Numbered from the stretch's first letter, positions 1 to 64,000 are shown. The stretch is DNA of 64,000 nucleotides from a virus (IMGVR_UViG_3300021389_000015:1-64000); one strand, 5' to 3'. Made by a program: numbers and translations. The notes: generated by a model not told the origin, from the letters alone.

Positions 1-3
1 TGA

Positions 4-129
4 GTTATTAATTTAGTAGTAGAAGATAATCAGCTTTCTCAGAATGAACAAAATACTGATTTTAGTACAGGTACAGATTTTATAGACTTTTCAGAAAATA
101 ACCCGTTTGGAGATGTGAGTAACAACTAA
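4..129 (+). CDS. gp14: C-terminal fragment of neck protein (T4 gp14-like), truncated by window
   Basis: Open frame ending FIDFSENNPFGDVSNN*, resembling the DFSExNPFG end of gp14; stop overlaps gp15 ATG; an in-frame TGA at 1-3 is unexplained. Confidence 0.7.
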   Translation, partial: VINLVVEDNQLSQNEQNTDFSTGTDFIDFSENNPFGDVSNN

Positions 130-917
130 TGTTTGGTGGACACTTTTATCACGAAAAAACTAAAAAGGCTGTTGCTTTATTCGGCAGGCTATTTAATAAT
201 ATATATGTAATTCGTAAGAATTCATCAGGTGCAGTGATAAGTCAAATTAAAGTTCCTTTATCTTACGCACCAAAACAAAAGTATCTTGAAAGAGTTAGAG
301 AAAATCCAAATTTAAATGATGACACTTCAGTTGCAATAAAACTACCAAGAATGTCATTTGAAATTACTTCAATTGCTTATGATGCAACAAGACAACTTGC
401 AAAGTTATCTACGTTTAATACTACTGCGTCTGATGCTAATGTAAATAAAAGACAAAAGTTTTTTACGCCAGTTCCTTATTCAATAAATTTTCAGTTAAAT
501 GCATATGCTAAATCACAAGATGATGCATTACAGATAGTAGAGCAGATACTGCCTACATTCAATCCTCAGTACTCTTTGACTATTAAACCTTTTGGAACTG
601 AATATCCATCTTTGGTTGAAGATATACCTATCATAATACAAGGTGTTTCATTCAGTGATGATTTTGAAGGTGCGATGGAACAAAGACGTACAATAATATA
701 CAGCATAGACTTCGAAATGAAGATAAGTTATCACGGTCCTATTGCTGATACTAATGTCATTCGTAGTAGTATTGCTTCATTATTTGATATAAATGCAGGC
801 CTCAGCGATTCTGATGTTGGTCTTGAAACAATAACAGTAACACCTAATCCTACCAGCGTAATTGGTTTGGCTGATAGCGATTTTGGATTTACAACAACCA
901 TAGTGGATAGCGCATAA
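129..917 (+). CDS. gp15: tail sheath stabilizer/completion protein
   Basis: HFYH, KVPLSYAPKQK, LPRMSFEI, QIVEQILPTF motifs; synteny. Confidence 0.92.
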   Translation: MFGGHFYHEKTKKAVALFGRLFNNIYVIRKNSSGAVISQIKVPLSYAPKQKYLERVRENPNLNDDTSVAIKLPRMSFEITSIAYDATRQLAKLSTFNTTASDANVNKRQKFFTPVPYSINFQLNAYAKSQDDALQIVEQILPTFNPQYSLTIKPFGTEYPSLVEDIPIIIQGVSFSDDFEGAMEQRRTIIYSIDFEMKISYHGPIADTNVIRSSIASLFDINAGLSDSDVGLETITVTPNPTSVIGLADSDFGFTTTIVDSA

Positions 918-1336
918 TGTATGAGTATAGATGTAAGGTAGTTAAAATAATAGACGGTGATACTGTAGACGTAGATATTGATTTAGGTTTCGGTGTTTGG
1001 ATGCATAAAGAAAGAGTGAGATTATACGGAATCGATACTCCTGAATCGAGAACTCGTGACTTAGAAGAAAAAAAATATGGGCTTGCTGCAAAAGCATTTT
1101 TAACTGGCATGTTAGATGATCCGGCTGGTATAATACTTAAAACACACAAAGATGCAACAGGTAAGTTTGGTAGAATACTAGGTGAGTTATGGAGAACGAC
1201 AAATTATGCTGATCAATCTATAAATGATTATATGATAGAAAAACATCATGCTGCAGCATATATGGGACAATCAAAAACTCATATAGAAGAACAACACTTG
1301 AAAAACCGTAAACTGGTGATATTAAATGAAGAATGA
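917..1336 (+). CDS. thermonuclease (SNase-like) family nuclease
   Basis: IIDGDT, VRLYGIDTPE, GKFGRILG motifs. Confidence 0.85.
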   Translation: MYEYRCKVVKIIDGDTVDVDIDLGFGVWMHKERVRLYGIDTPESRTRDLEEKKYGLAAKAFLTGMLDDPAGIILKTHKDATGKFGRILGELWRTTNYADQSINDYMIEKHHAAAYMGQSKTHIEEQHLKNRKLVILNEE

Positions 1337-1697
1337 TACGAGTAAATTCTTTCCTCCAGAAGAAAAGAATGTTGATAATGATTATAAGTATTCAAGAGAT
1401 ACATACTACGAATTAGTGGAAAAAGGAAAGCAGAGTCTTGAGCTTATGATTGAGGTTGCACGAGAAAGCGAACATCCGCGTGCATTTGAAGTTTTATCTG
1501 GTATGATTAAAAACATATCTGATGTTAACGATAGACTTATGGATTTAAATAAAAAGAAAAAAGACTTAGATCGAAAAGAAGAAATAAAAAATATTGCAAA
1601 TACTACAAACAACTTATTTGTTGGGTCAACCGCTGAATTACAAAAAATACTTAAGAATGATACGGACCTTGTAGATGTCACGCCAAAATCAAAATGA
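1326..1697 (+). CDS. gp16: terminase small subunit
   Basis: SEHPRAFEV and NNLFVGSTAELQK motifs; precedes gp17. Confidence 0.92.
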   Translation: MKNDTSKFFPPEEKNVDNDYKYSRDTYYELVEKGKQSLELMIEVARESEHPRAFEVLSGMIKNISDVNDRLMDLNKKKKDLDRKEEIKNIANTTNNLFVGSTAELQKILKNDTDLVDVTPKSK

Positions 1698-3276
1698 AAA
1701 TTATCTAGGTAATCCTAATATTAAAAAAGATGGTATCGTTCAAAACTGGACGAAAGACCAAATACGCGAATATGCGAAGTGTATGAAAAGTCCTGTTTAC
1801 TTTGTGGAAAAGTATGCAAAGATTATTTCATTGGATAAAGGTTTAGTACCATTTGAGTTATATCCATATCAAGCTAAAATGTTTAAACAGTTTGATACTA
1901 ATCGATTTAATGTAGTTTTAGCTTGCAGACAATCGGGAAAATCTATATCTGCGTGTGGTTACTTATTGTGGTTTGCTTTATTTCAACCTGAAAAAACTAT
2001 TGCAGTATTAGCTAACAAAGGTGCTACTGCTCGTGAGATGTTAGCAAGAATAACCATAATGCTTGAAAACATTCCGTTCTTTCTTCAACCCGGTTGTAAA
2101 GCTCTTAATAAATCTAATATTGATTTTAGTAATAATAGTCGTATTATTGCAGCTGCTACTTCTGGTCAATCTATTCGTGGTTTATCTGTTAACTTATTGT
2201 ATTTAGATGAGTTTGCATTTGTTGAAAGAGCTGCAGAATTTTACACTTCTACTTATCCTGTTATATCATCGGGTACTGACACTAAAATTATAGTAACATC
2301 TACTGCTAATGGAATAGGAAATACATTTCATAAAATATGGGAAGGGGCAGTCCAAGGCGTAAATGAATATAGTTACTTTAGAGTAGATTGGAATGATGTA
2401 CCGGGTCGTGATGAAAAGTGGAAAGAAGAAACTATTAACAATACTTCGCAAATACAATTTGATCAAGAATTCGGTAATACATTCTTTGGAACTGGTGATA
2501 CGTTAATTAACGCTCAGACGTTACTCGACTTACGAGCTTCAAATCCTATAAGAATGTTAGAAGGACGCGATATATTAATATATAAAGAACCTATTAAAGG
2601 CCATGAATACATTTTAGTTGCAGATGTATCAAAGGGAAGAGGACAGGACTACTCTTCTTTTTCCTTAATCGATATTAGCGCTCGCCCGTTTGAACAGGTT
2701 GCTGTGTACCGCAATAACACTATATCTCCATTACTCTTCCCTAATATTATATATAAGTATGCCAATGTCTACAACAAAGCTTATTGTATTGTAGAATCAA
2801 ATGATCAGGGCGGTGTTGTTTGTAATGGTTTATATTATGATTTAGAATATGAAAACGTTCATGTTGAATCTGCAATAAAAGCAAATGCAGTAGGTATTGA
2901 AATTACACGTAAATCTAAAAGACTAGGTTGTAGTGCACTTAAAGATTTATTAGAGAATCAAAAATTAAAAGTAGTTGATGAACAATCTATATTAGAAATA
3001 TCTACATTTGAAGCAAAGGGACAAACATTTCAAGCTTCTGTAGGTAATCATGATGACTTAGTTATGAATTTAGTTCTATTCGGATACTTTGTGTCTTCTG
3101 CGTATTTCTCTAATTTGACTGATTTGAACCTTAAAGATATCATTTTCAATAAAAAAATGAAAGAAATTAACGAAGATATAGTACCATTTGGGTTTATCGA
3201 TGATGGTACTGAATTTATACAGAAGATTGAAACACAAGATGACCCTTGGCAGATCGGATATGATAGAGATCTGTAA
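1675..3276 (+). CDS. gp17: terminase large subunit
   Basis: RQSGKS Walker A, LYLDEFAF Walker B, ADVSKG and HDDLVM nuclease motifs. Confidence 0.97.
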   Translation: MSRQNQNENYLGNPNIKKDGIVQNWTKDQIREYAKCMKSPVYFVEKYAKIISLDKGLVPFELYPYQAKMFKQFDTNRFNVVLACRQSGKSISACGYLLWFALFQPEKTIAVLANKGATAREMLARITIMLENIPFFLQPGCKALNKSNIDFSNNSRIIAAATSGQSIRGLSVNLLYLDEFAFVERAAEFYTSTYPVISSGTDTKIIVTSTANGIGNTFHKIWEGAVQGVNEYSYFRVDWNDVPGRDEKWKEETINNTSQIQFDQEFGNTFFGTGDTLINAQTLLDLRASNPIRMLEGRDILIYKEPIKGHEYILVADVSKGRGQDYSSFSLIDISARPFEQVAVYRNNTISPLLFPNIIYKYANVYNKAYCIVESNDQGGVVCNGLYYDLEYENVHVESAIKANAVGIEITRKSKRLGCSALKDLLENQKLKVVDEQSILEISTFEAKGQTFQASVGNHDDLVMNLVLFGYFVSSAYFSNLTDLNLKDIIFNKKMKEINEDIVPFGFIDDGTEFIQKIETQDDPWQIGYDRDL

Positions 3277-3279
3277 TTA

Positions 3280-3287
3280 TATAAATA
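3280..3287 (+). promoter_or_regulatory. T4-type late promoter (gp18)
   Basis: TATAAATA in intergenic gap upstream of gp18. Confidence 0.8.
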
Positions 3288-3345
3288 AGATATAATTGAA
3301 CAATCGTATTATGAAACTTGTAATTTAAAAATAAGGAATAACAAA

Positions 3346-5139
3346 ATGGCACTATTTTCACCATCGGAATCACCCGCGGTTGTTGTCAAAGAGATAGACC
3401 TGACTGGAGGAGTGCCTAACGTCCAGTCAACTACAGGCGCAATCGTAGGAAACTATAGATGGGGTCCGGCTGACAAACGAATGTTAATTGCTAATGAAAC
3501 AGAATTAGTAGATACGTTTGCTTCACCAGACTCTAATAATACAGTAGATTTTCACTCTGCATCATATTTCTTGAGATATTCAAGTAATATGCAAGTAGTA
3601 AGATCAATAACATCAACAGCAAAAAATGCGTTTTCGTCTGACTCTGCAAATTTCGCGCAGACACTTCAGAATGAAGATGTATTTGCAACTCAAGAAAGCT
3701 TTTTAATATCAGAGCAAAATACCTTTTTAGGTAGATATCCTGGTGATTTAGCTAACGGATTAACCATTGAAAGATGTGTAGCAGGAGATTCTGCAGCATT
3801 CCTCAATTGGACGTACGCACCTGAATTTGATGCAAAGCCCGAAACATCAACATTCATATCAAATAAAAACGGGCAGAATGACGAAGTACACGTAGTAGTA
3901 GTAGATGGACAAGGTAAATTTACAGGAACTAAAGGCGCAGTTCTTGAAAGATATCCTTTCTTATCAGTGGCAAAAGATGCTAAAAACACTACCGGTAGTT
4001 CTATCTTTGTAAGAGACGTTATTAACGAAAAGTCAAGTTATGTCTATATGGCAGCATTTGATTCAGATGTAAGTTTAGCTCAATTTTCAGGTTCTACTGC
4101 AATAGGACGAGCCGGCAGTTTATCAAGCGATAGTGGAGATGACTATAATATTGATGCTGCAACATACGACTCAGCAGGTAGTCCTGGCAAATATGTTAGA
4201 GCTTTTACCTTAGCTAATGGTGTGGCATCGGGAGTGTTAGGTACGAGCGAATACGCAACAGGTTATGATTTATTTGAAGACAAAGATCAAATTGAAATAG
4301 ACTTTTTGATTTCTCCAAGTATGGCAACTAGAACAAATCATGACACTGTAGTTTCAGACTTAATTGGTACTGCTGCAGCTCGAAAAGATTGTGTTACAGT
4401 ATTTTCACCGGCAAGAGATGATGTTGTTAACTTGACAAATTCAAGCACTATAACATCAAACATTACTGCAACAGGTGATGCTATAACACCATATTCATCA
4501 TATGCTTTCATGGACGGTAACTTCTTAAAAGTGTATGATAAATTTAACGATCAGTTCATATTCATACCTGCAGCTTCTTCAACAGCAGGAATTATGGCTG
4601 CAACTGATTTAAACAGAGCGGCATGGTTTTCACCTGCAGGTTCTAGAAGAGGTCAATACCTTGGAATCACTTCATTAGCATGGACACCGACAAAGGGGCA
4701 AAGAGATTCTTTATACAAAAAGAGTATAAATCCAATTGCAAATATTCCTGGGTCTGGTGTAATACTATTTGGTGATAAAACTGGACTTAGAAGATCATCT
4801 GCGTTTGATAGAATCAATGTAAGAAGACTATTCTTAATATTGGAAAGAGCAATATCAAGAGCAGCAGAGCAAGTACTCTTTGAATTCAATGATGAATTTA
4901 CAAGAGCAGAGTTCGTTAACATTATTGAACCAGTGCTAAGAGAAGTCAAAGGCCGAAGAGGTATCACAGACTTTAGAGTAGTAGCGGACGCAACTAATAA
5001 TACTGCGACAGTTATCGATAGGAATGAATTTAAAGCAGACATATTTATTAAGCCTGCACGTTCTATTAACTATGTCACATTAAATTTTGTAGCCGTAAGA
5101 ACTGGTGTAGACTTCGAAGAAGTCGTCGGTACGGTATAA
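3346..5139 (+). CDS. gp18: tail sheath protein
   Basis: SPAVVVKEIDLT N-terminus, WFSPAG, FDRINVRRLF, IKPARSIN. Confidence 0.97.
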   Translation: MALFSPSESPAVVVKEIDLTGGVPNVQSTTGAIVGNYRWGPADKRMLIANETELVDTFASPDSNNTVDFHSASYFLRYSSNMQVVRSITSTAKNAFSSDSANFAQTLQNEDVFATQESFLISEQNTFLGRYPGDLANGLTIERCVAGDSAAFLNWTYAPEFDAKPETSTFISNKNGQNDEVHVVVVDGQGKFTGTKGAVLERYPFLSVAKDAKNTTGSSIFVRDVINEKSSYVYMAAFDSDVSLAQFSGSTAIGRAGSLSSDSGDDYNIDAATYDSAGSPGKYVRAFTLANGVASGVLGTSEYATGYDLFEDKDQIEIDFLISPSMATRTNHDTVVSDLIGTAAARKDCVTVFSPARDDVVNLTNSSTITSNITATGDAITPYSSYAFMDGNFLKVYDKFNDQFIFIPAASSTAGIMAATDLNRAAWFSPAGSRRGQYLGITSLAWTPTKGQRDSLYKKSINPIANIPGSGVILFGDKTGLRRSSAFDRINVRRLFLILERAISRAAEQVLFEFNDEFTRAEFVNIIEPVLREVKGRRGITDFRVVADATNNTATVIDRNEFKADIFIKPARSINYVTLNFVAVRTGVDFEEVVGTV

Positions 5140-5150
5140 GGAGATAGAAA

Positions 5151-5678
5151 ATGGCAGTATTAGGCGTAGATGATTTTAAATCAAAGCTTAGAGGCGGCGG
5201 GGCTAGACCTAACCTCTTCAAAGCTACTATAAACTTTCCAGGTTACGCGAATGGAGACCCAGAACTGACATCTTTCCTTTGTGAAACAGCTCAGTTGCCA
5301 GGATCAACACTCGGTCAGATAATTGTACCTTTCAGAGGTAGACAATTAAAAATGGCCGGTGATAGAACATTCGACGTATGGACAGTCACAATAATCAACG
5401 ATACAGATTTTGCTATCAGAAATCCAATGGAAAGATGGATGAACGGCATGAATGCTCATTCTGCAAATACGGGTTTATCAACTCCAATTGCATATGAAGC
5501 AGATCTCTTAGTTGAGCAATTAGACAGATCAGGTGATGCTGTCAAAAAGTACACATTCAGAGGATCATATCCGCAAGATATGTCTCCAATTGAATTGAAC
5601 TATGGTTCAAATGATGAAATCGAAAGATTTACAGTATCATTTGCTTACCAGTACTATGAGACTGACACAACAACTTAA
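5151..5678 (+). CDS. gp19: tail tube protein
   Basis: GGARPNLF, PFRGRQLKMAGDRTF, WTVTIIND. Confidence 0.96.
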   Translation: MAVLGVDDFKSKLRGGGARPNLFKATINFPGYANGDPELTSFLCETAQLPGSTLGQIIVPFRGRQLKMAGDRTFDVWTVTIINDTDFAIRNPMERWMNGMNAHSANTGLSTPIAYEADLLVEQLDRSGDAVKKYTFRGSYPQDMSPIELNYGSNDEIERFTVSFAYQYYETDTTT

Positions 5679-5679
5679 G

Positions 5680-5687
5680 TATAAATA
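5680..5687 (+). promoter_or_regulatory. T4-type late promoter (gp20)
   Basis: TATAAATA right after gp19 stop. Confidence 0.8.
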
Positions 5688-5728
5688 TTAGGAGAGTCAA
5701 ATGGCTCTTCTAACTTAAAGGAATTATT

Positions 5729-7228
5729 ATGGCAGACAGTACGTTAAAATTATTTGGATTTGAAATAACGAGGACTAAAGACAAGAAATCAATCAAGTCT
5801 ATCGTTCCGCCACGTGACGATGATGGTGCAGGTTATGTAACCTCATCTACATCAGCAGCACATTACGGGCATTACGTCAATATGGAAGGCGATGATTCAA
5901 AAGATAACGTTCAATTAATATTAAAGTACCGTGGTTCAGCCATGCATCCAGAAGCAGATGCAGCAATAGAAGATATTGTAAATGAATCGATAACCTCAAA
6001 CGATATGAAACCAGCACTAACTTTAAACTTAGATAGAGTTCCAGTAAGTGCATCTATAAAGAAACAGATGCTTGAAGAGTTTGACAAAGTATATAACATG
6101 TTAAATTTTAAAGAATTAGGGCATGATATTTTTAGAAGATGGTACATTGATGGTAGACTATATCATCACTTAGTAGTTGATGAAAGCAATTTAGCTGCAG
6201 GTATTCAAGAAATAAGATATATTGATGCAGCAAAAATAAGAAAAGTTAAGCAAGTTCAAAAGAAGAAAGATCCTGTAACAGGTGCGAGTCTTGTAGAAAA
6301 AGTAGATGAGTTCTACATTTATCAAGAAAAGCCAGGGAATCAACAAAGTGCAATTAAATTAACTAACGATTCCGTAAGTTATTGTACTTCAGGATTATTA
6401 GATGAACACCGAAAGAAAGTTGTTTCTTTCTTGCATAAAGCACTGAAGCCGATTACACAATTAAGAATGATGGAAGACTCATTAGTGATTTACAGATTGG
6501 CAAGAGCTCCTGAAAGAAGAATGTTTTATATTGATGTAGGTAACTTACCACGTGGTAAAGCTGAGCAATATATGAAAGATATAATGGCAAAGTATCGAAA
6601 CAAATTAGTTTACGATGCTAAGACTGGTGAAATACGTGATGATCGTAAACATATGTCTATGCTGGAAGATTTTTGGCTACCGCGAAGAGAAGGCGGTCGT
6701 GGAACAGAAATATCTACATTACCGGGTGGAGAAAATTTAGGACAGATTGAAGATATTATATACTTTCAAAAGAGATTATATAGATCACTTAATGTTCCGT
6801 TGAATAGGCTTGAACAAGAACAACAGTTTTCATTAGGAAGAGCAACTGAAATAAGCAGAGATGAATTAAAGTTTCAAAAGTTTATCGATAGACTAAGAAA
6901 TCGATTTGCTACTTTCTTTTATGAAATACTTAAGAAACAATTATTAATGAAGAATATTATTACCGAAGAAGATTGGATGACATGGAAGAATGAAGTCAAT
7001 CTTGATTTTACACGTGATAATCATTTTTCAGAATTAAAAGAAGCAGAATTACTCAGAGAAAAAATACAAACACTCGATCAAATACAAAACTATGTCGGTG
7101 AATACTTTTCAAAACAATGGGTACAAAAGAATATTCTTCTTTTTGATGATGATGAAATCGAAAGAATGGATAGTGAAATGGCTGCAACTCAGCAGCAAGA
7201 ACCAGAAGACGACCAAGGAGCGATATAA
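5729..7228 (+). CDS. gp20: portal protein
   Basis: YRLARAPERRMFYIDVGNLP, MLEDFWLPRREGGRGTEI. Confidence 0.97.
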   Translation: MADSTLKLFGFEITRTKDKKSIKSIVPPRDDDGAGYVTSSTSAAHYGHYVNMEGDDSKDNVQLILKYRGSAMHPEADAAIEDIVNESITSNDMKPALTLNLDRVPVSASIKKQMLEEFDKVYNMLNFKELGHDIFRRWYIDGRLYHHLVVDESNLAAGIQEIRYIDAAKIRKVKQVQKKKDPVTGASLVEKVDEFYIYQEKPGNQQSAIKLTNDSVSYCTSGLLDEHRKKVVSFLHKALKPITQLRMMEDSLVIYRLARAPERRMFYIDVGNLPRGKAEQYMKDIMAKYRNKLVYDAKTGEIRDDRKHMSMLEDFWLPRREGGRGTEISTLPGGENLGQIEDIIYFQKRLYRSLNVPLNRLEQEQQFSLGRATEISRDELKFQKFIDRLRNRFATFFYEILKKQLLMKNIITEEDWMTWKNEVNLDFTRDNHFSELKEAELLREKIQTLDQIQNYVGEYFSKQWVQKNILLFDDDEIERMDSEMAATQQQEPEDDQGAI

Positions 7229-7533
7229 TGTCTGAAGAACAAACACCTGAGAATGTAAATACTATTGAAGATTTAGTTCAATATTCATTAGCACAAGATT
7301 ATAATAAAGCAAATGAAATATTTGGTAACGTAATAACTACTAAATTATCAGATGTATTAGATCAAGAAAAAATTAAGCTTGCAGGGCAAATATACAATGG
7401 TGATCCAGAGGAAGATATCGATGAACCAACCGATGAGGATCTTGAAGATGCAGGACAAGACGAAGACGAGGAAGAATCTGAAGATGAAGATGAAGAAGAG
7501 TCTGAAGAAGAATCTGAAGATGAATCTGTATAA
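7228..7533 (+). CDS. acidic prohead core protein (gp67-like by position)
   Basis: Small, Glu/Asp-rich tail, directly after portal. Confidence 0.55.
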   Translation: MSEEQTPENVNTIEDLVQYSLAQDYNKANEIFGNVITTKLSDVLDQEKIKLAGQIYNGDPEEDIDEPTDEDLEDAGQDEDEEESEDEDEEESEEESEDESV

Positions 7534-7544
7534 AACTGTAAATG

Positions 7545-7552
7545 TATAAATA
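7545..7552 (+). promoter_or_regulatory. T4-type late promoter
   Basis: TATAAATA. Confidence 0.75.
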
Positions 7553-7560
7553 TAGTTAAC

Positions 7561-7770
7561 ATGAAAACTTTTTCGCAACTTAGAGAATTGGCAGGTAGAA
7601 AGCCAGAAGGTAAGATGGTCTTTAACAAAAAGGTTAAAGGTGTCAAAGCAATGATACATAAAGAACGTAATGGATTTGTTGCTTATATAGATGGTGATAG
7701 ACTTGATGTATACAAAACTCAAAAAGAAGCAGAAAAAGCTATAACCGAATTTATGAAACAATATAAGTAG
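7561..7770 (+). CDS. small prohead-associated protein
   Basis: Between gp67-like gene and gp21; MKTFSQLRE N-terminus resembles a capsid-targeting sequence. Confidence 0.55.
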   Translation: MKTFSQLRELAGRKPEGKMVFNKKVKGVKAMIHKERNGFVAYIDGDRLDVYKTQKEAEKAITEFMKQYK

Positions 7771-7779
7771 GTACAGAAC

Positions 7780-8439
7780 ATGAAACTAATATCAGAATTT
7801 GCCGAAAATGATTTAAACTTTCTAGTTGAAGCAGACAAGAAAACTGGAAAGAAGAATTATAAAATACAAGGTATATTCGCACAAGCAGAAAAAAAGAATC
7901 GTAACGGTCGTATATATCCAATGCCAGTGATGGAAAAAGCACTTGGCAAATACAATGCTGATCAAGTAAGTAAGGGTAGAGCAGTTGGAGAACTTAATCA
8001 CCCTGAAGGACCGACCGTTAATTTAGATAAGGTTTCTCACAAAATCAATAAACTTGAATTTCAAGGTGATGATATTGTGGGTGAGGCAACGATACTAGAC
8101 ACTCCTATGGGTCAAATTGTAAAAGGTTTACTTGATGGCAATGTCCAGTTCGGTGTATCGACTCGTGGTATGGGAAGTTTGAGCCAGCGTAATGACACAA
8201 TGGTCGTAAATAGCGACTACATTCTTAATGCGGTAGATATCGTACAAGATCCATCTGCTCCTGGAGCTTTTGTTAATGGGATAATGGAAGGTGTTGAATG
8301 GGTTTGGAATAATGGCATTATAGAAGCGCAAACAATTGAAAAAATGGAGACTGAAATTAAAAAAGCTCCACGTGCTAATCTCTATGAGACACAGGTTCGT
8401 GAGTTCAAGAATTTCCTCTCGTTAATAAAATCAAAATAA
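7780..8439 (+). CDS. gp21: prohead protease
   Basis: NRNGRIYP, GELNHP, GVSTRGMGSL, DIVQDPSAP. Confidence 0.96.
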   Translation: MKLISEFAENDLNFLVEADKKTGKKNYKIQGIFAQAEKKNRNGRIYPMPVMEKALGKYNADQVSKGRAVGELNHPEGPTVNLDKVSHKINKLEFQGDDIVGEATILDTPMGQIVKGLLDGNVQFGVSTRGMGSLSQRNDTMVVNSDYILNAVDIVQDPSAPGAFVNGIMEGVEWVWNNGIIEAQTIEKMETEIKKAPRANLYETQVREFKNFLSLIKSK

Positions 8440-8449
8440 GGAGTCAAAT

Positions 8450-9508
8450 ATGACTGATAAAGAAATAGTAGAAGATCAGGATGTAGAACTCCATGAAGAC
8501 GAGAACGAAATCATGGACGAAGCACACGATCCTAAGAATGCTGAAGCTCAGTCAATAGCTGCTACTGATAAAGCTGCTGATGCTACCGGAAGCGCTCCAA
8601 AGCGTAAAGGTGACCAAACTAAGAAAGATCCTATGATTAAAACTAAAGCTGGCATGATTGCCGCAATAGTTGGAAAAATGCAGGGCATGAACAAACAAGC
8701 TATTACAGCAATGTATAATGGCAATGAAAGTTTTGCACCTGAAGGCGAGTCAATCGCTGAAGATGAAGTTAAAACTACTGTAAATGTAGAAGTAGACTTC
8801 AAGGATGATCTTAAAGCATTAGTATCTGAAGAAGCAACATTGTCAGATGATTTTAAGCAAAAAGCTGAAACTATCTTTGAAGCTGCAATCAATTCAAAAG
8901 TAAATGCTGAGATTGACAGATTAGAAGAAAAGTACAACGAAGAACTAGCCGAGGAAGTAGAAACTACTAAGGCAGATCTTGTAGAGAAGGTAGACAACTA
9001 TTTAAACTACGTGGTTGAAAACTGGATGGAAGAAAATAAATTAGCTATTCAAAACGGATTAAGAACTGAGATTGCTGAAGACTTTATGAATAAGATGAAA
9101 GATCTTTTCACAGAATCTTATATCACAGTACCGGATGAAAAAGTTGATTTAGTAGACGATTTAGCTGACCAAGTTGAAGAGTTAGAGGCAACTGTTAACG
9201 AATCAACACAGAAAGCAATCGACATGGCTGTTGAACTTGAAGGTTACAAAAGAGAAGCTATCATAAGAGAAGCTACTAAAGACCTAGCCGAAACTCAAGT
9301 TGAAAAGCTCAAGTCATTAGCAGAAAATGTAGATTTTGATGACGAAGAAACTTTCGCACAGAAAGTAGCTCAATTAAAAGAATCATATTTTGCTAAAGCT
9401 ACAAAGTCACAGGATGATACAATAGAAGAAGAAGATGCACCAGTAATGGTAACTTCAGATTCAATGGCGTCATACCTTAATGCAATCAAAAAAACTCAAG
9501 TTAAATAG
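8450..9508 (+). CDS. gp22: prohead scaffolding (core) protein
   Basis: Acidic coiled coil, VDNYLNYVVENWMEEN, LKESYF; precedes gp23. Confidence 0.92.
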   Translation: MTDKEIVEDQDVELHEDENEIMDEAHDPKNAEAQSIAATDKAADATGSAPKRKGDQTKKDPMIKTKAGMIAAIVGKMQGMNKQAITAMYNGNESFAPEGESIAEDEVKTTVNVEVDFKDDLKALVSEEATLSDDFKQKAETIFEAAINSKVNAEIDRLEEKYNEELAEEVETTKADLVEKVDNYLNYVVENWMEENKLAIQNGLRTEIAEDFMNKMKDLFTESYITVPDEKVDLVDDLADQVEELEATVNESTQKAIDMAVELEGYKREAIIREATKDLAETQVEKLKSLAENVDFDDEETFAQKVAQLKESYFAKATKSQDDTIEEEDAPVMVTSDSMASYLNAIKKTQVK

Positions 9509-9519
9509 GAGAGCAAGAT

Positions 9520-10857
9520 ATGAACGGTGTATCTTACGATAAGTTAATCGAAAAATGGAATCCTGTACTTTCTGAAGAATCAGCAGGTGCAATTAAGGAC
9601 CATCACAGAAAAGCTGTTACAGCTGCAGTGCTCGAAAATCAGGAAATCGCTTTAAGAGAAGAAGGAATGATTAACGAAGCCGCACCTACAATGGCAACAG
9701 GCGCAGCCGCAAACTGGAACCCTGTATTAATCGCACTAGTCAGAAGAGCTATGCCTAACCTAATGGCATACGATATCTGTGGTGTACAACCAATGTCTGG
9801 ACCAACTGGTTTGATTTTTGCAATGAAGTCATTGTACAAAACAGCTAGAACTGGTATAAGTGTAAATGATGAAGCTTTATTTAATGAAGCTCAGTCAGGT
9901 TACTCAGGCGATTCTGCTACAACAGCACCAGCAGACGGATCAGGTTTATCTGGTCATGCAGACGGTGATGGTGATAGTTCAATTGCTGACTCAGCAGTAT
10001 CTGTACTAGCCGGTCAAGGCATGACAACAGCTAACGCTGAAGGTTTAGGTTCATCAGGCCAAGGTCCAAATACAGCCTTTGCTGAAATGGGTTTCACAAT
10101 TGAGAAATCAACTGTAACTGCAAAATCAAGAGCTCTAAAAGCTGAATACAGTTTAGAACTTGCTCAAGATCTTAAAGCCATTCATGGTTTAGATGCTGAG
10201 ACAGAATTGGCAAATATCTTGTCAACAGAAATCTTAGCTGAGATCAACAGAGAAGTTATCAGAACTGTTAACTCACAAGCTAAAATCGGAGCACTACAGG
10301 CAAATACAGCTATTAACGGTATCTTCAACGTACAGACAGATGCTGATGGTAGATGGTCAGTAGAAAAATTTAAAGGGTTAATCCTTCAAATCGAAAGAGA
10401 AGCTAACGTAATTGCAAAAGAGACACGTAGGGGTAAAGGTAACTTTATGATCTGCTCATCTGACACTGCATCTGCATTAGCAGCTTCCGGTATGTTAGAC
10501 TACACACCTGCAATGTCAACTAACTTACAGGTAGATGACACAGGTAACACATTCGCTGGTGTATTAAACGGCAGAATGAGAGTCTACATTGACCCATATT
10601 CAACAACAGATTATATAACAGTAGGTTATAAAGGCACAAATCCATATGATGCCGGTATATTCTATTGTCCATATGTACCATTAACAATGGTAAGAGCTGT
10701 TGGTGAAGAGACATTCCAGCCAAAAATTGGTTTTAAAACCAGATATGGTATGGTCTCAAATCCATTCGTAGGTAGCGCACCTGCAGACGGACTAGCAACT
10801 GCTAGAACTAACCAGTACTACAGAAGTTTCAGAGTTGACAACATTCTTGGTGCATAA
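9520..10857 (+). CDS. gp23: major capsid protein
   Basis: GVQPMSGPTGLIFAM, KSRALKAEYSLELAQDLKAIHGLDAE, FQPKIGFKTRYG. Confidence 0.98.
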   Translation: MNGVSYDKLIEKWNPVLSEESAGAIKDHHRKAVTAAVLENQEIALREEGMINEAAPTMATGAAANWNPVLIALVRRAMPNLMAYDICGVQPMSGPTGLIFAMKSLYKTARTGISVNDEALFNEAQSGYSGDSATTAPADGSGLSGHADGDGDSSIADSAVSVLAGQGMTTANAEGLGSSGQGPNTAFAEMGFTIEKSTVTAKSRALKAEYSLELAQDLKAIHGLDAETELANILSTEILAEINREVIRTVNSQAKIGALQANTAINGIFNVQTDADGRWSVEKFKGLILQIEREANVIAKETRRGKGNFMICSSDTASALAASGMLDYTPAMSTNLQVDDTGNTFAGVLNGRMRVYIDPYSTTDYITVGYKGTNPYDAGIFYCPYVPLTMVRAVGEETFQPKIGFKTRYGMVSNPFVGSAPADGLATARTNQYYRSFRVDNILGA

Positions 10858-10875
10858 GTATTAGTACTTAAAAAT

Positions 10876-10904
10876 AAAGAGAGGAGTTTCGGCTCCTCTT
10901 TTTT
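10876..10904 (+). terminator. rho-independent terminator after gp23
   Basis: AGAGGAGT-TTCG-GCTCCTCT hairpin followed by T-tract. Confidence 0.9.
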
Positions 10905-10906
10905 CG

Positions 10907-10914
10907 TATAAATA
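10907..10914 (+). promoter_or_regulatory. T4-type late promoter (gp3)
   Basis: TATAAATA. Confidence 0.75.
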
Positions 10915-10919
10915 GAATC

Positions 10920-11495
10920 ATGGCATTAACTAGTAACTTTAATTATCTACAACCAACTGGCTTTAAGTTGGTTATTGATAGAACTAACTATCCAAATCTT
11001 GAATTCTTTGTGCAAGATTTTACACACGCTGGCGTGATCATGAATACCGCAGATGTGGCATATAAGAAAGTAGCCGCAATTCCGTTTATCGGTGATAAAC
11101 TCACATATAACGAAATGCTCGCTAATATCATATTAGATGAAGACATGAAGTCTTATAGGGAAATGCATACTTGGATGAGAAGAATACTAGATCAAGATAA
11201 CATTACACCTGTAGATAGATTTAGAAATAAAACACAAACACCGCCGGCGCAATCAGATATAACATTATCAATACTTAACAGCTCTAACAATCCTATAGTA
11301 AGAATTGTTTATAGAGATTGTATACCAACTGCATTAACTGATATTCAGTTTCAATCCACAGGCGGTGGCGAATCGTTTATAAGCTTTGGAGCTTCTTTTA
11401 GATTCACATATTTTGATATACTACATAAAGATGCAACAACTGGTGGATTTGTAGATGGAGATTCTTTTTCTGTCACTGGCAATTTAACTAGTTAA
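10920..11495 (+). CDS. gp3: tail completion/tube terminator protein
   Basis: NYLQPTGF, GDKLTY, ILDEDMKSY, SDITLSILNS. Confidence 0.85.
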   Translation: MALTSNFNYLQPTGFKLVIDRTNYPNLEFFVQDFTHAGVIMNTADVAYKKVAAIPFIGDKLTYNEMLANIILDEDMKSYREMHTWMRRILDQDNITPVDRFRNKTQTPPAQSDITLSILNSSNNPIVRIVYRDCIPTALTDIQFQSTGGGESFISFGASFRFTYFDILHKDATTGGFVDGDSFSVTGNLTS

Positions 11496-11518
11496 TATAT
11501 AATACTATTGGAGAGATT

Positions 11519-11965
11519 ATGATTGATTTGAAACAGATCCACAACATGTGGGCAGAAGACTGCACTATTAATAACACACAATTAGATGAAACATCTAAGC
11601 AAACCCCAGCATTACATTCAAAATATTTACAGTATTGGTCAACCGCCAAGCTTGAACTAAAACGTGCAGAGTTTGAGCAGAAAAAAATATTAAAAGATAA
11701 GTGGTTGTACTATAATGGAAAGATGGATCAAAAAACTTTAGATGATAAAGGTTGGAATCCAGATCCTTTTGATGGATTAAAAATATTAAAAGGTGAAATG
11801 GATTACTACTATGATAGTGATCCGGAAATACAAAAGTCCGAAGAAAAAATTCAATACTGGAAAACCGTGAATGATACATTAACGGAGATAATAGATAATT
11901 TAAAATGGCGGCATCAAACTATATCGAACATAATCAAATGGAAACAATTCGAGTCAGGAAATTAA
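11519..11965 (+). CDS. uvsY: recombination mediator UvsY
   Basis: PALHSKYL, KWLYYNGK, IIKWKQF; synteny with uvsW. Confidence 0.88.
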   Translation: MIDLKQIHNMWAEDCTINNTQLDETSKQTPALHSKYLQYWSTAKLELKRAEFEQKKILKDKWLYYNGKMDQKTLDDKGWNPDPFDGLKILKGEMDYYYDSDPEIQKSEEKIQYWKTVNDTLTEIIDNLKWRHQTISNIIKWKQFESGN

Positions 11966-13413
11966 ATCATTCAACTATACACTTAAGGTGTGATAGGTCA
12001 ATTAGCACAGAATTAAGAGAGTTCTTTTCTTTCTTTGTTCCGGGTTATAGATTTATGCCTGCATACCGTAATAGAATATGGGATGGAAAAATAAGATTGT
12101 ATAATCAAACTACTGGTGAAATACCTGCAGGTTTATTTCCACAAGTATTAGCATTTGCAGAATCAAGAGAATATGAACTTGAAATAGATGATTCTGAATA
12201 TGGAAATCCTAATGAAGGAAATCCAATTAACGCAGATTTTATGATGAAGTTTGTAGAAGCATTAAAGCTTCCTTTTAAAATAAGAGACTACCAGTTTGAT
12301 GCGGTGTGTCACGGCATACAAAGAAAGAATGCCATACTGCTTTCACCAACGGGTTCTGGTAAGTCACTGATAATATACGTGTTAATGCGTTATCTCTTAT
12401 CTGCATTTGAAGATAAAGATATATTAGTAATTGTACCGACTACTTCATTAGTAGAACAAATGTACAATGATTTTAAACAGTACGGCTATAATGTAGAAAA
12501 AAATTGTCATAGAATATATTCAGGTAAAGATAAGAACACAAGTAAAAGAGTTATAATAAGTACGTGGCAATCGATATATAAATTTCCACAATCATGGTTT
12601 GAAAGATTTGGTGCGGTGTTTGGTGATGAGTGCCATGGATTTAAATCAAGATCATTGACATCAATAATGAATAAATGCATTGAAGCTGAATACCGATTTG
12701 GTACTACTGGAACGTTAGACGGTGCACAAACACATGAACTTGTTTTGCAAGGTTTGTTTGGAAAAATTCATAGAGTAACGAGCACACGACAATTACAAGA
12801 TGATGATACATTAGCTAAATTAGAAATACGTAGAATAGTATTACAACATAAAGAAGAAATAAGAAAAACATTTGGAAAGCAGACATACCAAGATGAACTA
12901 CAATACGTAGTATCTCATAAATCGAGAAATACATTTATAAGAAACTTAACACTTGATTTAAAAGGTAATACACTTGTACTTTATAACTATGTAGAAAAAC
13001 ACGGCAAACCTTTGTATACTTTAATTAAAGAAAAAGCTGAAGAAGACCGCAAGATTTTTTTTGTATCTGGAAATACAGCTGCTACCGACAGAGAAGCGAT
13101 ACGAGCTATAGTTGAAAAACAAAAAGATTCTGTTATAGTTGCATCACTCGGTACGTTTAGTACAGGTATAAATATTAGGAATCTTCATAATATAGTATTT
13201 GCATCACCATCTAAATCACAAATTAGAGTTTTGCAAAGTATTGGAAGAGGATTGAGAAAAACTGATGACGGAAAATCAACTACACTATATGATATTGTAG
13301 ATGATATAAGTTGGAAGTCACGTAAAAATTATGGAATATTACATGCAGATGAAAGACTTAGGATTTACGGTAGAGAAAAATTTACACATAAAACTTATAG
13401 AGTGGAACTATGA
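11938..13413 (+). CDS. uvsW: SF2 DNA helicase UvsW
   Basis: SPTGSGKS, GDECH, LQSIGRGLR; start at ATG 11938 preferred over 11905. Confidence 0.95.
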   Translation: METIRVRKLNHSTIHLRCDRSISTELREFFSFFVPGYRFMPAYRNRIWDGKIRLYNQTTGEIPAGLFPQVLAFAESREYELEIDDSEYGNPNEGNPINADFMMKFVEALKLPFKIRDYQFDAVCHGIQRKNAILLSPTGSGKSLIIYVLMRYLLSAFEDKDILVIVPTTSLVEQMYNDFKQYGYNVEKNCHRIYSGKDKNTSKRVIISTWQSIYKFPQSWFERFGAVFGDECHGFKSRSLTSIMNKCIEAEYRFGTTGTLDGAQTHELVLQGLFGKIHRVTSTRQLQDDDTLAKLEIRRIVLQHKEEIRKTFGKQTYQDELQYVVSHKSRNTFIRNLTLDLKGNTLVLYNYVEKHGKPLYTLIKEKAEEDRKIFFVSGNTAATDREAIRAIVEKQKDSVIVASLGTFSTGINIRNLHNIVFASPSKSQIRVLQSIGRGLRKTDDGKSTTLYDIVDDISWKSRKNYGILHADERLRIYGREKFTHKTYRVEL

Positions 13414-13901
13414 CAGACGTAAAACAATTTAAATTAACAAACAATGACGAGATAGTTTGCGAAATTGCAGCTTGGAATGATGAAGAAACTGATGAAATAG
13501 TAATTAAGAAAGCACTCAAGATTGTCAGCGTTGAGGATTACACACGTGGTATAAGATTTTTTGCTTTAAGACCATGGATATCTTTTCAAGATAATCCGGA
13601 AGAATTGCAATCTCTTAATTCAACACACATTATTGTAACGTCATCACCTACTACATCGATGTTAAAATATTATAATACTTGCTTAAAGGCAATAAAACAA
13701 GATCTTAAGAAACCCGGCGTACCTCGTAAAGGTGTTTGGGCTAATTTGGATGAAGTAAATCATGAAACTCGTGATTTAACTGATGATGAACTTGATGATT
13801 ATCTTACAAGTAAATACGGAAGCATGATTGAAGATGAATTTGACGGTGATTCCGCAAGTGGTAATGTAATAAAATTTAAACCTAAAGACACAATGCATTA
13901 G
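13410..13901 (+). CDS. hypothetical protein
   Basis: Translationally coupled to uvsW; KQFKLTNNDEIVC N-terminus. Confidence 0.7.
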   Translation: MTDVKQFKLTNNDEIVCEIAAWNDEETDEIVIKKALKIVSVEDYTRGIRFFALRPWISFQDNPEELQSLNSTHIIVTSSPTTSMLKYYNTCLKAIKQDLKKPGVPRKGVWANLDEVNHETRDLTDDELDDYLTSKYGSMIEDEFDGDSASGNVIKFKPKDTMH

Positions 13902-13934
13902 GGTATATCCCCTCTTCCTCAGATATACTATCTT

Positions 13935-13963
13935 ATTTTACCACACTTTTCAGCAAATGTACA
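13935..13963 (-). promoter_or_regulatory. sigma70-like promoter facing leftward (antisense to upstream genes)
   Basis: Reverse strand reads TGTACA-17 nt-TAAAAT with TGTGG extended -10. Confidence 0.6.
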
Positions 13964-13998
13964 CCGTTATTTTCGCTTCTTAAAAGAAAAAAAAGTAT

Positions 13999-14027
13999 TG
14001 TACATTTGCGTAATTTTAGTGTATAAT
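13999..14027 (+). promoter_or_regulatory. sigma70-like promoter for gp55 (TGTACA class)
   Basis: TGTACA-17 nt-TATAAT. Confidence 0.75.
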
Positions 14028-14052
14028 AGTACTATAGAATAAAGGATTAACT

Positions 14053-14637
14053 ATGGCACGCAGAAAAAGCATCCACTATGTCAATAACGCGCAGTTTTCA
14101 CAAGCGGTAGTTGACTATGTTGGACACCTCGACCAATGTAAAAAAGAAGAAATTTCTTTACCAAAAGTTCCAGACTACATAGCACAATGTTTCTTGAGAA
14201 TAGCAGAAGGTCTTTCTCATAAAGCAAACTTTATAAGATACACTTATAGAGAAGAAATGGTTATGGATGCAGTGGAAAATTGTTTGAAAGCTATATCAAA
14301 TTATAATCTTGAAGCAGCAACAAGAACAGGTAAACCAAATGCATTTGCATACTTTACACAAATAACTTGGTTTGCTTTCTTAAGAAGAATAACAAAAGAA
14401 AAGAAGCAACAAGAAATTAAAATAAAATATCTTACAAAATCTGGCATTGACAGTTTTATTGATACCGGTGATGAACAACAGGCAGTATCTGTTGCAACAC
14501 ACTTTGTTGATACACTACGTGATAGAATACAAAGAGTAAGAAGTACAGATGTAGAAATAAAAGAAATGGTCAAAAAAGAAAAGAAGAAGAGAAAAAGCAA
14601 AATTGCTGATTCAGATTTAAGTGAGTTTATGTTATGA
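14053..14637 (+). CDS. gp55: late-transcription sigma factor
   Basis: HYVNN, IAEGLSHKANF, NAFAYFTQI, AFLRRI. Confidence 0.95.
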   Translation: MARRKSIHYVNNAQFSQAVVDYVGHLDQCKKEEISLPKVPDYIAQCFLRIAEGLSHKANFIRYTYREEMVMDAVENCLKAISNYNLEAATRTGKPNAFAYFTQITWFAFLRRITKEKKQQEIKIKYLTKSGIDSFIDTGDEQQAVSVATHFVDTLRDRIQRVRSTDVEIKEMVKKEKKKRKSKIADSDLSEFML

Positions 14638-15692
14638 AGATAGCGGTACTTAATGATACACATACCGGCATACGAAACTCATCAGAAATATTTTTAAATA
14701 ATGCAGAAGATTTTTATAACAACGTATTCTTTCCAGAATGTGATAAACAAGGTATAACACAAATACTGCACCTTGGCGATTTTTACGATCATCGAAAGTT
14801 TGTTAACTTTAAAGCATTGAATCATAATCGTAGAGTGTTTCTTGATCAATTACGTAAACGCGGCATGACTATGGATATTATTCCTGGCAATCATGATACG
14901 TTTTATAAGAACACAAATGAACTTAATTCATTAAAAGAATGTTTAGGTCACTACATGAATGAAGTCCATATTGTTATGGAACCTACAGTAATGCAGTATG
15001 ATTCTTTAAGCATAGGTTTAGTTCCTTGGATTTGTCAAGATAATTACACACAATGTATGAACTTCATAAAAGAATGTAAAGCTGATTGGTTAGGTGCTCA
15101 TCTTGAATTAAATGGTTTTGAAATGATGAGAGGTTTAAAAAATACTCATGGCATGGATCCTAAATTGTTTTCAAGATTTGAAATGGTATTAAGTGGACAT
15201 TATCATTGTTCATCACAAAAAGATAATATCTGGTATCTTGGATCACAAATGGAATTCTTTTGGTCTGATGCACATGATCCTAAGTATTTTCATATAATTG
15301 ATACTGAAACAAGAAAAATAGAGAAGATAAGAAATAATCACACTTTATTTGAAAAAGTCCTTTACAATGACGAAGAAATAGATTATAATAGTTATAATAA
15401 AGATTTAACTAATAAATTTGTAAAAGTTGTAGTTATGAATAAAACTGATCCTTTTACATTTGATAGATTTATTGACAATATTCAGAATCAAAAAATTTAT
15501 GAATTAAAGATAGCAGAAAACTTTAATGAATTTATTGGTGCTAATGTTGATGATGATAGTATGAACTTCGAAGATACTGCAGAAATAGTCGATACCTACA
15601 TTGATGCGGTTGATACCGATTTGGATAAGAACAAAATAAAAGTTGAAATGAGACAACTAATGACTGAGGCACAAGCACTAGAGATAGCATGA
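14634..15692 (+). CDS. gp47: recombination nuclease subunit (Mre11/SbcD-like)
   Basis: DTH, LGD, GNHD, SGHYH metallophosphoesterase motifs. Confidence 0.95.
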   Translation: MKIAVLNDTHTGIRNSSEIFLNNAEDFYNNVFFPECDKQGITQILHLGDFYDHRKFVNFKALNHNRRVFLDQLRKRGMTMDIIPGNHDTFYKNTNELNSLKECLGHYMNEVHIVMEPTVMQYDSLSIGLVPWICQDNYTQCMNFIKECKADWLGAHLELNGFEMMRGLKNTHGMDPKLFSRFEMVLSGHYHCSSQKDNIWYLGSQMEFFWSDAHDPKYFHIIDTETRKIEKIRNNHTLFEKVLYNDEEIDYNSYNKDLTNKFVKVVVMNKTDPFTFDRFIDNIQNQKIYELKIAENFNEFIGANVDDDSMNFEDTAEIVDTYIDAVDTDLDKNKIKVEMRQLMTEAQALEIA

Positions 15693-17386
15693 TTATATTT
15701 AAACTTCTTCGTTATAAAAACTTTTTATCTTCTGGTAATACATTTACAGAAGTAGACTTTACAAGAACTAAATCTACTTTAGTAGTAGGTCATAATGGTG
15801 CTGGTAAATCTACAATGTTAGATGCATTGTCTTTTGGTTTATTCGGTAAGCCTCATAGAAGAATAAGTAAAGCTCAGCTCGTTAATTCAATTAATCAAAA
15901 ACAAGCATTAGTTGAAGTAGAGTTTACTATAGGCCGATCTAATTTCAAGTTAATAAGAGGCATCAAACCTAATATATTTGAAATATGGAAAGACCATAAG
16001 ATGATTAACCAATCATCACACGCTATGGAATACCAGAAGATCTTAGAACAAAACATCTTAAAGCTTAATCATAAAAGTTTTCATCAAGTTGTTGTGTTAG
16101 GTTCTTCCTCCTTCATACCTTTTATGCAACTTAATGCGGGTCATCGTAGAGATGTTATTGAAGATCTTCTGGACATTAATATTTTTTCTAAGATGAATGT
16201 TATATTAAAAGAAAAAAACAGCACCTTAAAAGATAAAGCATCAACTATAGTTAATAACATTGAGTTGTGTAAAACTAAAATAGAACAACACTCTAAATAC
16301 ATTCGTGACATTGCTGCATTGACTACAGAAAATAAAAAGAAATATGAAAAACAAATTCAAAGCGCAGATTTAAAAATACAAAAGTTACAAGAAAATAATA
16401 ACATGTTAACTAATGAGCTTGATGCCTTTGGTGATATAGACTTAACATCTTTACAGAATAAAAAGAATGATGTTATAACATATAGAGCTGAACAAAAACA
16501 AGAATTGAAAACAGTTGCAAAGCGAGGTCTGTTCTTGCAAAGTAATGATGAGTGTCCTACATGCGAACAACCTATCCAGAATAAAGATAAATTAGTATTT
16601 GATACTAAAAATCAAGCTTATCAGATCGAGTCAACTCTTAAATTAATTGAAAGTAGTTATATCGAAGTTGAAGCAGAAATGCAAAAATTGCAAGAAACTA
16701 TTGCAATAGTAAATGGAAAAACTAGTACTATTAATTCTAATAACAGAGAAATACAATCTTTAAATCAAAGCAATAACGATTTAAGATCATACCTAAATGA
16801 AGAAGTCAGTACAGACTTAAATGTTGCTAGAAAAGAACTAGAAGATATTACTAATGACAAAGAAGACTTGATAGAAGAGAAACTTAAAGTAACTGAACAA
16901 ATTAATTACAACGGCGTTATAGCAGAAATGCTTAGAGACACTGGAATTAAAACTAAAATAATAAAGCAATACTTACCAGCAATTAATAAACTTGTTAACC
17001 AACACTTGCAAGTTCTAGATTTCTTTGTTTCTTTTGACTTAGATGAGAGTTTTCAAGAAACTATAAGATCAAGATTTAGAGATGATTTTACATATGAATC
17101 TTTTAGTGAAGGTGAAAAACAAAGAATTGATTTATCGTTGTTATTTACATGGCGTCAAATAGCAAAGATGAAAAACTCGGTTTCAACTAACTTGTTAATA
17201 TTAGATGAAACCTTTGACTCATCATTAGATCATGATGGTGTTGAAAATTTATTAAAAATACTAAACACACTTGGAGAAGATACCAATACATTTATTATAT
17301 CACATAAAGGAGATATACTCGATGGAAAGTTTGATTCCAAGATTGAATTTGTAAAAGAAAGAAATTTCTCTAAAATGAAAATTTAA
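15689..17386 (+). CDS. gp46: recombination ATPase (Rad50/SbcC-like)
   Basis: GHNGAGKS, CPTC hook, FSEGEK, LILDE. Confidence 0.96.
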   Translation: MIIFKLLRYKNFLSSGNTFTEVDFTRTKSTLVVGHNGAGKSTMLDALSFGLFGKPHRRISKAQLVNSINQKQALVEVEFTIGRSNFKLIRGIKPNIFEIWKDHKMINQSSHAMEYQKILEQNILKLNHKSFHQVVVLGSSSFIPFMQLNAGHRRDVIEDLLDINIFSKMNVILKEKNSTLKDKASTIVNNIELCKTKIEQHSKYIRDIAALTTENKKKYEKQIQSADLKIQKLQENNNMLTNELDAFGDIDLTSLQNKKNDVITYRAEQKQELKTVAKRGLFLQSNDECPTCEQPIQNKDKLVFDTKNQAYQIESTLKLIESSYIEVEAEMQKLQETIAIVNGKTSTINSNNREIQSLNQSNNDLRSYLNEEVSTDLNVARKELEDITNDKEDLIEEKLKVTEQINYNGVIAEMLRDTGIKTKIIKQYLPAINKLVNQHLQVLDFFVSFDLDESFQETIRSRFRDDFTYESFSEGEKQRIDLSLLFTWRQIAKMKNSVSTNLLILDETFDSSLDHDGVENLLKILNTLGEDTNTFIISHKGDILDGKFDSKIEFVKERNFSKMKI

Positions 17387-17389
17387 ATG

Positions 17390-17418
17390 TGTACATTTAG
17401 TAAAAACTGTGGTATAAT
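17390..17418 (+). promoter_or_regulatory. sigma70-like promoter for gp45 (TGTACA class)
   Basis: TGTACA-17 nt-TATAAT with TGTGG extended -10. Confidence 0.75.
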
Positions 17419-17445
17419 TAACTATATAATCAGAAGGAGTATATT

Positions 17446-18123
17446 ATGCAATTAAGTGATTCCACCTTGGACATCCTTAGAAACTTTTCGTCAATCAATC
17501 AAAACATTTTGATTAAAGGCGGAGGTCCTATTAAAACTATCAGCGAAGCTCGCAATGTTGTGGCTAAAGCTGAAATACCAGAAACCTTTGACAAAGACTT
17601 TGGCATTTATGATTTAAACGAATTCATAGGTGTAACTGGTTTAGTCAATAACCCTAACCTAGAATTTAACAATGACTTTGTTATTATTTCAGATGAATCA
17701 GGTAGATCAAGTGTAAAGTACTTTTACTCTGCCGAAGAAACACTAACAACACCGACTAAAGATGTTGCTATGCCAGAACCTGATGTAAAGTTTACATTAG
17801 ATAATGACACTCTTAATAAACTTAAGAAAGCTGCATCAACTCTTGGCCATAAAGAAGTCTTAATAAGAGCTAATAACGGTGTGTTAAGTCTGTCAATTGT
17901 TGAAAATCAAAATGCAACATCAAATGCATATTCAATTGACATTGATGGTGAGTTTAAAGAAGATGCCGTCTTTAATTTTATTATAGATATATCTAACTTG
18001 AAAATTTTACCTGGTGATTATGATGTTGAGATTTCCTCAAAATTAATAACACAATTCACTCATAAAGAGTTAAGTGTAAAGTATTGGATTGCACTTGAAA
18101 AATCGTCAACTTACGGAGTTTAA
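17446..18123 (+). CDS. gp45: sliding clamp
   Basis: LRNFSSINQNI, FGIYDLNEF, YWIALE. Confidence 0.95.
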   Translation: MQLSDSTLDILRNFSSINQNILIKGGGPIKTISEARNVVAKAEIPETFDKDFGIYDLNEFIGVTGLVNNPNLEFNNDFVIISDESGRSSVKYFYSAEETLTTPTKDVAMPEPDVKFTLDNDTLNKLKKAASTLGHKEVLIRANNGVLSLSIVENQNATSNAYSIDIDGEFKEDAVFNFIIDISNLKILPGDYDVEISSKLITQFTHKELSVKYWIALEKSSTYGV

Positions 18124-18125
18124 TA

Positions 18126-18362
18126 ATGACAAGCAGTAACGACCAACTATTTGATCTTTCTAATAAAGCATCTAGAAGTACTATCGCTGTTATCGATGCG
18201 GTAACACAAAGAGGTGGCTTTAAAGGAGAAGAGTTATCTACTATCGGTGGATTGAGAGATCAATGCATTCAGATAGTTCAACTATGTGAAACTATTCAAC
18301 AAGAAAAAGCAATGGAAACACCAGCTGAAACACCAGCTAAAGAACCTGATGCTAAAAAGTAA
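18126..18362 (+). CDS. hypothetical protein
   Basis: ORF in replication operon; IDAVTQRGGFKGEEL. Confidence 0.7.
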   Translation: MTSSNDQLFDLSNKASRSTIAVIDAVTQRGGFKGEELSTIGGLRDQCIQIVQLCETIQQEKAMETPAETPAKEPDAKK

Positions 18363-18410
18363 TTACGCTTTATTGAATTTTATTTTTATTTGTTATGGAG
18401 AAATGCGTAA

Positions 18411-19349
18411 ATGTCTAATGAATACCTATGGGTTGAAAAGTATAGGCCACAAAAAATTGCCGATACTGTTCTACCTACTAAACTAAAAGAAACCTTTCAA
18501 AAAATAATTGATGGTGGTGAACTACCAAATATGTTATTTACCGGTACTGCCGGCTTAGGTAAAACTACTGTTGCTCGAGCACTATGTAATGAACTTAACT
18601 GTGATTACATTTTGATCAATGGTTCTGAAGAAGGCAACATTGATACACTCAGAACTAAAATAAAACAATTTGCTTCCTCGGTATCTCTATCGAGCGACTT
18701 TAAAGTTGTCATACTTGATGAAGCAGATTATTTAAATCCCCAATCAACTCAACCAGCTCTTCGTGGTTTCATTGAAGAGTTTTCTAATAATTGTAGATTT
18801 ATTCTTACTTGTAATTTCAAGAATAGAATTATTGAACCATTACATTCAAGATGTGGTGTATATGAATTCAATACTTCTAAAAAAGATCTTGCACCAATAG
18901 CTTCTAACTTCATGAAAAGATGTCAATCAATTCTTGAAGGTGAAGGTATAAGCTACACACAAATGGCTGTGGCAGATTTGATTATGAAGTTTGCACCAGA
19001 TTGGCGTAGAGTACTTAATGAATTGCAAAGATACTCTGTAAATGGAAACATAGATGCTGGTATTATCAATATTGTAAGTGATAAAAACTATGATGATCTT
19101 TTCTCTTATTTGAAAAATAAAGATTTCAAAAAGATGAGATCTTGGGTGGTCAACAATATAGATACAGATGCTAGTGCAATTTTTAGAGCCATGTACGATA
19201 AGATGGCTGAAAAGGTTGCTCCTCAATCTATCCCGCAGTTGGTTTTAATCTTAGGTGATTATCAATATAAAAATGCTTTTGTTGCTGATCACGAACTTAA
19301 TGTAGTAGCATGTTTAACGGAGGTAATGTCTGATGTACAGTTCAATTAA
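18411..19349 (+). CDS. gp44: clamp loader large subunit
   Basis: WVEKYRP, GTAGLGKTT, ILDEAD, PLHSRC. Confidence 0.96.
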   Translation: MSNEYLWVEKYRPQKIADTVLPTKLKETFQKIIDGGELPNMLFTGTAGLGKTTVARALCNELNCDYILINGSEEGNIDTLRTKIKQFASSVSLSSDFKVVILDEADYLNPQSTQPALRGFIEEFSNNCRFILTCNFKNRIIEPLHSRCGVYEFNTSKKDLAPIASNFMKRCQSILEGEGISYTQMAVADLIMKFAPDWRRVLNELQRYSVNGNIDAGIINIVSDKNYDDLFSYLKNKDFKKMRSWVVNNIDTDASAIFRAMYDKMAEKVAPQSIPQLVLILGDYQYKNAFVADHELNVVACLTEVMSDVQFN

Positions 19350-19638
19350 TTTAACCTTATACACACAAGATAATTGTGGTTATTGTCATCTTTTAAAGAA
19401 GAAACTCGCCGAATGGGACTTTAGGTATAGAGAAATAAATATAAGTTATGATCTATTTGCTAAAGATTTCATGAAAGAAAAAGGCCATAGAACAGTTCCA
19501 CAGTTGTACTGGAATAACATTCATTTAAATAAACTTCCAACAACAGAGCTTACTAAAGAACACATAGAAGCCGAGATTGATTATGATAACTACGTAGGTG
19601 GAGTAGAAAATTGGGGAACAACAAGAGCATCGCAATAG
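19333..19638 (+). CDS. glutaredoxin (NrdH/Grx-like)
   Basis: CGYC active site, RTVPQ cis-Pro motif. Confidence 0.85.
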   Translation: MYSSINLTLYTQDNCGYCHLLKKKLAEWDFRYREINISYDLFAKDFMKEKGHRTVPQLYWNNIHLNKLPTTELTKEHIEAEIDYDNYVGGVENWGTTRASQ

Positions 19639-20807
19639 TAGGTGGCGGTGTTGCCGGAATTACTACTGCATATTTCTTAGCCAAAAAATATAAAGTAAGA
19701 TTGTTTGATCCTAATGGTATAGCTGAACAGTGTAGTTATGCCAATGGCGGTCAATTGTCTGTTTGTAACGCAGAAGTTTGGAATACTTATAGTAACATTG
19801 CTAAAGGTTTTAAATGGTTGACGCAACCAGATGCTCCTCTTGCTTTTCGACCTGATGTCTGGTCATGGCCTAAGATAAGATGGATTGCTGGATTCATTGG
19901 TGCAACTATAACTAACAAATATGATTATAATACTCGTAAGACAATAGAATATAGCTTAAGATCTAGAAAGCTTATGAAGAAAATGATGAAGGAAGTCGGC
20001 ATTGACTTTCATCATAATGACTGTGGTATATTACACATATATAAGAATCAAAAGTCATGGGTTAAAGCACAAAGAACTCTTGAAAGATTTAAAGATACTG
20101 GATGGGGTAGAGTTAAAACTAAAACTAATTTAATAAAGTATAATATTAAATCAAATGATGTTGTTGGTGCTACTTTAACTAAAGGTGACTCAGTAGGAGA
20201 CATACATAGTTTCTGTCAAAACTTATCTAGCTATATGATGCAAGATCCTAAGTATGATTACAGCTTTCGTATTAATAAAATTGTTCGAACTGAAGATGAA
20301 GTATTTTGGTCAAATCCGAGAGATATGGCTTTTAGTTTAACAAAACTTAAGAAAGACTTTGATGAAGTTATTGTTTGTGCTGGCGCTTATACACCACACT
20401 TAGTTCCAAGTATAAATGTATATCCTATCAAAGGTTATTCTATAACTTATCAAAATGCGTATGAAGGTCCAACAATCTCTGTACTCGATGATGATAGAAA
20501 AATAGTTGCATCACCATTTTCAAATAATGTTTTCAGAGTGGCAGGTACTGCTGAACTTGCTGATTGGAATCATAGTATAAGAAAAGATAGAATCAAACCT
20601 TTAGCTGACTGGGTAGAACAAAATACGTTTATTAAAAGAGATGATTATAAAAGATGGGCATGCTTAAGGCCAATGACGCCTAACATGTTACCAGTAATAA
20701 GTAAAGTAAAAGGCCTATGGGTTAACACAGGTGCAGGTCATCTAGGTTGGACTATGGGCATGGCTTTAGCAGAAAGGCTAGCAAATGATTTGCAAAGACG
20801 TAAATGA
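19611..20807 (+). CDS. dadA: FAD-dependent D-amino acid dehydrogenase (DadA-like)
   Basis: GGGVAG FAD motif, SYANGGQLS, YPIKGYS, RVAGTAE, WACLRPMTP, NTGAGHLGWT; TTG start. Confidence 0.85.
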   Translation: MGNNKSIAIVGGGVAGITTAYFLAKKYKVRLFDPNGIAEQCSYANGGQLSVCNAEVWNTYSNIAKGFKWLTQPDAPLAFRPDVWSWPKIRWIAGFIGATITNKYDYNTRKTIEYSLRSRKLMKKMMKEVGIDFHHNDCGILHIYKNQKSWVKAQRTLERFKDTGWGRVKTKTNLIKYNIKSNDVVGATLTKGDSVGDIHSFCQNLSSYMMQDPKYDYSFRINKIVRTEDEVFWSNPRDMAFSLTKLKKDFDEVIVCAGAYTPHLVPSINVYPIKGYSITYQNAYEGPTISVLDDDRKIVASPFSNNVFRVAGTAELADWNHSIRKDRIKPLADWVEQNTFIKRDDYKRWACLRPMTPNMLPVISKVKGLWVNTGAGHLGWTMGMALAERLANDLQRRK

Positions 20808-21927
20808 TATATTACAGAAAGAAATATACAGACAAGATACTACTATTGAACTAATTGCCAGTGAAAACTTTGCAAGTCAAGCTGTAATGGATTTATGTGG
20901 AAGTGTATTTACTAATAAGTATGCAGAAGGTTATTCTGGTAAAAGATACTATAATGGTTGTGAACATATGGACGAGATAGAAGATTTAGCTATAAATCAA
21001 GTAACTCAATTATATGGTTGCGAATTTGCTAATGTACAACCTCATTCCGGTGTAAATGCAAATACTGCGGTGTACCAAGCATTTATGAAACCCGGCGATG
21101 TTATTATGGGTATGGACTTAGCAAGTGGTGGTCATTTATCTCATGGTGCTCCACCGACATTAAGTGGAAAAGTATACAACAGTGTTACGTACGGTGTTGA
21201 CGAACATGGTTATTTAGATTATGAAGTTATAAGAGGATTAGCCAAGATAAGTAGACCTAAAGTAATTGTTGCAGGTGCAAGTGCTTATCCAAGACAAATA
21301 GATTGGAAAGCATTTAGAGATATTGCTGACGGTGTAGGTGCAGTACTAGTAGTAGATATGGCACACTATAGTGGATTAGTAGCAGGTGGTGTATATCTAA
21401 ATCCTTTACCTTATGCTGATGTTGTAACAAGCACTACTCACAAAACATTACGAGGTCCAAGAGGTGGAATGATTTTGTGGAATAATCCTGATTATACGAA
21501 AAGAATAAATAGTTCTATATTTCCTGGAACACAAGGTGGTCCACTTATGAATATCATTGCAGCTAAAGCTCAATGTTTTATAGAAGCAAACACCGATGAA
21601 TTTAAAAAATATTCTGAACAGGTAATCTCAAATGCTCGAGCAATGGCATTGCAATTAAATCAATACGGTATGAAAGTATTAACTGACGGCACGGACAGCC
21701 ATATAATATTATTAGATTTAAGTGATAGCAAAAGGTCAGGTAGAGAAGCTGCTGACTTACTTGAAGAAAATGGAATAACAGTAAACAAAAATGGAGTTCC
21801 AAATGATCCTCGTAACTTTGTTGAAACCAGTGGCATAAGAATTGGTACTGCTGCAGAAACTACTAGAGGAAATGTAGAGTACTGGTTCAGAGAACTAGCA
21901 CAAAAAATAGTGAGAATTATAAAATGA
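20785..21927 (+). CDS. glyA: serine hydroxymethyltransferase
   Basis: LIASEN, NKYAEGY, NVQPHSG, GGHLSHG, TTHKTLRGPRGG PLP-lysine motif, SGIRIGT. Confidence 0.97.
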   Translation: MICKDVNDILQKEIYRQDTTIELIASENFASQAVMDLCGSVFTNKYAEGYSGKRYYNGCEHMDEIEDLAINQVTQLYGCEFANVQPHSGVNANTAVYQAFMKPGDVIMGMDLASGGHLSHGAPPTLSGKVYNSVTYGVDEHGYLDYEVIRGLAKISRPKVIVAGASAYPRQIDWKAFRDIADGVGAVLVVDMAHYSGLVAGGVYLNPLPYADVVTSTTHKTLRGPRGGMILWNNPDYTKRINSSIFPGTQGGPLMNIIAAKAQCFIEANTDEFKKYSEQVISNARAMALQLNQYGMKVLTDGTDSHIILLDLSDSKRSGREAADLLEENGITVNKNGVPNDPRNFVETSGIRIGTAAETTRGNVEYWFRELAQKIVRIIK

Positions 21928-22163
21928 ATGAAATGCAAATGTTAAATGAATTTGTCAATCAACTTGCAATGTGTGAGTTGTTGTCAGCATACAATTTATT
22001 AGAACCATCGATGGCGTTCAACTGTAGAGAAGTTGAAAACTTTGTTAAAGAATCTTACTTTGATAATAACTATCAAGGATTTATAACATGGTGGGATGCA
22101 AATGTAATGCCCTTAGTTGAAGAATTAAATACCATATATCAGGCAAGTAAAAATGGAAAGTAG
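21924..22163 (+). CDS. hypothetical protein
   Basis: Coupled ORF (ATGA overlap with glyA). Confidence 0.55.
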   Translation: MNEMQMLNEFVNQLAMCELLSAYNLLEPSMAFNCREVENFVKESYFDNNYQGFITWWDANVMPLVEELNTIYQASKNGK

Positions 22164-22173
22164 ATAAATCATT

Positions 22174-22551
22174 ATGAACCCTTTTGAATACGTAAATGCA
22201 ATTAACTATACTAAGAAAGATATTATGACTGATGACATAACGGAGAAAGGATACGCTCCGTATATGATCAATAGACAATTATCATACTTTCCTGATACAG
22301 TACTTGCTGCAAATGAAATGAATCGCAACCACCACCTCGACAATCGTTTACAATTTGATTTTTTTATAAATATAGTTAGAAAACGTAAAAGGTTTTCTAA
22401 ATGGCATAAGCCAGAAACTGTAAGTGATTTGGAAGCAGTAAAAAAATATTATGGCTATAGTAATGAGAAAGCCCGCCAAGTATTAACTCTCCTAAATTCT
22501 GATCAGATTAATGAATTGAAAAATAAGGTAATGACCGGTGGAAGAAAGTAA
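22174..22551 (+). CDS. gp62: clamp loader small subunit
   Basis: YMINRQLS, ANEMN, RKRKRFSKW, YYGYSNEKA. Confidence 0.93.
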   Translation: MNPFEYVNAINYTKKDIMTDDITEKGYAPYMINRQLSYFPDTVLAANEMNRNHHLDNRLQFDFFINIVRKRKRFSKWHKPETVSDLEAVKKYYGYSNEKARQVLTLLNSDQINELKNKVMTGGRK

Positions 22552-22954
22552 TATAGTAGAATGGGCTCCAGCGAATATGTTGGAAGTTACATTGAATGAA
22601 CCAGATGATTTTTTAAAGATAAGAGAGACATTAACACGCATTGGTGTGGCATCTCGTAAAGACAATAAACTCTATCAATCATGTCATATACTTCACAAAC
22701 AAGGCAGGTATTTTATCGTGCACTTTAAAGAGCTCTTTTTGCTCGACGGTAAGAAATCTAACTTAGAAGAAAATGATGTAGCCAGAAGAAATACTATCGC
22801 AACACTTATGAGTGATTGGGGTTTACTACAAATTGATAAAACTAATAAGCCAGAACCAATAGCACCTTTAAGACAAATTAAAATAATATCTTTTAAAGAT
22901 AAAGACCAATGGAACCTATGTCCAAAGTATAACATAGGAAATGGTTCAAAGTAA
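22538..22954 (+). CDS. regA: translational repressor RegA
   Basis: DDFLKIRETLTRIG, LYQSCHILHKQGRYFIVHFKELF. Confidence 0.97.
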   Translation: MEESNIVEWAPANMLEVTLNEPDDFLKIRETLTRIGVASRKDNKLYQSCHILHKQGRYFIVHFKELFLLDGKKSNLEENDVARRNTIATLMSDWGLLQIDKTNKPEPIAPLRQIKIISFKDKDQWNLCPKYNIGNGSK

Positions 22955-23010
22955 AAAAAAAGTTTGTACAGGCTATGTACATTTAAAAATAAAGTATTAT
23001 ATATATTATA

Positions 23011-23066
23011 GAGGCGCCGATAACCGGGTCTCGTTCAACCTTGCTAGTCAATAGGAGGCAATTATG
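23011..23066 (+). promoter_or_regulatory. ROSE-like RNA thermometer in hsp20 5' UTR
   Basis: 5' hairpin (23011-23032), then CCTTGCTA-gtcaa-TAGGAGG pairing the UUGCU motif with the SD. Confidence 0.65.
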
Positions 23067-23474
23067 ACTAAGAACTTTTTATACCCTCGAAACAGTTTCT
23101 TGGGTTTCGACCACATTTTCGATCAGTTGGAAAATATCCATTCTCATGCGAAAGATACATACCCACCATATAATGTAGTTAAACACGATAGTATGACGTA
23201 TGAAATAGAAATGGCCGTAGCCGGTTTCAAGAAAGATCATATCGATATTGAAGTAAAAGATCATGTTATGACTATTATAGGTGATAGACCAAAGCGTAGA
23301 GAACAAGACGCCTATGTCCATAAAGGTATTAGTGCTCGAAAGTTTCAAAGATCATTTAGACTGTCTGAATATACAGAAGTAGACGGTGCTGACATTCAGG
23401 ATGGAATCCTTACTGTTAATCTCAAAGTAGTTCTACCAGAAGAGAAGCGACCTCGTAAAATTAAAATTAATTAA
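23064..23474 (+). CDS. small heat-shock protein (Hsp20/IbpA family)
   Basis: YPPYNV, EMAVAGF, HKGISARKF, DGILTVNL, PEEKRPRKIKI. Confidence 0.95.
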   Translation: MTKNFLYPRNSFLGFDHIFDQLENIHSHAKDTYPPYNVVKHDSMTYEIEMAVAGFKKDHIDIEVKDHVMTIIGDRPKRREQDAYVHKGISARKFQRSFRLSEYTEVDGADIQDGILTVNLKVVLPEEKRPRKIKIN

Positions 23475-23490
23475 TAACGAGGAAAATTAA

Positions 23491-23721
23491 ATGACAACTT
23501 TAACTCAGGCTGTAAATACAGCCACATGCCGGGTATGCGACGCAGTTGCAGCCTGGGGCAAACGCACTTTACACGATTTTCAATACAATAGACAGATGGC
23601 TGCTAACCGAGTGGTTGCTCAGGATCTGATTCATCTTGGATTTCATAATCAAAAAGAATATAATCAAATTCTTCAGAAAATGAATGATAAGACTATTGAT
23701 GAATATCATAAGAGCTATTAA
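23491..23721 (+). CDS. hypothetical protein
   Basis: GAGG SD; between hsp20 and the terminator. Confidence 0.65.
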   Translation: MTTLTQAVNTATCRVCDAVAAWGKRTLHDFQYNRQMAANRVVAQDLIHLGFHNQKEYNQILQKMNDKTIDEYHKSY

Positions 23722-23722
23722 T

Positions 23723-23767
23723 ATGTGGCCATATACAGAAGAAGAAAATGACTTCGTGTCAAAATAA
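23723..23767 (+). CDS. micro-ORF MWPYTEEENDFVSK
   Basis: 14 codons filling the gap between the upstream stop and the terminator. Confidence 0.35.
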   Translation: MWPYTEEENDFVSK

Positions 23768-23771
23768 GATT

Positions 23772-23796
23772 AGGCGGGTTCTTCCCGCCTTTTTTT
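23772..23796 (+). terminator. rho-independent terminator
   Basis: AGGCGGG-ttctt-CCCGCCT followed by T-tract. Confidence 0.9.
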
Positions 23797-23797
23797 A

Positions 23798-23805
23798 TAT
23801 AAATA
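23798..23805 (+). promoter_or_regulatory. T4-type late promoter (lysozyme)
   Basis: TATAAATA. Confidence 0.8.
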
Positions 23806-23826
23806 GTAATTTATAGGAGATATAAT

Positions 23827-24276
23827 ATGAATATAGAAAACTTAAGAAAAGAACTTGAATTGGATGAAGGAGTGAAATATGAAATATATAATGATCATCT
23901 CGGCTACGCTACTTTCGGTATCGGTCATTTGGTTAGGGATTCAGATCCAGAGCATGGACAAGAAATTGGAACAGCTGTCTCAGAAGAAAGAGTTATCGCA
24001 GCTTTCGACGAAGACGTACAAATCGTGCTCTCAGATTGCGAGCGATTGTACAACGACTTTAATGTCTTGCCGGAAGAATGCCAAATGATTATCGCAAACA
24101 TGATGTTTAACATGGGAAGACCAAGACTTTCAAAGTTTAAAGGTATGAAAGCTGGAGTTGATGCAAAAGATTGGCATAAGGCTGCAGACGAAATGATAGA
24201 CTCTGCATGGTATAAACAGGTTCCTAATAGAGCTGGTAGACTCGTTAAAAGAATGAGAGCTCTTGCAAATGGATGA
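23827..24276 (+). CDS. phage lysozyme (T4 lysozyme-like, GH24)
   Basis: DEG-x7-D-x5-T catalytic E/D/T triad (DEGVKYEIYNDHLGYATFGIGH), NMMFNMG, DSAWYKQVPNRA. Confidence 0.9.
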   Translation: MNIENLRKELELDEGVKYEIYNDHLGYATFGIGHLVRDSDPEHGQEIGTAVSEERVIAAFDEDVQIVLSDCERLYNDFNVLPEECQMIIANMMFNMGRPRLSKFKGMKAGVDAKDWHKAADEMIDSAWYKQVPNRAGRLVKRMRALANG

Positions 24277-24535
24277 TTTAGATTTTGATTTTGGTTTTAC
24301 TGCAGTAACTGAAGATGAGTTAGATGTAGTAAAGAAAAATCAAACAACAGTTAATAAAGCAGAGAAACTTGCAACAACTACACAAGACAGACTTGATAAA
24401 TTGTATAATGCTATAGTTCCTTTGCTTAATAATCTTAAAAAGAATCCAGAAAAAGAATACATTCTTTGGCCTAATAGATTAGAAAAAGTAGAACAGTTTG
24501 AAGATCATATACAAAAAATATATAAAAACGCATAA
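24269..24535 (+). CDS. hypothetical protein
   Basis: DFDFGFTAV, NLKKNPEKEYILWPNR. Confidence 0.7.
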   Translation: MDDLDFDFGFTAVTEDELDVVKKNQTTVNKAEKLATTTQDRLDKLYNAIVPLLNNLKKNPEKEYILWPNRLEKVEQFEDHIQKIYKNA

Positions 24536-24540
24536 AGTCC

Positions 24541-24569
24541 TTTACATTTACTAAAAACTATGGTATAAT
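24541..24569 (+). promoter_or_regulatory. early sigma70-like promoter
   Basis: TTTACA-17 nt-TATAAT; 24522-24548 identical to 62303-62329. Confidence 0.8.
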
Positions 24570-24578
24570 ATAACTACA

Positions 24579-25184
24579 ATGAAGAATTTTAAAAATTATA
24601 TAGAAGAAGCTGCAGGTAAAGGATTAACCATCTTTGATATAGATGAAACTATGTTTATAACCAAAGCAAAAGTAAAGGTAGTTAAAAATGGCAAAGTTAT
24701 TAAGAAACTTGATAACCAAGAATTTAATACTTATAAGAAAAAAGATGGAGAAGAATATGATTTTGGAGAATTCAAAAACGCAGAAGTCTTCAAAAAAACT
24801 TCAACGCCAGTTGCAAGAATGATTAACAAAGTAAGAGCAATACTTAAAAATGCTACTAAGGCAGGTTCAAAAGTTATTATTGTAACTGCAAGACCAAACT
24901 TTGATAATAAGAAAACATTCCTTGATACATTTAGAAAACAAGGTATTGACATAGATAAAATCTATGTTGAACGTGCAGGCAACCTCGGTTCAGGTCCTGC
25001 CGCAGATAATAAAAAAGTAATATTTAAAAAATATTTAGATCAAAAAATATACAAACGAATAAGACTCTTTGATGACGCAATGTCAAATTTAAAAATGTTT
25101 CTGTCTTTACAGAAAGATTATCCAGAAGTCTCATTCGAAGCTTTCTTGGCAAAACCAAATGGTTCAGTTAACAGAATCCGCTAG
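24579..25184 (+). CDS. HAD-superfamily phosphatase
   Basis: FDIDET motif I, VTAR motif II, LFDD motif IV. Confidence 0.8.
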   Translation: MKNFKNYIEEAAGKGLTIFDIDETMFITKAKVKVVKNGKVIKKLDNQEFNTYKKKDGEEYDFGEFKNAEVFKKTSTPVARMINKVRAILKNATKAGSKVIIVTARPNFDNKKTFLDTFRKQGIDIDKIYVERAGNLGSGPAADNKKVIFKKYLDQKIYKRIRLFDDAMSNLKMFLSLQKDYPEVSFEAFLAKPNGSVNRIR

Positions 25185-25464
25185 AAATTATTTAAGCATT
25201 ACCACAAAAGCACATGATAAAAAGTATGCTTATCTTGCAGTTAATGGTGGTGGTTGCTCAGGTTTCCAGTATGAATGGAACATGACTGATACTTCAGAAA
25301 AAGGTACACTTATTGAAAATATTCTAGTGCTCGATCGAACAGCCGAAATGTTTGTTATAGGTTGTACAGTTGATTATGTAAAAGAGTTCGGTGGATCCTA
25401 TCTTAAAGTTATAAATCCAAATGCAACTGCGCAATGTGGTTGCGGTGAAAGTTTTGCTGTGTGA
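25159..25464 (+). CDS. A-type Fe-S cluster carrier (IscA/SufA/HesB)
   Basis: GGGCSGFQY and CGCGESF. Confidence 0.93.
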   Translation: MVQLTESARNYLSITTKAHDKKYAYLAVNGGGCSGFQYEWNMTDTSEKGTLIENILVLDRTAEMFVIGCTVDYVKEFGGSYLKVINPNATAQCGCGESFAV

Positions 25465-25571
25465 ATAGAAAAGAACGTAAAGATTTTTTCGAAACAATGG
25501 AGATAATGTTATTTGCATTCGTGTTCGTTATGCTTCAAATTCTTGGTGTATACATAATTTTTTTAACTTAG
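25461..25571 (+). CDS. 36-aa single-TM peptide
   Basis: GTG start overlapping the IscA stop; MNRKERKDFFETMEIMLFAFVFVMLQILGVYIIFLT. Confidence 0.45.
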   Translation: MNRKERKDFFETMEIMLFAFVFVMLQILGVYIIFLT

Positions 25572-25584
25572 ATGCATTTTTTCC

Positions 25585-25613
25585 TTTACATTTACTAAAA
25601 ACTATGGTATAAT
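25585..25613 (+). promoter_or_regulatory. early sigma70-like promoter
   Basis: TGCATTTTTTCC-TTTACA-17 nt-TATAAT. Confidence 0.85.
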
Positions 25614-25639
25614 AGTACTTATAATTAAAGGAGAGCTAA

Positions 25640-25852
25640 ATGCTAAATTATAATCTAAACAACCCAACACCATTCATCAAAAAATATATTCAAAAAAATA
25701 ATCATATTATCAACAAATTCGCAGATTTATTATTTTCGGATCCAAAAACTACATCATCACCACAATGGAATTCACTTCCACTATTAACTACAAAACTCGC
25801 TTTCGAACTCTCATTATACAAACTCGAAAACGGCCGTGATTTTTATTTATAA
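25640..25852 (+). CDS. small early hypothetical protein
   Basis: AGGAG SD, own early promoter. Confidence 0.65.
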   Translation: MLNYNLNNPTPFIKKYIQKNNHIINKFADLLFSDPKTTSSPQWNSLPLLTTKLAFELSLYKLENGRDFYL

Positions 25853-25867
25853 AATCACACTTTTTCC

Positions 25868-25896
25868 TTTACATTTGTTTAAAACTGGTGTATAAT
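25868..25896 (+). promoter_or_regulatory. early sigma70-like promoter
   Basis: TTTACA-17 nt-TATAAT. Confidence 0.85.
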
Positions 25897-25920
25897 AGAT
25901 CTATAATCGAAGGAGAGCTT

Positions 25921-26103
25921 ATGTCTAAATTACAACAACACTATATTAATTTTCAATCACAACCAACAATTCCACATAAAGTTTTATATTTACAAAAACA
26001 CCAAAACGAATTATCACAATTCAACATAAACGTACCTAATCTCATCACGGCCTGGACTACAAATCAATGGCCATGGAATCAACCTAAACCGGACCACAAC
26101 TAA
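25921..26103 (+). CDS. small early hypothetical protein
   Basis: AGGAG SD before ATG 25921. Confidence 0.65.
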   Translation: MSKLQQHYINFQSQPTIPHKVLYLQKHQNELSQFNINVPNLITAWTTNQWPWNQPKPDHN

Positions 26104-28590
26104 ATGTCATTTTACACTAACGTATTACGCTATAAAAACTATATACTTCACCGGGGTTATCATAACAACGGTGAAAGGTTTATGCGTAAAGAATATTTCC
26201 AGCCAACACTATTTGTTTCTTCTAAGAAGAAAGAAGGCTGGACTGGATTCGATGGTCAGGATGTTGCACCATTACAATTTGAAAGTATGTTTGAAGCTAA
26301 TCAATGGTTAAAGCAAAACATTGATGTATCTGGTAGAAACATATATGGTAATAAAAAATTTACACAACAATTCGTTACCGAAAAATATCCACGTGATATT
26401 GAATTTAAACGTGAGTTTATTAATGTAGGTACTATTGATATTGAAACAGATTATGATACTGGCTTTCCACATCCTAACGAGGCAAGTCAAAAGATACTTG
26501 CTATAACCTATAAGTCAAGTAAGTTCTCTACGTACCATGTATGGGGTTACGGTGAATTTGATACTACTAAAGCTCTTATTACTGATGTCAAATACATTAG
26601 ATGTAATAGTGAAGAAGAACTTCTCAGTAAGTTTTTAGAATTCTGGTCACATCCTGATATTACTCCAGATGTTATTACTGGTTGGAATACAAGGTTTTTT
26701 GATATACCTTACATCGTAAATCGTATGGCAAAAGTTTTAGGCATACAAGAAATTCAAAAGCTATCACCATGGAATATGCAACTCGAACATAGAAGAATTA
26801 CAAAACGTGGTAGTGAAAATGATGTATATGAAATACCCGGCATACAAACTCTTGATTACATGGAATTGTTTCAAAAGTTTGGTTATACATATGGTCCACA
26901 AGAATCATATGCATTAAATCATATTGCTTATGTTGTACTTGGTGAAAAGAAACTTTCTTATGAAGAATCAGGTTCACTTAAAAATCTATATAAAGATGAT
27001 CACCAAAAGTACATTGACTATAACATGAAAGATGTTCAATTAGTTGACAGGCTCGAAGAAAAGATGGCTCTTATTACATTGGCCTTAACCATAGCTTACA
27101 AAGGTGGTGTTAATTACCAAGATACTTTTGGTGTTACTGCTATATGGGAATCAATCATATATCGTAAATTAAACTTAAGTAAAGTAGTTGTACCTTTAAG
27201 TAACAATGAAAAACCATATAGGTCTTTTGCTGGCGGTTATGTTAAAGAACCACAAGTTGGTAGACACGATTGGATAGTATCTTTTGATTTAAATTCATTA
27301 TATCCAAACTTAATTGTGCAATACAATATGTCACCAGAAACTTTAACCGACAATACTCATATGAATGATGTTGGTTATTATCTTAGCGGTCAAAGCGTTG
27401 ATAGTGAATATTCAGTTGCAGCAAATGGTTCTTCTTATCGTAAAGACATTGATGGTGTATTACCACAAATCATTGAAGAATATTATGATGAACGTGTGTC
27501 TGTAAAGAAAATGCAAATTGCTTCTCAAAAAGAAATACAAAACGGTTACACTACACAACTCGATAAAGAAATAGTTACACTTGAAAATAAACAGTTGGCT
27601 ATAAAAATTCTACTTAATAGTCTTTATGGTGCATTAGGCAACAAACACTTTCATTACTTTGATATTAGACTTGCTGAAGGTGTAACTTTATCCGGTCAGC
27701 TTGCAATTCAATGGGCAGAAAAAGCAATGAATGCTGCAATGAATAAATTACTTAACACTGAAAAAGATTATGTTGTAGCAATTGATACGGATTCTTTATA
27801 TGTTAACTTTGGTCCATTAGTTAAAGAACTATCTCCAGCAAATCCAGTTTCTTTCTTAGATAAAATTTGTAATGAACACTTTGAACCTGTATTACAAAAA
27901 GCATATGAAAAGTTATTTCGAAATATGAATGCTCATAAGAATAGAATGGTCATGGCTAGAGAAGGTATATCTGATAGTGGCATATGGACTGCAAAGAAAA
28001 GATACATTCTAAATGTTCATAATAATGAAGGCATTCAATATAAAGAACCTAAACTTAAAATCATGGGTATTGAAGCTATTAAGTCATCAACACCTGAAGT
28101 TGTACGTGATAAATTTAAGAAAGCATTCAACCTAATTATATCTGGTACTGAAGCTGAAACACAAAGATTTATTCAAGATTTTCGTAATGAATTTAAAACA
28201 CTTTCACCTGAACAGGTTGCTTTTCCAAGAAGAGTATCTAACATTACTGATTGGTATGATCACAAAACTATTTACAAGAAAAGTTGTCCTATACATGTTC
28301 GTGGTTCACTACTCTTCAATAAGTATTTAAAGTCTAATAAATTACAAAATAAATATGAATTGATCACTAACGGTAATAGAATAAAATTCTGTTATCTTAA
28401 GTTACCTAATTCGATCAAAGAAAATGTTATTGCTTTTCAAGATGCATTACCTAAAGAATTAAAATTACATAACTATGTAGACTATGATTTGCAATTTAAT
28501 AAAACATTTATAGAACCACTTAATTTAATATTACATTCTATCGGCTGGTCTGCCGAAGAACAAACTACCTTGGAGGATTTTTTCGTATGA
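26104..28590 (+). CDS. gp43: family B DNA polymerase
   Basis: DIETD exonuclease, SFDLNSLYP, KILLNSLYG, IDTDS, KKRY. Confidence 0.98.
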   Translation: MSFYTNVLRYKNYILHRGYHNNGERFMRKEYFQPTLFVSSKKKEGWTGFDGQDVAPLQFESMFEANQWLKQNIDVSGRNIYGNKKFTQQFVTEKYPRDIEFKREFINVGTIDIETDYDTGFPHPNEASQKILAITYKSSKFSTYHVWGYGEFDTTKALITDVKYIRCNSEEELLSKFLEFWSHPDITPDVITGWNTRFFDIPYIVNRMAKVLGIQEIQKLSPWNMQLEHRRITKRGSENDVYEIPGIQTLDYMELFQKFGYTYGPQESYALNHIAYVVLGEKKLSYEESGSLKNLYKDDHQKYIDYNMKDVQLVDRLEEKMALITLALTIAYKGGVNYQDTFGVTAIWESIIYRKLNLSKVVVPLSNNEKPYRSFAGGYVKEPQVGRHDWIVSFDLNSLYPNLIVQYNMSPETLTDNTHMNDVGYYLSGQSVDSEYSVAANGSSYRKDIDGVLPQIIEEYYDERVSVKKMQIASQKEIQNGYTTQLDKEIVTLENKQLAIKILLNSLYGALGNKHFHYFDIRLAEGVTLSGQLAIQWAEKAMNAAMNKLLNTEKDYVVAIDTDSLYVNFGPLVKELSPANPVSFLDKICNEHFEPVLQKAYEKLFRNMNAHKNRMVMAREGISDSGIWTAKKRYILNVHNNEGIQYKEPKLKIMGIEAIKSSTPEVVRDKFKKAFNLIISGTEAETQRFIQDFRNEFKTLSPEQVAFPRRVSNITDWYDHKTIYKKSCPIHVRGSLLFNKYLKSNKLQNKYELITNGNRIKFCYLKLPNSIKENVIAFQDALPKELKLHNYVDYDLQFNKTFIEPLNLILHSIGWSAEEQTTLEDFFV

Positions 28591-29009
28591 GTACAAACTG
28601 GTTTAAAGATATGCAGGACATGCATATAAAATATGGTGTCAACAAATGGGTACAAGCCGAAAAGCAAAGTGATGTAGAGATTAAAAGATTTAATCAATTC
28701 ATGGACTTTAGAATTAACATGATGCAAGAAGAACTTGATGAAACAAGAAATGCATTTATCAATAAAGATCCTGAAGAAATAGTTGATGGCATTATTGATC
28801 TATGTGTGTTTGCCATCGGTACACTCGAAGTATTTGGTGTTGATGCTAATAAAGCATGGGATGAAGTATATAAAGCCAATATGAATAAAGAAGTTGGAAT
28901 AAAAGAAGGTAGGCCTAATCCACTTGGATTACCAGATTTAGTAAAGCCTAAAGGTTGGAAAGGTCCATCACACGAGAATAATCATGGAAATATCTCTGAC
29001 TCTTTTTAA
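28587..29009 (+). CDS. MazG-like/PRA-PH family NTP pyrophosphohydrolase
   Basis: QEELDE, EIVDGIID, VYKANMNK, DLVKPKGW. Confidence 0.75.
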   Translation: MSTNWFKDMQDMHIKYGVNKWVQAEKQSDVEIKRFNQFMDFRINMMQEELDETRNAFINKDPEEIVDGIIDLCVFAIGTLEVFGVDANKAWDEVYKANMNKEVGIKEGRPNPLGLPDLVKPKGWKGPSHENNHGNISDSF

Positions 29010-29913
29010 GAGTATATTTGATAATAAAACTACAGAAAAACTATCATTCAAAGATTTTGATTCTTTTGAGAAAGCGTTGTATGGTTTATCTGAACGTAGA
29101 ATTAAATCTAAAAAAGATGCTCCATTAATGTCACCAGCTTGTTATACGCCCGACACTACACGTGCAAATGCTAATGTAACTATGTGGTCAGGCTGGTGTG
29201 CAGTTGATGTTGATGATTTTATATTTAAAGGAGATTTATATGACGCACTTCGTACTAAGTTTGGTAACTATAAGTTTGTTTGCTATTCTACTGCTAGCAG
29301 CACACAATCTCTACCAAAGTTTCGTATTGTCTTTCCACTTACAAAAAAGGTTCAATCTGAAAAGATTCGACACTTTTGGTTTGCTCTCCAAACGCTACTC
29401 GGCGAAGTCGGAGATAAACAAACCAAGGATCTATCTCGTATGTATTATATTCCAGCAAAATATGATAATGCTTTTAATTTTATCTTTAGTAATGATGGGG
29501 ATGCTATCGATCCTGATGTGGTAATGACTAAAGTTCCATATAGAGAAAAAAGTAACAGCAGCAATTTCTTTGATAGATTACCTGAAGATATGCAGAAAGA
29601 AATCATCCAACATAGAAAATCAAAACTTGATAATGTTAATATCAATTGGTCATCATATACCAATTGTCCATTTATACCAAAGCAAATGGTAACCGAATAC
29701 AAGTTAATTAATAATACTGGTTGGTATCATAAAATGTACCAAATTATGGTTGCTACTGCTGGTAATGCAATTAAAAACAAATATCCAATTACTGCTCAAG
29801 AAATCACAACACTATGTCGTGAAATAGACATTGACACTGGTAATTGGTACAAGTCAAGACCAATGGATAAGGAAGCTGATCGTGCACTCGAATATGTCTA
29901 CAAAAATATCTAA
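28984..29913 (+). CDS. archaeo-eukaryotic primase (PrimPol-like) protein
   Basis: AVDVDD (DxD), YSTASS, KFRIVFPL, DLSRMYY motifs. Confidence 0.65.
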   Translation: MEISLTLFKSIFDNKTTEKLSFKDFDSFEKALYGLSERRIKSKKDAPLMSPACYTPDTTRANANVTMWSGWCAVDVDDFIFKGDLYDALRTKFGNYKFVCYSTASSTQSLPKFRIVFPLTKKVQSEKIRHFWFALQTLLGEVGDKQTKDLSRMYYIPAKYDNAFNFIFSNDGDAIDPDVVMTKVPYREKSNSSNFFDRLPEDMQKEIIQHRKSKLDNVNINWSSYTNCPFIPKQMVTEYKLINNTGWYHKMYQIMVATAGNAIKNKYPITAQEITTLCREIDIDTGNWYKSRPMDKEADRALEYVYKNI

Positions 29914-30367
29914 AGTAATAAACGGACTAGAAATAACAGTTACTCAAAGCTTTGTAGATTGGGCAGATAAGAAATCTAGAACACCAGGTTTTAGATATGA
30001 GTTAGGCAGAAAAGGTCTTGATTTTGAATTACTAGAACAGTGGCTACTATATAATAATTTTGTTGATAAAAAAGATACAACAGACAAATACTGGCCAGAT
30101 TTTAATATCGGAAAATTAAGAGTTGATAATAAATGCATAAGCTCAAAATGGTTTGAAATAAAAAGTACTGTTAAGCATGCTGTAGACGAAGGACTTATAA
30201 CACATTTTCTTTTTTATTCTATTGATAATAAATCAAAAGATGTTTTTAAAGTAGGTGATATTATTAAGCATAAGTTTATTGGGTTTGAAGAGGCAAATAA
30301 GATTTTAAGTAAAAAAATAAAAGGTAAATATTCAGAAGTAGTTAATTTAGAAAATTATTTCATTTAA
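29894..30367 (+). CDS. putative PD-(D/E)xK nuclease
   Basis: WPDF...VDNK motif; very AT-rich; ATG at 29894. Confidence 0.4.
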   Translation: MSTKISKVINGLEITVTQSFVDWADKKSRTPGFRYELGRKGLDFELLEQWLLYNNFVDKKDTTDKYWPDFNIGKLRVDNKCISSKWFEIKSTVKHAVDEGLITHFLFYSIDNKSKDVFKVGDIIKHKFIGFEEANKILSKKIKGKYSEVVNLENYFI

Positions 30368-30380
30368 GTGCATTTTTTCC

Positions 30381-30409
30381 TTTACATTCCCTAATTTCTG
30401 TGGTATAAT
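30381..30409 (+). promoter_or_regulatory. early sigma70-like promoter
   Basis: AAGTGCATTTTTTCC-TTTACA-17 nt-TATAAT. Confidence 0.85.
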
Positions 30410-30443
30410 AGTACTATAAAATTAAAAAGGGAGTTTTTATATT

Positions 30444-30635
30444 ATGTCTACTAAATTCAACACTACTCAAAACGCACCATCAAGGTCTAACGCTAATCGT
30501 TCACCTAATAAACAACCTAAAGCCATGCCACGAAATGGTAAATTTCCTGGCGATTACGGTGAGAAATCATCAAGATTTGGTTCTCAGGCTCGGTACTGGA
30601 ATCAATTAATGGCCAACAAATATGGTACATTATAA
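30444..30635 (+). CDS. small basic early protein
   Basis: GGGAG SD, downstream of early promoter. Confidence 0.6.
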   Translation: MSTKFNTTQNAPSRSNANRSPNKQPKAMPRNGKFPGDYGEKSSRFGSQARYWNQLMANKYGTL

Positions 30636-30826
30636 TGGCTCATGAATCTGAAATCATAAATACTTACAAACATCCATTCGTCGGCATAAAATGGCCGGTG
30701 ACTGGATCTAAAGGTGATACATACAATGTTACTATGCGTGATAGTGGATTTGATTGTGACTGTATTGCATTCAGAAAATGTAAACACATTAAAGAAGTTG
30801 AAGAAAGGATTGTGCCAAATGATTAA
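30635..30826 (+). CDS. SWIM zinc-finger protein
   Basis: GSKGDTYNV...CDC...CKHI. Confidence 0.75.
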   Translation: MAHESEIINTYKHPFVGIKWPVTGSKGDTYNVTMRDSGFDCDCIAFRKCKHIKEVEERIVPND

Positions 30827-30829
30827 TAT

Positions 30830-30873
30830 GTTAATCACTTTTTTTCATTTAAGTGCATTTTTTCCTTTACAAA
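30830..30873 (+). repeat. 44-bp direct repeat (promoter upstream element), copy 1
   Basis: Identical to 53603-53646. Confidence 0.85.
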
Positions 30874-30894
30874 CCATAAAAACTATGGTATAAT
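30866..30894 (+). promoter_or_regulatory. early sigma70-like promoter
   Basis: TTTACA-17 nt-TATAAT. Confidence 0.85.
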
Positions 30895-30930
30895 ATATCT
30901 ATTAAAATGAAAAAAGCGGAGTTTAAAAAT

Positions 30931-31287
30931 ATGTATAAAGGTTATCAATCAGAATTATTTACTAATAACTGGGGAGTTAATTCAGGTTTCAAACATTTAG
31001 CTGATAAGTTAAATGAGTTATTACCATTTGAAGGTAGATGTGAAAAGCCAATGTCTTCAAACAAACACCTTGAAAAGTTTAGAAGAGCTCAAAATGCAGC
31101 TTATGATCTTTTCAATAACGGTCTTTGTAATAGAAGAGGTCTTTTCAACAGTGTATATGGTTTTGCACCTACTATGTCACAAACTCACCATGCCATGGCA
31201 ACCACATGGTCTAACTGGGAAGACATGGTCGAAGAAACACTTACACCAATTATTATTAATGCAGCTAAAGAACAGGGAGTACAATAA
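30931..31287 (+). CDS. early hypothetical protein
   Basis: GGAG SD; LEKFRRAQNAAYDLFNNGLCN. Confidence 0.7.
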   Translation: MYKGYQSELFTNNWGVNSGFKHLADKLNELLPFEGRCEKPMSSNKHLEKFRRAQNAAYDLFNNGLCNRRGLFNSVYGFAPTMSQTHHAMATTWSNWEDMVEETLTPIIINAAKEQGVQ

Positions 31288-31463
31288 TGCACGAATATCA
31301 AACATCAATATACACTCAAGATAGTGTTACTAAATCAATTACTCTTTCAGTAGTAGAACTTGGCTTCAGTGAAAAAAACTCAGTCGATAACGCATTTGAT
31401 ACTTTTAAGTGTCTAGCTTTAAATCTAAATGAAATACTTAAAATTGAAACAAAGGGGATATAA
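31287..31463 (+). CDS. 58-aa hypothetical protein
   Basis: TAATG coupling, GGGAG SD; not in ORF track. Confidence 0.55.
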   Translation: MHEYQTSIYTQDSVTKSITLSVVELGFSEKNSVDNAFDTFKCLALNLNEILKIETKGI

Positions 31464-31464
31464 T

Positions 31465-31683
31465 ATGGTTAAGTTTGATAATATATTTTATGTAGGTGAT
31501 ACCGTTGAAACTAAACACGGTCTAAATAAGATTGTTAAAATAGAGTTAATGCCTGAACCAAGACATTACTCTAAGTGTGGAATAAATGTAGAAAAAATGT
31601 TTACAAACATGAAAAACTATTGTATAATAGATCTAGATAACAAACATTTTGTATATGGAGATGAGGTAGAATTATGCCGATAA
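31465..31683 (+). CDS. hypothetical protein
   Basis: AGGGG SD before ATG 31465. Confidence 0.6.
   Translation: MVKFDNIFYVGDTVETKHGLNKIVKIELMPEPRHYSKCGINVEKMFTNMKNYCIIDLDNKHFVYGDEVELCR
31600..31628 (+). promoter_or_regulatory. sigma70-like promoter for the DNA-modification operon
   Basis: TTTACA-17 nt-TATAAT embedded in upstream ORF. Confidence 0.7.
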
Positions 31684-32015
31684 TAGATAGAAAAGAATCC
31701 GTTGCAGTCCTACAAGAATGTATGGACTTACAACTCAGAAAATCCAAAGATTATCAAAGCGATACATCTAATGTAACACAATCAATGCATTATCGTAGAG
31801 GTGTGGATACAATCCATGACATCATCATCGGTAAGCTTATGCGTGCTACATCACTACTTGAGTCTGGTAATAATCCAAACTTCGAATCACTCGAAGATAC
31901 TTACAAAGATATGATTAACTATGCATCCTTTGCAGTATCATATATGCGTGGTAAAATGGATGGCCAGAATCCAAAGCACGATATGTTCAATAAGCCTAAA
32001 GGTCCTAAAATATGA
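31674..32015 (+). CDS. nucleotide-modification-associated helical protein (DUF1599/Nmad1-like)
   Basis: RKSKDY, KLMR, ESLEDTYKDMINYA pattern; heads the modification locus. Confidence 0.65.
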   Translation: MPIIDRKESVAVLQECMDLQLRKSKDYQSDTSNVTQSMHYRRGVDTIHDIIIGKLMRATSLLESGNNPNFESLEDTYKDMINYASFAVSYMRGKMDGQNPKHDMFNKPKGPKI

Positions 32016-32689
32016 TGAATAGCGTAGATGATATAAGAAATTTATTTAAGTCTAAACTTCTTAATGAAAAGTTTACTATTGATAGAACTGGCCAAAAAAC
32101 TATTGAACATATCGGTGCATCTTTCTTAGCTGATCAACCTTCAATCTTTGGTGCACCTAATAAAAAATATATTGAAAAAGAATTACGATGGTACAAGAGT
32201 CAAATCACTAATGTAAATGCTATTGATGATAAAGTTCCAGAAGCATGGCAATACGCTGCAAACGATTATGGTGAAATTAATTCTAACTACGGTCAGATAA
32301 TATTCTCTGATAAATACTATCACCAGTATGGTAGAGTGCTAGATGAACTACTAGAAAACCCTGATGGTCGTAGAGCTTCAATGATATACAATCGTCCAAG
32401 TATATGGGAGGAATACAATGAAAATGGTAAGAGTGATTTCATATGTACTAATGCCGTTACCTATTACATACGTGATGATAAACTACACTGTGTTGTTCAA
32501 ATGCGCTCTAACGATGTCGTGTACGGATATAAGAATGACTATGCTTGGCAGCTTTCTATTTTAGAAGAATTAGTCGAAGATTATAATCAATGTAAGAAAG
32601 AGACAATAGAGCCTATTACGTATGGTGATGTAATATGGCAAGTACAAAACTTGCATGTTTATGAAAGGCATTTTCATCTTGTCAAATAA
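32012..32689 (+). CDS. gp42: dCMP hydroxymethylase (thymidylate synthase fold)
   Basis: NSNYG, catalytic FICT, MRSNDVVYGYKNDYAW resembling T4 gp42 incl. the dCMP-specifying Asp, LHVYERHF. Confidence 0.88.
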   Translation: MMNSVDDIRNLFKSKLLNEKFTIDRTGQKTIEHIGASFLADQPSIFGAPNKKYIEKELRWYKSQITNVNAIDDKVPEAWQYAANDYGEINSNYGQIIFSDKYYHQYGRVLDELLENPDGRRASMIYNRPSIWEEYNENGKSDFICTNAVTYYIRDDKLHCVVQMRSNDVVYGYKNDYAWQLSILEELVEDYNQCKKETIEPITYGDVIWQVQNLHVYERHFHLVK

Positions 32690-33119
32690 ATGGGATAAAA
32701 GATTTCTAGAAATGGCAAAGCTTGTGGCCTCATGGTCAAAAGATCCATCAACGCAAGTTGGTTCAGTTGCTGTAAGAAATAGAACAGTTATAGCTCAAGG
32801 TTATAATGGTTTTCCTAGAGGTGTGGATGACCATGAATTATATTATTTAAATAAAGCAATAAAATATAAACGTATAGTTCATGCAGAAATGAATGCAATT
32901 TATAATGCAGCAGAAAATGGTGTGTCATTAAAAGGTTCTACAATCTATGTAATAGGTTTACCAATATGCCATGATTGTGCAAAAGGTTTAATTCAAGCAG
33001 GCATAAGTAGAGTAGTAACGCCAGAACAAGAGATACCAGAAAACTGGCAAGATTCAATAACAAGTTCAATATCAATGTTTAAAGAGGCAGGTGTAGTATG
33101 GGACTGGATAAAGTATTAG
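32655..33119 (+). CDS. dCMP deaminase
   Basis: SKDPSTQVG, GYNGFPRG, HAEMNA, PICHDC; start may be TTG 32679. Confidence 0.92.
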   Translation: MFMKGIFILSNKWDKRFLEMAKLVASWSKDPSTQVGSVAVRNRTVIAQGYNGFPRGVDDHELYYLNKAIKYKRIVHAEMNAIYNAAENGVSLKGSTIYVIGLPICHDCAKGLIQAGISRVVTPEQEIPENWQDSITSSISMFKEAGVVWDWIKY

Positions 33120-33475
33120 TAGTTGGACATAGTCCGGGTAAAACACCCATAAATAAAATGAAGAATGGATCACCAACACTTAATAGGCTAAACCTTTGGC
33201 TCGATGCATGTGAGGTAGATCTATACAGCTTCAGTAACATCTATGCACACCACAAGGAATCTCTGAAAATAGCCGATATCGATGGAATATATGTCTCTAA
33301 AATAGCCGAAAATTATAATAAAATTATAACATTAGGCGGTTTTGTGTCACAATATTTCACTAAAAGGGGTATAAAACACTTTGCTGCTCCACACCCCTCG
33401 CCACGTAATAGAAAGTTTAATAATAAATCGTATGAACCTATGGTTATAAATCAATTGAAGGAGTATTTAAAATGA
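33098..33475 (+). CDS. uracil-DNA glycosylase superfamily protein
   Basis: VLVVGHSPG, IITLGG, PHPSPRN. Confidence 0.7.
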   Translation: MGLDKVLVVGHSPGKTPINKMKNGSPTLNRLNLWLDACEVDLYSFSNIYAHHKESLKIADIDGIYVSKIAENYNKIITLGGFVSQYFTKRGIKHFAAPHPSPRNRKFNNKSYEPMVINQLKEYLK

Positions 33476-34752
33476 AAGTAGGAGTCTTATTAGGTAGAGG
33501 TGTTGAAGGCGTAGGCTTGACTAAGAATGTAGTTGAGTTTCAAAAGCTTTTCCCTGGTGTAGAAGTATTTGCTACTATTGATAAATTATGGCAAAGAATG
33601 AACTCTATGGACTTTAAAGTAAATTACTTTAGAGGTACAGATTGGGATGAAGTTAGTAAACCATCAAAGAAATTTCCAGATTTATTAACATGTTCAAAGG
33701 TTGTTGAAAGAATCAATCAACTCGACATGTGCATTGTTTGGAGTGTACCATCTAAATCTCATCCAGAAGATTGTATAAGTAACTTTATAAAGATGATGGA
33801 TGAAATTAAAGTACGTAAGTCTTTAGTTCAGGTAGACCATAAAATACATTCTATAAATAGGAATGCCGGCTTAGCTGAAATATGTTCTAAAGTCGATGTA
33901 TTAATGTGTCATTATATAGATAACCCTTTTGGTAAATGGGTTAAAAAGAACAAGATTAAAACACCAATCACAAATATGGGTGTAGGATTCAATTTTAATA
34001 AAGATTATTGGAAACCTATTGAACAACAAAATCCTTATTATGTAAGATGGGTAGGTCGTACCGCTATGTGGAAAGGACCAGACGTAATGATTGATTTCCA
34101 CAATGATCATCTTTGCAAAAATCATTTCATTACAATACTTGAAGGTTTAGAAGCTTCGATAAATTACCCTGCAGTTCTTTATAAAAATCCAAAGGAAATG
34201 ACGGGTCGAAGACAAGTGGTGAATTACTTTAGACCTGAGAAAGGTATTGATAATACCGGTAAACATCCTGTCTATGGTGCTGAAACAACAAATCAAGGTG
34301 CGTACTTGTATGGTGCATATACACACAGTGAAATGATGGAAAGAATGAGTTTAGGTGGATTTGGTTCTGACCTTATGTATTTTAAAGAAGACATATATGG
34401 TGATAACGTAGAGTACTGCCACACTGATTCATTTGCAGCAGGTGTAATACCTTTATTCCATAAACACTTCTGTGATCATGTAATACACAGAAAGCAAGGT
34501 AAGCCTATAAGTCAATGTAAAGATACAGGCACATTAGCTGTTGATGCATCAAGTGCGCAAGCAGTTTGTTCGCAAATGATTGTCCTTGCAAATGATAAAG
34601 TAATGAGAGATGAATGGAGAAACATGATGTATGAGTTTTGGAAAGAACACTGTGATGCTGAAACGGTATATAATGACATCATAAGTAGTACACTAAATTA
34701 TAATGAAAAGTACAACGTTAATGAAACAACACTGGAGGAATTTTTCGTATGA
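33472..34752 (+). CDS. agt: DNA alpha-glucosyltransferase-like GT-B enzyme
   Basis: GRGVEGVGLTK and GRTAMWKG resemble T4 Agt N-terminal RGxEGxGxTK and GRxxxWKG motifs. Confidence 0.8.
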   Translation: MKVGVLLGRGVEGVGLTKNVVEFQKLFPGVEVFATIDKLWQRMNSMDFKVNYFRGTDWDEVSKPSKKFPDLLTCSKVVERINQLDMCIVWSVPSKSHPEDCISNFIKMMDEIKVRKSLVQVDHKIHSINRNAGLAEICSKVDVLMCHYIDNPFGKWVKKNKIKTPITNMGVGFNFNKDYWKPIEQQNPYYVRWVGRTAMWKGPDVMIDFHNDHLCKNHFITILEGLEASINYPAVLYKNPKEMTGRRQVVNYFRPEKGIDNTGKHPVYGAETTNQGAYLYGAYTHSEMMERMSLGGFGSDLMYFKEDIYGDNVEYCHTDSFAAGVIPLFHKHFCDHVIHRKQGKPISQCKDTGTLAVDASSAQAVCSQMIVLANDKVMRDEWRNMMYEFWKEHCDAETVYNDIISSTLNYNEKYNVNETTLEEFFV

Positions 34753-35507
34753 AAATAGCACTAACTGGATCACGTGGCTTTATAGGTAGCCACTTAAAAA
34801 CAAGACTTGAAAATGATGGACATGAAATAGTGGAATGGGATTTAAAACTAGATCCGGAAAAATCTATAAAAGATTTTGATATACGACAAATACATGAAGC
34901 AAGTTATGTAATTCATCTTGCTGCATATGCTGATGTAAGAGCGAGTTTGGAAGATCCTCAAAGATATTGGGATAATAATGTAGAAAATACTAAACGTATT
35001 CAAAAGGTATGTAACTATAATAATATACCTTTATTGTATGCATCTTCTTCTTGTATACATAACTGGTGGTTATCGCCTTATGGAATAAGTAAAAAAGTAA
35101 ATGAAGCAACCGCATTTGATCATCAGGTTGGATTAAGATTCACAACCGTATATGGCGATGGTGCTAGAGAATCTATGCTTATTGGTAAACTTATTGATGG
35201 TTCAATTGCTTATCTTACAAGACACGTAAGAGACTTTGTACACGTCAGTGATGTAGTAGACGCAATAGTATTATTAATGAGTAAAGATATTAGAACACTT
35301 AAGCCAGCATATGATATTGGTACAGGTGTAGGAAATGTAGTTATGGATCTTGGAATACTTGCAGGATGGGAAGGTATCGAAATAAGAGATGGTGATCCTT
35401 GTGAGGCACAAGATAATACTGCAGATATTTCAGAAATGAAAGCTTTAGGTTGGGAACCAAAAGTTAAAGTAGATGAGTACGTTGTAAAACACACGGTGCC
35501 ACACTAA
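34749..35507 (+). CDS. NAD-dependent nucleotide-sugar epimerase/dehydratase (extended SDR)
   Basis: TGSRGFIG, HLAA, YASSS, YGISK (YxxxK), RFTTVYG, RDFVHVSD. Confidence 0.92.
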   Translation: MKIALTGSRGFIGSHLKTRLENDGHEIVEWDLKLDPEKSIKDFDIRQIHEASYVIHLAAYADVRASLEDPQRYWDNNVENTKRIQKVCNYNNIPLLYASSSCIHNWWLSPYGISKKVNEATAFDHQVGLRFTTVYGDGARESMLIGKLIDGSIAYLTRHVRDFVHVSDVVDAIVLLMSKDIRTLKPAYDIGTGVGNVVMDLGILAGWEGIEIRDGDPCEAQDNTADISEMKALGWEPKVKVDEYVVKHTVPH

Positions 35508-36703
35508 TGAATTATGCAAGTATAGTACCACTTATAGGTGGTGAAACAATTGCTATGCAAAATGTTTTTAAAAAGAAACCGGAGTACATATTAAGTTATG
35601 AAGACTTTAAAGCAAACGATACACACTTGGTTGAATATTATAAAGGACAAGTCCCCTACTATCTTTTGGGAAATAACAGGTCATACGACTTGCCTTCTGT
35701 CGATGTTGTTAATACCGTATGTCCTTGTGCTGGCTTGTCTAGTCTCAATACTTCAGCATCTTCTGATGCTGCTGCTAACGATTGGATGTCTACCTCTGCT
35801 AATTATGTCTTGGGTACACTCAAACCTAAAGTATTCTGGGGCGAAAACGCACCAAGACTTGCTTCAAAGATGGGAGAGCCTGTTGTTGAAGGTCTCAGGG
35901 AAATTGGAAAACAGCATGGTTACACTTTCTCATTATATAAAACGAAGTCTCTCCTTCATGGACTCGGACAAGTAAGAGATAGATCTTTTTATTTCTTTTG
36001 GAAAGGTAGTAAAATACCACAACTTAGTTATGTAAAGAGAAGTCATACTAAGATTGAAGATACTATAAGATCAACTCAAAACAATTCTGATGATCCTATG
36101 AATGTTCTTACTAACAAAGCAACACCGTCTGATGATCCTTATTATAGATATGTACTTGAAGAACTTGAAGGTGGCATAACTCATAATGAATTTCAAAACA
36201 AAATCAAAAAGAGTTATGATGTTCTTCATTACATTGAAGATAAGAAAGTACCTTACAGCGAAGTGAGTCATTGGATGTCATCTAATGGTTTTGAAAAACA
36301 AGCACAAAGATGCAAGGTTATGCATGATAAATTAACCGGTGGCGGTAACATCATGAGAAGAGGTGTGTACGTACCAAAAGATTATATTGGAGCTTTTGTA
36401 GGTAGTGCACCAACTAAACTAACACATCCTGATATTGATAGACATCTCACAATAAGAGAATGTTTAAACATAATGGGATTACCTAATGACTTTATGTTAC
36501 AAGGTGGACTTAAAAATTTAAATCATATTTGTCAAAATGTGCCAGTTACAACTGCAACTGACATGGCTGAGAATGTTTTAAGGTTTTGTGATGGCAGATT
36601 AGATAACCAATTATGGGATATGGATTTCATGATTCAAGACAATAAAAATCAATCGATAATTAGTGAAAATAAACCTTTACAATTAGACGAATTTATGGTA
36701 TAA
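35507..36703 (+). CDS. DNA cytosine-C5 methyltransferase-like protein
   Basis: CPCAGLS catalytic PC, GENAP, QVRDR, RHLTIRE, QNVP; motif I is atypical (PLIGG). Confidence 0.8.
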   Translation: MNYASIVPLIGGETIAMQNVFKKKPEYILSYEDFKANDTHLVEYYKGQVPYYLLGNNRSYDLPSVDVVNTVCPCAGLSSLNTSASSDAAANDWMSTSANYVLGTLKPKVFWGENAPRLASKMGEPVVEGLREIGKQHGYTFSLYKTKSLLHGLGQVRDRSFYFFWKGSKIPQLSYVKRSHTKIEDTIRSTQNNSDDPMNVLTNKATPSDDPYYRYVLEELEGGITHNEFQNKIKKSYDVLHYIEDKKVPYSEVSHWMSSNGFEKQAQRCKVMHDKLTGGGNIMRRGVYVPKDYIGAFVGSAPTKLTHPDIDRHLTIRECLNIMGLPNDFMLQGGLKNLNHICQNVPVTTATDMAENVLRFCDGRLDNQLWDMDFMIQDNKNQSIISENKPLQLDEFMV

Positions 36704-36704
36704 T
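36676..36704 (+). promoter_or_regulatory. sigma70-like promoter for uvsX
   Basis: TTTACA-17 nt-TATAAT within the MTase 3' end. Confidence 0.75.
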
Positions 36705-36730
36705 AATAATATTATTTGTAGGAGAAATGT

Positions 36731-37774
36731 ATGTCAATAATGGATAAACTTAAGAAGAACAGTAAAGTAGATTACACATCTATACTTGCTGATTCTAAAT
36801 TTTTTAATGATAAAGATATGGTACCAACAGATGTACCTATGATCAACGTGGCTTTATCAGGTTCAATGGACGGTGGCATATCGCCTGGCCTGACAGTTTT
36901 AGCTGGTCCATCAAAACACTTTAAAACTTCATTTGCTTTAATTATGGCAAGTGCTTATTTAAAACAATATGATGATTCTGTATTACTATTTTATGATTCA
37001 GAGTTTGGTTCACCTCAATCATATTTCGAAAACTTTGGCATCGATACTACAAGAGTTTTACACACTCCTATCACAAATGTTGAAGAACTTAAATTTGACA
37101 TGATAGCACAACTTGAAGGTTTAGATAGAAAAGATAAAGTTGTAATTGTAATTGATTCAATCGGTAACCTTGCTTCTAAAAAAGAATTAGACGATGCAAT
37201 AAATGAAAAATCAGTTGCTGATATGTCAAGAGCAAAAGCACTTAAAGGTTTATTTAGAATGGTAACACCATATTTGAATATGAAAGACATACCTCTACTT
37301 GCTGTTAATCATACTTACCAAGAAATTGGATTGTTTCCAAAAGCTGTAGTTTCTGGTGGTACTGGTATTTACTACAGTGCAGATAATATCTGGATTCTTG
37401 GCAGGCAACAAGATAAAGTTGGTACAGAAATCAAAGGTTATCACTTTGTAATTAATGTAGAAAAATCAAGGTTTGTAAAAGAAAAATCTAAAATACCAAT
37501 ATCAGTAAGTTGGGATGGCGGTGTACAACACTGGTCAGGTTTACTTGATGTAGCAATGACAGGTAACTACGTAGCCAAGCCTTCAGCTGGTTGGTACTGT
37601 AGAGTTGATAAATCTACTGGTGAATTAATTGATCCTAAAGTTAGAGAAAAAGATACTCTTAACGAAGAGTTTTGGAAACCTATAATAGAAGAAACTGACT
37701 TCAAACAATTTGTCACTAATAAGTATTCGATACTTAACAATGTGGTAGATCTTGAAAAGATGGATCAGCACTAA
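36731..37774 (+). CDS. uvsX: RecA-like recombinase
   Basis: AGPSKHFKT, FYDSEFG, IDSIGNLAS, SGGTGIYYSAD. Confidence 0.96.
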   Translation: MSIMDKLKKNSKVDYTSILADSKFFNDKDMVPTDVPMINVALSGSMDGGISPGLTVLAGPSKHFKTSFALIMASAYLKQYDDSVLLFYDSEFGSPQSYFENFGIDTTRVLHTPITNVEELKFDMIAQLEGLDRKDKVVIVIDSIGNLASKKELDDAINEKSVADMSRAKALKGLFRMVTPYLNMKDIPLLAVNHTYQEIGLFPKAVVSGGTGIYYSADNIWILGRQQDKVGTEIKGYHFVINVEKSRFVKEKSKIPISVSWDGGVQHWSGLLDVAMTGNYVAKPSAGWYCRVDKSTGELIDPKVREKDTLNEEFWKPIIEETDFKQFVTNKYSILNNVVDLEKMDQH

Positions 37775-38088
37775 TGCTGCTAGTCGAAGATAAGCACTAT
37801 CAAATAATTCCAGACAAAGGTGATGATCAAGCTTGGAATGTTAGATTATTATCAGGTCCATACACTGAAACGGTGCTAAAATATGGTGTAGTAAAATTTA
37901 ATGGAAAAGGAAAAGAAAAATATATGTCTTTCAACTTCGACATTGTTTACTCACCAGACACAGAACTTAAAAAAGAAAATATTGAACTTCAAGAGTTTGC
38001 TGGAAACTTATTAGAACAAGTGATGGCAAGAGGTATTGAAGAAGGTAACGTAATAACAAGAGAGGTTAAGGATGCAGATAACAGCTAG
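37774..38088 (+). CDS. hypothetical protein (position of T4 gp40)
   Basis: Between uvsX and helicase. Confidence 0.6.
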   Translation: MLLVEDKHYQIIPDKGDDQAWNVRLLSGPYTETVLKYGVVKFNGKGKEKYMSFNFDIVYSPDTELKKENIELQEFAGNLLEQVMARGIEEGNVITREVKDADNS

Positions 38089-38254
38089 TCAAAGACTCAT
38101 ATTATTGATGGATGAAATATCCATCGCTAAAAGCAAATTAGAACCACATGATACTGGTCATATTCATACTTCAATAAGCTATTTAGAAAGTAGAGTTGAA
38201 GAAGTACAAAAAGAAGTTGATGAAGGATTAAGAAAAGTCGCCTATGCCTACTAA
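38072..38254 (+). CDS. hypothetical protein
   Basis: GAGG/AAGG SD; DTGHIHTSISYL. Confidence 0.6.
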   Translation: MQITASQRLILLMDEISIAKSKLEPHDTGHIHTSISYLESRVEEVQKEVDEGLRKVAYAY

Positions 38255-39611
38255 TTTAGAACAAACTATATTACGTAATCTATTAACTGATGAAGATTAC
38301 ATGCGTAAAGTATTACCATTCATCAAGCCGGATTACTTTGAAGGTATATATCGAGTACTGTTTCGTGAAGCAGGCAAGTTTGTTGCTAAATACAATAAGC
38401 TACCAAATGCTGAAGCGTTTAAGATTGAACTAGATGGTGCCGATAAATTAAATGATGAACAATATAATTTGGCTATGGACATTGTACCGCAATTGTATTC
38501 TACTGAAAAGGTAGATGATAAGTGGTTGTTAGACACTACAGAAAAATGGTGTCAAGACCGTGCAATATATCTTGCAATCATGGAATCAATATCAATCATT
38601 GATGGAAAGCATGAACAACTAACTAAAGGTGCTTTACCGGATTTATTGACTAAAGCTTTAGGTGTTGGATTTGATTTGCAAGTCGGTCACGACTATGTAG
38701 AAAATGCTGAAGATAGATTTAAATTTTATCATACAGAAGAAGATAGGTTGCCATTTGATTTAGAATACTTTAATACTATTACAAAAGGTGGTGTACCACG
38801 TAAAACATTAAATATTGCGCTGGCCGGCACTGGTGTCGGTAAGTCTTTGTTTATGTGTCATGTAGCTGCATCATCTTTAGTACAAGGTCAAAATGTATTA
38901 TACATTACTATGGAAATGGCTGAAGAAAGAATAGCAGAAAGAATAGATGCAAACTTACTTGATGTACCTATTGATCAACTCGATAAAATATCAAAAGACA
39001 GGTTTTCTTTAATGGTGAATAACATTGCAAAGAAAACTACTGGTAAACTTATAATAAAAGAATATCCGACTGGCTCTGCACATTCCGGTCATTTTAGAGC
39101 ATTACTTAATGAACTGAAATTGAAAAGACAATTTGAACCAGACTTAATCTTTATTGATTACTTAAATATATGTGCAAGTTCTAGAATGAAAGGAATGGGT
39201 GGTGCAATTAATTCATACTCTTACATTAAAGCAATTGCTGAAGAATTACGTGGCCTTGCGGTCGAGTTTGACGTACCGATCTTCTCTGCAACGCAAACGA
39301 CTCGTAGTGGTTATTCTAACTCGGATGTTGGCCTTGAAGATACCAGTGAGTCTTTTGGATTACCCGCAACAGCGGACTTAATGTTTGCACTAATATCTAC
39401 CGAAGAACTTGAACAACAAGGTCAGTTTATGGTAAAACAATTAAAGAATAGATACAATGATCCTACATTACATAAAAGATTTGTAGTCGGCGTTGATAGA
39501 TCAAAGATGAGATTATTTGATGTAGAAGAAAACGAACAAACATTAACCGATGATACACCAGTATTTGATAACACTACAACCGGTCAAAGATTTAAGGATT
39601 TTAAGTTATGA
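38244..39611 (+). CDS. gp41: replicative DnaB-like helicase
   Basis: AGTGVGKS, ITMEMAE, IDYLNI, SESFGLPATAD, QLKNRY. Confidence 0.97.
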   Translation: MPTNLEQTILRNLLTDEDYMRKVLPFIKPDYFEGIYRVLFREAGKFVAKYNKLPNAEAFKIELDGADKLNDEQYNLAMDIVPQLYSTEKVDDKWLLDTTEKWCQDRAIYLAIMESISIIDGKHEQLTKGALPDLLTKALGVGFDLQVGHDYVENAEDRFKFYHTEEDRLPFDLEYFNTITKGGVPRKTLNIALAGTGVGKSLFMCHVAASSLVQGQNVLYITMEMAEERIAERIDANLLDVPIDQLDKISKDRFSLMVNNIAKKTTGKLIIKEYPTGSAHSGHFRALLNELKLKRQFEPDLIFIDYLNICASSRMKGMGGAINSYSYIKAIAEELRGLAVEFDVPIFSATQTTRSGYSNSDVGLEDTSESFGLPATADLMFALISTEELEQQGQFMVKQLKNRYNDPTLHKRFVVGVDRSKMRLFDVEENEQTLTDDTPVFDNTTTGQRFKDFKL

Positions 39612-40294
39612 TGAAAGCAAGACTTATAAGCTATTCTCAACCTACTGATATAATTGGAGTAGATGATATACAAGATCTTATTGCATTTTCTGCAAGAGTT
39701 AGTAATCCATCTAATCAAATGAATAAAGCAACTAATGATAAATTATTAAATTATCTTATGAAACATAAACATTGGTCACCTTTTGAAATGGTAAGTGCTT
39801 GTATTGAGATTGATACTACTCGAGATATCGCTAGACAAATATTGAGACATAGAAGTTTTAGTTTCCAAGAATTTAGTCAAAGATATGCTGATCCAGTTAA
39901 AGAGTTAAATATGGCTGTTACTACTGAGTGTAGATTGCAAGACAGTAAAAATAGACAAAATAGTATAGAAATAGATGACAGTGATGAAAGAGCAACATTA
40001 ACTCACGAATGGATTAAAGCACAAAGTGAAGTGATACTTGCAGCAAAACGAGCTTATGAGTTTGCTATTGATAGAGGTATTGCTAAAGAAGTAGCACGTA
40101 AAGTTTTACCTGAAGGATTGACTTCATCAAGACTCTATGTGAACGGTACCATAAGAAGTTGGATTCATTTTATAGAATTAAGATCTGCGAATGGTACTCA
40201 GAAAGAATGCACTGAGGTAGCTTTAGCGTGTGCACAAGCAATATCAAAAATATTTCCAATGATTAAAGGGTTCACAAATGAAAGAAGATTATAA
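39608..40294 (+). CDS. thyX: flavin-dependent thymidylate synthase
   Basis: HWSPFE, RHRSFSFQEFSQRY ThyX motif. Confidence 0.95.
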   Translation: MMKARLISYSQPTDIIGVDDIQDLIAFSARVSNPSNQMNKATNDKLLNYLMKHKHWSPFEMVSACIEIDTTRDIARQILRHRSFSFQEFSQRYADPVKELNMAVTTECRLQDSKNRQNSIEIDDSDERATLTHEWIKAQSEVILAAKRAYEFAIDRGIAKEVARKVLPEGLTSSRLYVNGTIRSWIHFIELRSANGTQKECTEVALACAQAISKIFPMIKGFTNERRL

Positions 40295-40490
40295 GGTAGA
40301 TCCATTATCTATTAAGGTTGATCAAACTAAACAAGATACAAGAAGAGATGCTTGGGATAGAGACTATATGGGTTATTATTACTTAAGAGAAGAACCAGAA
40401 ACTACAAAAAAGATTTCAAATGCAACACCAGTTTTTATATTTGCATTCTTCTATATTTGTATACTAGTAATGATAGGTAGTATTAAATGA
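40278..40490 (+). CDS. small membrane protein
   Basis: C-terminal hydrophobic helix. Confidence 0.55.
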   Translation: MKEDYKVDPLSIKVDQTKQDTRRDAWDRDYMGYYYLREEPETTKKISNATPVFIFAFFYICILVMIGSIK

Positions 40491-40777
40491 ATAAGTACAC
40501 ACAAGACATGACCGGAACTGGTGATCATATTGAAATGAATGATGAGCCTGAAAGGTACTATGATTGGATGTTATGGAAAATAAAAAAAGAAGAAACCCAT
40601 AAAGAAAACAATAGATTGTACTATGCAGTAAAAGGCCAATTGATACCTGAAAGCTGGAGTCAAAAAGACATAAATAAAATGGCCTACAAATATACTAAAA
40701 GATTATGGGGCAATAACGAAAGACTTGAATATACTGATGAACCATTTGAAAAAATTTGGCAAGAAAGATATAGTTAA
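40487..40777 (+). CDS. hypothetical protein
   Basis: ATGA coupling. Confidence 0.6.
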   Translation: MNKYTQDMTGTGDHIEMNDEPERYYDWMLWKIKKEETHKENNRLYYAVKGQLIPESWSQKDINKMAYKYTKRLWGNNERLEYTDEPFEKIWQERYS

Positions 40778-40816
40778 CATATTAATCACTTTTTTTAAAT
40801 TAAATGCATTTTTTCC

Positions 40817-40845
40817 TTTACATTTGCGGAAAACTATAGTATAAT
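40817..40845 (+). promoter_or_regulatory. early sigma70-like promoter
   Basis: TTAATCAC-T-tract-TGCATTTTTTCC-TTTACA-17 nt-TATAAT. Confidence 0.85.
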
Positions 40846-40880
40846 AGTACTATAAAATAAACAAAGCGGAGAAACTTTAT

Positions 40881-41084
40881 ATGTCTAAACCAATTTCAAC
40901 TTCATCACTTAAGGCTTTAATCCTTAAATCTAATAAACCTTCAATTAAAATTAAACTCTTATTAAGAACTCTTCCTGAAACTATTAGGAGAGAAACTGTA
41001 AGAGAAGATTATAATATGAAGATTATAAAGGATCTTGCTAATAAGTACACAATGGTTCAAAAATTAGCTACGGAGATTTTATAA
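40881..41084 (+). CDS. small early hypothetical protein
   Basis: GGAG SD after early promoter. Confidence 0.6.
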   Translation: MSKPISTSSLKALILKSNKPSIKIKLLLRTLPETIRRETVREDYNMKIIKDLANKYTMVQKLATEIL

Positions 41085-41365
41085 TGGGAATACACATTGG
41101 TAAACACAAAAGATCAACATCATGGATTGGAAGATTCGATCCTAAAGATCCTAAAGACATGGCTGAATTTCAGATGGTTAAGTCTATTGTAAAAGCATGC
41201 AATTCAAATAAAACTAAATTCAGAGTTGAAAAGAAAGGTAGAAAACCAACTAATGGTTTTACTTACTTTGGTGATTGCGTAGGTGGCATTAAAAATGCTA
41301 CACTATGGGATGTATATGTTTATAAAAGAACATATGATTATTATAATAACAAAAGGATTGGTTAA
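41084..41365 (+). CDS. hypothetical protein
   Basis: TAATG coupling. Confidence 0.6.
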   Translation: MGIHIGKHKRSTSWIGRFDPKDPKDMAEFQMVKSIVKACNSNKTKFRVEKKGRKPTNGFTYFGDCVGGIKNATLWDVYVYKRTYDYYNNKRIG

Positions 41366-42219
41366 TGATTATAGTTGACTACAGTGGTATTGCACTTGCA
41401 AGTATCATAATTAATAAAACATTTGATGAACAAATGATTCGTCATATGATATTGAATTCTCTAAGAATGTATCATAAAAGATACAAAGATGAGTTCGGCG
41501 AAATGGTTCTTGCAGTAGATGCTGCAAACAACTGGCGTAGGAAAGCATTTCCACAATACAAGGCTAATCGTAAAAAAGATAGAGGTACTTCATCCTTTGA
41601 TTGGAATGAAGCATTTCGTATTCTCAATCTTATACGAGAAGAAATCGGAGAAAACTTTCCATATAAAGTTATTAAGATTGATGGTTGTGAAGCCGATGAT
41701 GTTATTGGTACGTTAGTCATTAAGAAATCAAGAGTTGATTTCAATCCAGAAAAAATCATGATTGTATCTTCTGATAGAGACTTCGTACAACTACAAAGGT
41801 TTAAAAATGTCAGGCAGTTCTCGCCAATCCTTAAGAAAGAAATTGTAGAAAAGAATGCTAGGTACTTCTTACTTAATCATATTATACGTGGTGATAAAGG
41901 CGATGGTGTACCAAACATATTATCTAATGATGATGTATTTGTTGAAGGATTCAGACAAACACCTATGTCTCAAAAGAAAGTAGAAGATATTATGGAAGAC
42001 CTTGAACAAGGTGAATTACTATATGCAGCTTCATGGTATCGTAACTATTGCAGGAATGAAAAATTAATTGCTCTTAGCGAAACTCCCTCTAATCTTAAAA
42101 CAGAAATTATAAATAACTATGAAGAACAAAATCCTTTTGAAAATAAGAATAAGGTGTATCACTATCTTGTTACTAAAAGGTGCAACCAATTGATTGAAAG
42201 TGTACAGGAGTTTATTTAA
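41365..42219 (+). CDS. rnh: T4-type RNase H (5'-3' exonuclease)
   Basis: NWRRKAFPQYKANR, EADDVIG, SSDRDF, GDKGDGVPN. Confidence 0.94.
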   Translation: MIIVDYSGIALASIIINKTFDEQMIRHMILNSLRMYHKRYKDEFGEMVLAVDAANNWRRKAFPQYKANRKKDRGTSSFDWNEAFRILNLIREEIGENFPYKVIKIDGCEADDVIGTLVIKKSRVDFNPEKIMIVSSDRDFVQLQRFKNVRQFSPILKKEIVEKNARYFLLNHIIRGDKGDGVPNILSNDDVFVEGFRQTPMSQKKVEDIMEDLEQGELLYAASWYRNYCRNEKLIALSETPSNLKTEIINNYEEQNPFENKNKVYHYLVTKRCNQLIESVQEFI

Positions 42220-42629
42220 TGGTTAAATATGTTTTTGAAATATTAGAAGAAGTAAGCAAACAACGAAATCGTATCGATAAAGTTAAGATTTTAAAATCAA
42301 ATGAAAGCTGGGCTTTAAAAGATATTATTAAAGGATCTATGGATGAAAAGATTATATGGAATTTACCGGAAGGTCTACCACCATACACACCTGCACCAGC
42401 TCATCACCACCCTGCAAATTTGCTAAGAGAAAATACAAAGTTTAAGTATTTTGTTAAAGGTGGCCAAGGCGATAAAATGCCAAAATACAAAAGAGAGCAA
42501 ATTTTTCTAGGTATACTAGAAGGTGTACATCCTGAAGATGCTAAAGTTGTTTTGTCAATGATTAACAAAGAGAAACTTAAAGGTCTATCAAAACCTGTAG
42601 TAGAGGAGGCGTTTCCGAATTTACTATAA
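42219..42629 (+). CDS. hypothetical protein
   Basis: WNLPEGLPPY, REQIFLGILEGVHPEDA; preceded by TATAAATA at 42108-42115. Confidence 0.75.
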   Translation: MVKYVFEILEEVSKQRNRIDKVKILKSNESWALKDIIKGSMDEKIIWNLPEGLPPYTPAPAHHHPANLLRENTKFKYFVKGGQGDKMPKYKREQIFLGILEGVHPEDAKVVLSMINKEKLKGLSKPVVEEAFPNLL

Positions 42630-42648
42630 TACCAATGAAAGGTAGCAA

Positions 42649-42819
42649 ATGTTACAACAACTTGAACGTTTACAAAAAGACTCTAGTGAATTAGAAATTT
42701 ATGCATTAAAACTTAAAAAGCGAGGTAAGTTACAAAAGATGAATAAAATAATAGAAAAACGAAATTTCTTAGAAGATCAAATCAAGTTGATAAAACCGGA
42801 GGTAAGACTTTCCACTTAA
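42649..42819 (+). CDS. 56-aa basic coiled-coil protein
   Basis: AAGGT SD; not in ORF track. Confidence 0.55.
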   Translation: MLQQLERLQKDSSELEIYALKLKKRGKLQKMNKIIEKRNFLEDQIKLIKPEVRLST

Positions 42820-42834
42820 AGCAAAACTTTTTCC

Positions 42835-42863
42835 TTTACAAACAGTGAATTTTATGATATAAT
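42835..42863 (+). promoter_or_regulatory. early sigma70-like promoter
   Basis: TTTACA-17 nt-TATAAT. Confidence 0.8.
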
Positions 42864-42886
42864 CTATATTATTTGAAGGTGACAAT

Positions 42887-43447
42887 ATGAATATTTTTAT
42901 ACTAGACAAAAACCCAGTTACGGCTGCTGAAATGCTGTGTGACCGACATGTTCCAAAAATGATTGTGGAATCTGGTCAAATGCTTAGTACTGCACACAGA
43001 TTGCTCGATGGCATACCAGAAAAGCGTAGGTCTAAATCTGGCAAAACTATACAAACATACTTCTCGTTTGGCGATAAACGTGATGATGTCTTTTATGCAG
43101 CAGTGCATAAGTATCATCCATGTACTACATGGACATTAGCATCTAAACAAAACTATGAATGGCACTATGAACACTTTATTGCAATGTGTGATGAATTTCA
43201 ATACAGGCGTGGTAAAGTACATAAGACATTTGAAGTTCTAGGAAAAGCACTTAAAAAAACACCGATAAATATACCAGATGTTGGATTAACGGAGTTTGCT
43301 CAAGCTATGTCTCATTATCCTGATTGTATAGTTGAAGGTGATGCTGTAAAAGCATATCGTAACTATTATCATATGGCTAAGTCATTTGCCAAATGGGATT
43401 GGAAAAGGCCTGCTCCACATTGGTGGAAAGGATACCAAGGTGCCTAA
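42887..43447 (+). CDS. pyrimidine-dimer DNA glycosylase-like protein
   Basis: MNIFILD, HVPKMIVESGQMLSTAH, HPCTTW, AYRNYY. Confidence 0.75.
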   Translation: MNIFILDKNPVTAAEMLCDRHVPKMIVESGQMLSTAHRLLDGIPEKRRSKSGKTIQTYFSFGDKRDDVFYAAVHKYHPCTTWTLASKQNYEWHYEHFIAMCDEFQYRRGKVHKTFEVLGKALKKTPINIPDVGLTEFAQAMSHYPDCIVEGDAVKAYRNYYHMAKSFAKWDWKRPAPHWWKGYQGA

Positions 43448-43682
43448 ATATACATTAAAGAAATGGGTTGATGCTAAAAGAAATTATGTTGAATGGGATG
43501 TAGAATGTCCATCAGATGAGATTGAATCGATATGTAAAGAATACAATGCTGAAAGAGTTCTTAAGTTTCCAGGAATTGTAACACAACAAGGAAGTTTACT
43601 TTCGAAAACTGACGGCGGTTGGAAAGATAATTTAAAAAGAATGAAAGATAAATCAGGTAGAGGTAACACTATTAAGGTATGA
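43440..43682 (+). CDS. small hypothetical protein (FmdB-like MPxY start)
   Basis: GTG start 43440; GGWKDNLKRMK; precedes phoH. Confidence 0.55.
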   Translation: MPKYTLKKWVDAKRNYVEWDVECPSDEIESICKEYNAERVLKFPGIVTQQGSLLSKTDGGWKDNLKRMKDKSGRGNTIKV

Positions 43683-44359
43683 GTAAAAACATTGTTAAGT
43701 TTGAAGACTTAATTGAAATTGAGCCTATAACTAAAAATCAAGAAATAGCATTTGAATCGTGGCAACACAATGAAAACCTTGTACTTGCAGGTTCTGCAGG
43801 AACAGGTAAAACTTTTTTGTCTATGTATTTAGCTTTACAGTCATCACTAGAACCAGCTACTCCATATCATAAAACAGTAGTCATAAGATCTATTGTACCT
43901 ACACGCGATGTAGGTTATTTGCCTGGGAGTTTACAAGAAAAATCTGAACCTTTTGAAGAACCATATAAACAAATATGTTTAGAATTATTTAATTTTGATA
44001 ATTCGATATATAAAAAACTTATAAATAATCATCAGATGGAGTTTTTAACTACATCATTTATTCGTGGTACTCAAATTAATAATGCTATAGTTATCATTGA
44101 TGAAATGCAAAATCTTAATTTCCACGAACTTGACTCTGTAATTACACGTATCGGCCAAGATTGTAGAGTCATTTTTTCAGGTGATTACTATCAATCTGAT
44201 TTCAAAACTGATCATGAACGCGATGGTATTCAAAGGTTCCTAAGAATAGTCGAACGGCTAAAAAACTTCAGTGTTATAACTTTCGGTTGGGACGATATAG
44301 TAAGATCTGACTTTCTCAGAGATTACATTATGACTAAAGAAATGTTAGGTATAAAATGA
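43679..44359 (+). CDS. phoH: PhoH family ATPase
   Basis: GSAGTGKT, GYLPG, FIRG, IIDEMQN, GDYYQSD, DIVRS. Confidence 0.95.
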   Translation: MSKNIVKFEDLIEIEPITKNQEIAFESWQHNENLVLAGSAGTGKTFLSMYLALQSSLEPATPYHKTVVIRSIVPTRDVGYLPGSLQEKSEPFEEPYKQICLELFNFDNSIYKKLINNHQMEFLTTSFIRGTQINNAIVIIDEMQNLNFHELDSVITRIGQDCRVIFSGDYYQSDFKTDHERDGIQRFLRIVERLKNFSVITFGWDDIVRSDFLRDYIMTKEMLGIK

Positions 44360-44619
44360 AGTTTTTTATAATAGTATCATTTATAATGGCAAACACTGCA
44401 GCACTAGATAGACCACTTTACGTATTTGCAAAACCAAATTTTGAAACAGTAACAGAGTGTAGAGATTATGTAGCTGTTATGCATCAAAGAATATATTCTG
44501 CGGCAAGCGCATCATATAACCACAAACACAAACCTGAATCAATATATTGTATAACTACTGATGAGGTAAAAGATATATTTAAATACAGTTACGATCAAAA
44601 GGAAAAGAAAAATATTTAA
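44356..44619 (+). CDS. hypothetical protein with N-terminal hydrophobic segment
   Basis: ATGA coupling; late promoter TATAAATA at 44020-44027 upstream. Confidence 0.6.
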   Translation: MKFFIIVSFIMANTAALDRPLYVFAKPNFETVTECRDYVAVMHQRIYSAASASYNHKHKPESIYCITTDEVKDIFKYSYDQKEKKNI

Positions 44620-45280
44620 GCATGAAAAGATTGATATCGGATATAACGACTTGGATGCAGAGACTACCACAAAAGGGAGAACTTATAGTACTCCTGATGG
44701 CAAGTCTTATCCTAGTGTTACAACAGTTCTAAGCATATTAAACGAACATATTATTAAAGCATGGCGTGAACGTGTAGGTGAAGAAGAAGCAAACCGAGTA
44801 AGTGGTGTAGCTTCTAATCGTGGTACACGCGTACACAGTATAGTTGAAAAGTATTTAAACAATGAAGACACTACAGACTTCTTACCAAATATCAGACAAA
44901 GCCTTGAAAATCTCAAATCTGTCCTTGATCCTAATATTGGAAAAATATTCGGCCTCGAGGTTCCTCTATTTAGTCATCACTTAGGTGTTGCTGGTAGATG
45001 TGATTGCATCGCAGAATATAATGGTGTACCATCTATTATAGATTTCAAAACATCTCGTTACATTAAGAAAAAAGAAAAAATAACTAATTACTTTGCACAA
45101 GGTGCAGCGTACTCTATCATGTGGGAAGAACGCACAGGTATGGTAGCACCTAACATTGTGATCGTCATGGACGTAGACCATGAAAAGCCGTTAGTTTTTG
45201 TTGAACATCGTGACAACTGGACTGATTTATTACATAACACTATAAAAGAATATAGAACAAGAAGGATGTTTGGACATTGA
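44612..45280 (+). CDS. PD-(D/E)xK (Cas4/RecB-like) exonuclease
   Basis: YPSVTTVL, RGTRVH, AGRCDCI, IIDFKTS, QGAAY; start ATA 44612 or TTG 44651. Confidence 0.85.
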   Translation: MFKHEKIDIGYNDLDAETTTKGRTYSTPDGKSYPSVTTVLSILNEHIIKAWRERVGEEEANRVSGVASNRGTRVHSIVEKYLNNEDTTDFLPNIRQSLENLKSVLDPNIGKIFGLEVPLFSHHLGVAGRCDCIAEYNGVPSIIDFKTSRYIKKKEKITNYFAQGAAYSIMWEERTGMVAPNIVIVMDVDHEKPLVFVEHRDNWTDLLHNTIKEYRTRRMFGH

Positions 45281-45516
45281 ATACTGTAATGGAATTACTT
45301 AATAAGAGATTTAATTTTGAAGAGATAACTAAAGGTTATAATTGTGAGCCAGGATCTGATATAGATAGTATAGAGTGGTTTATTGAAAATGGTCATAGAT
45401 CAAATTCTCTTCGTAATGGTTTTGGTGATGCACTTGAAATAGCGAAGGAAATAAAGGAGTTTTCAAATGAATGCACAAAAACAATTGGAGCCGGGGAGCA
45501 AATACGCAGCTTTTGA
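45277..45516 (+). CDS. hypothetical protein
   Basis: TTG start overlapping upstream stop. Confidence 0.5.
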   Translation: MNTVMELLNKRFNFEEITKGYNCEPGSDIDSIEWFIENGHRSNSLRNGFGDALEIAKEIKEFSNECTKTIGAGEQIRSF

Positions 45517-45808
45517 TAAAGATGGCGATGGAATAGTAACAGACGAAGAATTTGAAATGGAACAGAAATTAGTTATGTTAGAAAATGAAGATAAAAAGCA
45601 AGATGCGCAAAGAAACATGGCATGGTTTGCTTTAGGTGGAATGTTACTATATCCAGCATTTGTTATTGTTGCTACATTATTTGGTTTAGATAAAGCTGCT
45701 AAGATCTTAGGTGATATGGCGGCTGTTTACTTTGTATCAGTTGCAGCAATTGTTGCAGCATTCTATGGTAAAGAAGCTTTAGCTAATAAGGCACCACCAA
45801 AAAAATAA
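45467..45808 (+). CDS. EF-hand-containing two-TM membrane protein
   Basis: DKDGDGIVTDEE loop; two hydrophobic helices; AAGGAG SD. Confidence 0.7.
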   Translation: MNAQKQLEPGSKYAAFDKDGDGIVTDEEFEMEQKLVMLENEDKKQDAQRNMAWFALGGMLLYPAFVIVATLFGLDKAAKILGDMAAVYFVSVAAIVAAFYGKEALANKAPPKK

Positions 45809-45824
45809 ATAAAAAAGTTTTGTT

Positions 45825-46598
45825 ATGAAAAATTTAGTATTCCAATATTATATACCTTATGAATCTTTTGACGCTGATATGGGTGGTGTTAGAATGCCTG
45901 AATGGGCAAATGCAGGTTCACGTTCGGCAAAAGCTTATGCTGATTTTTGCAGTGCTGAGTACGAACTATCACATGAAAGATTCTTTCAAGAGCTTGATCC
46001 AAGACTCGATTCAATAAAAATAATATTCGATGAGAAATATGATGAGTATGATAATATACTTTCGATAGATCTTGACATGTTGATACATGCAGATGTAGAT
46101 GAAAATATATTTGAAGACAGGATTGATGATGTTGCAATGGTGCATGAAAGACACGTACATACGGGTGGACCAGCACGTTGGCTTTCAAACGTAATGTATA
46201 AACCTCTGTGGCAAAGAGGCATAGTAGCTTATGGTAAACACCTATGGGGTGATGACTGGATGTTTCCAAAGAGTGCGATTTATCCAGACGAAAAATTTAG
46301 ATATTTAAATGGAGGTCTACAACTTTGGTCAAAACAAGGTAGGCTTAAAGCACGTAAACATTTTACGTCAGTTGACCATTACGTACTTCACACGAGATAT
46401 ACTGAACAAATGTATATCAATCTACAATTATCACAACCAATATTCAATGTCATTGAGCTTGATACTCAATGGAACAGAATGCCGTATCAATGGCACGGTG
46501 GAAAACCTGACGGAAAGATTAATCATTTCTTGGCAAGAACTAAATTTGATATGCCGAGACTAGAACATACGGAGTTAAGTATATGGCAAAATTCTTAG
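45825..46598 (+). CDS. GT-A fold glycosyltransferase
   Basis: DLD motif, LNGG, EQ, WN, HF pattern. Confidence 0.7.
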   Translation: MKNLVFQYYIPYESFDADMGGVRMPEWANAGSRSAKAYADFCSAEYELSHERFFQELDPRLDSIKIIFDEKYDEYDNILSIDLDMLIHADVDENIFEDRIDDVAMVHERHVHTGGPARWLSNVMYKPLWQRGIVAYGKHLWGDDWMFPKSAIYPDEKFRYLNGGLQLWSKQGRLKARKHFTSVDHYVLHTRYTEQMYINLQLSQPIFNVIELDTQWNRMPYQWHGGKPDGKINHFLARTKFDMPRLEHTELSIWQNS

Positions 46599-47188
46599 AA
46601 ATAGCAGCAGAAAAACCGAGAGGTTTAACTTGGGATGTTATGAACTTAGCAACTCATGCAGGTGTAGTCAAAGGTGACGCAACAAATATGCCATTACCAT
46701 ATAGCGATAATGAATTTTACGGTGTATATTCTGAACATTTTATAGAGCACTTATACAAATATCAAGGCATAAATTATTTTAAAGATGTATTGCGAATATT
46801 AAAACCCGGCGGTATAGTAAGAACAGTATGGCCTCCATATGAATTTATAGATTTGTTAGTAAGTAAAGAAGATCTTACACCCGATCAAAATGAATTTGTA
46901 GAGCACTATTACAATTTCTACATCGTAAGAGAAAAGTTTTCACCACCCGGAAATACGCACAGGTCTAAACGTGAGCAATGTGCATTAGGTTTACTATATC
47001 AAAAAGGACAACATTTATATCTCTGGTCAAAAGTTGAAATGATGAATATGTTAAATGAAATTGGTTATACTAACGTAAAGCTTATGAATTATCAAGACAG
47101 CAGCTTACTTGATTTTAAAAATATAGACACACCCGGAAAAATACGTGCATTGCATTCTGCCGTTATTGAGGCAAGTAAACCTTGGTAA
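46583..47188 (+). CDS. class I SAM-dependent methyltransferase
   Basis: GDAT.MPLP, YSEHFIEHL, RILKPGG. Confidence 0.8.
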   Translation: MAKFLEIAAEKPRGLTWDVMNLATHAGVVKGDATNMPLPYSDNEFYGVYSEHFIEHLYKYQGINYFKDVLRILKPGGIVRTVWPPYEFIDLLVSKEDLTPDQNEFVEHYYNFYIVREKFSPPGNTHRSKREQCALGLLYQKGQHLYLWSKVEMMNMLNEIGYTNVKLMNYQDSSLLDFKNIDTPGKIRALHSAVIEASKPW

Positions 47189-47454
47189 TTGTAATTAAAT
47201 ACGATGGCCGTCAACAATTGTTTCATCACTATTGGTTGCCTCTCATATATAAACACCAAGAATGTACATTTATTGTAGAAGACAATACTGGAAAAATGAT
47301 ATATCCAAGTGATGTATCTAATCTTAATGTTACTAAAGAAGTTGACAAAGATAAATTGAAGAAACCAGTAATGCATTGTAATATAGATCGTGTTCCTACT
47401 TACAGAACTATGATTGATTTTAATCACCAAGTTTTTTATGAGGTACCATTATGA
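47182..47454 (+). CDS. hypothetical protein
   Basis: Fills gap in operon; TTG start. Confidence 0.5.
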   Translation: MVIVIKYDGRQQLFHHYWLPLIYKHQECTFIVEDNTGKMIYPSDVSNLNVTKEVDKDKLKKPVMHCNIDRVPTYRTMIDFNHQVFYEVPL

Positions 47455-48455
47455 AAATTTTAGTAGTAGGAGCTGGATTCAGCGGTGCAGTAATTGCACA
47501 TCAATTACATAAAGCGGGTCATGATATAACGGTCATTGATGAAAGAGATCATATCGGCGGTAACGCATATGATTATTGTAATAACGTAGGTGTCAGAGTT
47601 CATAAGTATGGTCCACACTTATTTCACACAAACAATGAAAGAGTGTATAATTGGATTACACAATTTGGTGATTGGACTCCATATAAACATAAAGTTAAAG
47701 CTTTACTTGAAAACTGTAAATATGTAACACTACCTGTTAATAAAGAAACAAAATTTGTGGTAGGTGAAGAAAATATATTAGATGTATTCTTTAGACCATA
47801 CACACGTAAAATGTGGGGTAAAGAATTAGAAGAACTTGATCCGTCAATTATTAAAAGAGTACCAATACGTGATGATGACAATGAATACTATTTTCCGAAT
47901 GATAAGTATCAAGTATTGCCGAATAAAGGATATACAGAAGTCTTTAAAGAAATATTAAAAGGTATAAATGTTTTCTTAAATTCACCATTTAAACACGATA
48001 TGGAATCACACTATGATCATATTTTTAATTCAATGCCAATTGATACTTACTTTAAGTTACAACGTGGTCCATTGCCGTATAGATCAATAAAGTTTCATCA
48101 TGTAAATATACCAGCACCGAAATTATTACCAACTACAACTGTAAACTTTACGAATCATGGTCCTTACACAAGAATGACAGAATGGAAACATATGCCGTGT
48201 CATGGTGAAGGTAATGAATGGACAACTATTACATATGAAGAGCCGTGTGATTATACAGAAAATAATCTTGAAAGATATTATCCGGTTAAAGATATCGACG
48301 GTGTAAATAGAAAAATATATGAGCAATATAAAGCTATGGTTGAAGACAACATGACATTTATAGGAAGATGCGGAATGTATGTATACATTGACATGCATCA
48401 AGCAATAAACTCATCATTACAAACAGCAGATAAATTTTTGGAGAAAATAAAGTGA
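47451..48455 (+). CDS. glf: UDP-galactopyranose mutase
   Basis: GAGFSG, HIGGN, HKYGPHLFHT, LPYRS, RYYP, GRCGMYVYIDMHQAI. Confidence 0.95.
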   Translation: MKILVVGAGFSGAVIAHQLHKAGHDITVIDERDHIGGNAYDYCNNVGVRVHKYGPHLFHTNNERVYNWITQFGDWTPYKHKVKALLENCKYVTLPVNKETKFVVGEENILDVFFRPYTRKMWGKELEELDPSIIKRVPIRDDDNEYYFPNDKYQVLPNKGYTEVFKEILKGINVFLNSPFKHDMESHYDHIFNSMPIDTYFKLQRGPLPYRSIKFHHVNIPAPKLLPTTTVNFTNHGPYTRMTEWKHMPCHGEGNEWTTITYEEPCDYTENNLERYYPVKDIDGVNRKIYEQYKAMVEDNMTFIGRCGMYVYIDMHQAINSSLQTADKFLEKIK

Positions 48456-49318
48456 AAAATATAATATATCAATATTGGCAAGGTGACTTAAAACCTGGTG
48501 TCATTTACAGCACTAAACTTATGAAAGAATATGCAGATAGGATTGGTGCAGAATATAGATTTGATCATAACATTCAAATAGCATCTAAGACTGTGAACGT
48601 GCCAATTTATTATGAACCTGCAAATCCTTTAGTAGATCCATCATTTGATGTATATGATAATGTTGCATTAGTTGATATTGACGTGTATCCAACCGAAGGA
48701 TTAACTGACGATATGTTTATGTTAGATGGCGAAGATGCATGTATTTGTACAGAACCTAAACAACCACATTTTAGACAGATCTATAATGTTGCAGGCATTA
48801 CAAATGCAAATGATATGAACTGGACTCGACACTTGAAGAATGTATGGAATATTGAATATTCGTATGATAGAGAAAATAGACCAATGGTGTACAACACTGG
48901 TGTTGTAGTTATATCAAAGAACGGTTTAAAAAAGATTAAAAAAGAATGGCCAACATTTCAACAGTATGTCAATCAAATGAATGCATTTCCTAGATTCTAT
49001 AAACTCTTTCAAGACTATTTCTCTGCAATGATTCATTACAGTGATTTTGTATTTGCACGCATGCCAAATAGTTGGAACTGCTATATGCATAAAGTAGGAT
49101 CACATCCTAATGCAACTATAGGTGATAATCGTGGTGCTGATCCTAAACTTGTGCACGTAATGTTTAGAACTGCAGACGACTGGCCAGAAGCAGCTCTTAA
49201 TGATGTGGTAAATAAACCTGTAAATGAATGGAAACTTCCAGTTCATAAAGAATGGCCAAATGATGCAGTTGCATCTAATAGTTTAATTGGTCAAATAAAT
49301 AAAATACAAGGACGATAG
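48452..49318 (+). CDS. GT-A fold glycosyltransferase
   Basis: KNIIYQY, DID, YNTGVV, WN; resembles 45825 ORF. Confidence 0.7.
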   Translation: MKNIIYQYWQGDLKPGVIYSTKLMKEYADRIGAEYRFDHNIQIASKTVNVPIYYEPANPLVDPSFDVYDNVALVDIDVYPTEGLTDDMFMLDGEDACICTEPKQPHFRQIYNVAGITNANDMNWTRHLKNVWNIEYSYDRENRPMVYNTGVVVISKNGLKKIKKEWPTFQQYVNQMNAFPRFYKLFQDYFSAMIHYSDFVFARMPNSWNCYMHKVGSHPNATIGDNRGADPKLVHVMFRTADDWPEAALNDVVNKPVNEWKLPVHKEWPNDAVASNSLIGQINKIQGR

Positions 49319-49319
49319 C

Positions 49320-49889
49320 ATGCTTACAGCTGATTTAGGTCATGTAAAAACCATACACGAATTTTACAAATCAATAAGAACTCAACAAGAAGTTGCACAT
49401 GGTAAAGCATATTGCGATCAGCATGATGCTATTACTAAGTACATGGAAGAATGTAACTCGTATAAAGAGTTAGGCACACACCAAGGCGGCACCGCTGCAT
49501 GTGCTATGTTAACTAATCCAAAGTATGTTGAATTAATTGATATTAATCATTACAAATATAGATGGAGACTACAGCCATTAGCTGAAGCGTATTGTGAAGA
49601 ACATAACATTGAGTTAGTAGTAAAAGATGCTGATTCCAGTTCATTGGCTTCACTTGGTGCACCTGTAGACATGATGTTGATAGATTCACTACACAAACCT
49701 GATCATATGAAAAAAGAATTAGAACTACATGGTGTATCAGTTAACAAATACATTATAGCACACGATACATATGTCAATCAATCTCTCCACGCATGCTTAG
49801 AAAATTGGTGTAATGATAACCGTGCTTGGAAAGTACACGAAAGAGGAATGGTTAACGTTGGTTATACGGTGTTAAAGAAAAATGCGTAA
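49320..49889 (+). CDS. SAM-dependent methyltransferase (Methyltransf_24-like)
   Basis: ELGTHQGGT, LIDSLH, IIAHDT. Confidence 0.75.
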   Translation: MLTADLGHVKTIHEFYKSIRTQQEVAHGKAYCDQHDAITKYMEECNSYKELGTHQGGTAACAMLTNPKYVELIDINHYKYRWRLQPLAEAYCEEHNIELVVKDADSSSLASLGAPVDMMLIDSLHKPDHMKKELELHGVSVNKYIIAHDTYVNQSLHACLENWCNDNRAWKVHERGMVNVGYTVLKKNA

Positions 49890-50583
49890 TATAATACTAC
49901 AACACTTTGATGGCGAGATGAGACCACTTGATTATGAATCACAGTGGAATATTATGGATTACGCCGATATGATTGATGCTGATTATAAATTAGTGCTAGG
50001 TAAACCATTTAGAGAAAATTTGACAAATGCCTGCCAAAAGGTTCATATGTTGCATGAAGATTTTGATGATTGGGATAACGTATTAATGTTAGATATTGAT
50101 ATGTTTAGACCTGAAGCTATGAGGTTAAATATATTTGATCAACCCGGTATAGGTCGATATGCCGACGTTCAGCAAAACTTACACAAGAGATTAACGCAAT
50201 GGTACCCTATGTTAGGTAGTATGGATACGCCATATTGGGGTGGTGCTATCTATAAGATGGATAGACATACAAGACAAACACTACGTAAACAGCTCGGTGG
50301 CAATGAAGGTTGGATGCAAAATTTTAATAAACCTTATAACTATGAAGATGAAGGTATTATGCATGTCTTGGCAATGAGGTCAGGTATGAAATTTAAAGAA
50401 CCGTATTTAGATCGTAAATGGTGTCAGTGTTCTTTTTTACCTAATCCTGAAAGAGCAGGCTTTATTCATGTAAGAACTAAGATAACTCCTCAAGGACCTA
50501 AGAGAGAAAAGATACTTAACTGGAAAGAATTAGTTGATAAAAAAATCATAGCTGCTTACAAACCTCATGATAGTGATGCTTAA
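49882..50583 (+). CDS. GT-A fold glycosyltransferase
   Basis: RNIILQH, QKVHML, LDID, DEG. Confidence 0.65.
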   Translation: MRNIILQHFDGEMRPLDYESQWNIMDYADMIDADYKLVLGKPFRENLTNACQKVHMLHEDFDDWDNVLMLDIDMFRPEAMRLNIFDQPGIGRYADVQQNLHKRLTQWYPMLGSMDTPYWGGAIYKMDRHTRQTLRKQLGGNEGWMQNFNKPYNYEDEGIMHVLAMRSGMKFKEPYLDRKWCQCSFLPNPERAGFIHVRTKITPQGPKREKILNWKELVDKKIIAAYKPHDSDA

Positions 50584-50989
50584 TATATTATTTGAAAGAT
50601 ATAAATCTAAAAGACTAAAGTACCACTTATATTATGAAAAAGAATTCTTTCATCGTAGATTTGAACCACTCATGATATTGCAAGTTGGTATAGAACCAAG
50701 CCTACAGGTTTGGCAAAGATACTTTACCAGATCTCAAATATATTGTATTGACAGATTTGTACATACAGATCCTAAAAACATTTCTTACTTAGATGAAGAA
50801 AGAATACACTGGTCAAGGTGTGATGTAAATGATAAAAAGAAACTTAATCATGTTATGATAGATGTATGGAAAAAGCCACGGTTTAATATTATAATAGATA
50901 GTATTAGTGATCATAAAACAATGAGACATTACGGTGTTGATAAGTACTACAAAGAGGTAAATAATGAAGTCTTTTGCCATAGTTGTTGA
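50567..50989 (+). CDS. short/degenerate methyltransferase-like protein
   Basis: ILQVGI, WQRYF, YCID, FNIIID. Confidence 0.5.
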   Translation: MIVMLNILFERYKSKRLKYHLYYEKEFFHRRFEPLMILQVGIEPSLQVWQRYFTRSQIYCIDRFVHTDPKNISYLDEERIHWSRCDVNDKKKLNHVMIDVWKKPRFNIIIDSISDHKTMRHYGVDKYYKEVNNEVFCHSC

Positions 50990-51692
50990 AGGCAATAAAA
51001 CATCTGAATCAGGTTATCGAGAACTCAAAGAGAGTTACGATAAGTATGGTTATCAAGATGAATTACAAATTCAACCAGCAATACCACCAGAAAAAGCTGA
51101 AGGTTATTGCGGTGGCAATGGTTTGTATTGGAACTATCCTTGGGAAGGTACTGAAACTGATTTGAAAACTGGTCTTATAAAATCTGCATATCCGACTCAA
51201 GATAAAAACAAAAGAATATCATGTTTTTTAAGTCATTGGTATCTGTGGCATAAGTGTAAGAACTTAGATGAAATGATAATGGTGTTTGAACATGACTCTC
51301 GAATCATACGTAAACTACCTGCAGATAGTACATTCCAAAAATCTCAGTTTGATATTGTAGGTATAAATGATCCATCAATGGCAACAAGAAAATCTAAATT
51401 ATATCACGATATTATACTTAAAAGAGCACAATCAGAATTACAAAGTCAGCAATATACTGAGTTCTTTCAACCAGTTCCTCGTATTGATGAGTTCAATGTA
51501 CCACAAGGATTAGCAGGTAATTCTGCTTATGTCATAAAACCAGCCGGCGCAATTAAGATGATAGAGTTATCACAAGAACACGGCATGTGGCCTAATGATG
51601 CACTGATGTGTTATCAACTTATTGAGTCGCTTGGAGTAACACGTAACTTTTATACAAGAGTACAAGGATTGAGGTCAACCACAACATTATGA
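50964..51692 (+). CDS. GT25-like glycosyltransferase
   Basis: SCFLSHWYLW, VFEHD, AYVIKPAGA, PND. Confidence 0.78.
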   Translation: MKSFAIVVEGNKTSESGYRELKESYDKYGYQDELQIQPAIPPEKAEGYCGGNGLYWNYPWEGTETDLKTGLIKSAYPTQDKNKRISCFLSHWYLWHKCKNLDEMIMVFEHDSRIIRKLPADSTFQKSQFDIVGINDPSMATRKSKLYHDIILKRAQSELQSQQYTEFFQPVPRIDEFNVPQGLAGNSAYVIKPAGAIKMIELSQEHGMWPNDALMCYQLIESLGVTRNFYTRVQGLRSTTTL

Positions 51693-52330
51693 AGATGTAT
51701 GTAATAACAATAATGGAAAATGAAAGATCAGTACAAGTTGCTGATAGGTGTATACAAAGTGGTTTGGTATTTGGTCATAAGATAGAAAAGCATCCAGCAT
51801 ATTCTCCACAGAACTGTAATGTAAATCAAGAACTTGATAATTTAAATTATGACAGATCTGGTTTTATAGAAAAATATAGTAGGCCAGAAAACTGTATTGC
51901 AGGATTTTTAAGTCATCATAGCTTGTGGCAAAAATGTATTGACTTAAGTGAACCAATAGTAATATTTGAACACGATGCTGTAATAGTAAATGATATACCA
52001 GAACTACCTATGTTTGACATATTAAGTTTTGGTAAACCATCTTACGGTAAGTTCAATACGCCATCATTTTTAGGCTATGGTGCATTAGTATCTAAACCGT
52101 ATTTCCCTGGTGCACATGCATATAGGATTACTCCTAAAGGTGCAGCAGAATTAATTAATGAGGCTCAGTTTACTGCAGGTCCAACCGATGTTTATATTCA
52201 CAGCAGTAAGTTTACATTAGGTGAGTATTATCCATGGCCAGTAGAAGCAAGAGATAGTTTTACTACAATACAGAGAAAAGAAGGTTGTTACGCAAAGCAT
52301 AACTATGGTGAAACCTACGACATTATATGA
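51689..52330 (+). CDS. GT25-like glycosyltransferase
   Basis: FLSHHSLW, IFEHDA, AYRITPKGA, PTD. Confidence 0.78.
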   Translation: MKMYVITIMENERSVQVADRCIQSGLVFGHKIEKHPAYSPQNCNVNQELDNLNYDRSGFIEKYSRPENCIAGFLSHHSLWQKCIDLSEPIVIFEHDAVIVNDIPELPMFDILSFGKPSYGKFNTPSFLGYGALVSKPYFPGAHAYRITPKGAAELINEAQFTAGPTDVYIHSSKFTLGEYYPWPVEARDSFTTIQRKEGCYAKHNYGETYDII

Positions 52331-52961
52331 TGAAGCTTTTGTAACTGGTTGCGATAGTTCACAAGAGTGGATGTTAGACTGGTTCTTAAAGAACTTTAAA
52401 AAGAATTCAAACAAACCTTTGATATTTGCAAACTTTGGTGTATCAGAATTAAGTCTTGAAATTATGAGAGCTAACTGTCATGCTATCATGGATATGACTA
52501 ACGTTGAAGAACAAGGTTGGTTTAAAAAACCAATGACAATGTTGAAGTGTCCGTCAGTTAAGACAGTTTGGTTGGATACTGATTGCGAAGTTATGATGAA
52601 TATCGATGGAATATTTAATTTATTAGAACCAAATAAACTTAATATGGTAACAGATAGGCCATGGACAAAACGAACAGGTGAAGTGTGGCATAACTCTGGT
52701 GTTGTCGGGTTTATAGATAAACCTATAATATTAAATCAATGGGTAAATGCCGTAAAATATAATAGTGGCAACCAAGGAGATCAAGAAGTATTACACTCGA
52801 TGTTGAATCCTATCACTAAGATTGGCGCAATACACGATTTACCTAATGAGTATAATGTATTAAGAATACAAACTGAGGTTGATAAAAACTATCATGGCAC
52901 TATACGTATCATGCACTGGACCGGCCACAAAGGTAAAATAATAATTAAATATAAAAAGTAG
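52305..52961 (+). CDS. GT8-like glycosyltransferase
   Basis: WFKKP, WLDTD, NSGVV, GDQE, YN, HWTG. Confidence 0.72.
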   Translation: MVKPTTLYDEAFVTGCDSSQEWMLDWFLKNFKKNSNKPLIFANFGVSELSLEIMRANCHAIMDMTNVEEQGWFKKPMTMLKCPSVKTVWLDTDCEVMMNIDGIFNLLEPNKLNMVTDRPWTKRTGEVWHNSGVVGFIDKPIILNQWVNAVKYNSGNQGDQEVLHSMLNPITKIGAIHDLPNEYNVLRIQTEVDKNYHGTIRIMHWTGHKGKIIIKYKK

Positions 52962-52968
52962 GATCATT

Positions 52969-53592
52969 ATGAAAAGAATAGTACATATAATTGGTAACGG
53001 TGATCATTCTGGATATTTTTGGAATGAACCGAGATACGGCATGAAATTAACATGCAACGTACCTCCATTTGCTATACCTAATGTTTATGCTACTATTATG
53101 GTTGATTTTAAAATGATGAAAGCGATTCATGATGGTTCAGTAACTTTTGGTGGAGAATGGATTGTTGGCATGAGGCCAAAAATTTATATGGGTAATAATC
53201 CATCATTTCATATCAAAATGTCACCTTATATAAAAGAGTTTTATACAGAACTACCGAAGTATGTAGCTAACTACACAGACTTTAACTGCGGTCATATGGC
53301 ATGTCATTATGCAGCAAATAAAGTAAAAGCAGAAGAAGTACATATGTACGGATTCGATTCTTTATTTGATTTTAACTTAAGAAGTTACACTGATCTATTT
53401 TTAAACTCTGATCGTGGCGATATCAATAACAATAGACTTGCAAATAACTGGCGACCGGTCTGGGAAAATATGTTTAAAGAGTTTCCAAAAACTAAGTTTG
53501 TACTATACCATAAACATAATGCAATTAAAGTTAATGTCGGTGATAATGTTAGTATCGTAACATACGATAAGATGGCCAAAGCACCAGCTTAA
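52969..53592 (+). CDS. putative glycosyltransferase (sialyltransferase/MAF-like Rossmann fold)
   Basis: IIGNGxxS, TCN, NCGH, MYGFD. Confidence 0.5.
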   Translation: MKRIVHIIGNGDHSGYFWNEPRYGMKLTCNVPPFAIPNVYATIMVDFKMMKAIHDGSVTFGGEWIVGMRPKIYMGNNPSFHIKMSPYIKEFYTELPKYVANYTDFNCGHMACHYAANKVKAEEVHMYGFDSLFDFNLRSYTDLFLNSDRGDINNNRLANNWRPVWENMFKEFPKTKFVLYHKHNAIKVNVGDNVSIVTYDKMAKAPA

Positions 53593-53602
53593 CTATTAAC
53601 AG

Positions 53603-53646
53603 GTTAATCACTTTTTTTCATTTAAGTGCATTTTTTCCTTTACAAA
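53603..53646 (+). repeat. 44-bp direct repeat (promoter upstream element), copy 2
   Basis: Identical to 30830-30873. Confidence 0.85.
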
Positions 53647-53667
53647 TCCTGATTTTTATGGTATAAT
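53639..53667 (+). promoter_or_regulatory. early sigma70-like promoter
   Basis: TTTACA-17 nt-TATAAT. Confidence 0.85.
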
Positions 53668-53699
53668 ATATCTATTAAAATAAAAAATCAGGAGTTAAA

Positions 53700-53855
53700 A
53701 TGTTGAAAATCGAAGAACTACAAAAGATTAAAGAATCATTGACAGACCTTGGAGACATCGTATGGAATGACATGGATTCTCATGATCCTAAAACAATCAG
53801 AAATCTTGATGAATCAATTGAAGCAATTGATAAGGCTATAAAAAAATGTGCATAA
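53700..53855 (+). CDS. 51-aa early hypothetical protein
   Basis: AGGAG SD; not in ORF track. Confidence 0.6.
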   Translation: MLKIEELQKIKESLTDLGDIVWNDMDSHDPKTIRNLDESIEAIDKAIKKCA

Positions 53856-53869
53856 AGTGCATTTTTTCC

Positions 53870-53898
53870 TTTACAGTTGCTGAAAAATGTAGTATAAT
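53870..53898 (+). promoter_or_regulatory. early sigma70-like promoter
   Basis: AAGTGCATTTTTTCC-TTTACA-17 nt-TATAAT. Confidence 0.85.
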
Positions 53899-53931
53899 AG
53901 ATCTATAATAATTAAAAGGGAGTTAGATATT

Positions 53932-54120
53932 ATGGCAAAAGTTAAAAGTTTAGTTATGGATTCAATGGACGAGTTTTACAGTAACGCAGAGCATATCGTT
54001 AAGGATGCTGATTCGTTATCTCAAGCCAAAGAACATGTCGAGATCATGAGAAACAGAGAGTTCAACTGGTTGGACAAAGATCAAATTGCCGATGAAGTAG
54101 AGTTATACTGGTATGCTTAA
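53932..54120 (+). CDS. small acidic early protein
   Basis: GGGAG SD. Confidence 0.65.
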   Translation: MAKVKSLVMDSMDEFYSNAEHIVKDADSLSQAKEHVEIMRNREFNWLDKDQIADEVELYWYA

Positions 54121-54664
54121 CAATATCAATGCCATGAAAGCATTTATTGCAGGTACTATAGGATTTATAGGACTATCATTCTGTAGTCCACAATCATATG
54201 CAGCATCGAAATATGAAGGTACCGCACACCAACAGATTGTATGTTTAGCCGATAACATCTATTGGGAAGCACGCAACCAGCCAGTTAAAGGTATGTTTGC
54301 GGTTGCATTTGTTGTTGATAACCGTGTTAGCGATGATCGTTATCCTAATACTTATTGTGAAGTTATACAACAAGGTCCTACTAGACCATCATGGAAAGAC
54401 AAAACAAAATACTTTCCGGTTAAAAACAGATGTCAATTCAGCTGGTTTTGTGATGGTAAAAGCGATGATATTCCTATATATGATAGAGAAGTTTATGATG
54501 TTGCACTTCAAATAGCTAGAACGATATTCTTTGGTCAATATAAAGATGATATAACTTATGGTGCAACACATTACCATGCCGACTATGTATTTCCATCATG
54601 GCGTAAACAAAAAACTAAAACTCTAATAATAGCTAATCATATTTTCTATAGATGGGAAAAATAA
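54113..54664 (+). CDS. cell wall hydrolase (SleB/Hydrolase_2 family)
   Basis: CLADNIYWEARNQ, VDNRV, CQFSWFCDG, GATHYHA, HIFY; N-terminal signal/TM. Confidence 0.9.
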   Translation: MLNNINAMKAFIAGTIGFIGLSFCSPQSYAASKYEGTAHQQIVCLADNIYWEARNQPVKGMFAVAFVVDNRVSDDRYPNTYCEVIQQGPTRPSWKDKTKYFPVKNRCQFSWFCDGKSDDIPIYDREVYDVALQIARTIFFGQYKDDITYGATHYHADYVFPSWRKQKTKTLIIANHIFYRWEK

Positions 54665-54825
54665 TGGAAGAAGAATGGTGGGAACACTACTGTTGTGTGA
54701 AAAGAGATATAATGGGATTTCAGAAGGGTGTACCATGTGATTGGTGCGATGAAGAAGATCCAAATCCATTTTCAATTAAAGTAATTGTAAGAGATAATAA
54801 AAGGTCTAAAGACGATGGTGAGTAA
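54664..54825 (+). CDS. 53-aa putative zinc-binding protein
   Basis: HYCC...CDWC; TAATG coupling; not in ORF track. Confidence 0.5.
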   Translation: MEEEWWEHYCCVKRDIMGFQKGVPCDWCDEEDPNPFSIKVIVRDNKRSKDDGE

Positions 54826-55189
54826 ATTCGTATATGATAGTTGGAATTCAGTCATGGATCATGATAGAAATCCTTTGAAGAATATACCGCACTTAAATAC
54901 AAGACATATGATAATGCAAGTGCTCGCTTGGATGTGGTGTATTATGTTTTCAATGTACTTTAGTAGTATGTGGATATTCGGTATCACGGCTATAGCACAT
55001 ATTTTTATCTTAGCTGCAATAACAGTTACAGTCGCTGCATTTGAAACTGCAAAAAGAAAACCACAATTCTTCTTAAAGAACGGTTATCATACATCGAGTA
55101 GATCAAGACAAGTAATGTACTTATCCGGTAATGGAAGACTACAAAAGATTGAATTAGACCCTAACGACCCTGGAGGCGAGCATGAATAA
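54815..55189 (+). CDS. membrane protein
   Basis: Two TM helices; NPLKNIP, MQVLAWMWC. Confidence 0.7.
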   Translation: MVSKFVYDSWNSVMDHDRNPLKNIPHLNTRHMIMQVLAWMWCIMFSMYFSSMWIFGITAIAHIFILAAITVTVAAFETAKRKPQFFLKNGYHTSSRSRQVMYLSGNGRLQKIELDPNDPGGEHE

Positions 55190-55529
55190 AACTAAAGAAC
55201 CGAAAGGTGAATATAAATTTAATGAAAAAGATTATGTTGAAGAGTTGCTAAGAGTAATTGACTCAACTTATACTGGTCATTATTCAAGACAGCACTTTCA
55301 GGCTACAGAATTTATAATTGACGGTGGCCACGGTACAGGTTTCTGTATCGGTAACATTATGAAGTATGCTCAAAGATATGGTAAAAAAGGTACGAGTAAA
55401 GATGCTCGTAAAGATTTACTGAAGGTGCTACACTATGCTATCATTCAGTTGTATGTCCATGATATGGATGAATTCGATAAATATGCAAGTGTTGATTCTG
55501 ATAGAGAATATAGATATAACACCGATTAG
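55182..55529 (+). CDS. DUF3310-like protein
   Basis: HY, GFCIGNIMKYAQRYGKK, DLLKVLHY. Confidence 0.75.
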   Translation: MNKTKEPKGEYKFNEKDYVEELLRVIDSTYTGHYSRQHFQATEFIIDGGHGTGFCIGNIMKYAQRYGKKGTSKDARKDLLKVLHYAIIQLYVHDMDEFDKYASVDSDREYRYNTD

Positions 55530-55531
55530 TG

Positions 55532-55539
55532 TATAAATA
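55532..55539 (+). promoter_or_regulatory. T4-type late promoter driving the riboswitch transcript
   Basis: TATAAATA 13 nt upstream of the aptamer. Confidence 0.75.
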
Positions 55540-55552
55540 GTATTACATTAAA

Positions 55553-55597
55553 CGTTCACCCGTAAAGGGCGGAAGTAAGCAATCGCTGAAGGAACGC
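55553..55597 (+). ncRNA. glnA-motif (glutamine-I) riboswitch aptamer
   Basis: CGTTC-A-CCC gtaaa GGG-CGGAAGTA-AGC aatc GCT-GAAG-GAACG-C: P1/P2/P3 junction with GGAAGUA/GAA E-loop. Confidence 0.85.
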
Positions 55598-55628
55598 ACT
55601 CTAACTATTAACTAGGGAGGGTGGCAAA

Positions 55629-55730
55629 ATGACTTACAGACCATTTCAATGGAAGATGTTTGTTAAGGCTCGTAAACGTGCTTTAGTTCATAAGATACTG
55701 AACTATCGTCTATTATTAAAAGCAGCTTAA
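55629..55730 (+). CDS. 33-aa basic peptide downstream of riboswitch
   Basis: GGGAGG SD; MTYRPFQWKMFVKARKRALVHKILNYRLLLKAA; not in ORF track. Confidence 0.7.
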   Translation: MTYRPFQWKMFVKARKRALVHKILNYRLLLKAA

Positions 55731-55945
55731 TAAACTTTAGTATTCTTACCGATGCGCTTAGGTACGCATATCGCCGTATATGATAGGAACTTAGGCGCAT
55801 CTTCTTGTGCGACTCTATTTGGAACACCAGGTTGATTGTTTAATCTTTCAGCAAAGTACTTACATCGATCAATGTCAGCAAAATACATATCTTGACTCTC
55901 TACACGAGAACCTAAATATACCATTAATAAAAATGCGTGTATCAT
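55727..55945 (-). CDS. hypothetical protein
   Basis: Last gene of minus-strand late operon; stop overlaps the peptide stop (TTAA). Confidence 0.7.
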   Translation of the reverse strand: MIHAFLLMVYLGSRVESQDMYFADIDRCKYFAERLNNQPGVPNRVAQEDAPKFLSYTAICVPKRIGKNTKVY

Positions 55946-56202
55946 CTTCGTTTCTTCTTAGTTTCTGTTTTAACTATCGAGGCTTGAGCTTCTCTTCTGA
56001 GTTTTTCAAGAGCATCTTCTGATTTATCAAATTTTGGCTTCTCTCTTGTAGAGAGTTGAGCCCAAAACTTATCTTTCACTGGAGCATTATTCTTACTATT
56101 ATTTAACATTATTGTGATGGCTTTATAACCATCACCCATGAACACTAACTTATCATTTTTATATAATTTAGACTTAGACGATATCGTCATATCTAGTATC
56201 AT
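55942..56202 (-). CDS. hypothetical protein
   Basis: Open frame; start uncertain (56223, 56202 or 56190). Confidence 0.55.
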   Translation of the reverse strand: MILDMTISSKSKLYKNDKLVFMGDGYKAITIMLNNSKNNAPVKDKFWAQLSTREKPKFDKSEDALEKLRREAQASIVKTETKKKRR

Positions 56203-56206
56203 ATTC

Positions 56207-56350
56207 TCATGTTTGAATATCATCTTTACCACATTCGCATTTCTGACACACGTCATTCATACACTCGGGACATCCACTTGAATAACAGTGACATCGATGT
56301 CCGCAATATCTACACTTTCTCTCTTCACCTACATTTGATTCACCTAACAT
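56207..56350 (-). CDS. 47-aa Cys/His-rich metallothionein-like peptide
   Basis: AGGAG SD; MLGESNVGEERKCRYCGHRCHCYSSGCPECMNDVCQKCECGKDDIQT; not in ORF track. Confidence 0.65.
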   Translation of the reverse strand: MLGESNVGEERKCRYCGHRCHCYSSGCPECMNDVCQKCECGKDDIQT

Positions 56351-56358
56351 ATCAGCTC

Positions 56359-56688
56359 CTACTTTTTACCTATTGAATTTAAACTATCCATCACATTATC
56401 GATGTTTGGTTCTTTACTATTTGGATTGTATACACACTTGAATTGTTTTGGACAATTGTTGTCAAACATCAACTCATATGTTTTATTACCACCCTGATAT
56501 ATACACGCCTGTTCACCACTTCTTGATTGTATGATCTTCTTTAATCTACATGTGGTGTACTTCTTTTCAACGATAGTACCACGTTGTATCTTCTGTTGAC
56601 GAGTATAGTCTTTCTTTGTACCGACCGTCTTAGCACCCGCAAGTGCCGTAGATACTATAACGCAAAAGATAAGAAAAAACTTTATCAT
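56359..56688 (-). CDS. putative secreted Cys-containing protein
   Basis: Signal peptide-like N-terminus; TCRL, ACIY, CPKQFKC. Confidence 0.7.
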   Translation of the reverse strand: MIKFFLIFCVIVSTALAGAKTVGTKKDYTRQQKIQRGTIVEKKYTTCRLKKIIQSRSGEQACIYQGGNKTYELMFDNNCPKQFKCVYNPNSKEPNIDNVMDSLNSIGKK

Positions 56689-57164
56689 TGATTACTATAA
56701 TAGATCGCACCAAAGACTGCCGCAACTCCACCGACCGCCGCACCCATAACCATGAGTACCATCTTAATGTCGGCCCATGTTTCGGCATCGGCTTTACGCT
56801 TATCGATACGCGCTTGTTTCTCGGCTTCTTTCTGTTCTTGTATTCGCCTTGCGCGTTCATCAACAATTCCTTGCCATGTACCCGGTCCAAATCGTAGATT
56901 AATGAGTGTTGAAATTTCTTGTAGTTGTTCCGCCGCAAGTCTTGCGTCAATCGTTTCTCTTGCGATATGTGCCGTGTCAAACTGTTCTTTGACTCCTAAA
57001 CCACGCTTATTCGACTTCTTATTGACTTCGTCTTTACCACGAAATAATGCGTCAATGTGACTACCTAACTCTCCGATGTCTTTACAGGTATCAATGTTAG
57101 ACTTAATGAAATCTACACTTGACTTCACCAATGCGATACCCGCTAGTATTTCTGCTACTGGCAT
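56685..57164 (-). CDS. coiled-coil protein with C-terminal TM helix
   Basis: GAGGAG SD; late promoter upstream. Confidence 0.75.
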   Translation of the reverse strand: MPVAEILAGIALVKSSVDFIKSNIDTCKDIGELGSHIDALFRGKDEVNKKSNKRGLGVKEQFDTAHIARETIDARLAAEQLQEISTLINLRFGPGTWQGIVDERARRIQEQKEAEKQARIDKRKADAETWADIKMVLMVMGAAVGGVAAVFGAIYYSNQ

Positions 57165-57186
57165 AATAACTCCTCTTCTTCAGTAC

Positions 57187-57194
57187 TATTTATA
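57187..57194 (-). promoter_or_regulatory. T4-type late promoter, minus strand
   Basis: TATTTATA is the reverse complement of TATAAATA. Confidence 0.7.
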
Positions 57195-57203
57195 AAATAA
57201 TCC

Positions 57204-57232
57204 TTTACAAACGGCGAATTCTGTGGTATAAT
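57204..57232 (+). promoter_or_regulatory. early sigma70-like promoter of tmRNA
   Basis: TTTACA-17 nt-TATAAT with TGTGG. Confidence 0.85.
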
Positions 57233-57238
57233 ATATAC

Positions 57239-57500
57239 TATATAACGATGAAACAAAGTGAAAAGTTCACTGGACTCGGGGGCAGTACCCGACAGCTCCA
57301 CCAAAAATACTATTATCGAGTATTTCTGATGGGGCTGAAATAGGATCGACAGGTACAATAACGATGTGGAGTTATCCGGATGTAAGCTCGGTTAATGCGA
57401 ACAATATACTAAATGCAAACGATAATTTTGCACCTCAAGAGTTAGCGCAAGCTGCTTAATTCTTATGCGCCCGGTGAGAGCGTGGAAACAGAATCTCACC
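57239..57500 (+). ncRNA. ssrA: circularly permuted two-piece tmRNA (alphaproteobacterial type); ends approximate
   Basis: T-arm with GGCAGTA loop and CAGCTCC-A-CCA (ends 57303) precedes the GGGGCTG 5' end (57331); G3-U wobble; tag frame 57415-57459 ANDNFAPQELAQAA*. Confidence 0.95.
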
Positions 57501-57523
57501 ATTAACACACACAGGAGGACAAT

Positions 57524-57757
57524 ATGTCTAAAAACGCATACGAAATAAGACTCGAAACTTTAAGAATGGCCAAAGAGATGGCCGATACACAGTTCTGTTT
57601 ACAACAGGATATTATGTATAGAATGATCGATCAGGCGCAAGAAAAACGCATGGACATCATGGACGCGGTCAATGATCACTCACCACTGATGTATCAGCCG
57701 GTTGATCTCATTGAAACCGCAAATAAGCTATATGCTTATGTAGGCGAAAAACAATAG
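57524..57757 (+). CDS. hypothetical protein
   Basis: AGGAGG SD; NAYEIRLETLRMAKEM. Confidence 0.75.
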   Translation: MSKNAYEIRLETLRMAKEMADTQFCLQQDIMYRMIDQAQEKRMDIMDAVNDHSPLMYQPVDLIETANKLYAYVGEKQ

Positions 57758-57766
57758 GATAAAATT

Positions 57767-57979
57767 ATGGCAGAAGTAGAAAAAAAGAACGGTATCGTTA
57801 TTAAAGATGAACACAACGAGTTTGAACTGGCACTCAGATTCCTCGGTAATGAACTGATCGCGATCAAGATGGCGGCGACAAACTTCAGTGGTAAACTGAT
57901 ACTGTGGAGTATTCTACTTCTGCTCTTTAGTTTCATGATGATCGAAGTCTTCGAAGTCAACACGTGGATAGGAGGATAA
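57767..57979 (+). CDS. small membrane protein
   Basis: FELALRFLGNELIA plus TM helix. Confidence 0.7.
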   Translation: MAEVEKKNGIVIKDEHNEFELALRFLGNELIAIKMAATNFSGKLILWSILLLLFSFMMIEVFEVNTWIGG

Positions 57980-57980
57980 C

Positions 57981-58139
57981 ATGTGGGGAAGACTCATTGA
58001 ATACACGGGTGGTAATGAATACAAACCACCTCAGTCAAAAAGGAGAAAGATTATGACACCCAACCCGCACTACATCAATATGATGATTAATATCGGTATC
58101 TTTGGTATGTTAATATACGTAGCTGTGCAAGTATCTTAA
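57981..58139 (+). CDS. 52-aa membrane peptide
   Basis: AGGAGG SD; C-terminal TM; not in ORF track. Confidence 0.55.
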   Translation: MWGRLIEYTGGNEYKPPQSKRRKIMTPNPHYINMMINIGIFGMLIYVAVQVS

Positions 58140-58750
58140 TGAGTAGCATAGTAGACGACAGATTAAACGATTTAAAAGATGACGTTATATATCATTTTAA
58201 AATCAATCACGATAAAGATAAGTTATTAAAAGAATCTAGTTCCGTTAGATATAATGCAATAAATGAAAAGAATCTTGAGAGATATAAAAGACTAGGATTT
58301 ATTGAAAAAGATACTATCAGCTATGATGTTGAGGATAAAGATTGGTTTAATAATCAAAGGGATTGGAAGATATCTTCAAGTTTAGATAATGATTCTAACA
58401 GTGAATCAGAACGTTTGCATGCGATTTTTAAAAGGTTATTACAGGTAGATAATTTAGGTCCTAGATTTCTTACTCAAAAAGAAGGAGCTGATGTTCACTA
58501 CCACATTGATGGCGAAACGTTATGTGCTATTAATTTTTTAGTAAAAGGAGAACGGACTCCAATATCTTTCAAGGATGTAGGACATTTTTATTATGACGTA
58601 GCATTAATTAACACTAATCACGCTCATTCCGTACCAAAACAAATCGACGAGGATAGAGTGTTATTTAAACTAAGAATAAAACAAATGACTTTTAAAGAAG
58701 CTAAGGAGAAACTAGTTGCTAACGAGAACTTTCGAGAGTTCTGGAACTAA
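58139..58750 (+). CDS. 2OG-Fe(II) oxygenase-like (DSBH) protein
   Basis: HID...CAINF...HSV...R facial-triad pattern. Confidence 0.65.
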   Translation: MSSIVDDRLNDLKDDVIYHFKINHDKDKLLKESSSVRYNAINEKNLERYKRLGFIEKDTISYDVEDKDWFNNQRDWKISSSLDNDSNSESERLHAIFKRLLQVDNLGPRFLTQKEGADVHYHIDGETLCAINFLVKGERTPISFKDVGHFYYDVALINTNHAHSVPKQIDEDRVLFKLRIKQMTFKEAKEKLVANENFREFWN

Positions 58751-59456
58751 ATTAAGATTATCGCTATTATTAAATTTAATAGCGTCTTTAATTTACGTAT
58801 CAGTGTATGGAATAACAATCACTAATCTTGTGACAATATTAGTGATGTACTTTTTATATATGTGCATAGGAATGGTGTGTACTTTTCACCGATTTTACTC
58901 TCATAAGTCATTTGAGTTTAGAAATACTTTTACAAAATACTTATGTACGACTCTTGGTTTACTGTCTGGCTCTGGTTCAGTGTTTGGCTGGTGTGGAGTT
59001 CATAACAAACATCACGATAAGCACGACACTCCAGAAGATCCACACGACTCTAAAAAAGGATTTTTAAGTCTTATAACTTTAAATTACGACTATAATATCG
59101 AACTTAGATACGTAAAATATCTTTTCAAAGACAAGTTTCTTATGATGACTCATAAGTACTACTACTTAATGATAATAGCGTACGTGGCAACGATAGCGAT
59201 ATTATTTGGACCACAAGGAGTTGTATTTGGATTTTGTATACCTTCGGCAATTAACGTCATGGTTCAAGGCCTCACTACTTTCTTCTTACACAAAGACGGA
59301 GCTCCACGATACGTGAATTGGTTAAACTGGTTAGTATTTGGAGATGGTAACCATGACGAGCATCATAAAGATGTCAAACAGTATAAGTTAAAACATTATG
59401 ATATATCAGGATGGGTGATACATTGGATATTACGAAAGCAACTCACAAAAATATAG
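58716..59456 (+). CDS. membrane fatty-acid desaturase (delta-9-like)
   Basis: His boxes HRFYSH, HNKHH, HDEHH; TM segments; TTG start. Confidence 0.9.
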   Translation: MLTRTFESSGTKLRLSLLLNLIASLIYVSVYGITITNLVTILVMYFLYMCIGMVCTFHRFYSHKSFEFRNTFTKYLCTTLGLLSGSGSVFGWCGVHNKHHDKHDTPEDPHDSKKGFLSLITLNYDYNIELRYVKYLFKDKFLMMTHKYYYLMIIAYVATIAILFGPQGVVFGFCIPSAINVMVQGLTTFFLHKDGAPRYVNWLNWLVFGDGNHDEHHKDVKQYKLKHYDISGWVIHWILRKQLTKI

Positions 59457-59980
59457 TACGTGATAAACAAGAAATATCAAGAGTATTTTCACTGGCGTAC
59501 GAAGATAACATTCACCACGTTAATCGAAATAATTATAAAACTGTAAGATTAGATGGTTACATCAGATTTGACGTACTTTACTTTGAAGATGATGTGATAT
59601 CTTTTTCAGGATTGTGGACTCACGATAAATGGAATGATTGCGCACGAGCTGCTGATAGATATTACATCTTTAAAAAATACAGATGTAAGACTCTAGTATC
59701 AAGACCAAGTATGTTTGCGGCATCTCAATTATTCATACCAAAGCAATTTAAGACAGCGATTGAATGGGGACTCCATCCGTTCGTATCGATACAAAATATA
59801 AAGAAGAAAAAAGTTATTGACATTACTCGAGAACGTCTTAAAAATAATCACGATCTCGATTGTGTAGTCCTTGATGAATTAAAATATACTTGTGTAGATA
59901 ACAGTGACTCTATTAATTGTTGGCAAAACATACTTACGTTGAGATCTTGTAAAGATCAAGTCTCTTCTTCGCTTTCATAA
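59411..59980 (+). CDS. putative GNAT-fold acyltransferase-like protein
   Basis: ISFSGL...ARAADRYYIFKKYR pattern. Confidence 0.4.
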   Translation: MGDTLDITKATHKNIVRDKQEISRVFSLAYEDNIHHVNRNNYKTVRLDGYIRFDVLYFEDDVISFSGLWTHDKWNDCARAADRYYIFKKYRCKTLVSRPSMFAASQLFIPKQFKTAIEWGLHPFVSIQNIKKKKVIDITRERLKNNHDLDCVVLDELKYTCVDNSDSINCWQNILTLRSCKDQVSSSLS

Positions 59981-60413
59981 AATCAATATCAAATATAGAC
60001 ATCTTAAAAAGTTTTCTTGGTTCGGTGACAGCTTCTACTCGATGTTCTGTCTGAACGTCGATCAGTGAAAAAGAGTAAGAGTGTGATGTTACGGTGCCAT
60101 CGCGTCGGAACCATATCGGGTCTTGATCCGTACTCAGTATCATGTTAATCGCGCACTTCGTACCTCTGTCAACATGCCACGGTACTTCACACTTATCTTT
60201 TAAGATATAATAACGAGGATGACACTGTACGTCTAAAATTTTGCTCATTCGTCTGTTGATCTCGTTCGTGTAAGGTCCTACGTCTTTACATATCATCCAG
60301 TAGTCAAGGCTCTTACCACCTAAAGGATCAAAGTACGGTTCGTACGAAGCCTCGTCACATTCTTGTAATATTAAATCTTTATCGTACTCTATGCAGTTAA
60401 TTTCTTGTATCAT
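59934..60413 (-). CDS. 2OG-Fe(II) oxygenase-like protein, paralog of 58139 ORF
   Basis: PWHVD...CAINM...HRV...RKLFK. Confidence 0.65.
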   Translation of the reverse strand: MIQEINCIEYDKDLILQECDEASYEPYFDPLGGKSLDYWMICKDVGPYTNEINRRMSKILDVQCHPRYYILKDKCEVPWHVDRGTKCAINMILSTDQDPIWFRRDGTVTSHSYSFSLIDVQTEHRVEAVTEPRKLFKMSIFDIDFMKAKKRLDLYKIST

Positions 60414-60837
60414 GTGGAATACATCCAACGATATGAATTCGAGTCTCTGTAGAAGCGTTGACTGCCGTGTGTAACTTTGTGGTATCGATGACGTAAGGTC
60501 TTCCGATATCAGGACACCTGACTACCTCGTCATCAACAACTAGGAAACACTTGTCGTTAGTCACCACGGGCACGTGTAGTCTCTTCGTAGGATCTTGATG
60601 ATAAGTATAGCACGTCTTCGATCTCATTCTCATGACTCGAGTCCTATAAAGGTTGTGATCATCTATAATGCTGTTCAGTACGGGTGTGTCAAAGATTTTT
60701 CTTACGAGTGCTGTGTCGTTACGATTAACTCCACAGCCAAGAAACGGGTCTCCGCTCTCGTCACTTTGTAAACATATCTGATCCTCAAAGCGAGGTAGAG
60801 ACATAATCTCTTCTATTATCTTTTTCGTATCATACAT
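60397..60837 (-). CDS. aspartyl/asparaginyl beta-hydroxylase-like 2OG-Fe(II) oxygenase
   Basis: HQD, RLHVPVVTN, HTAVN, RIHIV. Confidence 0.75.
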   Translation of the reverse strand: MYDTKKIIEEIMSLPRFEDQICLQSDESGDPFLGCGVNRNDTALVRKIFDTPVLNSIIDDHNLYRTRVMRMRSKTCYTYHQDPTKRLHVPVVTNDKCFLVVDDEVVRCPDIGRPYVIDTTKLHTAVNASTETRIHIVGCIPHDTRN

Positions 60838-61762
60838 ATTCTTTCCTAGAACAAAGTAAACCTATACATCCACAAATGTCTCGTTCGCAACTTATACTAT
60901 ATTTAGGCAATATAAAATTATCGACAAAAGACTTAAGATAAATGTTTGATTTTTTCGTAAAGTTTTGTCCACACGACATTGTTCCTATAAAACCTCTACT
61001 GTCTATCTGTATGAAGTCGTGATGAGCGTAACAACGATATCCAGTAAAAGTACCTCGTAAATTCTTCACGTGATGGAGTTGTAGATCAAAGATCTCTCCA
61101 TCACAGTTTACTTTACAAGATGGTTTCATGAGAGGTTGGTGTATGTTATCCTTGATGATCACCTCTTGTTCGAGCGAGTACTCTATCACTCTTCCGTTTT
61201 CTCTTAAAGTCTTAAGTTGAAAGTTAACATCACTAAATCTGTCTGATAGAGTACTATACGCGTCGATACACTCGTCAAATAACTTAGGATTTACCATCAC
61301 ATGTACTCGTAAACCGACATCGTCCTTGATACACTCGATAACTTTGGCCATGTGTTCGAGATCCGTATATTCAGAATGATAAGACAACAATACGTGATCG
61401 ATATATTGTAGGTTTTGCTTCCACCATCTTACAGTTCGACTTCCGTTCGATACAAAACCAATCTCACCAAAAGGTCTTAAGAAGTCCATCAACTGAACGA
61501 TGTCGCGATACAGTGTTGGTTCACCTCCACCAAAGTTAAACACTATCCTTTGTTTACTTACAGCATCGATCTCTTTCAACAGATGATATACATTTCTTTT
61601 TAAGACATCGTCGAGTCTTGGAACTCTGTCGGTGCCGGTGTTGGCGTTAGGAAAACAGTAAGAGCAATTGAAGTTACAAGTGTTACCAAGTACCCAGTCT
61701 ATTATCGTCAAGTCAGACACGTCTCTGTCTATAGATAAGATTTTCTTACCGTCGAGTCTCAT
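60830..61762 (-). CDS. radical SAM enzyme with C-terminal Cys cluster (SPASM/Twitch-like)
   Basis: CNFNCSYC, GGGEPT, SNG, C-terminal cysteines. Confidence 0.9.
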   Translation of the reverse strand: MRLDGKKILSIDRDVSDLTIIDWVLGNTCNFNCSYCFPNANTGTDRVPRLDDVLKRNVYHLLKEIDAVSKQRIVFNFGGGEPTLYRDIVQLMDFLRPFGEIGFVSNGSRTVRWWKQNLQYIDHVLLSYHSEYTDLEHMAKVIECIKDDVGLRVHVMVNPKLFDECIDAYSTLSDRFSDVNFQLKTLRENGRVIEYSLEQEVIIKDNIHQPLMKPSCKVNCDGEIFDLQLHHVKNLRGTFTGYRCYAHHDFIQIDSRGFIGTMSCGQNFTKKSNIYLKSFVDNFILPKYSISCERDICGCIGLLCSRKEYV

Positions 61763-61776
61763 ATCACTGTGTCATT

Positions 61777-61962
61777 TCATTTTTGTGCATATTTCTTCTT
61801 AAACGCATATACATCAAACATCTTCAGATTCATCCACATACAAAAGAATCCAAATATCGATACACCCAGATGACTCGACATCCCTACCTTTAAAGAATAA
61901 AGGATTAATAAGGAATAAAACGCCACTACTACTTGATCTTTTACCGTTAATTGATTACTCAT
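61777..61962 (-). CDS. small membrane protein
   Basis: AGGA SD; two hydrophobic stretches. Confidence 0.55.
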   Translation of the reverse strand: MSNQLTVKDQVVVAFYSLLILYSLKVGMSSHLGVSIFGFFCMWMNLKMFDVYAFKKKYAQK

Positions 61963-62321
61963 ATCCTACATATCATCCATATAATACATCCTATAATAGA
62001 ACAATATAGGGTCATCCAATAATACATGTCTCTCATACTCCATATAACTTCATTAATACACTCACAGAACAGTACGCTATAGTAATAACTACTATATAGA
62101 GTAATAGATAATCGGGTGTGGTCACGTGTACTATATCCTATATAGAAAAGGTTATCCATAACCTCATATGGTGTCTGTGTAATCTGTGTAAAGTACTCTA
62201 TACTATGTATATCGAGTAAAACTACAGTATCGGGGAGGAGAGAAGGGAACCTTAATGCCGTCAGACTCGCGGAGATTTTTTCTTAGTACAAAAATAAATC
62301 ACATAAAAACGCATAAAGTCC

Positions 62322-62349
62322 TTTACATTCTCGCACGGTGTGGTATAAT
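62322..62349 (+). promoter_or_regulatory. early sigma70-like promoter
   Basis: TTTACA-16 nt-TATAAT with TGTGG; 27-bp identity to 24522-24548. Confidence 0.8.
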
Positions 62350-62381
62350 AATACTATATTATTTTAAAGGGAGAAAAATAT

Positions 62382-62630
62382 ATGTTTAATACTATCTTAA
62401 CTTCAATCAAATCTAACGGAGAACAGGTACAGAGAGTCTATCAGGGTGAGACCGAGAAGCTGTCAGTATACTTCGCTACCAATCTATGGAGTACATACGA
62501 TAAGGATATCGGAGAGGAATTAGTATCCCTCGAGACTACCGATAGAGATATTAGTAATAGATCACTCTATATGATTGATAACAGAAACCTCTGTACTATG
62601 CACTCCAAGGATATCGAACTCCACTCGTAG
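62382..62630 (+). CDS. early hypothetical protein
   Basis: AAGGGAG SD after early promoter. Confidence 0.65.
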   Translation: MFNTILTSIKSNGEQVQRVYQGETEKLSVYFATNLWSTYDKDIGEELVSLETTDRDISNRSLYMIDNRNLCTMHSKDIELHS

Positions 62631-62880
62631 GAGTGACACCGAGCGCCCTTCTGGATCTGAGAGGATAGAGTCTATAGAGGACTACTGTTAGGGTGCTCAG
62701 TCAGTGTCTGATAAAGGGGTTTATATTGGAGAGTTTCGCAGTGGTATAACAGGTGGCCTTGTAGCCTGTCCTCGGTTGTCGTCTGAATACCTTTTTGACA
62801 AATTTTTTTTTCTCGAGAAATTTCTTCCCTCAGACTTTGTGTAACCATATAGATAACTATAGAAACAAAGGAGCTTTGTA

Positions 62881-63579
62881 ATATCCCATTTAATTTGTAA
62901 TATACCCAACCAAAAAGTATGGGTACGCCGTGAGTATCTGAGAGATCTCCAGGATGGACACGGTGAATTCGTCGAGGGTCACTGGGTATCCGCTAAGAGT
63001 ATCCCGGGTCGTGCCTTCTATTTCGAAACATTCTTACCCGAGTACGGTGCCTTATTCGATAAACTACCGATCAGTGCCTTTGTTGCTGATCCAGAGACAC
63101 CCTCTGTTGATATGGCATTACCCGATCTACAGTTCTGGAATTGCATGGACTACGGTGTTACATGTATACAGAAACAGTTTATAGGCTCTATGGATTTTGA
63201 AGTCTATACAAAGAATCATGGATTTGTAAAGGGTTCCTATATTGCTACCTTGGATAACTACCATATACATGCGGATGAGATTGATTACTCTACGGCAGAG
63301 CAGCCGGACGAGCATAAGTCTTTCAACTTGCTTGAACTCGAGAATGGGCAATACTGTCTGTATCCGAATAATCGAATGAGAGTGTATGATAATAGTCTGA
63401 CACCGAAGAATCCGAAGATGCCGGACTTTAAAGTATCTACCGAGTACTATCAGGTCGAGAATGGCAATGAGTACCGACTCGGAGATACGGAAGAGTACTT
63501 CTATGATGCGGAGCTCGCTGAGAATGTCGATAAAGAGAATGCCGTACCATCACACGGTATACTCGGTCAAGGATGCTGA
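62881..63579 (+). CDS. hypothetical protein resembling a conserved T4-like marine phage family, apparent ATA start
   Basis: Frame open 77 codons upstream of track start (SHLICNIP...WVRREYL...GHGEF...SIPGRAFYFE...EYGALFDKLP); AAGGAG 7 nt before ATA. Confidence 0.8.
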   Translation: MSHLICNIPNQKVWVRREYLRDLQDGHGEFVEGHWVSAKSIPGRAFYFETFLPEYGALFDKLPISAFVADPETPSVDMALPDLQFWNCMDYGVTCIQKQFIGSMDFEVYTKNHGFVKGSYIATLDNYHIHADEIDYSTAEQPDEHKSFNLLELENGQYCLYPNNRMRVYDNSLTPKNPKMPDFKVSTEYYQVENGNEYRLGDTEEYFYDAELAENVDKENAVPSHGILGQGC

Positions 63580-64000
63580 GTAAAAAAAACCTGCTTAAGA
63601 GAAAAAAAAATCTTGAAATGAAACAGATAATTAAAAAGTCTCATCACGCGACTATAGAACGCGACGGAGATAAGGTCATAAAGACTTTTACAGTACCAAA
63701 GAAGAGATGGATGCGAGACTGGTGGTATCATTATGACGCGTACTATAACATGTACGGAGGAGTACCACGAGTTTACGATGTGAACGAGAGCAGGATCGTG
63801 ATGGACTACGTTGAGGGAACTTCGGTAGAACACCATTTTTGGAGAGACGGTAATCTCAATCATGGAGTGGCGTACAAAGTCTTTTCCACGATCTTACAAA
63901 ACTTATCCAACATGGCAGAGTACTCGAGCATGATAGACACCGTGTGGTTTCATAATGACGCCGGCACACACAACTATATCTTTAACGGAGACGAGTATAT
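63573..64000 (+). CDS. protein kinase-like fold enzyme (RIO/Bud32/APH-like), truncated by window
   Basis: KVIK, VPRVYDV, IVMDYVEG, FHNDAGTHN (HxDxxxxN); start 63573 or 63618. Confidence 0.6.
   Translation, partial: MLSKKNLLKRKKNLEMKQIIKKSHHATIERDGDKVIKTFTVPKKRWMRDWWYHYDAYYNMYGGVPRVYDVNESRIVMDYVEGTSVEHHFWRDGNLNHGVAYKVFSTILQNLSNMAEYSSMIDTVWFHNDAGTHNYIFNGDEY

Follow-up and report, generated by a model that had tools for sequence, protein, structure and literature searches.

The window we analysed, a stretch of viral DNA of 64,000 nucleotides, carries seven overlapping ORFs on the + strand between positions 31674 and 36703, all placed as in the original prediction. Every junction between them overlaps, by 1 to 35 bases, which bears out the idea of a single tightly coupled operon, and each of the proposed DUF1599, gp42-like, deaminase, Agt-like, epimerase and C5-methyltransferase identities is backed by a Pfam match. 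In a widespread lineage of marine T4-like phages, to which the window belongs, the operon occupies the slot between polymerase and uvsX. In T4, gene 42 and beta-gt also lie there. The arabinosylation cluster of RB69 has the same position (PMC13326640).

The first ORF (31674..32015, + strand) encodes a DUF1599 (nucleotide modification associated domain 1) protein, which matches PF07659 (E 6.5e-7; 30 bits versus a cut-off of 25) and phrog_1485 (2.2e-14) and whose gene is syntenic in related loci. A promoter-like site, TTTACA-17-TATAAT, occurs on the + strand at 31600..31628, within the upstream ORF and 46 bases 5' of the DUF1599 start. The operon had been predicted to have its own promoter, but this site is a consensus match only (11/12), and promoter-like sites in total show no excess over shuffles (48 versus 54.7 +/- 6.6). 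The next such site on the + strand, also an 11/12 match, is found at 36676..36704, before uvsX, at the 3' limit of the operon. Because the ORFs upstream of the operon are tightly packed too, read-through from farther upstream is possible.

The second gene (32012..32689, +) encodes a gp42-type dCMP hydroxymethylase (5hmdCMP synthase) that is recognized by PF00303 (Thymidylat_synt; E 8.3e-17). It matches the T4 enzyme (PDB 1b49) over residues 5-224 with E 5.5e-71, versus 4.9e-5 for MilA, and is up to 53.8% identical to T4-like phage genes and about 50% identical to T4 gp42. Cys145 aligns with the catalytic cysteine of T4 and with C146 of E. coli ThyA. Previous work has shown that an aspartate at the ThyA N177 position gives specificity for dCMP over dUMP, that an acidic residue at the L143 position admits water and so leads to hydroxymethyl rather than methyl, and that an asparagine at the D169 position marks 5-hydroxy-dCMP synthases of the RB69 gp48 type (PMC13326640). 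The window enzyme has Asp176 at the first of these positions (GYKNDYAWQ, versus GFRNDYAWQ in T4; the column is invariant in the alignment), Asp142 at the second (KSDFIC, three residues ahead of Cys145) and Asp168 at the third (MRSND, versus MRSQN in RB69 gp48). By all three diagnostic residues, the sequence is that of a gp42-type hydroxymethylase.

An RB69-type 5-hydroxycytosine synthase is ruled out by Asp168, which replaces the marker asparagine, and by an identity of only 24% to gp48. The original prediction had pointed to RB69-like phages that arabinosylate modified cytosine; RB69 does contain arabosyl-5-hydroxycytosine, but its synthase is of a different type from the one in the window (PMC13326640). 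With the three hydroxymethylase residues present and the RB69-type marker absent, hmC is the predicted base. In the literature, we found no nucleoside chemistry for the phage itself or for close relatives.

The third gene (32655..33119, +) encodes a dCMP deaminase (PF00383, dCMP_cyt_deam_1, E 3.3e-22; phrog_174, 3.3e-46) whose translation shows the HAE and PCxxC zinc motifs; its annotated start may be too early, given the overlap of 35 bases. Elsewhere in the window are a ThyX flavin-dependent thymidylate synthase (39608..40294, +; PF02511, E 1.3e-42), which would convert dUMP from the deaminase to dTMP, and a serine hydroxymethyltransferase (20785..21927, +; PF00464, E 1.2e-145; NCBIfam NF000586 at 553 bits versus a cut-off of 335), a possible source of methylene-tetrahydrofolate for both the hydroxymethylase and ThyX. 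A MazG-like all-alpha NTP pyrophosphohydrolase (28587..29009, +; PF01503, PRA-PH, E 6.5e-10; phrog_671, 4.7e-22), whose gene keeps its place ahead of the cluster in related loci, is a candidate for removing dCTP or dUTP. In the accessible part of one survey, 104 of 149 modified contigs, compared with 17 of 277 unmodified ones, have a dCMP deaminase next to a TS homologue, and PRA-PH ranks among the top co-located domains (10.1101/2024.12.05.627091).

The MazG-like protein had been suggested to be a dCTPase analog. Its family assignment holds, but the analogy is unproven: the match to DR2231 is weak (E 0.0045), and BLASTP gives no similarity to RB69 gp56 (E 13). Since the protein is unlike gp56 and no gp56-type dCTPase was found, replacement of cytosine may be incomplete. 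The second component expected for complete replacement of the T4 type, a gp1-type dNMP kinase, did not appear in any of four records queried with RB69 gp1, including a complete relative of 146.6 kb, in a search that had no positive control. The profiles PF02223 and PF01712 had no match in two records, and the sole match to PF13238 was the clamp loader, which leaves the step from hm-dCMP to hm-dCDP unexplained.

The fifth gene (33472..34752, +) encodes an Agt-family GT-B DNA glycosyltransferase. It scores 114.8 bits against PF11440 (AGT; E 5.9e-33; cut-off 25) over residues 75-375, matches T4 Agt (PDB 1xv5) across residues 2-400 (E 2.6e-37), and is about 30-32% identical to the a-gt genes of T-even and Klebsiella phages. 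PF11440 has no match in 14 cellular control genomes, and sequence places the protein in this phage-only family. Together with the three diagnostic residues of the hydroxymethylase, this membership lends good support to the central proposal of a cytosine hypermodification operon. It also bears on a different reading of the locus, in which the products of the sugar genes act on the host envelope and not on DNA, and the synthase homologue is a second thymidylate synthase. Pelagimyophage glycosyltransferases have indeed been proposed, in the part of that literature available to us, to act on the O-chain, but such a role is very hard to reconcile with aspartates at both the N177 and L143 positions, about 50% identity to T4 gp42, a glycosyltransferase family absent from the 14 cellular controls, and a cluster sitting in the DNA-modification slot of T4 and RB69.

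The sixth gene (34749..35507, +) shares 4 bases with the glycosyltransferase gene before it and 1 base with the methyltransferase-like gene after it. It encodes a short extended-SDR NDP-sugar epimerase of 252 aa (PF01370, Epimerase, E 8.6e-26; phrog_540), with a GxxGxxG NAD site (TGSRGFIGS) and the catalytic ASSS and YxxxK (SPYGISK) motifs. Its best NCBIfam model is galE (TIGR01179), but the score of 68 bits is far under the cut-off of 262, and the protein is shorter than GalE (310-340 aa; 312-338 aa in solved chains). With this score and a short substrate domain, it is a short phage form rather than a GalE equivalog. Its PDB matches are 5u4q (2.1e-16), MoeE5 (5.3e-15) and T. maritima GalE (1.9e-13); because the best of them include UDP-glucuronate epimerase-like proteins, they do not fix the substrate. 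The enzyme is probably a UDP-glucose/UDP-galactose 4-epimerase.

Comparing 127 loci, the window plus 126 relatives from IMG/VR, reveals that the stretch between the deaminase gene and uvsX is highly variable. In 20 loci the upstream sequence is too short for typing, and the other 107 fall into at least six gene sets, A-F. Type A, that of the window (30 loci), has Agt and the short epimerase, and type B (30 loci) has an Agt at 46% identity, a full SDR and a UDP-glucose dehydrogenase-like gene. An inositol-3-phosphate synthase-like and a 5-hmdU DNA kinase-like gene make up type C (21 loci), and a GT-like gene with a sugar-1-P nucleotidyltransferase/HAD makes up type D (8 loci). Type E (9 loci) combines an unknown gene, a UDP-galactopyranose mutase and the short epimerase, and type F (9 loci) contains TAGT only. 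All cassettes end in the methyltransferase-like gene. The hydroxymethylase gene lies upstream of it in all 34 loci having at least 6.5 kb of upstream sequence; in a second clade, a TS homologue is found upstream in 26 of the 28 loci having at least 7.5 kb, and a GT-like gene is at most 1.5 kb away in all 66 loci having at least 1.5 kb. In the window, the run of genes that opens with the UDG-like and closes with the methyltransferase-like one is the type A allele of a swappable cassette, and the finding of such a cassette between polymerase and uvsX in this widespread marine lineage is new. The exchange of epimerase and tailoring genes among cassettes fits a diversification of sugar donors for DNA.

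Type E cassettes provide a clue to the donor in the window. Their epimerases are 75-82% identical to that of the window and stand beside the mutase, an enzyme that requires UDP-galactose as its substrate. The window also has a UDP-galactopyranose mutase, outside the operon (47451..48455, +; PF03275, E 1.5e-49; TIGR00031 at 266 bits, below the cut-off of 304), which is 72.4% identical to the mutase inside the type E cassette of locus L094 and sits with two GT25 genes in a separate cluster, 10-15 kb from the operon. From the pairing of orthologous epimerases with a mutase, and from the window's own mutase, we infer UDP-galactose over glucose as the donor. The original prediction that a dedicated epimerase implies a non-glucose donor gains indirect support from both observations and also from TET-based phage clusters, in which, according to the accessible part of the study, glycosyltransferase activity needs the partner epimerase, although one such glycosyltransferase is active without it (10.1101/2023.12.21.572611).

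That exception would fit a more conventional outcome, in which the DNA carries ordinary T4-like glucosyl-hmC and the epimerase serves the separate sugar cluster (mutase, GT25) in remodelling host or virion glycans. In its favor, the glycosyltransferase is of the same family as T4 alpha-glucosyltransferase, and the mutase and GT25 genes could serve surface glycans. Epimerases about 40% identical are present in cyanophages and a Pelagibacter phage, for which we know of no hmC pathway. However, the epimerase gene overlaps both of its neighbors and is carried along in cassette types A, C, D and E; the type E mutase lies inside the cassette, adjoining the epimerase; and type B instead has other NDP-sugar tailoring enzymes beside its Agt homologue. 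We therefore regard glucosyl-hmC as rather unlikely and retain a galactose-type donor as the preferred reading.

The fourth gene (33098..33475, +), which opens the variable cassette, encodes a compact, putative UDG-superfamily protein of 125 aa. The family favors the predicted fold: PF03167 recognizes 19 of 19 aligned orthologues (E <= 0.1; 2.6e-7 for the best of them). The window protein by itself falls below the cut-off (E 0.0038; 17.7 bits versus 24.3). The family conserves the motifs G(H/Q)(S/N)P(G/S) and PHPS(P/G)xNR, and the match to PDB 3ikb, a UDG-like chain of 198 aa, is weak (E 0.038; ~60% of length). We take these G-x-N/S-P-G and HPSPRN-type motifs to be SMUG1-like, and SMUG1 excises hmU. 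They would suit a route in which the hydroxymethylated base is altered further, either ahead of glycosylation or in its place: the operon deaminase would act on 5-modified dC nucleotides and yield some hmU, which the UDG-like protein would remove. A preference for 5mC/5hmC nucleotides is known for deaminases encoded in cis with dCMP-type synthase homologues, but those described in the accessible part of the source were paired with predicted 5-methyl-dCMP synthases (10.1101/2024.12.05.627091). Given also that ThyX removes the need for this route to dTTP, and that the UDG-like protein is so short and its best PDB match so weak, we consider the hmU route improbable.

The last gene of the cassette (35507..36703, +) encodes a C5-methyltransferase-fold protein (PF00145, DNA_methylase, E 2.8e-15; alignment beginning only at residue 61). 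The best Foldseek match of its AlphaFold2 model (87-sequence alignment; pLDDT 95.5) is M.HhaI (E 1.3e-14, TM 0.69), and the model has a ~140-residue insert where target-recognition domains lie. Among the 87 sequences, the family carries the Pro-Cys of motif IV, the Glu-Asn of motif VI, the Q-x-R-x-R of motif VIII and motifs IX/X: C74 is found in 86, E113, R157 and R159 in all 87, N114 in 85, and Q155, R312, E318 and N344 in at least 90% each. PCQ in motif IV reads PCA in 72 of the 87. A tblastn search found the protein only in S-TIM5-group phages and one Pseudoalteromonas phage, and not in S-B43.

The cofactor motifs are another matter. Canonical C5-methyltransferases have F-x-G-x-G as motif I, the SAM loop, and an acidic residue of motif II, after strand 2, that binds the SAM ribose. 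The window protein starts ...SIVPLIGGE, and the family motif is I/V-P-L-I-G-G (P8 87/87, L9 86/87, G11 87/87, G12 85/87), with leucine for the first glycine and an invariant proline, so that the atypical motif I of the original prediction is real. No Asp or Glu is conserved at positions 31-33 (Y31 in 62/87; 32 and 33 variable), and residues 1-40 never aligned to M.HaeIII, M.HhaI or Dcm in profile searches. By sequence, this is a conserved, cassette-linked protein whose catalytic residues are intact and whose cofactor motifs are non-canonical.

It could still be a normal SAM-dependent, sequence-specific C5-methyltransferase that acts on unmodified cytosines or on early or repair DNA as a second protective layer. 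The predicted M.HhaI-like fold, the retained motifs IV, VI, VIII, IX and X, the insert at the target-recognition position, and the two tandem copies in loci L084, L158 and L212, as expected from multi-specificity, all point that way, whereas motif I, the unconserved acidic position, the unaligned N-terminus and PCA for PCQ do not; nor would an orphan enzyme have reason to follow glycosyltransferase genes directly in 66 of 66 loci. Complete replacement of cytosine, if true, would leave such an enzyme without a substrate in phage DNA, but the missing gp56-type dCTPase suggests that replacement is perhaps partial. On balance we give this reading somewhat less than an even chance.

Taken together, the evidence moderately favors the view that this marine myovirus of the T4-like kind modifies its cytosine in two stages, in the manner of T4, with a sugar that is probably not glucose. 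Before replication, the gp42-type enzyme would turn dCMP into 5-hydroxymethyl-dCMP with methylene-tetrahydrofolate, the deaminase would provide dUMP for ThyX, and the MazG-like pyrophosphatase might reduce the pool of competing dCTP or dUTP, so that phage DNA would incorporate hmC. On DNA, the Agt-family enzyme would then glycosylate the hydroxymethyl group with a 4-epimer donor from the mini-epimerase, most likely UDP-galactose made from host UDP-glucose; such a donor would probably make the base an hmC of galactosyl type and not glucosyl-hmC. Sister phages would use other sugar or activation chemistries from the polymerase-uvsX slot. The C5-methyltransferase-fold enzyme would work on DNA cytosine by the usual Cys-C6 covalent mechanism, and our leading guess, a tentative one given its atypical cofactor site, is methylation of those cytosines that replacement has missed.

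The T4 glucosyl-hmC system (gp42, cd, gp56, gp1, alpha-gt, beta-gt) has in common with the window the hydroxymethylase family and its diagnostic residues, the Agt family, the dCMP deaminase and the slot by DNA polymerase and uvsX. The window differs from T4 in adding a dedicated epimerase, a UDG-like protein, DUF1599 and a C5-methyltransferase-fold protein, in having ThyX in place of td, in a sugar that is probably not glucose, and in that neither a gp56 homologue (BLASTP) nor a gp1 homologue (four records, no positive control) was found. The arabinosyl-5-hydroxycytosine clusters of RB69 and DLP3 also combine a synthase homologue, NDP-sugar genes and GT-B enzymes between polymerase and uvsX, and share the idea of phage-made sugar donors, but their sugar genes differ, and their synthases have the asparagine that directs 5-hydroxy-dCMP formation where the window keeps aspartate (PMC13326640).

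Subclass II TET/5mYOX clusters, in the accessible part of their description, likewise join a DNA glycosyltransferase, an adjacent epimerase and a C5-methyltransferase gene, but make hmC on DNA by methyltransferase plus dioxygenase, whereas the window is predicted to make it as a nucleotide with a gp42-type enzyme (10.1101/2023.12.21.572611). Their TET-associated glycosyltransferase family recurs in the type F sister cassettes; the window operon has no visible TET homologue, and its methyltransferase-like protein has non-canonical cofactor motifs. The C5-carboxymethyltransferase CmoX of Synechococcus phage S-B43 (PDB 8yf3; rank 21 among the Foldseek matches of our model) shows that a C5-methyltransferase fold can do other than plain SAM methyl transfer; its defining features are an SPPC motif, R350 and the partner CmoA (PMC12783734). 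The window protein reads T-V-C-P-C in place of SPPC, and its family (n = 87) has V/T/L/I at position 71 and C (60) or P (27) at position 72, so by this motif it is unlike CmoX; no CmoA is apparent in the window either. Finally, Rhizobium phage RL38J1, with galactosyl/glucosyl cytosine, differs in its 5-hydroxycytosine base, ether link, phage family and lack of an Agt homologue, but there too a phage UDP-galactopyranose mutase is tied to DNA glycosylation, and the base-proximal sugar is galactose (PMC13326640).

Judged from its genes, the operon at 31674-36703 is a real and coherent system for hydroxymethylcytosine (hmC) glycosylation of the T4 kind, with a dedicated donor-supply enzyme and a predicted chemistry. 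Its seven plus-strand ORFs overlap their neighbors by 1 to 35 bases. The family assignments in the original prediction were confirmed for DUF1599, the thymidylate-synthase homologue, the dCMP deaminase, Agt, the NAD-dependent epimerase and the C5 DNA methylase, the last of which aligns only from residue 61 of the window protein; the UDG match was weak. The claim that these genes make up an hmC operon is backed by the diagnostic residues of the hydroxymethylase, its match to the T4 structure and the match of the glycosyltransferase to T4 Agt.

One study reports that RB69 and DLP3 DNA contains arabinosylated 5-hydroxycytosine, a base made by a thymidylate-synthase homologue (PMC13326640, 2026). 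Its residue rules, stated in E. coli ThyA numbering, take N177D as the mark of dCMP as substrate, L143D/E as that of hydroxymethyl products and D169N as that of 5-hydroxy-dCMP synthases (PMC13326640). In the window homologue (32012-32689), the N177, L143 and D169 positions are occupied by Asp176, Asp142 and Asp168, and the nucleophile is Cys145. The protein matches the T4 hydroxymethylase structure with an E value of 5.5e-71, compared to 4.9e-5 for MilA, and is at most 53.8% identical to gp42 of T4-like phages and only 24% identical to RB69 gp48. Because of the diagnostic residues, the T4 structure match and the gp42 identity, we assign it as a putative gp42-type 5hm-dCMP synthase. An RB69-type 5-hydroxycytosine synthase is ruled out by the residue at the D169 position. 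The wider reading of a modified cytosine is supported by the neighbor pattern in MetaGPA: of 149 contigs with experimentally determined modification, 104 have a dCMP deaminase adjoining a synthase homologue, versus 17 of 277 unmodified ones, and PRA-PH is among the top neighbors (10.1101/2024.12.05.627091).

Two strong promoter-like sites of the form TTTACA-17-TATAAT, at 31600 and 36676, lie on either side of the operon. The first of these is a consensus match to the proposed promoter of the operon; promoter-like matches are not enriched overall. The pattern (11 of 12 match) recurs just 5' of plus-strand gene starts at 30381-30409, 30866-30894, 31600-31628 and 36676-36704, and is possibly an early or middle promoter type of the phage.

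With the RB69 gp1 protein as query, and with no positive control, neither the record that contains the window nor a complete relative of 146.6 kb yielded a gp1-type dNMP kinase. The thymidylate and deoxynucleoside kinase families PF02223 and PF01712 had no match in either, and a PF13238 kinase search matched only the clamp loader. ThyX starts at 39608 and a MazG-like ORF at 28587. The MazG-like protein had been proposed as a dCTPase analog, but kinship with gp56 is unsupported, as it has no similarity to RB69 gp56; its similarity to the dUTPase-like DR2231 is weak. The 309-aa ORF that follows it (28984-29913) is similar only to the N-terminal portion of a DNA primase family (phrog_9765, 9e-44), has no Pfam match and keeps conserved synteny with the cluster. 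An insertion between the gp44 and gp62 clamp-loader genes (within 19611-21927) carries a D-amino-acid-dehydrogenase/glycine-oxidase-like FAD enzyme (PF01266, 3.8e-43; NF009074, 326 bits, below the cut-off of 494) and a serine hydroxymethyltransferase (553 bits, over the cut-off). This pair could boost methylene-THF for the hydroxymethylase and ThyX.

The window belongs to a T4-like myovirus. Its T4-type genes include those for sheath, tube, portal, prohead protease and major capsid proteins, a gp55-like sigma factor, gp46/47, clamp, clamp loader, RegA, a family-B polymerase, UvsX and a gp41-type helicase. In its major capsid protein, the virus is closest to Phage C48C1 (66%) and OM43 phage Melnitz (61.7%), followed by the Pelagibacter phages Mosig and HTVC008M (59-60%). 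The source record is 73.3 kb long, a fragment with an estimated completeness of 41%, and a Megablast search of the operon DNA against 50,697 phage records gave no match. The G+C content of the window is 30-41%, and its higher values (up to 41%) occur in a mixed-strand island at 58139-63579, with fatty-acid-desaturase-like, Asp/Asn beta-hydroxylase-like and ferredoxin-like ORFs and a radical SAM protein. These are typical marine-phage auxiliary genes, seemingly unrelated to the operon finding.

The neighborhood survey proposed in the original prediction revealed a constant hydroxymethylase flank beside several sugar or activation gene sets. From 320 IMG/VR relatives of the methyltransferase-like protein (35507-36703), two scans, with one more locus from a further query, gave 126 loci; of the 127 including the window, 107 could be typed, and 20 had too little upstream sequence. 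DUF1599, the hydroxymethylase and the deaminase flank the cassette on one side, and uvsX and gp41 on the other. Type A, to which the window belongs, combines Agt with the short epimerase (30 loci), and type B an Agt of ~46% identity with a full-length SDR and a UDP-glucose-dehydrogenase-like protein (30 loci). Type C has an inositol-3-phosphate-synthase-like protein, a 5-hmdU-DNA-kinase-like protein and unknowns, with or without an epimerase (21 loci). In type D (8 loci), a 407-aa GT-like gene, two small ORFs and a sugar-1-phosphate nucleotidyltransferase/HAD gene are followed by the methyltransferase-like gene and then the epimerase. Type E consists of an unknown 371-aa protein, UDP-galactopyranose mutase and epimerase (nine loci), and type F of the TET-associated glycosyltransferase family only (nine loci). 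One type F locus, L122, has a BhcA-like class-V aminotransferase (7633-8826; 504 bits, below the cut-off of 650) between the deaminase and the UDG-like gene.

The Agt gene is replaced in type C loci such as L047 (5441-9255), L054, L055, L066, L069 and L100-L109. The inositol-3-phosphate-synthase-like protein scores 212 bits against TIGR03450, below the cut-off of 638, and the partner protein has a 5-hmdU DNA kinase helical domain (PF18723, E 2.9e-10). Together they suggest that hmC in DNA is phosphorylated and that an inositol-type adduct is formed; to our knowledge, no such adduct on cytosine has been described.

In the window, the Agt homologue (33472-34752) matches T4 Agt along its whole length (PF11440, 114.8 bits; 1xv5, E 2.6e-37; ~30% identity), and PF11440 matched none of 14 cellular control genomes. 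The epimerase (34749-35507) is a 252-residue extended SDR with GxxGxxG and Ser/YxxxK. An Asp-Glu pair after the catalytic Ser/Thr is typical of 4,6-dehydratases, and the window epimerase sequence lacks it. The best family is galE, far below cut-off, and the best solved relatives include UDP-glucuronate-epimerase-like chains; the substrate is not fixed by sequence alone.

The type E loci provide a potential answer. There, an epimerase 75-82% identical to the window's lies inside the cassette, directly 3' of UDP-galactopyranose mutase, and a mutase 72% identical to the type E one is encoded in the window at 47451-48455. This pairing points to galactose because the mutase requires UDP-galactose, the product expected of a UDP-glucose 4-epimerase. 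Epimerase-paired glycosyltransferases in TET-based phage clusters are reported to have depended on the epimerase for activity in all but one case (10.1101/2023.12.21.572611). A contrary point is that the short-epimerase family also occurs in cyanophages and one Pelagibacter phage, at ~40% identity. The argument that a dedicated epimerase implies a non-glucose donor therefore holds in part: the type E pairing and the window mutase make a galactose-type donor somewhat probable, but glucose is still a candidate.

The window mutase sits in a second sugar cluster (45825-53592), which also contains two GT25-family glycosyltransferases (50964-52330), two methyltransferase-domain ORFs and several ORFs without a family. 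The target of this cluster may be DNA, the virion or the host surface, and surface glycans could be served.

The methyltransferase-like gene closes the cassette in every type, and each of the 34 loci that extend 6.5 kb or more upstream has the hydroxymethylase. Across 90 usable loci, pairs with 95-100% identical UvsX share 93.7% identity in the methyltransferase-like protein if both loci have the same cassette type (n=85 pairs), compared to 67.8% if their types differ (n=20 pairs). The gene thus co-varies with the cassette and not with its neighbor. Because it sits at the cassette edge, this co-variation may be hitch-hiking as much as function.

The family extends to at least 249 clusters at 50% identity (match E <= 1e-30), and public metagenomes contain 2486 relatives of the window protein at E <= 1e-5. 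Sequences of a second, distant clade share 35-39% identity with one family member, whose own identity to the window protein is 29%. Of the 28 loci in this clade that extend 7.5 kb or more upstream, 26 carry a synthase homologue (all except L193 and L217), and a GT-like gene lies within 1.5 kb in 66 of 66 loci with at least 1.5 kb upstream. Two tandem paralogues of the methyltransferase-like gene directly follow hydroxymethylase/TAGT genes in L084 (9971-12434), L158 and L212; in L084, genes for an Apyc1-like metallo-beta-lactamase and for a protein with a dATP/dGTP diphosphohydrolase domain lie close by.

Among isolates, only Pseudoalteromonas phage vB_Psh_XG4 and the S-TIM5 group bear homologues. 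In XG4, genes for a hydroxymethylase-type synthase, a nucleotidyltransferase and a GT-like protein lie just upstream of the homologue. In Cyanophage S-TIM54, a synthase with Asp at the N177 position adjoins the homologue, and an Agt-like gene lies elsewhere; S-TIM5-group phages also carry Agt-like and methyltransferase-like genes. This synthase, annotated ThyA (L001 6117-6959, minus strand), has no acidic residue at the L143 position in our reading of ...HCPPCH..., and the two positions together predict a dCMP-specific enzyme, perhaps a dCMP methylase. From these residues, S-TIM5-group cyanophages may have modified cytosine.

An AlphaFold2 model of the methyltransferase-like protein from an 87-member alignment (pLDDT 95.5) replaced a single-sequence model (pLDDT 31.7), and its best structural matches are M.HhaI, M.HaeIII, DNMT1 and MET1. 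The Pro-Cys nucleophile C74 (86/87), the motif VI Glu and both motif VIII Arg residues (87/87) and motifs IX and X are conserved. The atypical motif I noticed at the outset was borne out as I/V-P-L-I-G-G in the 87 sequences, and their alignment has no conserved acidic residue after strand 2 (Tyr31 in 62/87). PCQ is changed to PCA in 72/87 and ENV to ENA in 83/87. Profile alignments to M.HaeIII, M.HhaI and Dcm start only at about residues 40-64, and hhalign of the family against E. coli Dcm covers motifs IV-VIII only, at 50% probability. Across cassette types, variation is diffuse, with a conservation minimum at residues 221-280 and no clean specificity segment. A CmoX-type carboxymethyltransferase was set aside because the protein lacks the SPPC motif and tblastn gave no connection to S-B43.

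Ordinary SAM-dependent methylation of unreplaced cytosines is a reasonable candidate role, at somewhat below even chances. We regard altered-cofactor or hmC-directed chemistry as rather unlikely, and the remaining probability falls to something else or stays undecided. A Gln-to-Ala change after the catalytic Cys gives a larger cofactor pocket in engineered M.HhaI. C5-methyltransferases can add or remove formaldehyde and derivatize hmC without SAM, and M.HhaI and M.SssI exchange the 5-CH2-OH of hmC for another nucleophile in vitro without SAM. These precedents serve as leads only. We tentatively propose, as a rather unlikely reading, that this family of ~400-residue methyltransferase-fold proteins is a new DNA-cytosine enzyme class tied to 5-substituted-dCMP genomes. 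Such an enzyme would keep the Cys/Glu/Arg machinery for covalent C6 attack, while the SAM loop would be replaced (FxGxG to PLxGG), the ribose-binding acid lost and the pocket opened (PCQ to PCA, ENV to ENA). With these changes it could act without SAM or with another donor. It might use a one-carbon donor to turn stray C on DNA into hmC or 5mC, or activate hmC so that its 5-CH2-OH is exchanged for another nucleophile.

The UDG-like gene (33098-33475) is the first of the variable block, and its sequence is type-specific (31-98% identity). All 19 UDG-like orthologues match PF03167 and share the motifs G(H/Q)(S/N)P(G/S) and PHPS(P/G)xNR, the latter of which we take to be SMUG1-like; against solved structures, the window protein had no convincing match. 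Our guess is that it removes U or hmU from hmC-rich DNA.

Taken together, these observations describe a previously undescribed cassette system that holds two conserved proteins with candidate roles, the methyltransferase-fold and UDG-fold proteins. We found no published description of the cassette series, or of the methyltransferase-like family in or adjoining dCMP hydroxymethylase clusters, although supplementary tables (PMC7029224, PMC13326640 and two preprints) may list such clusters. If the model is correct, a T4-like phage lineage that is abundant in the ocean has glycosylated hmC in its DNA and swaps whole modification cassettes (galactose-, uronic-acid/pentose-, galactofuranose-, inositol/kinase- and TAGT-type) at one locus. 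This would revise the published pelagimyophage-like view of 'two thymidylate synthases' and glycosyltransferases acting on host LPS, would affect sequencing and restriction of marine viromes, and would provide a natural set of DNA glycosyltransferases together with matching donor-supply enzymes. The published gene combination is that found in the window, in what may be the same lineage. The arabinosylation genes of RB69 occupy the same polymerase-uvsX interval as the window cassette, and the cassette-linked methyltransferase-fold and UDG-fold proteins would be two conserved components of hmC biology that are absent from T4.
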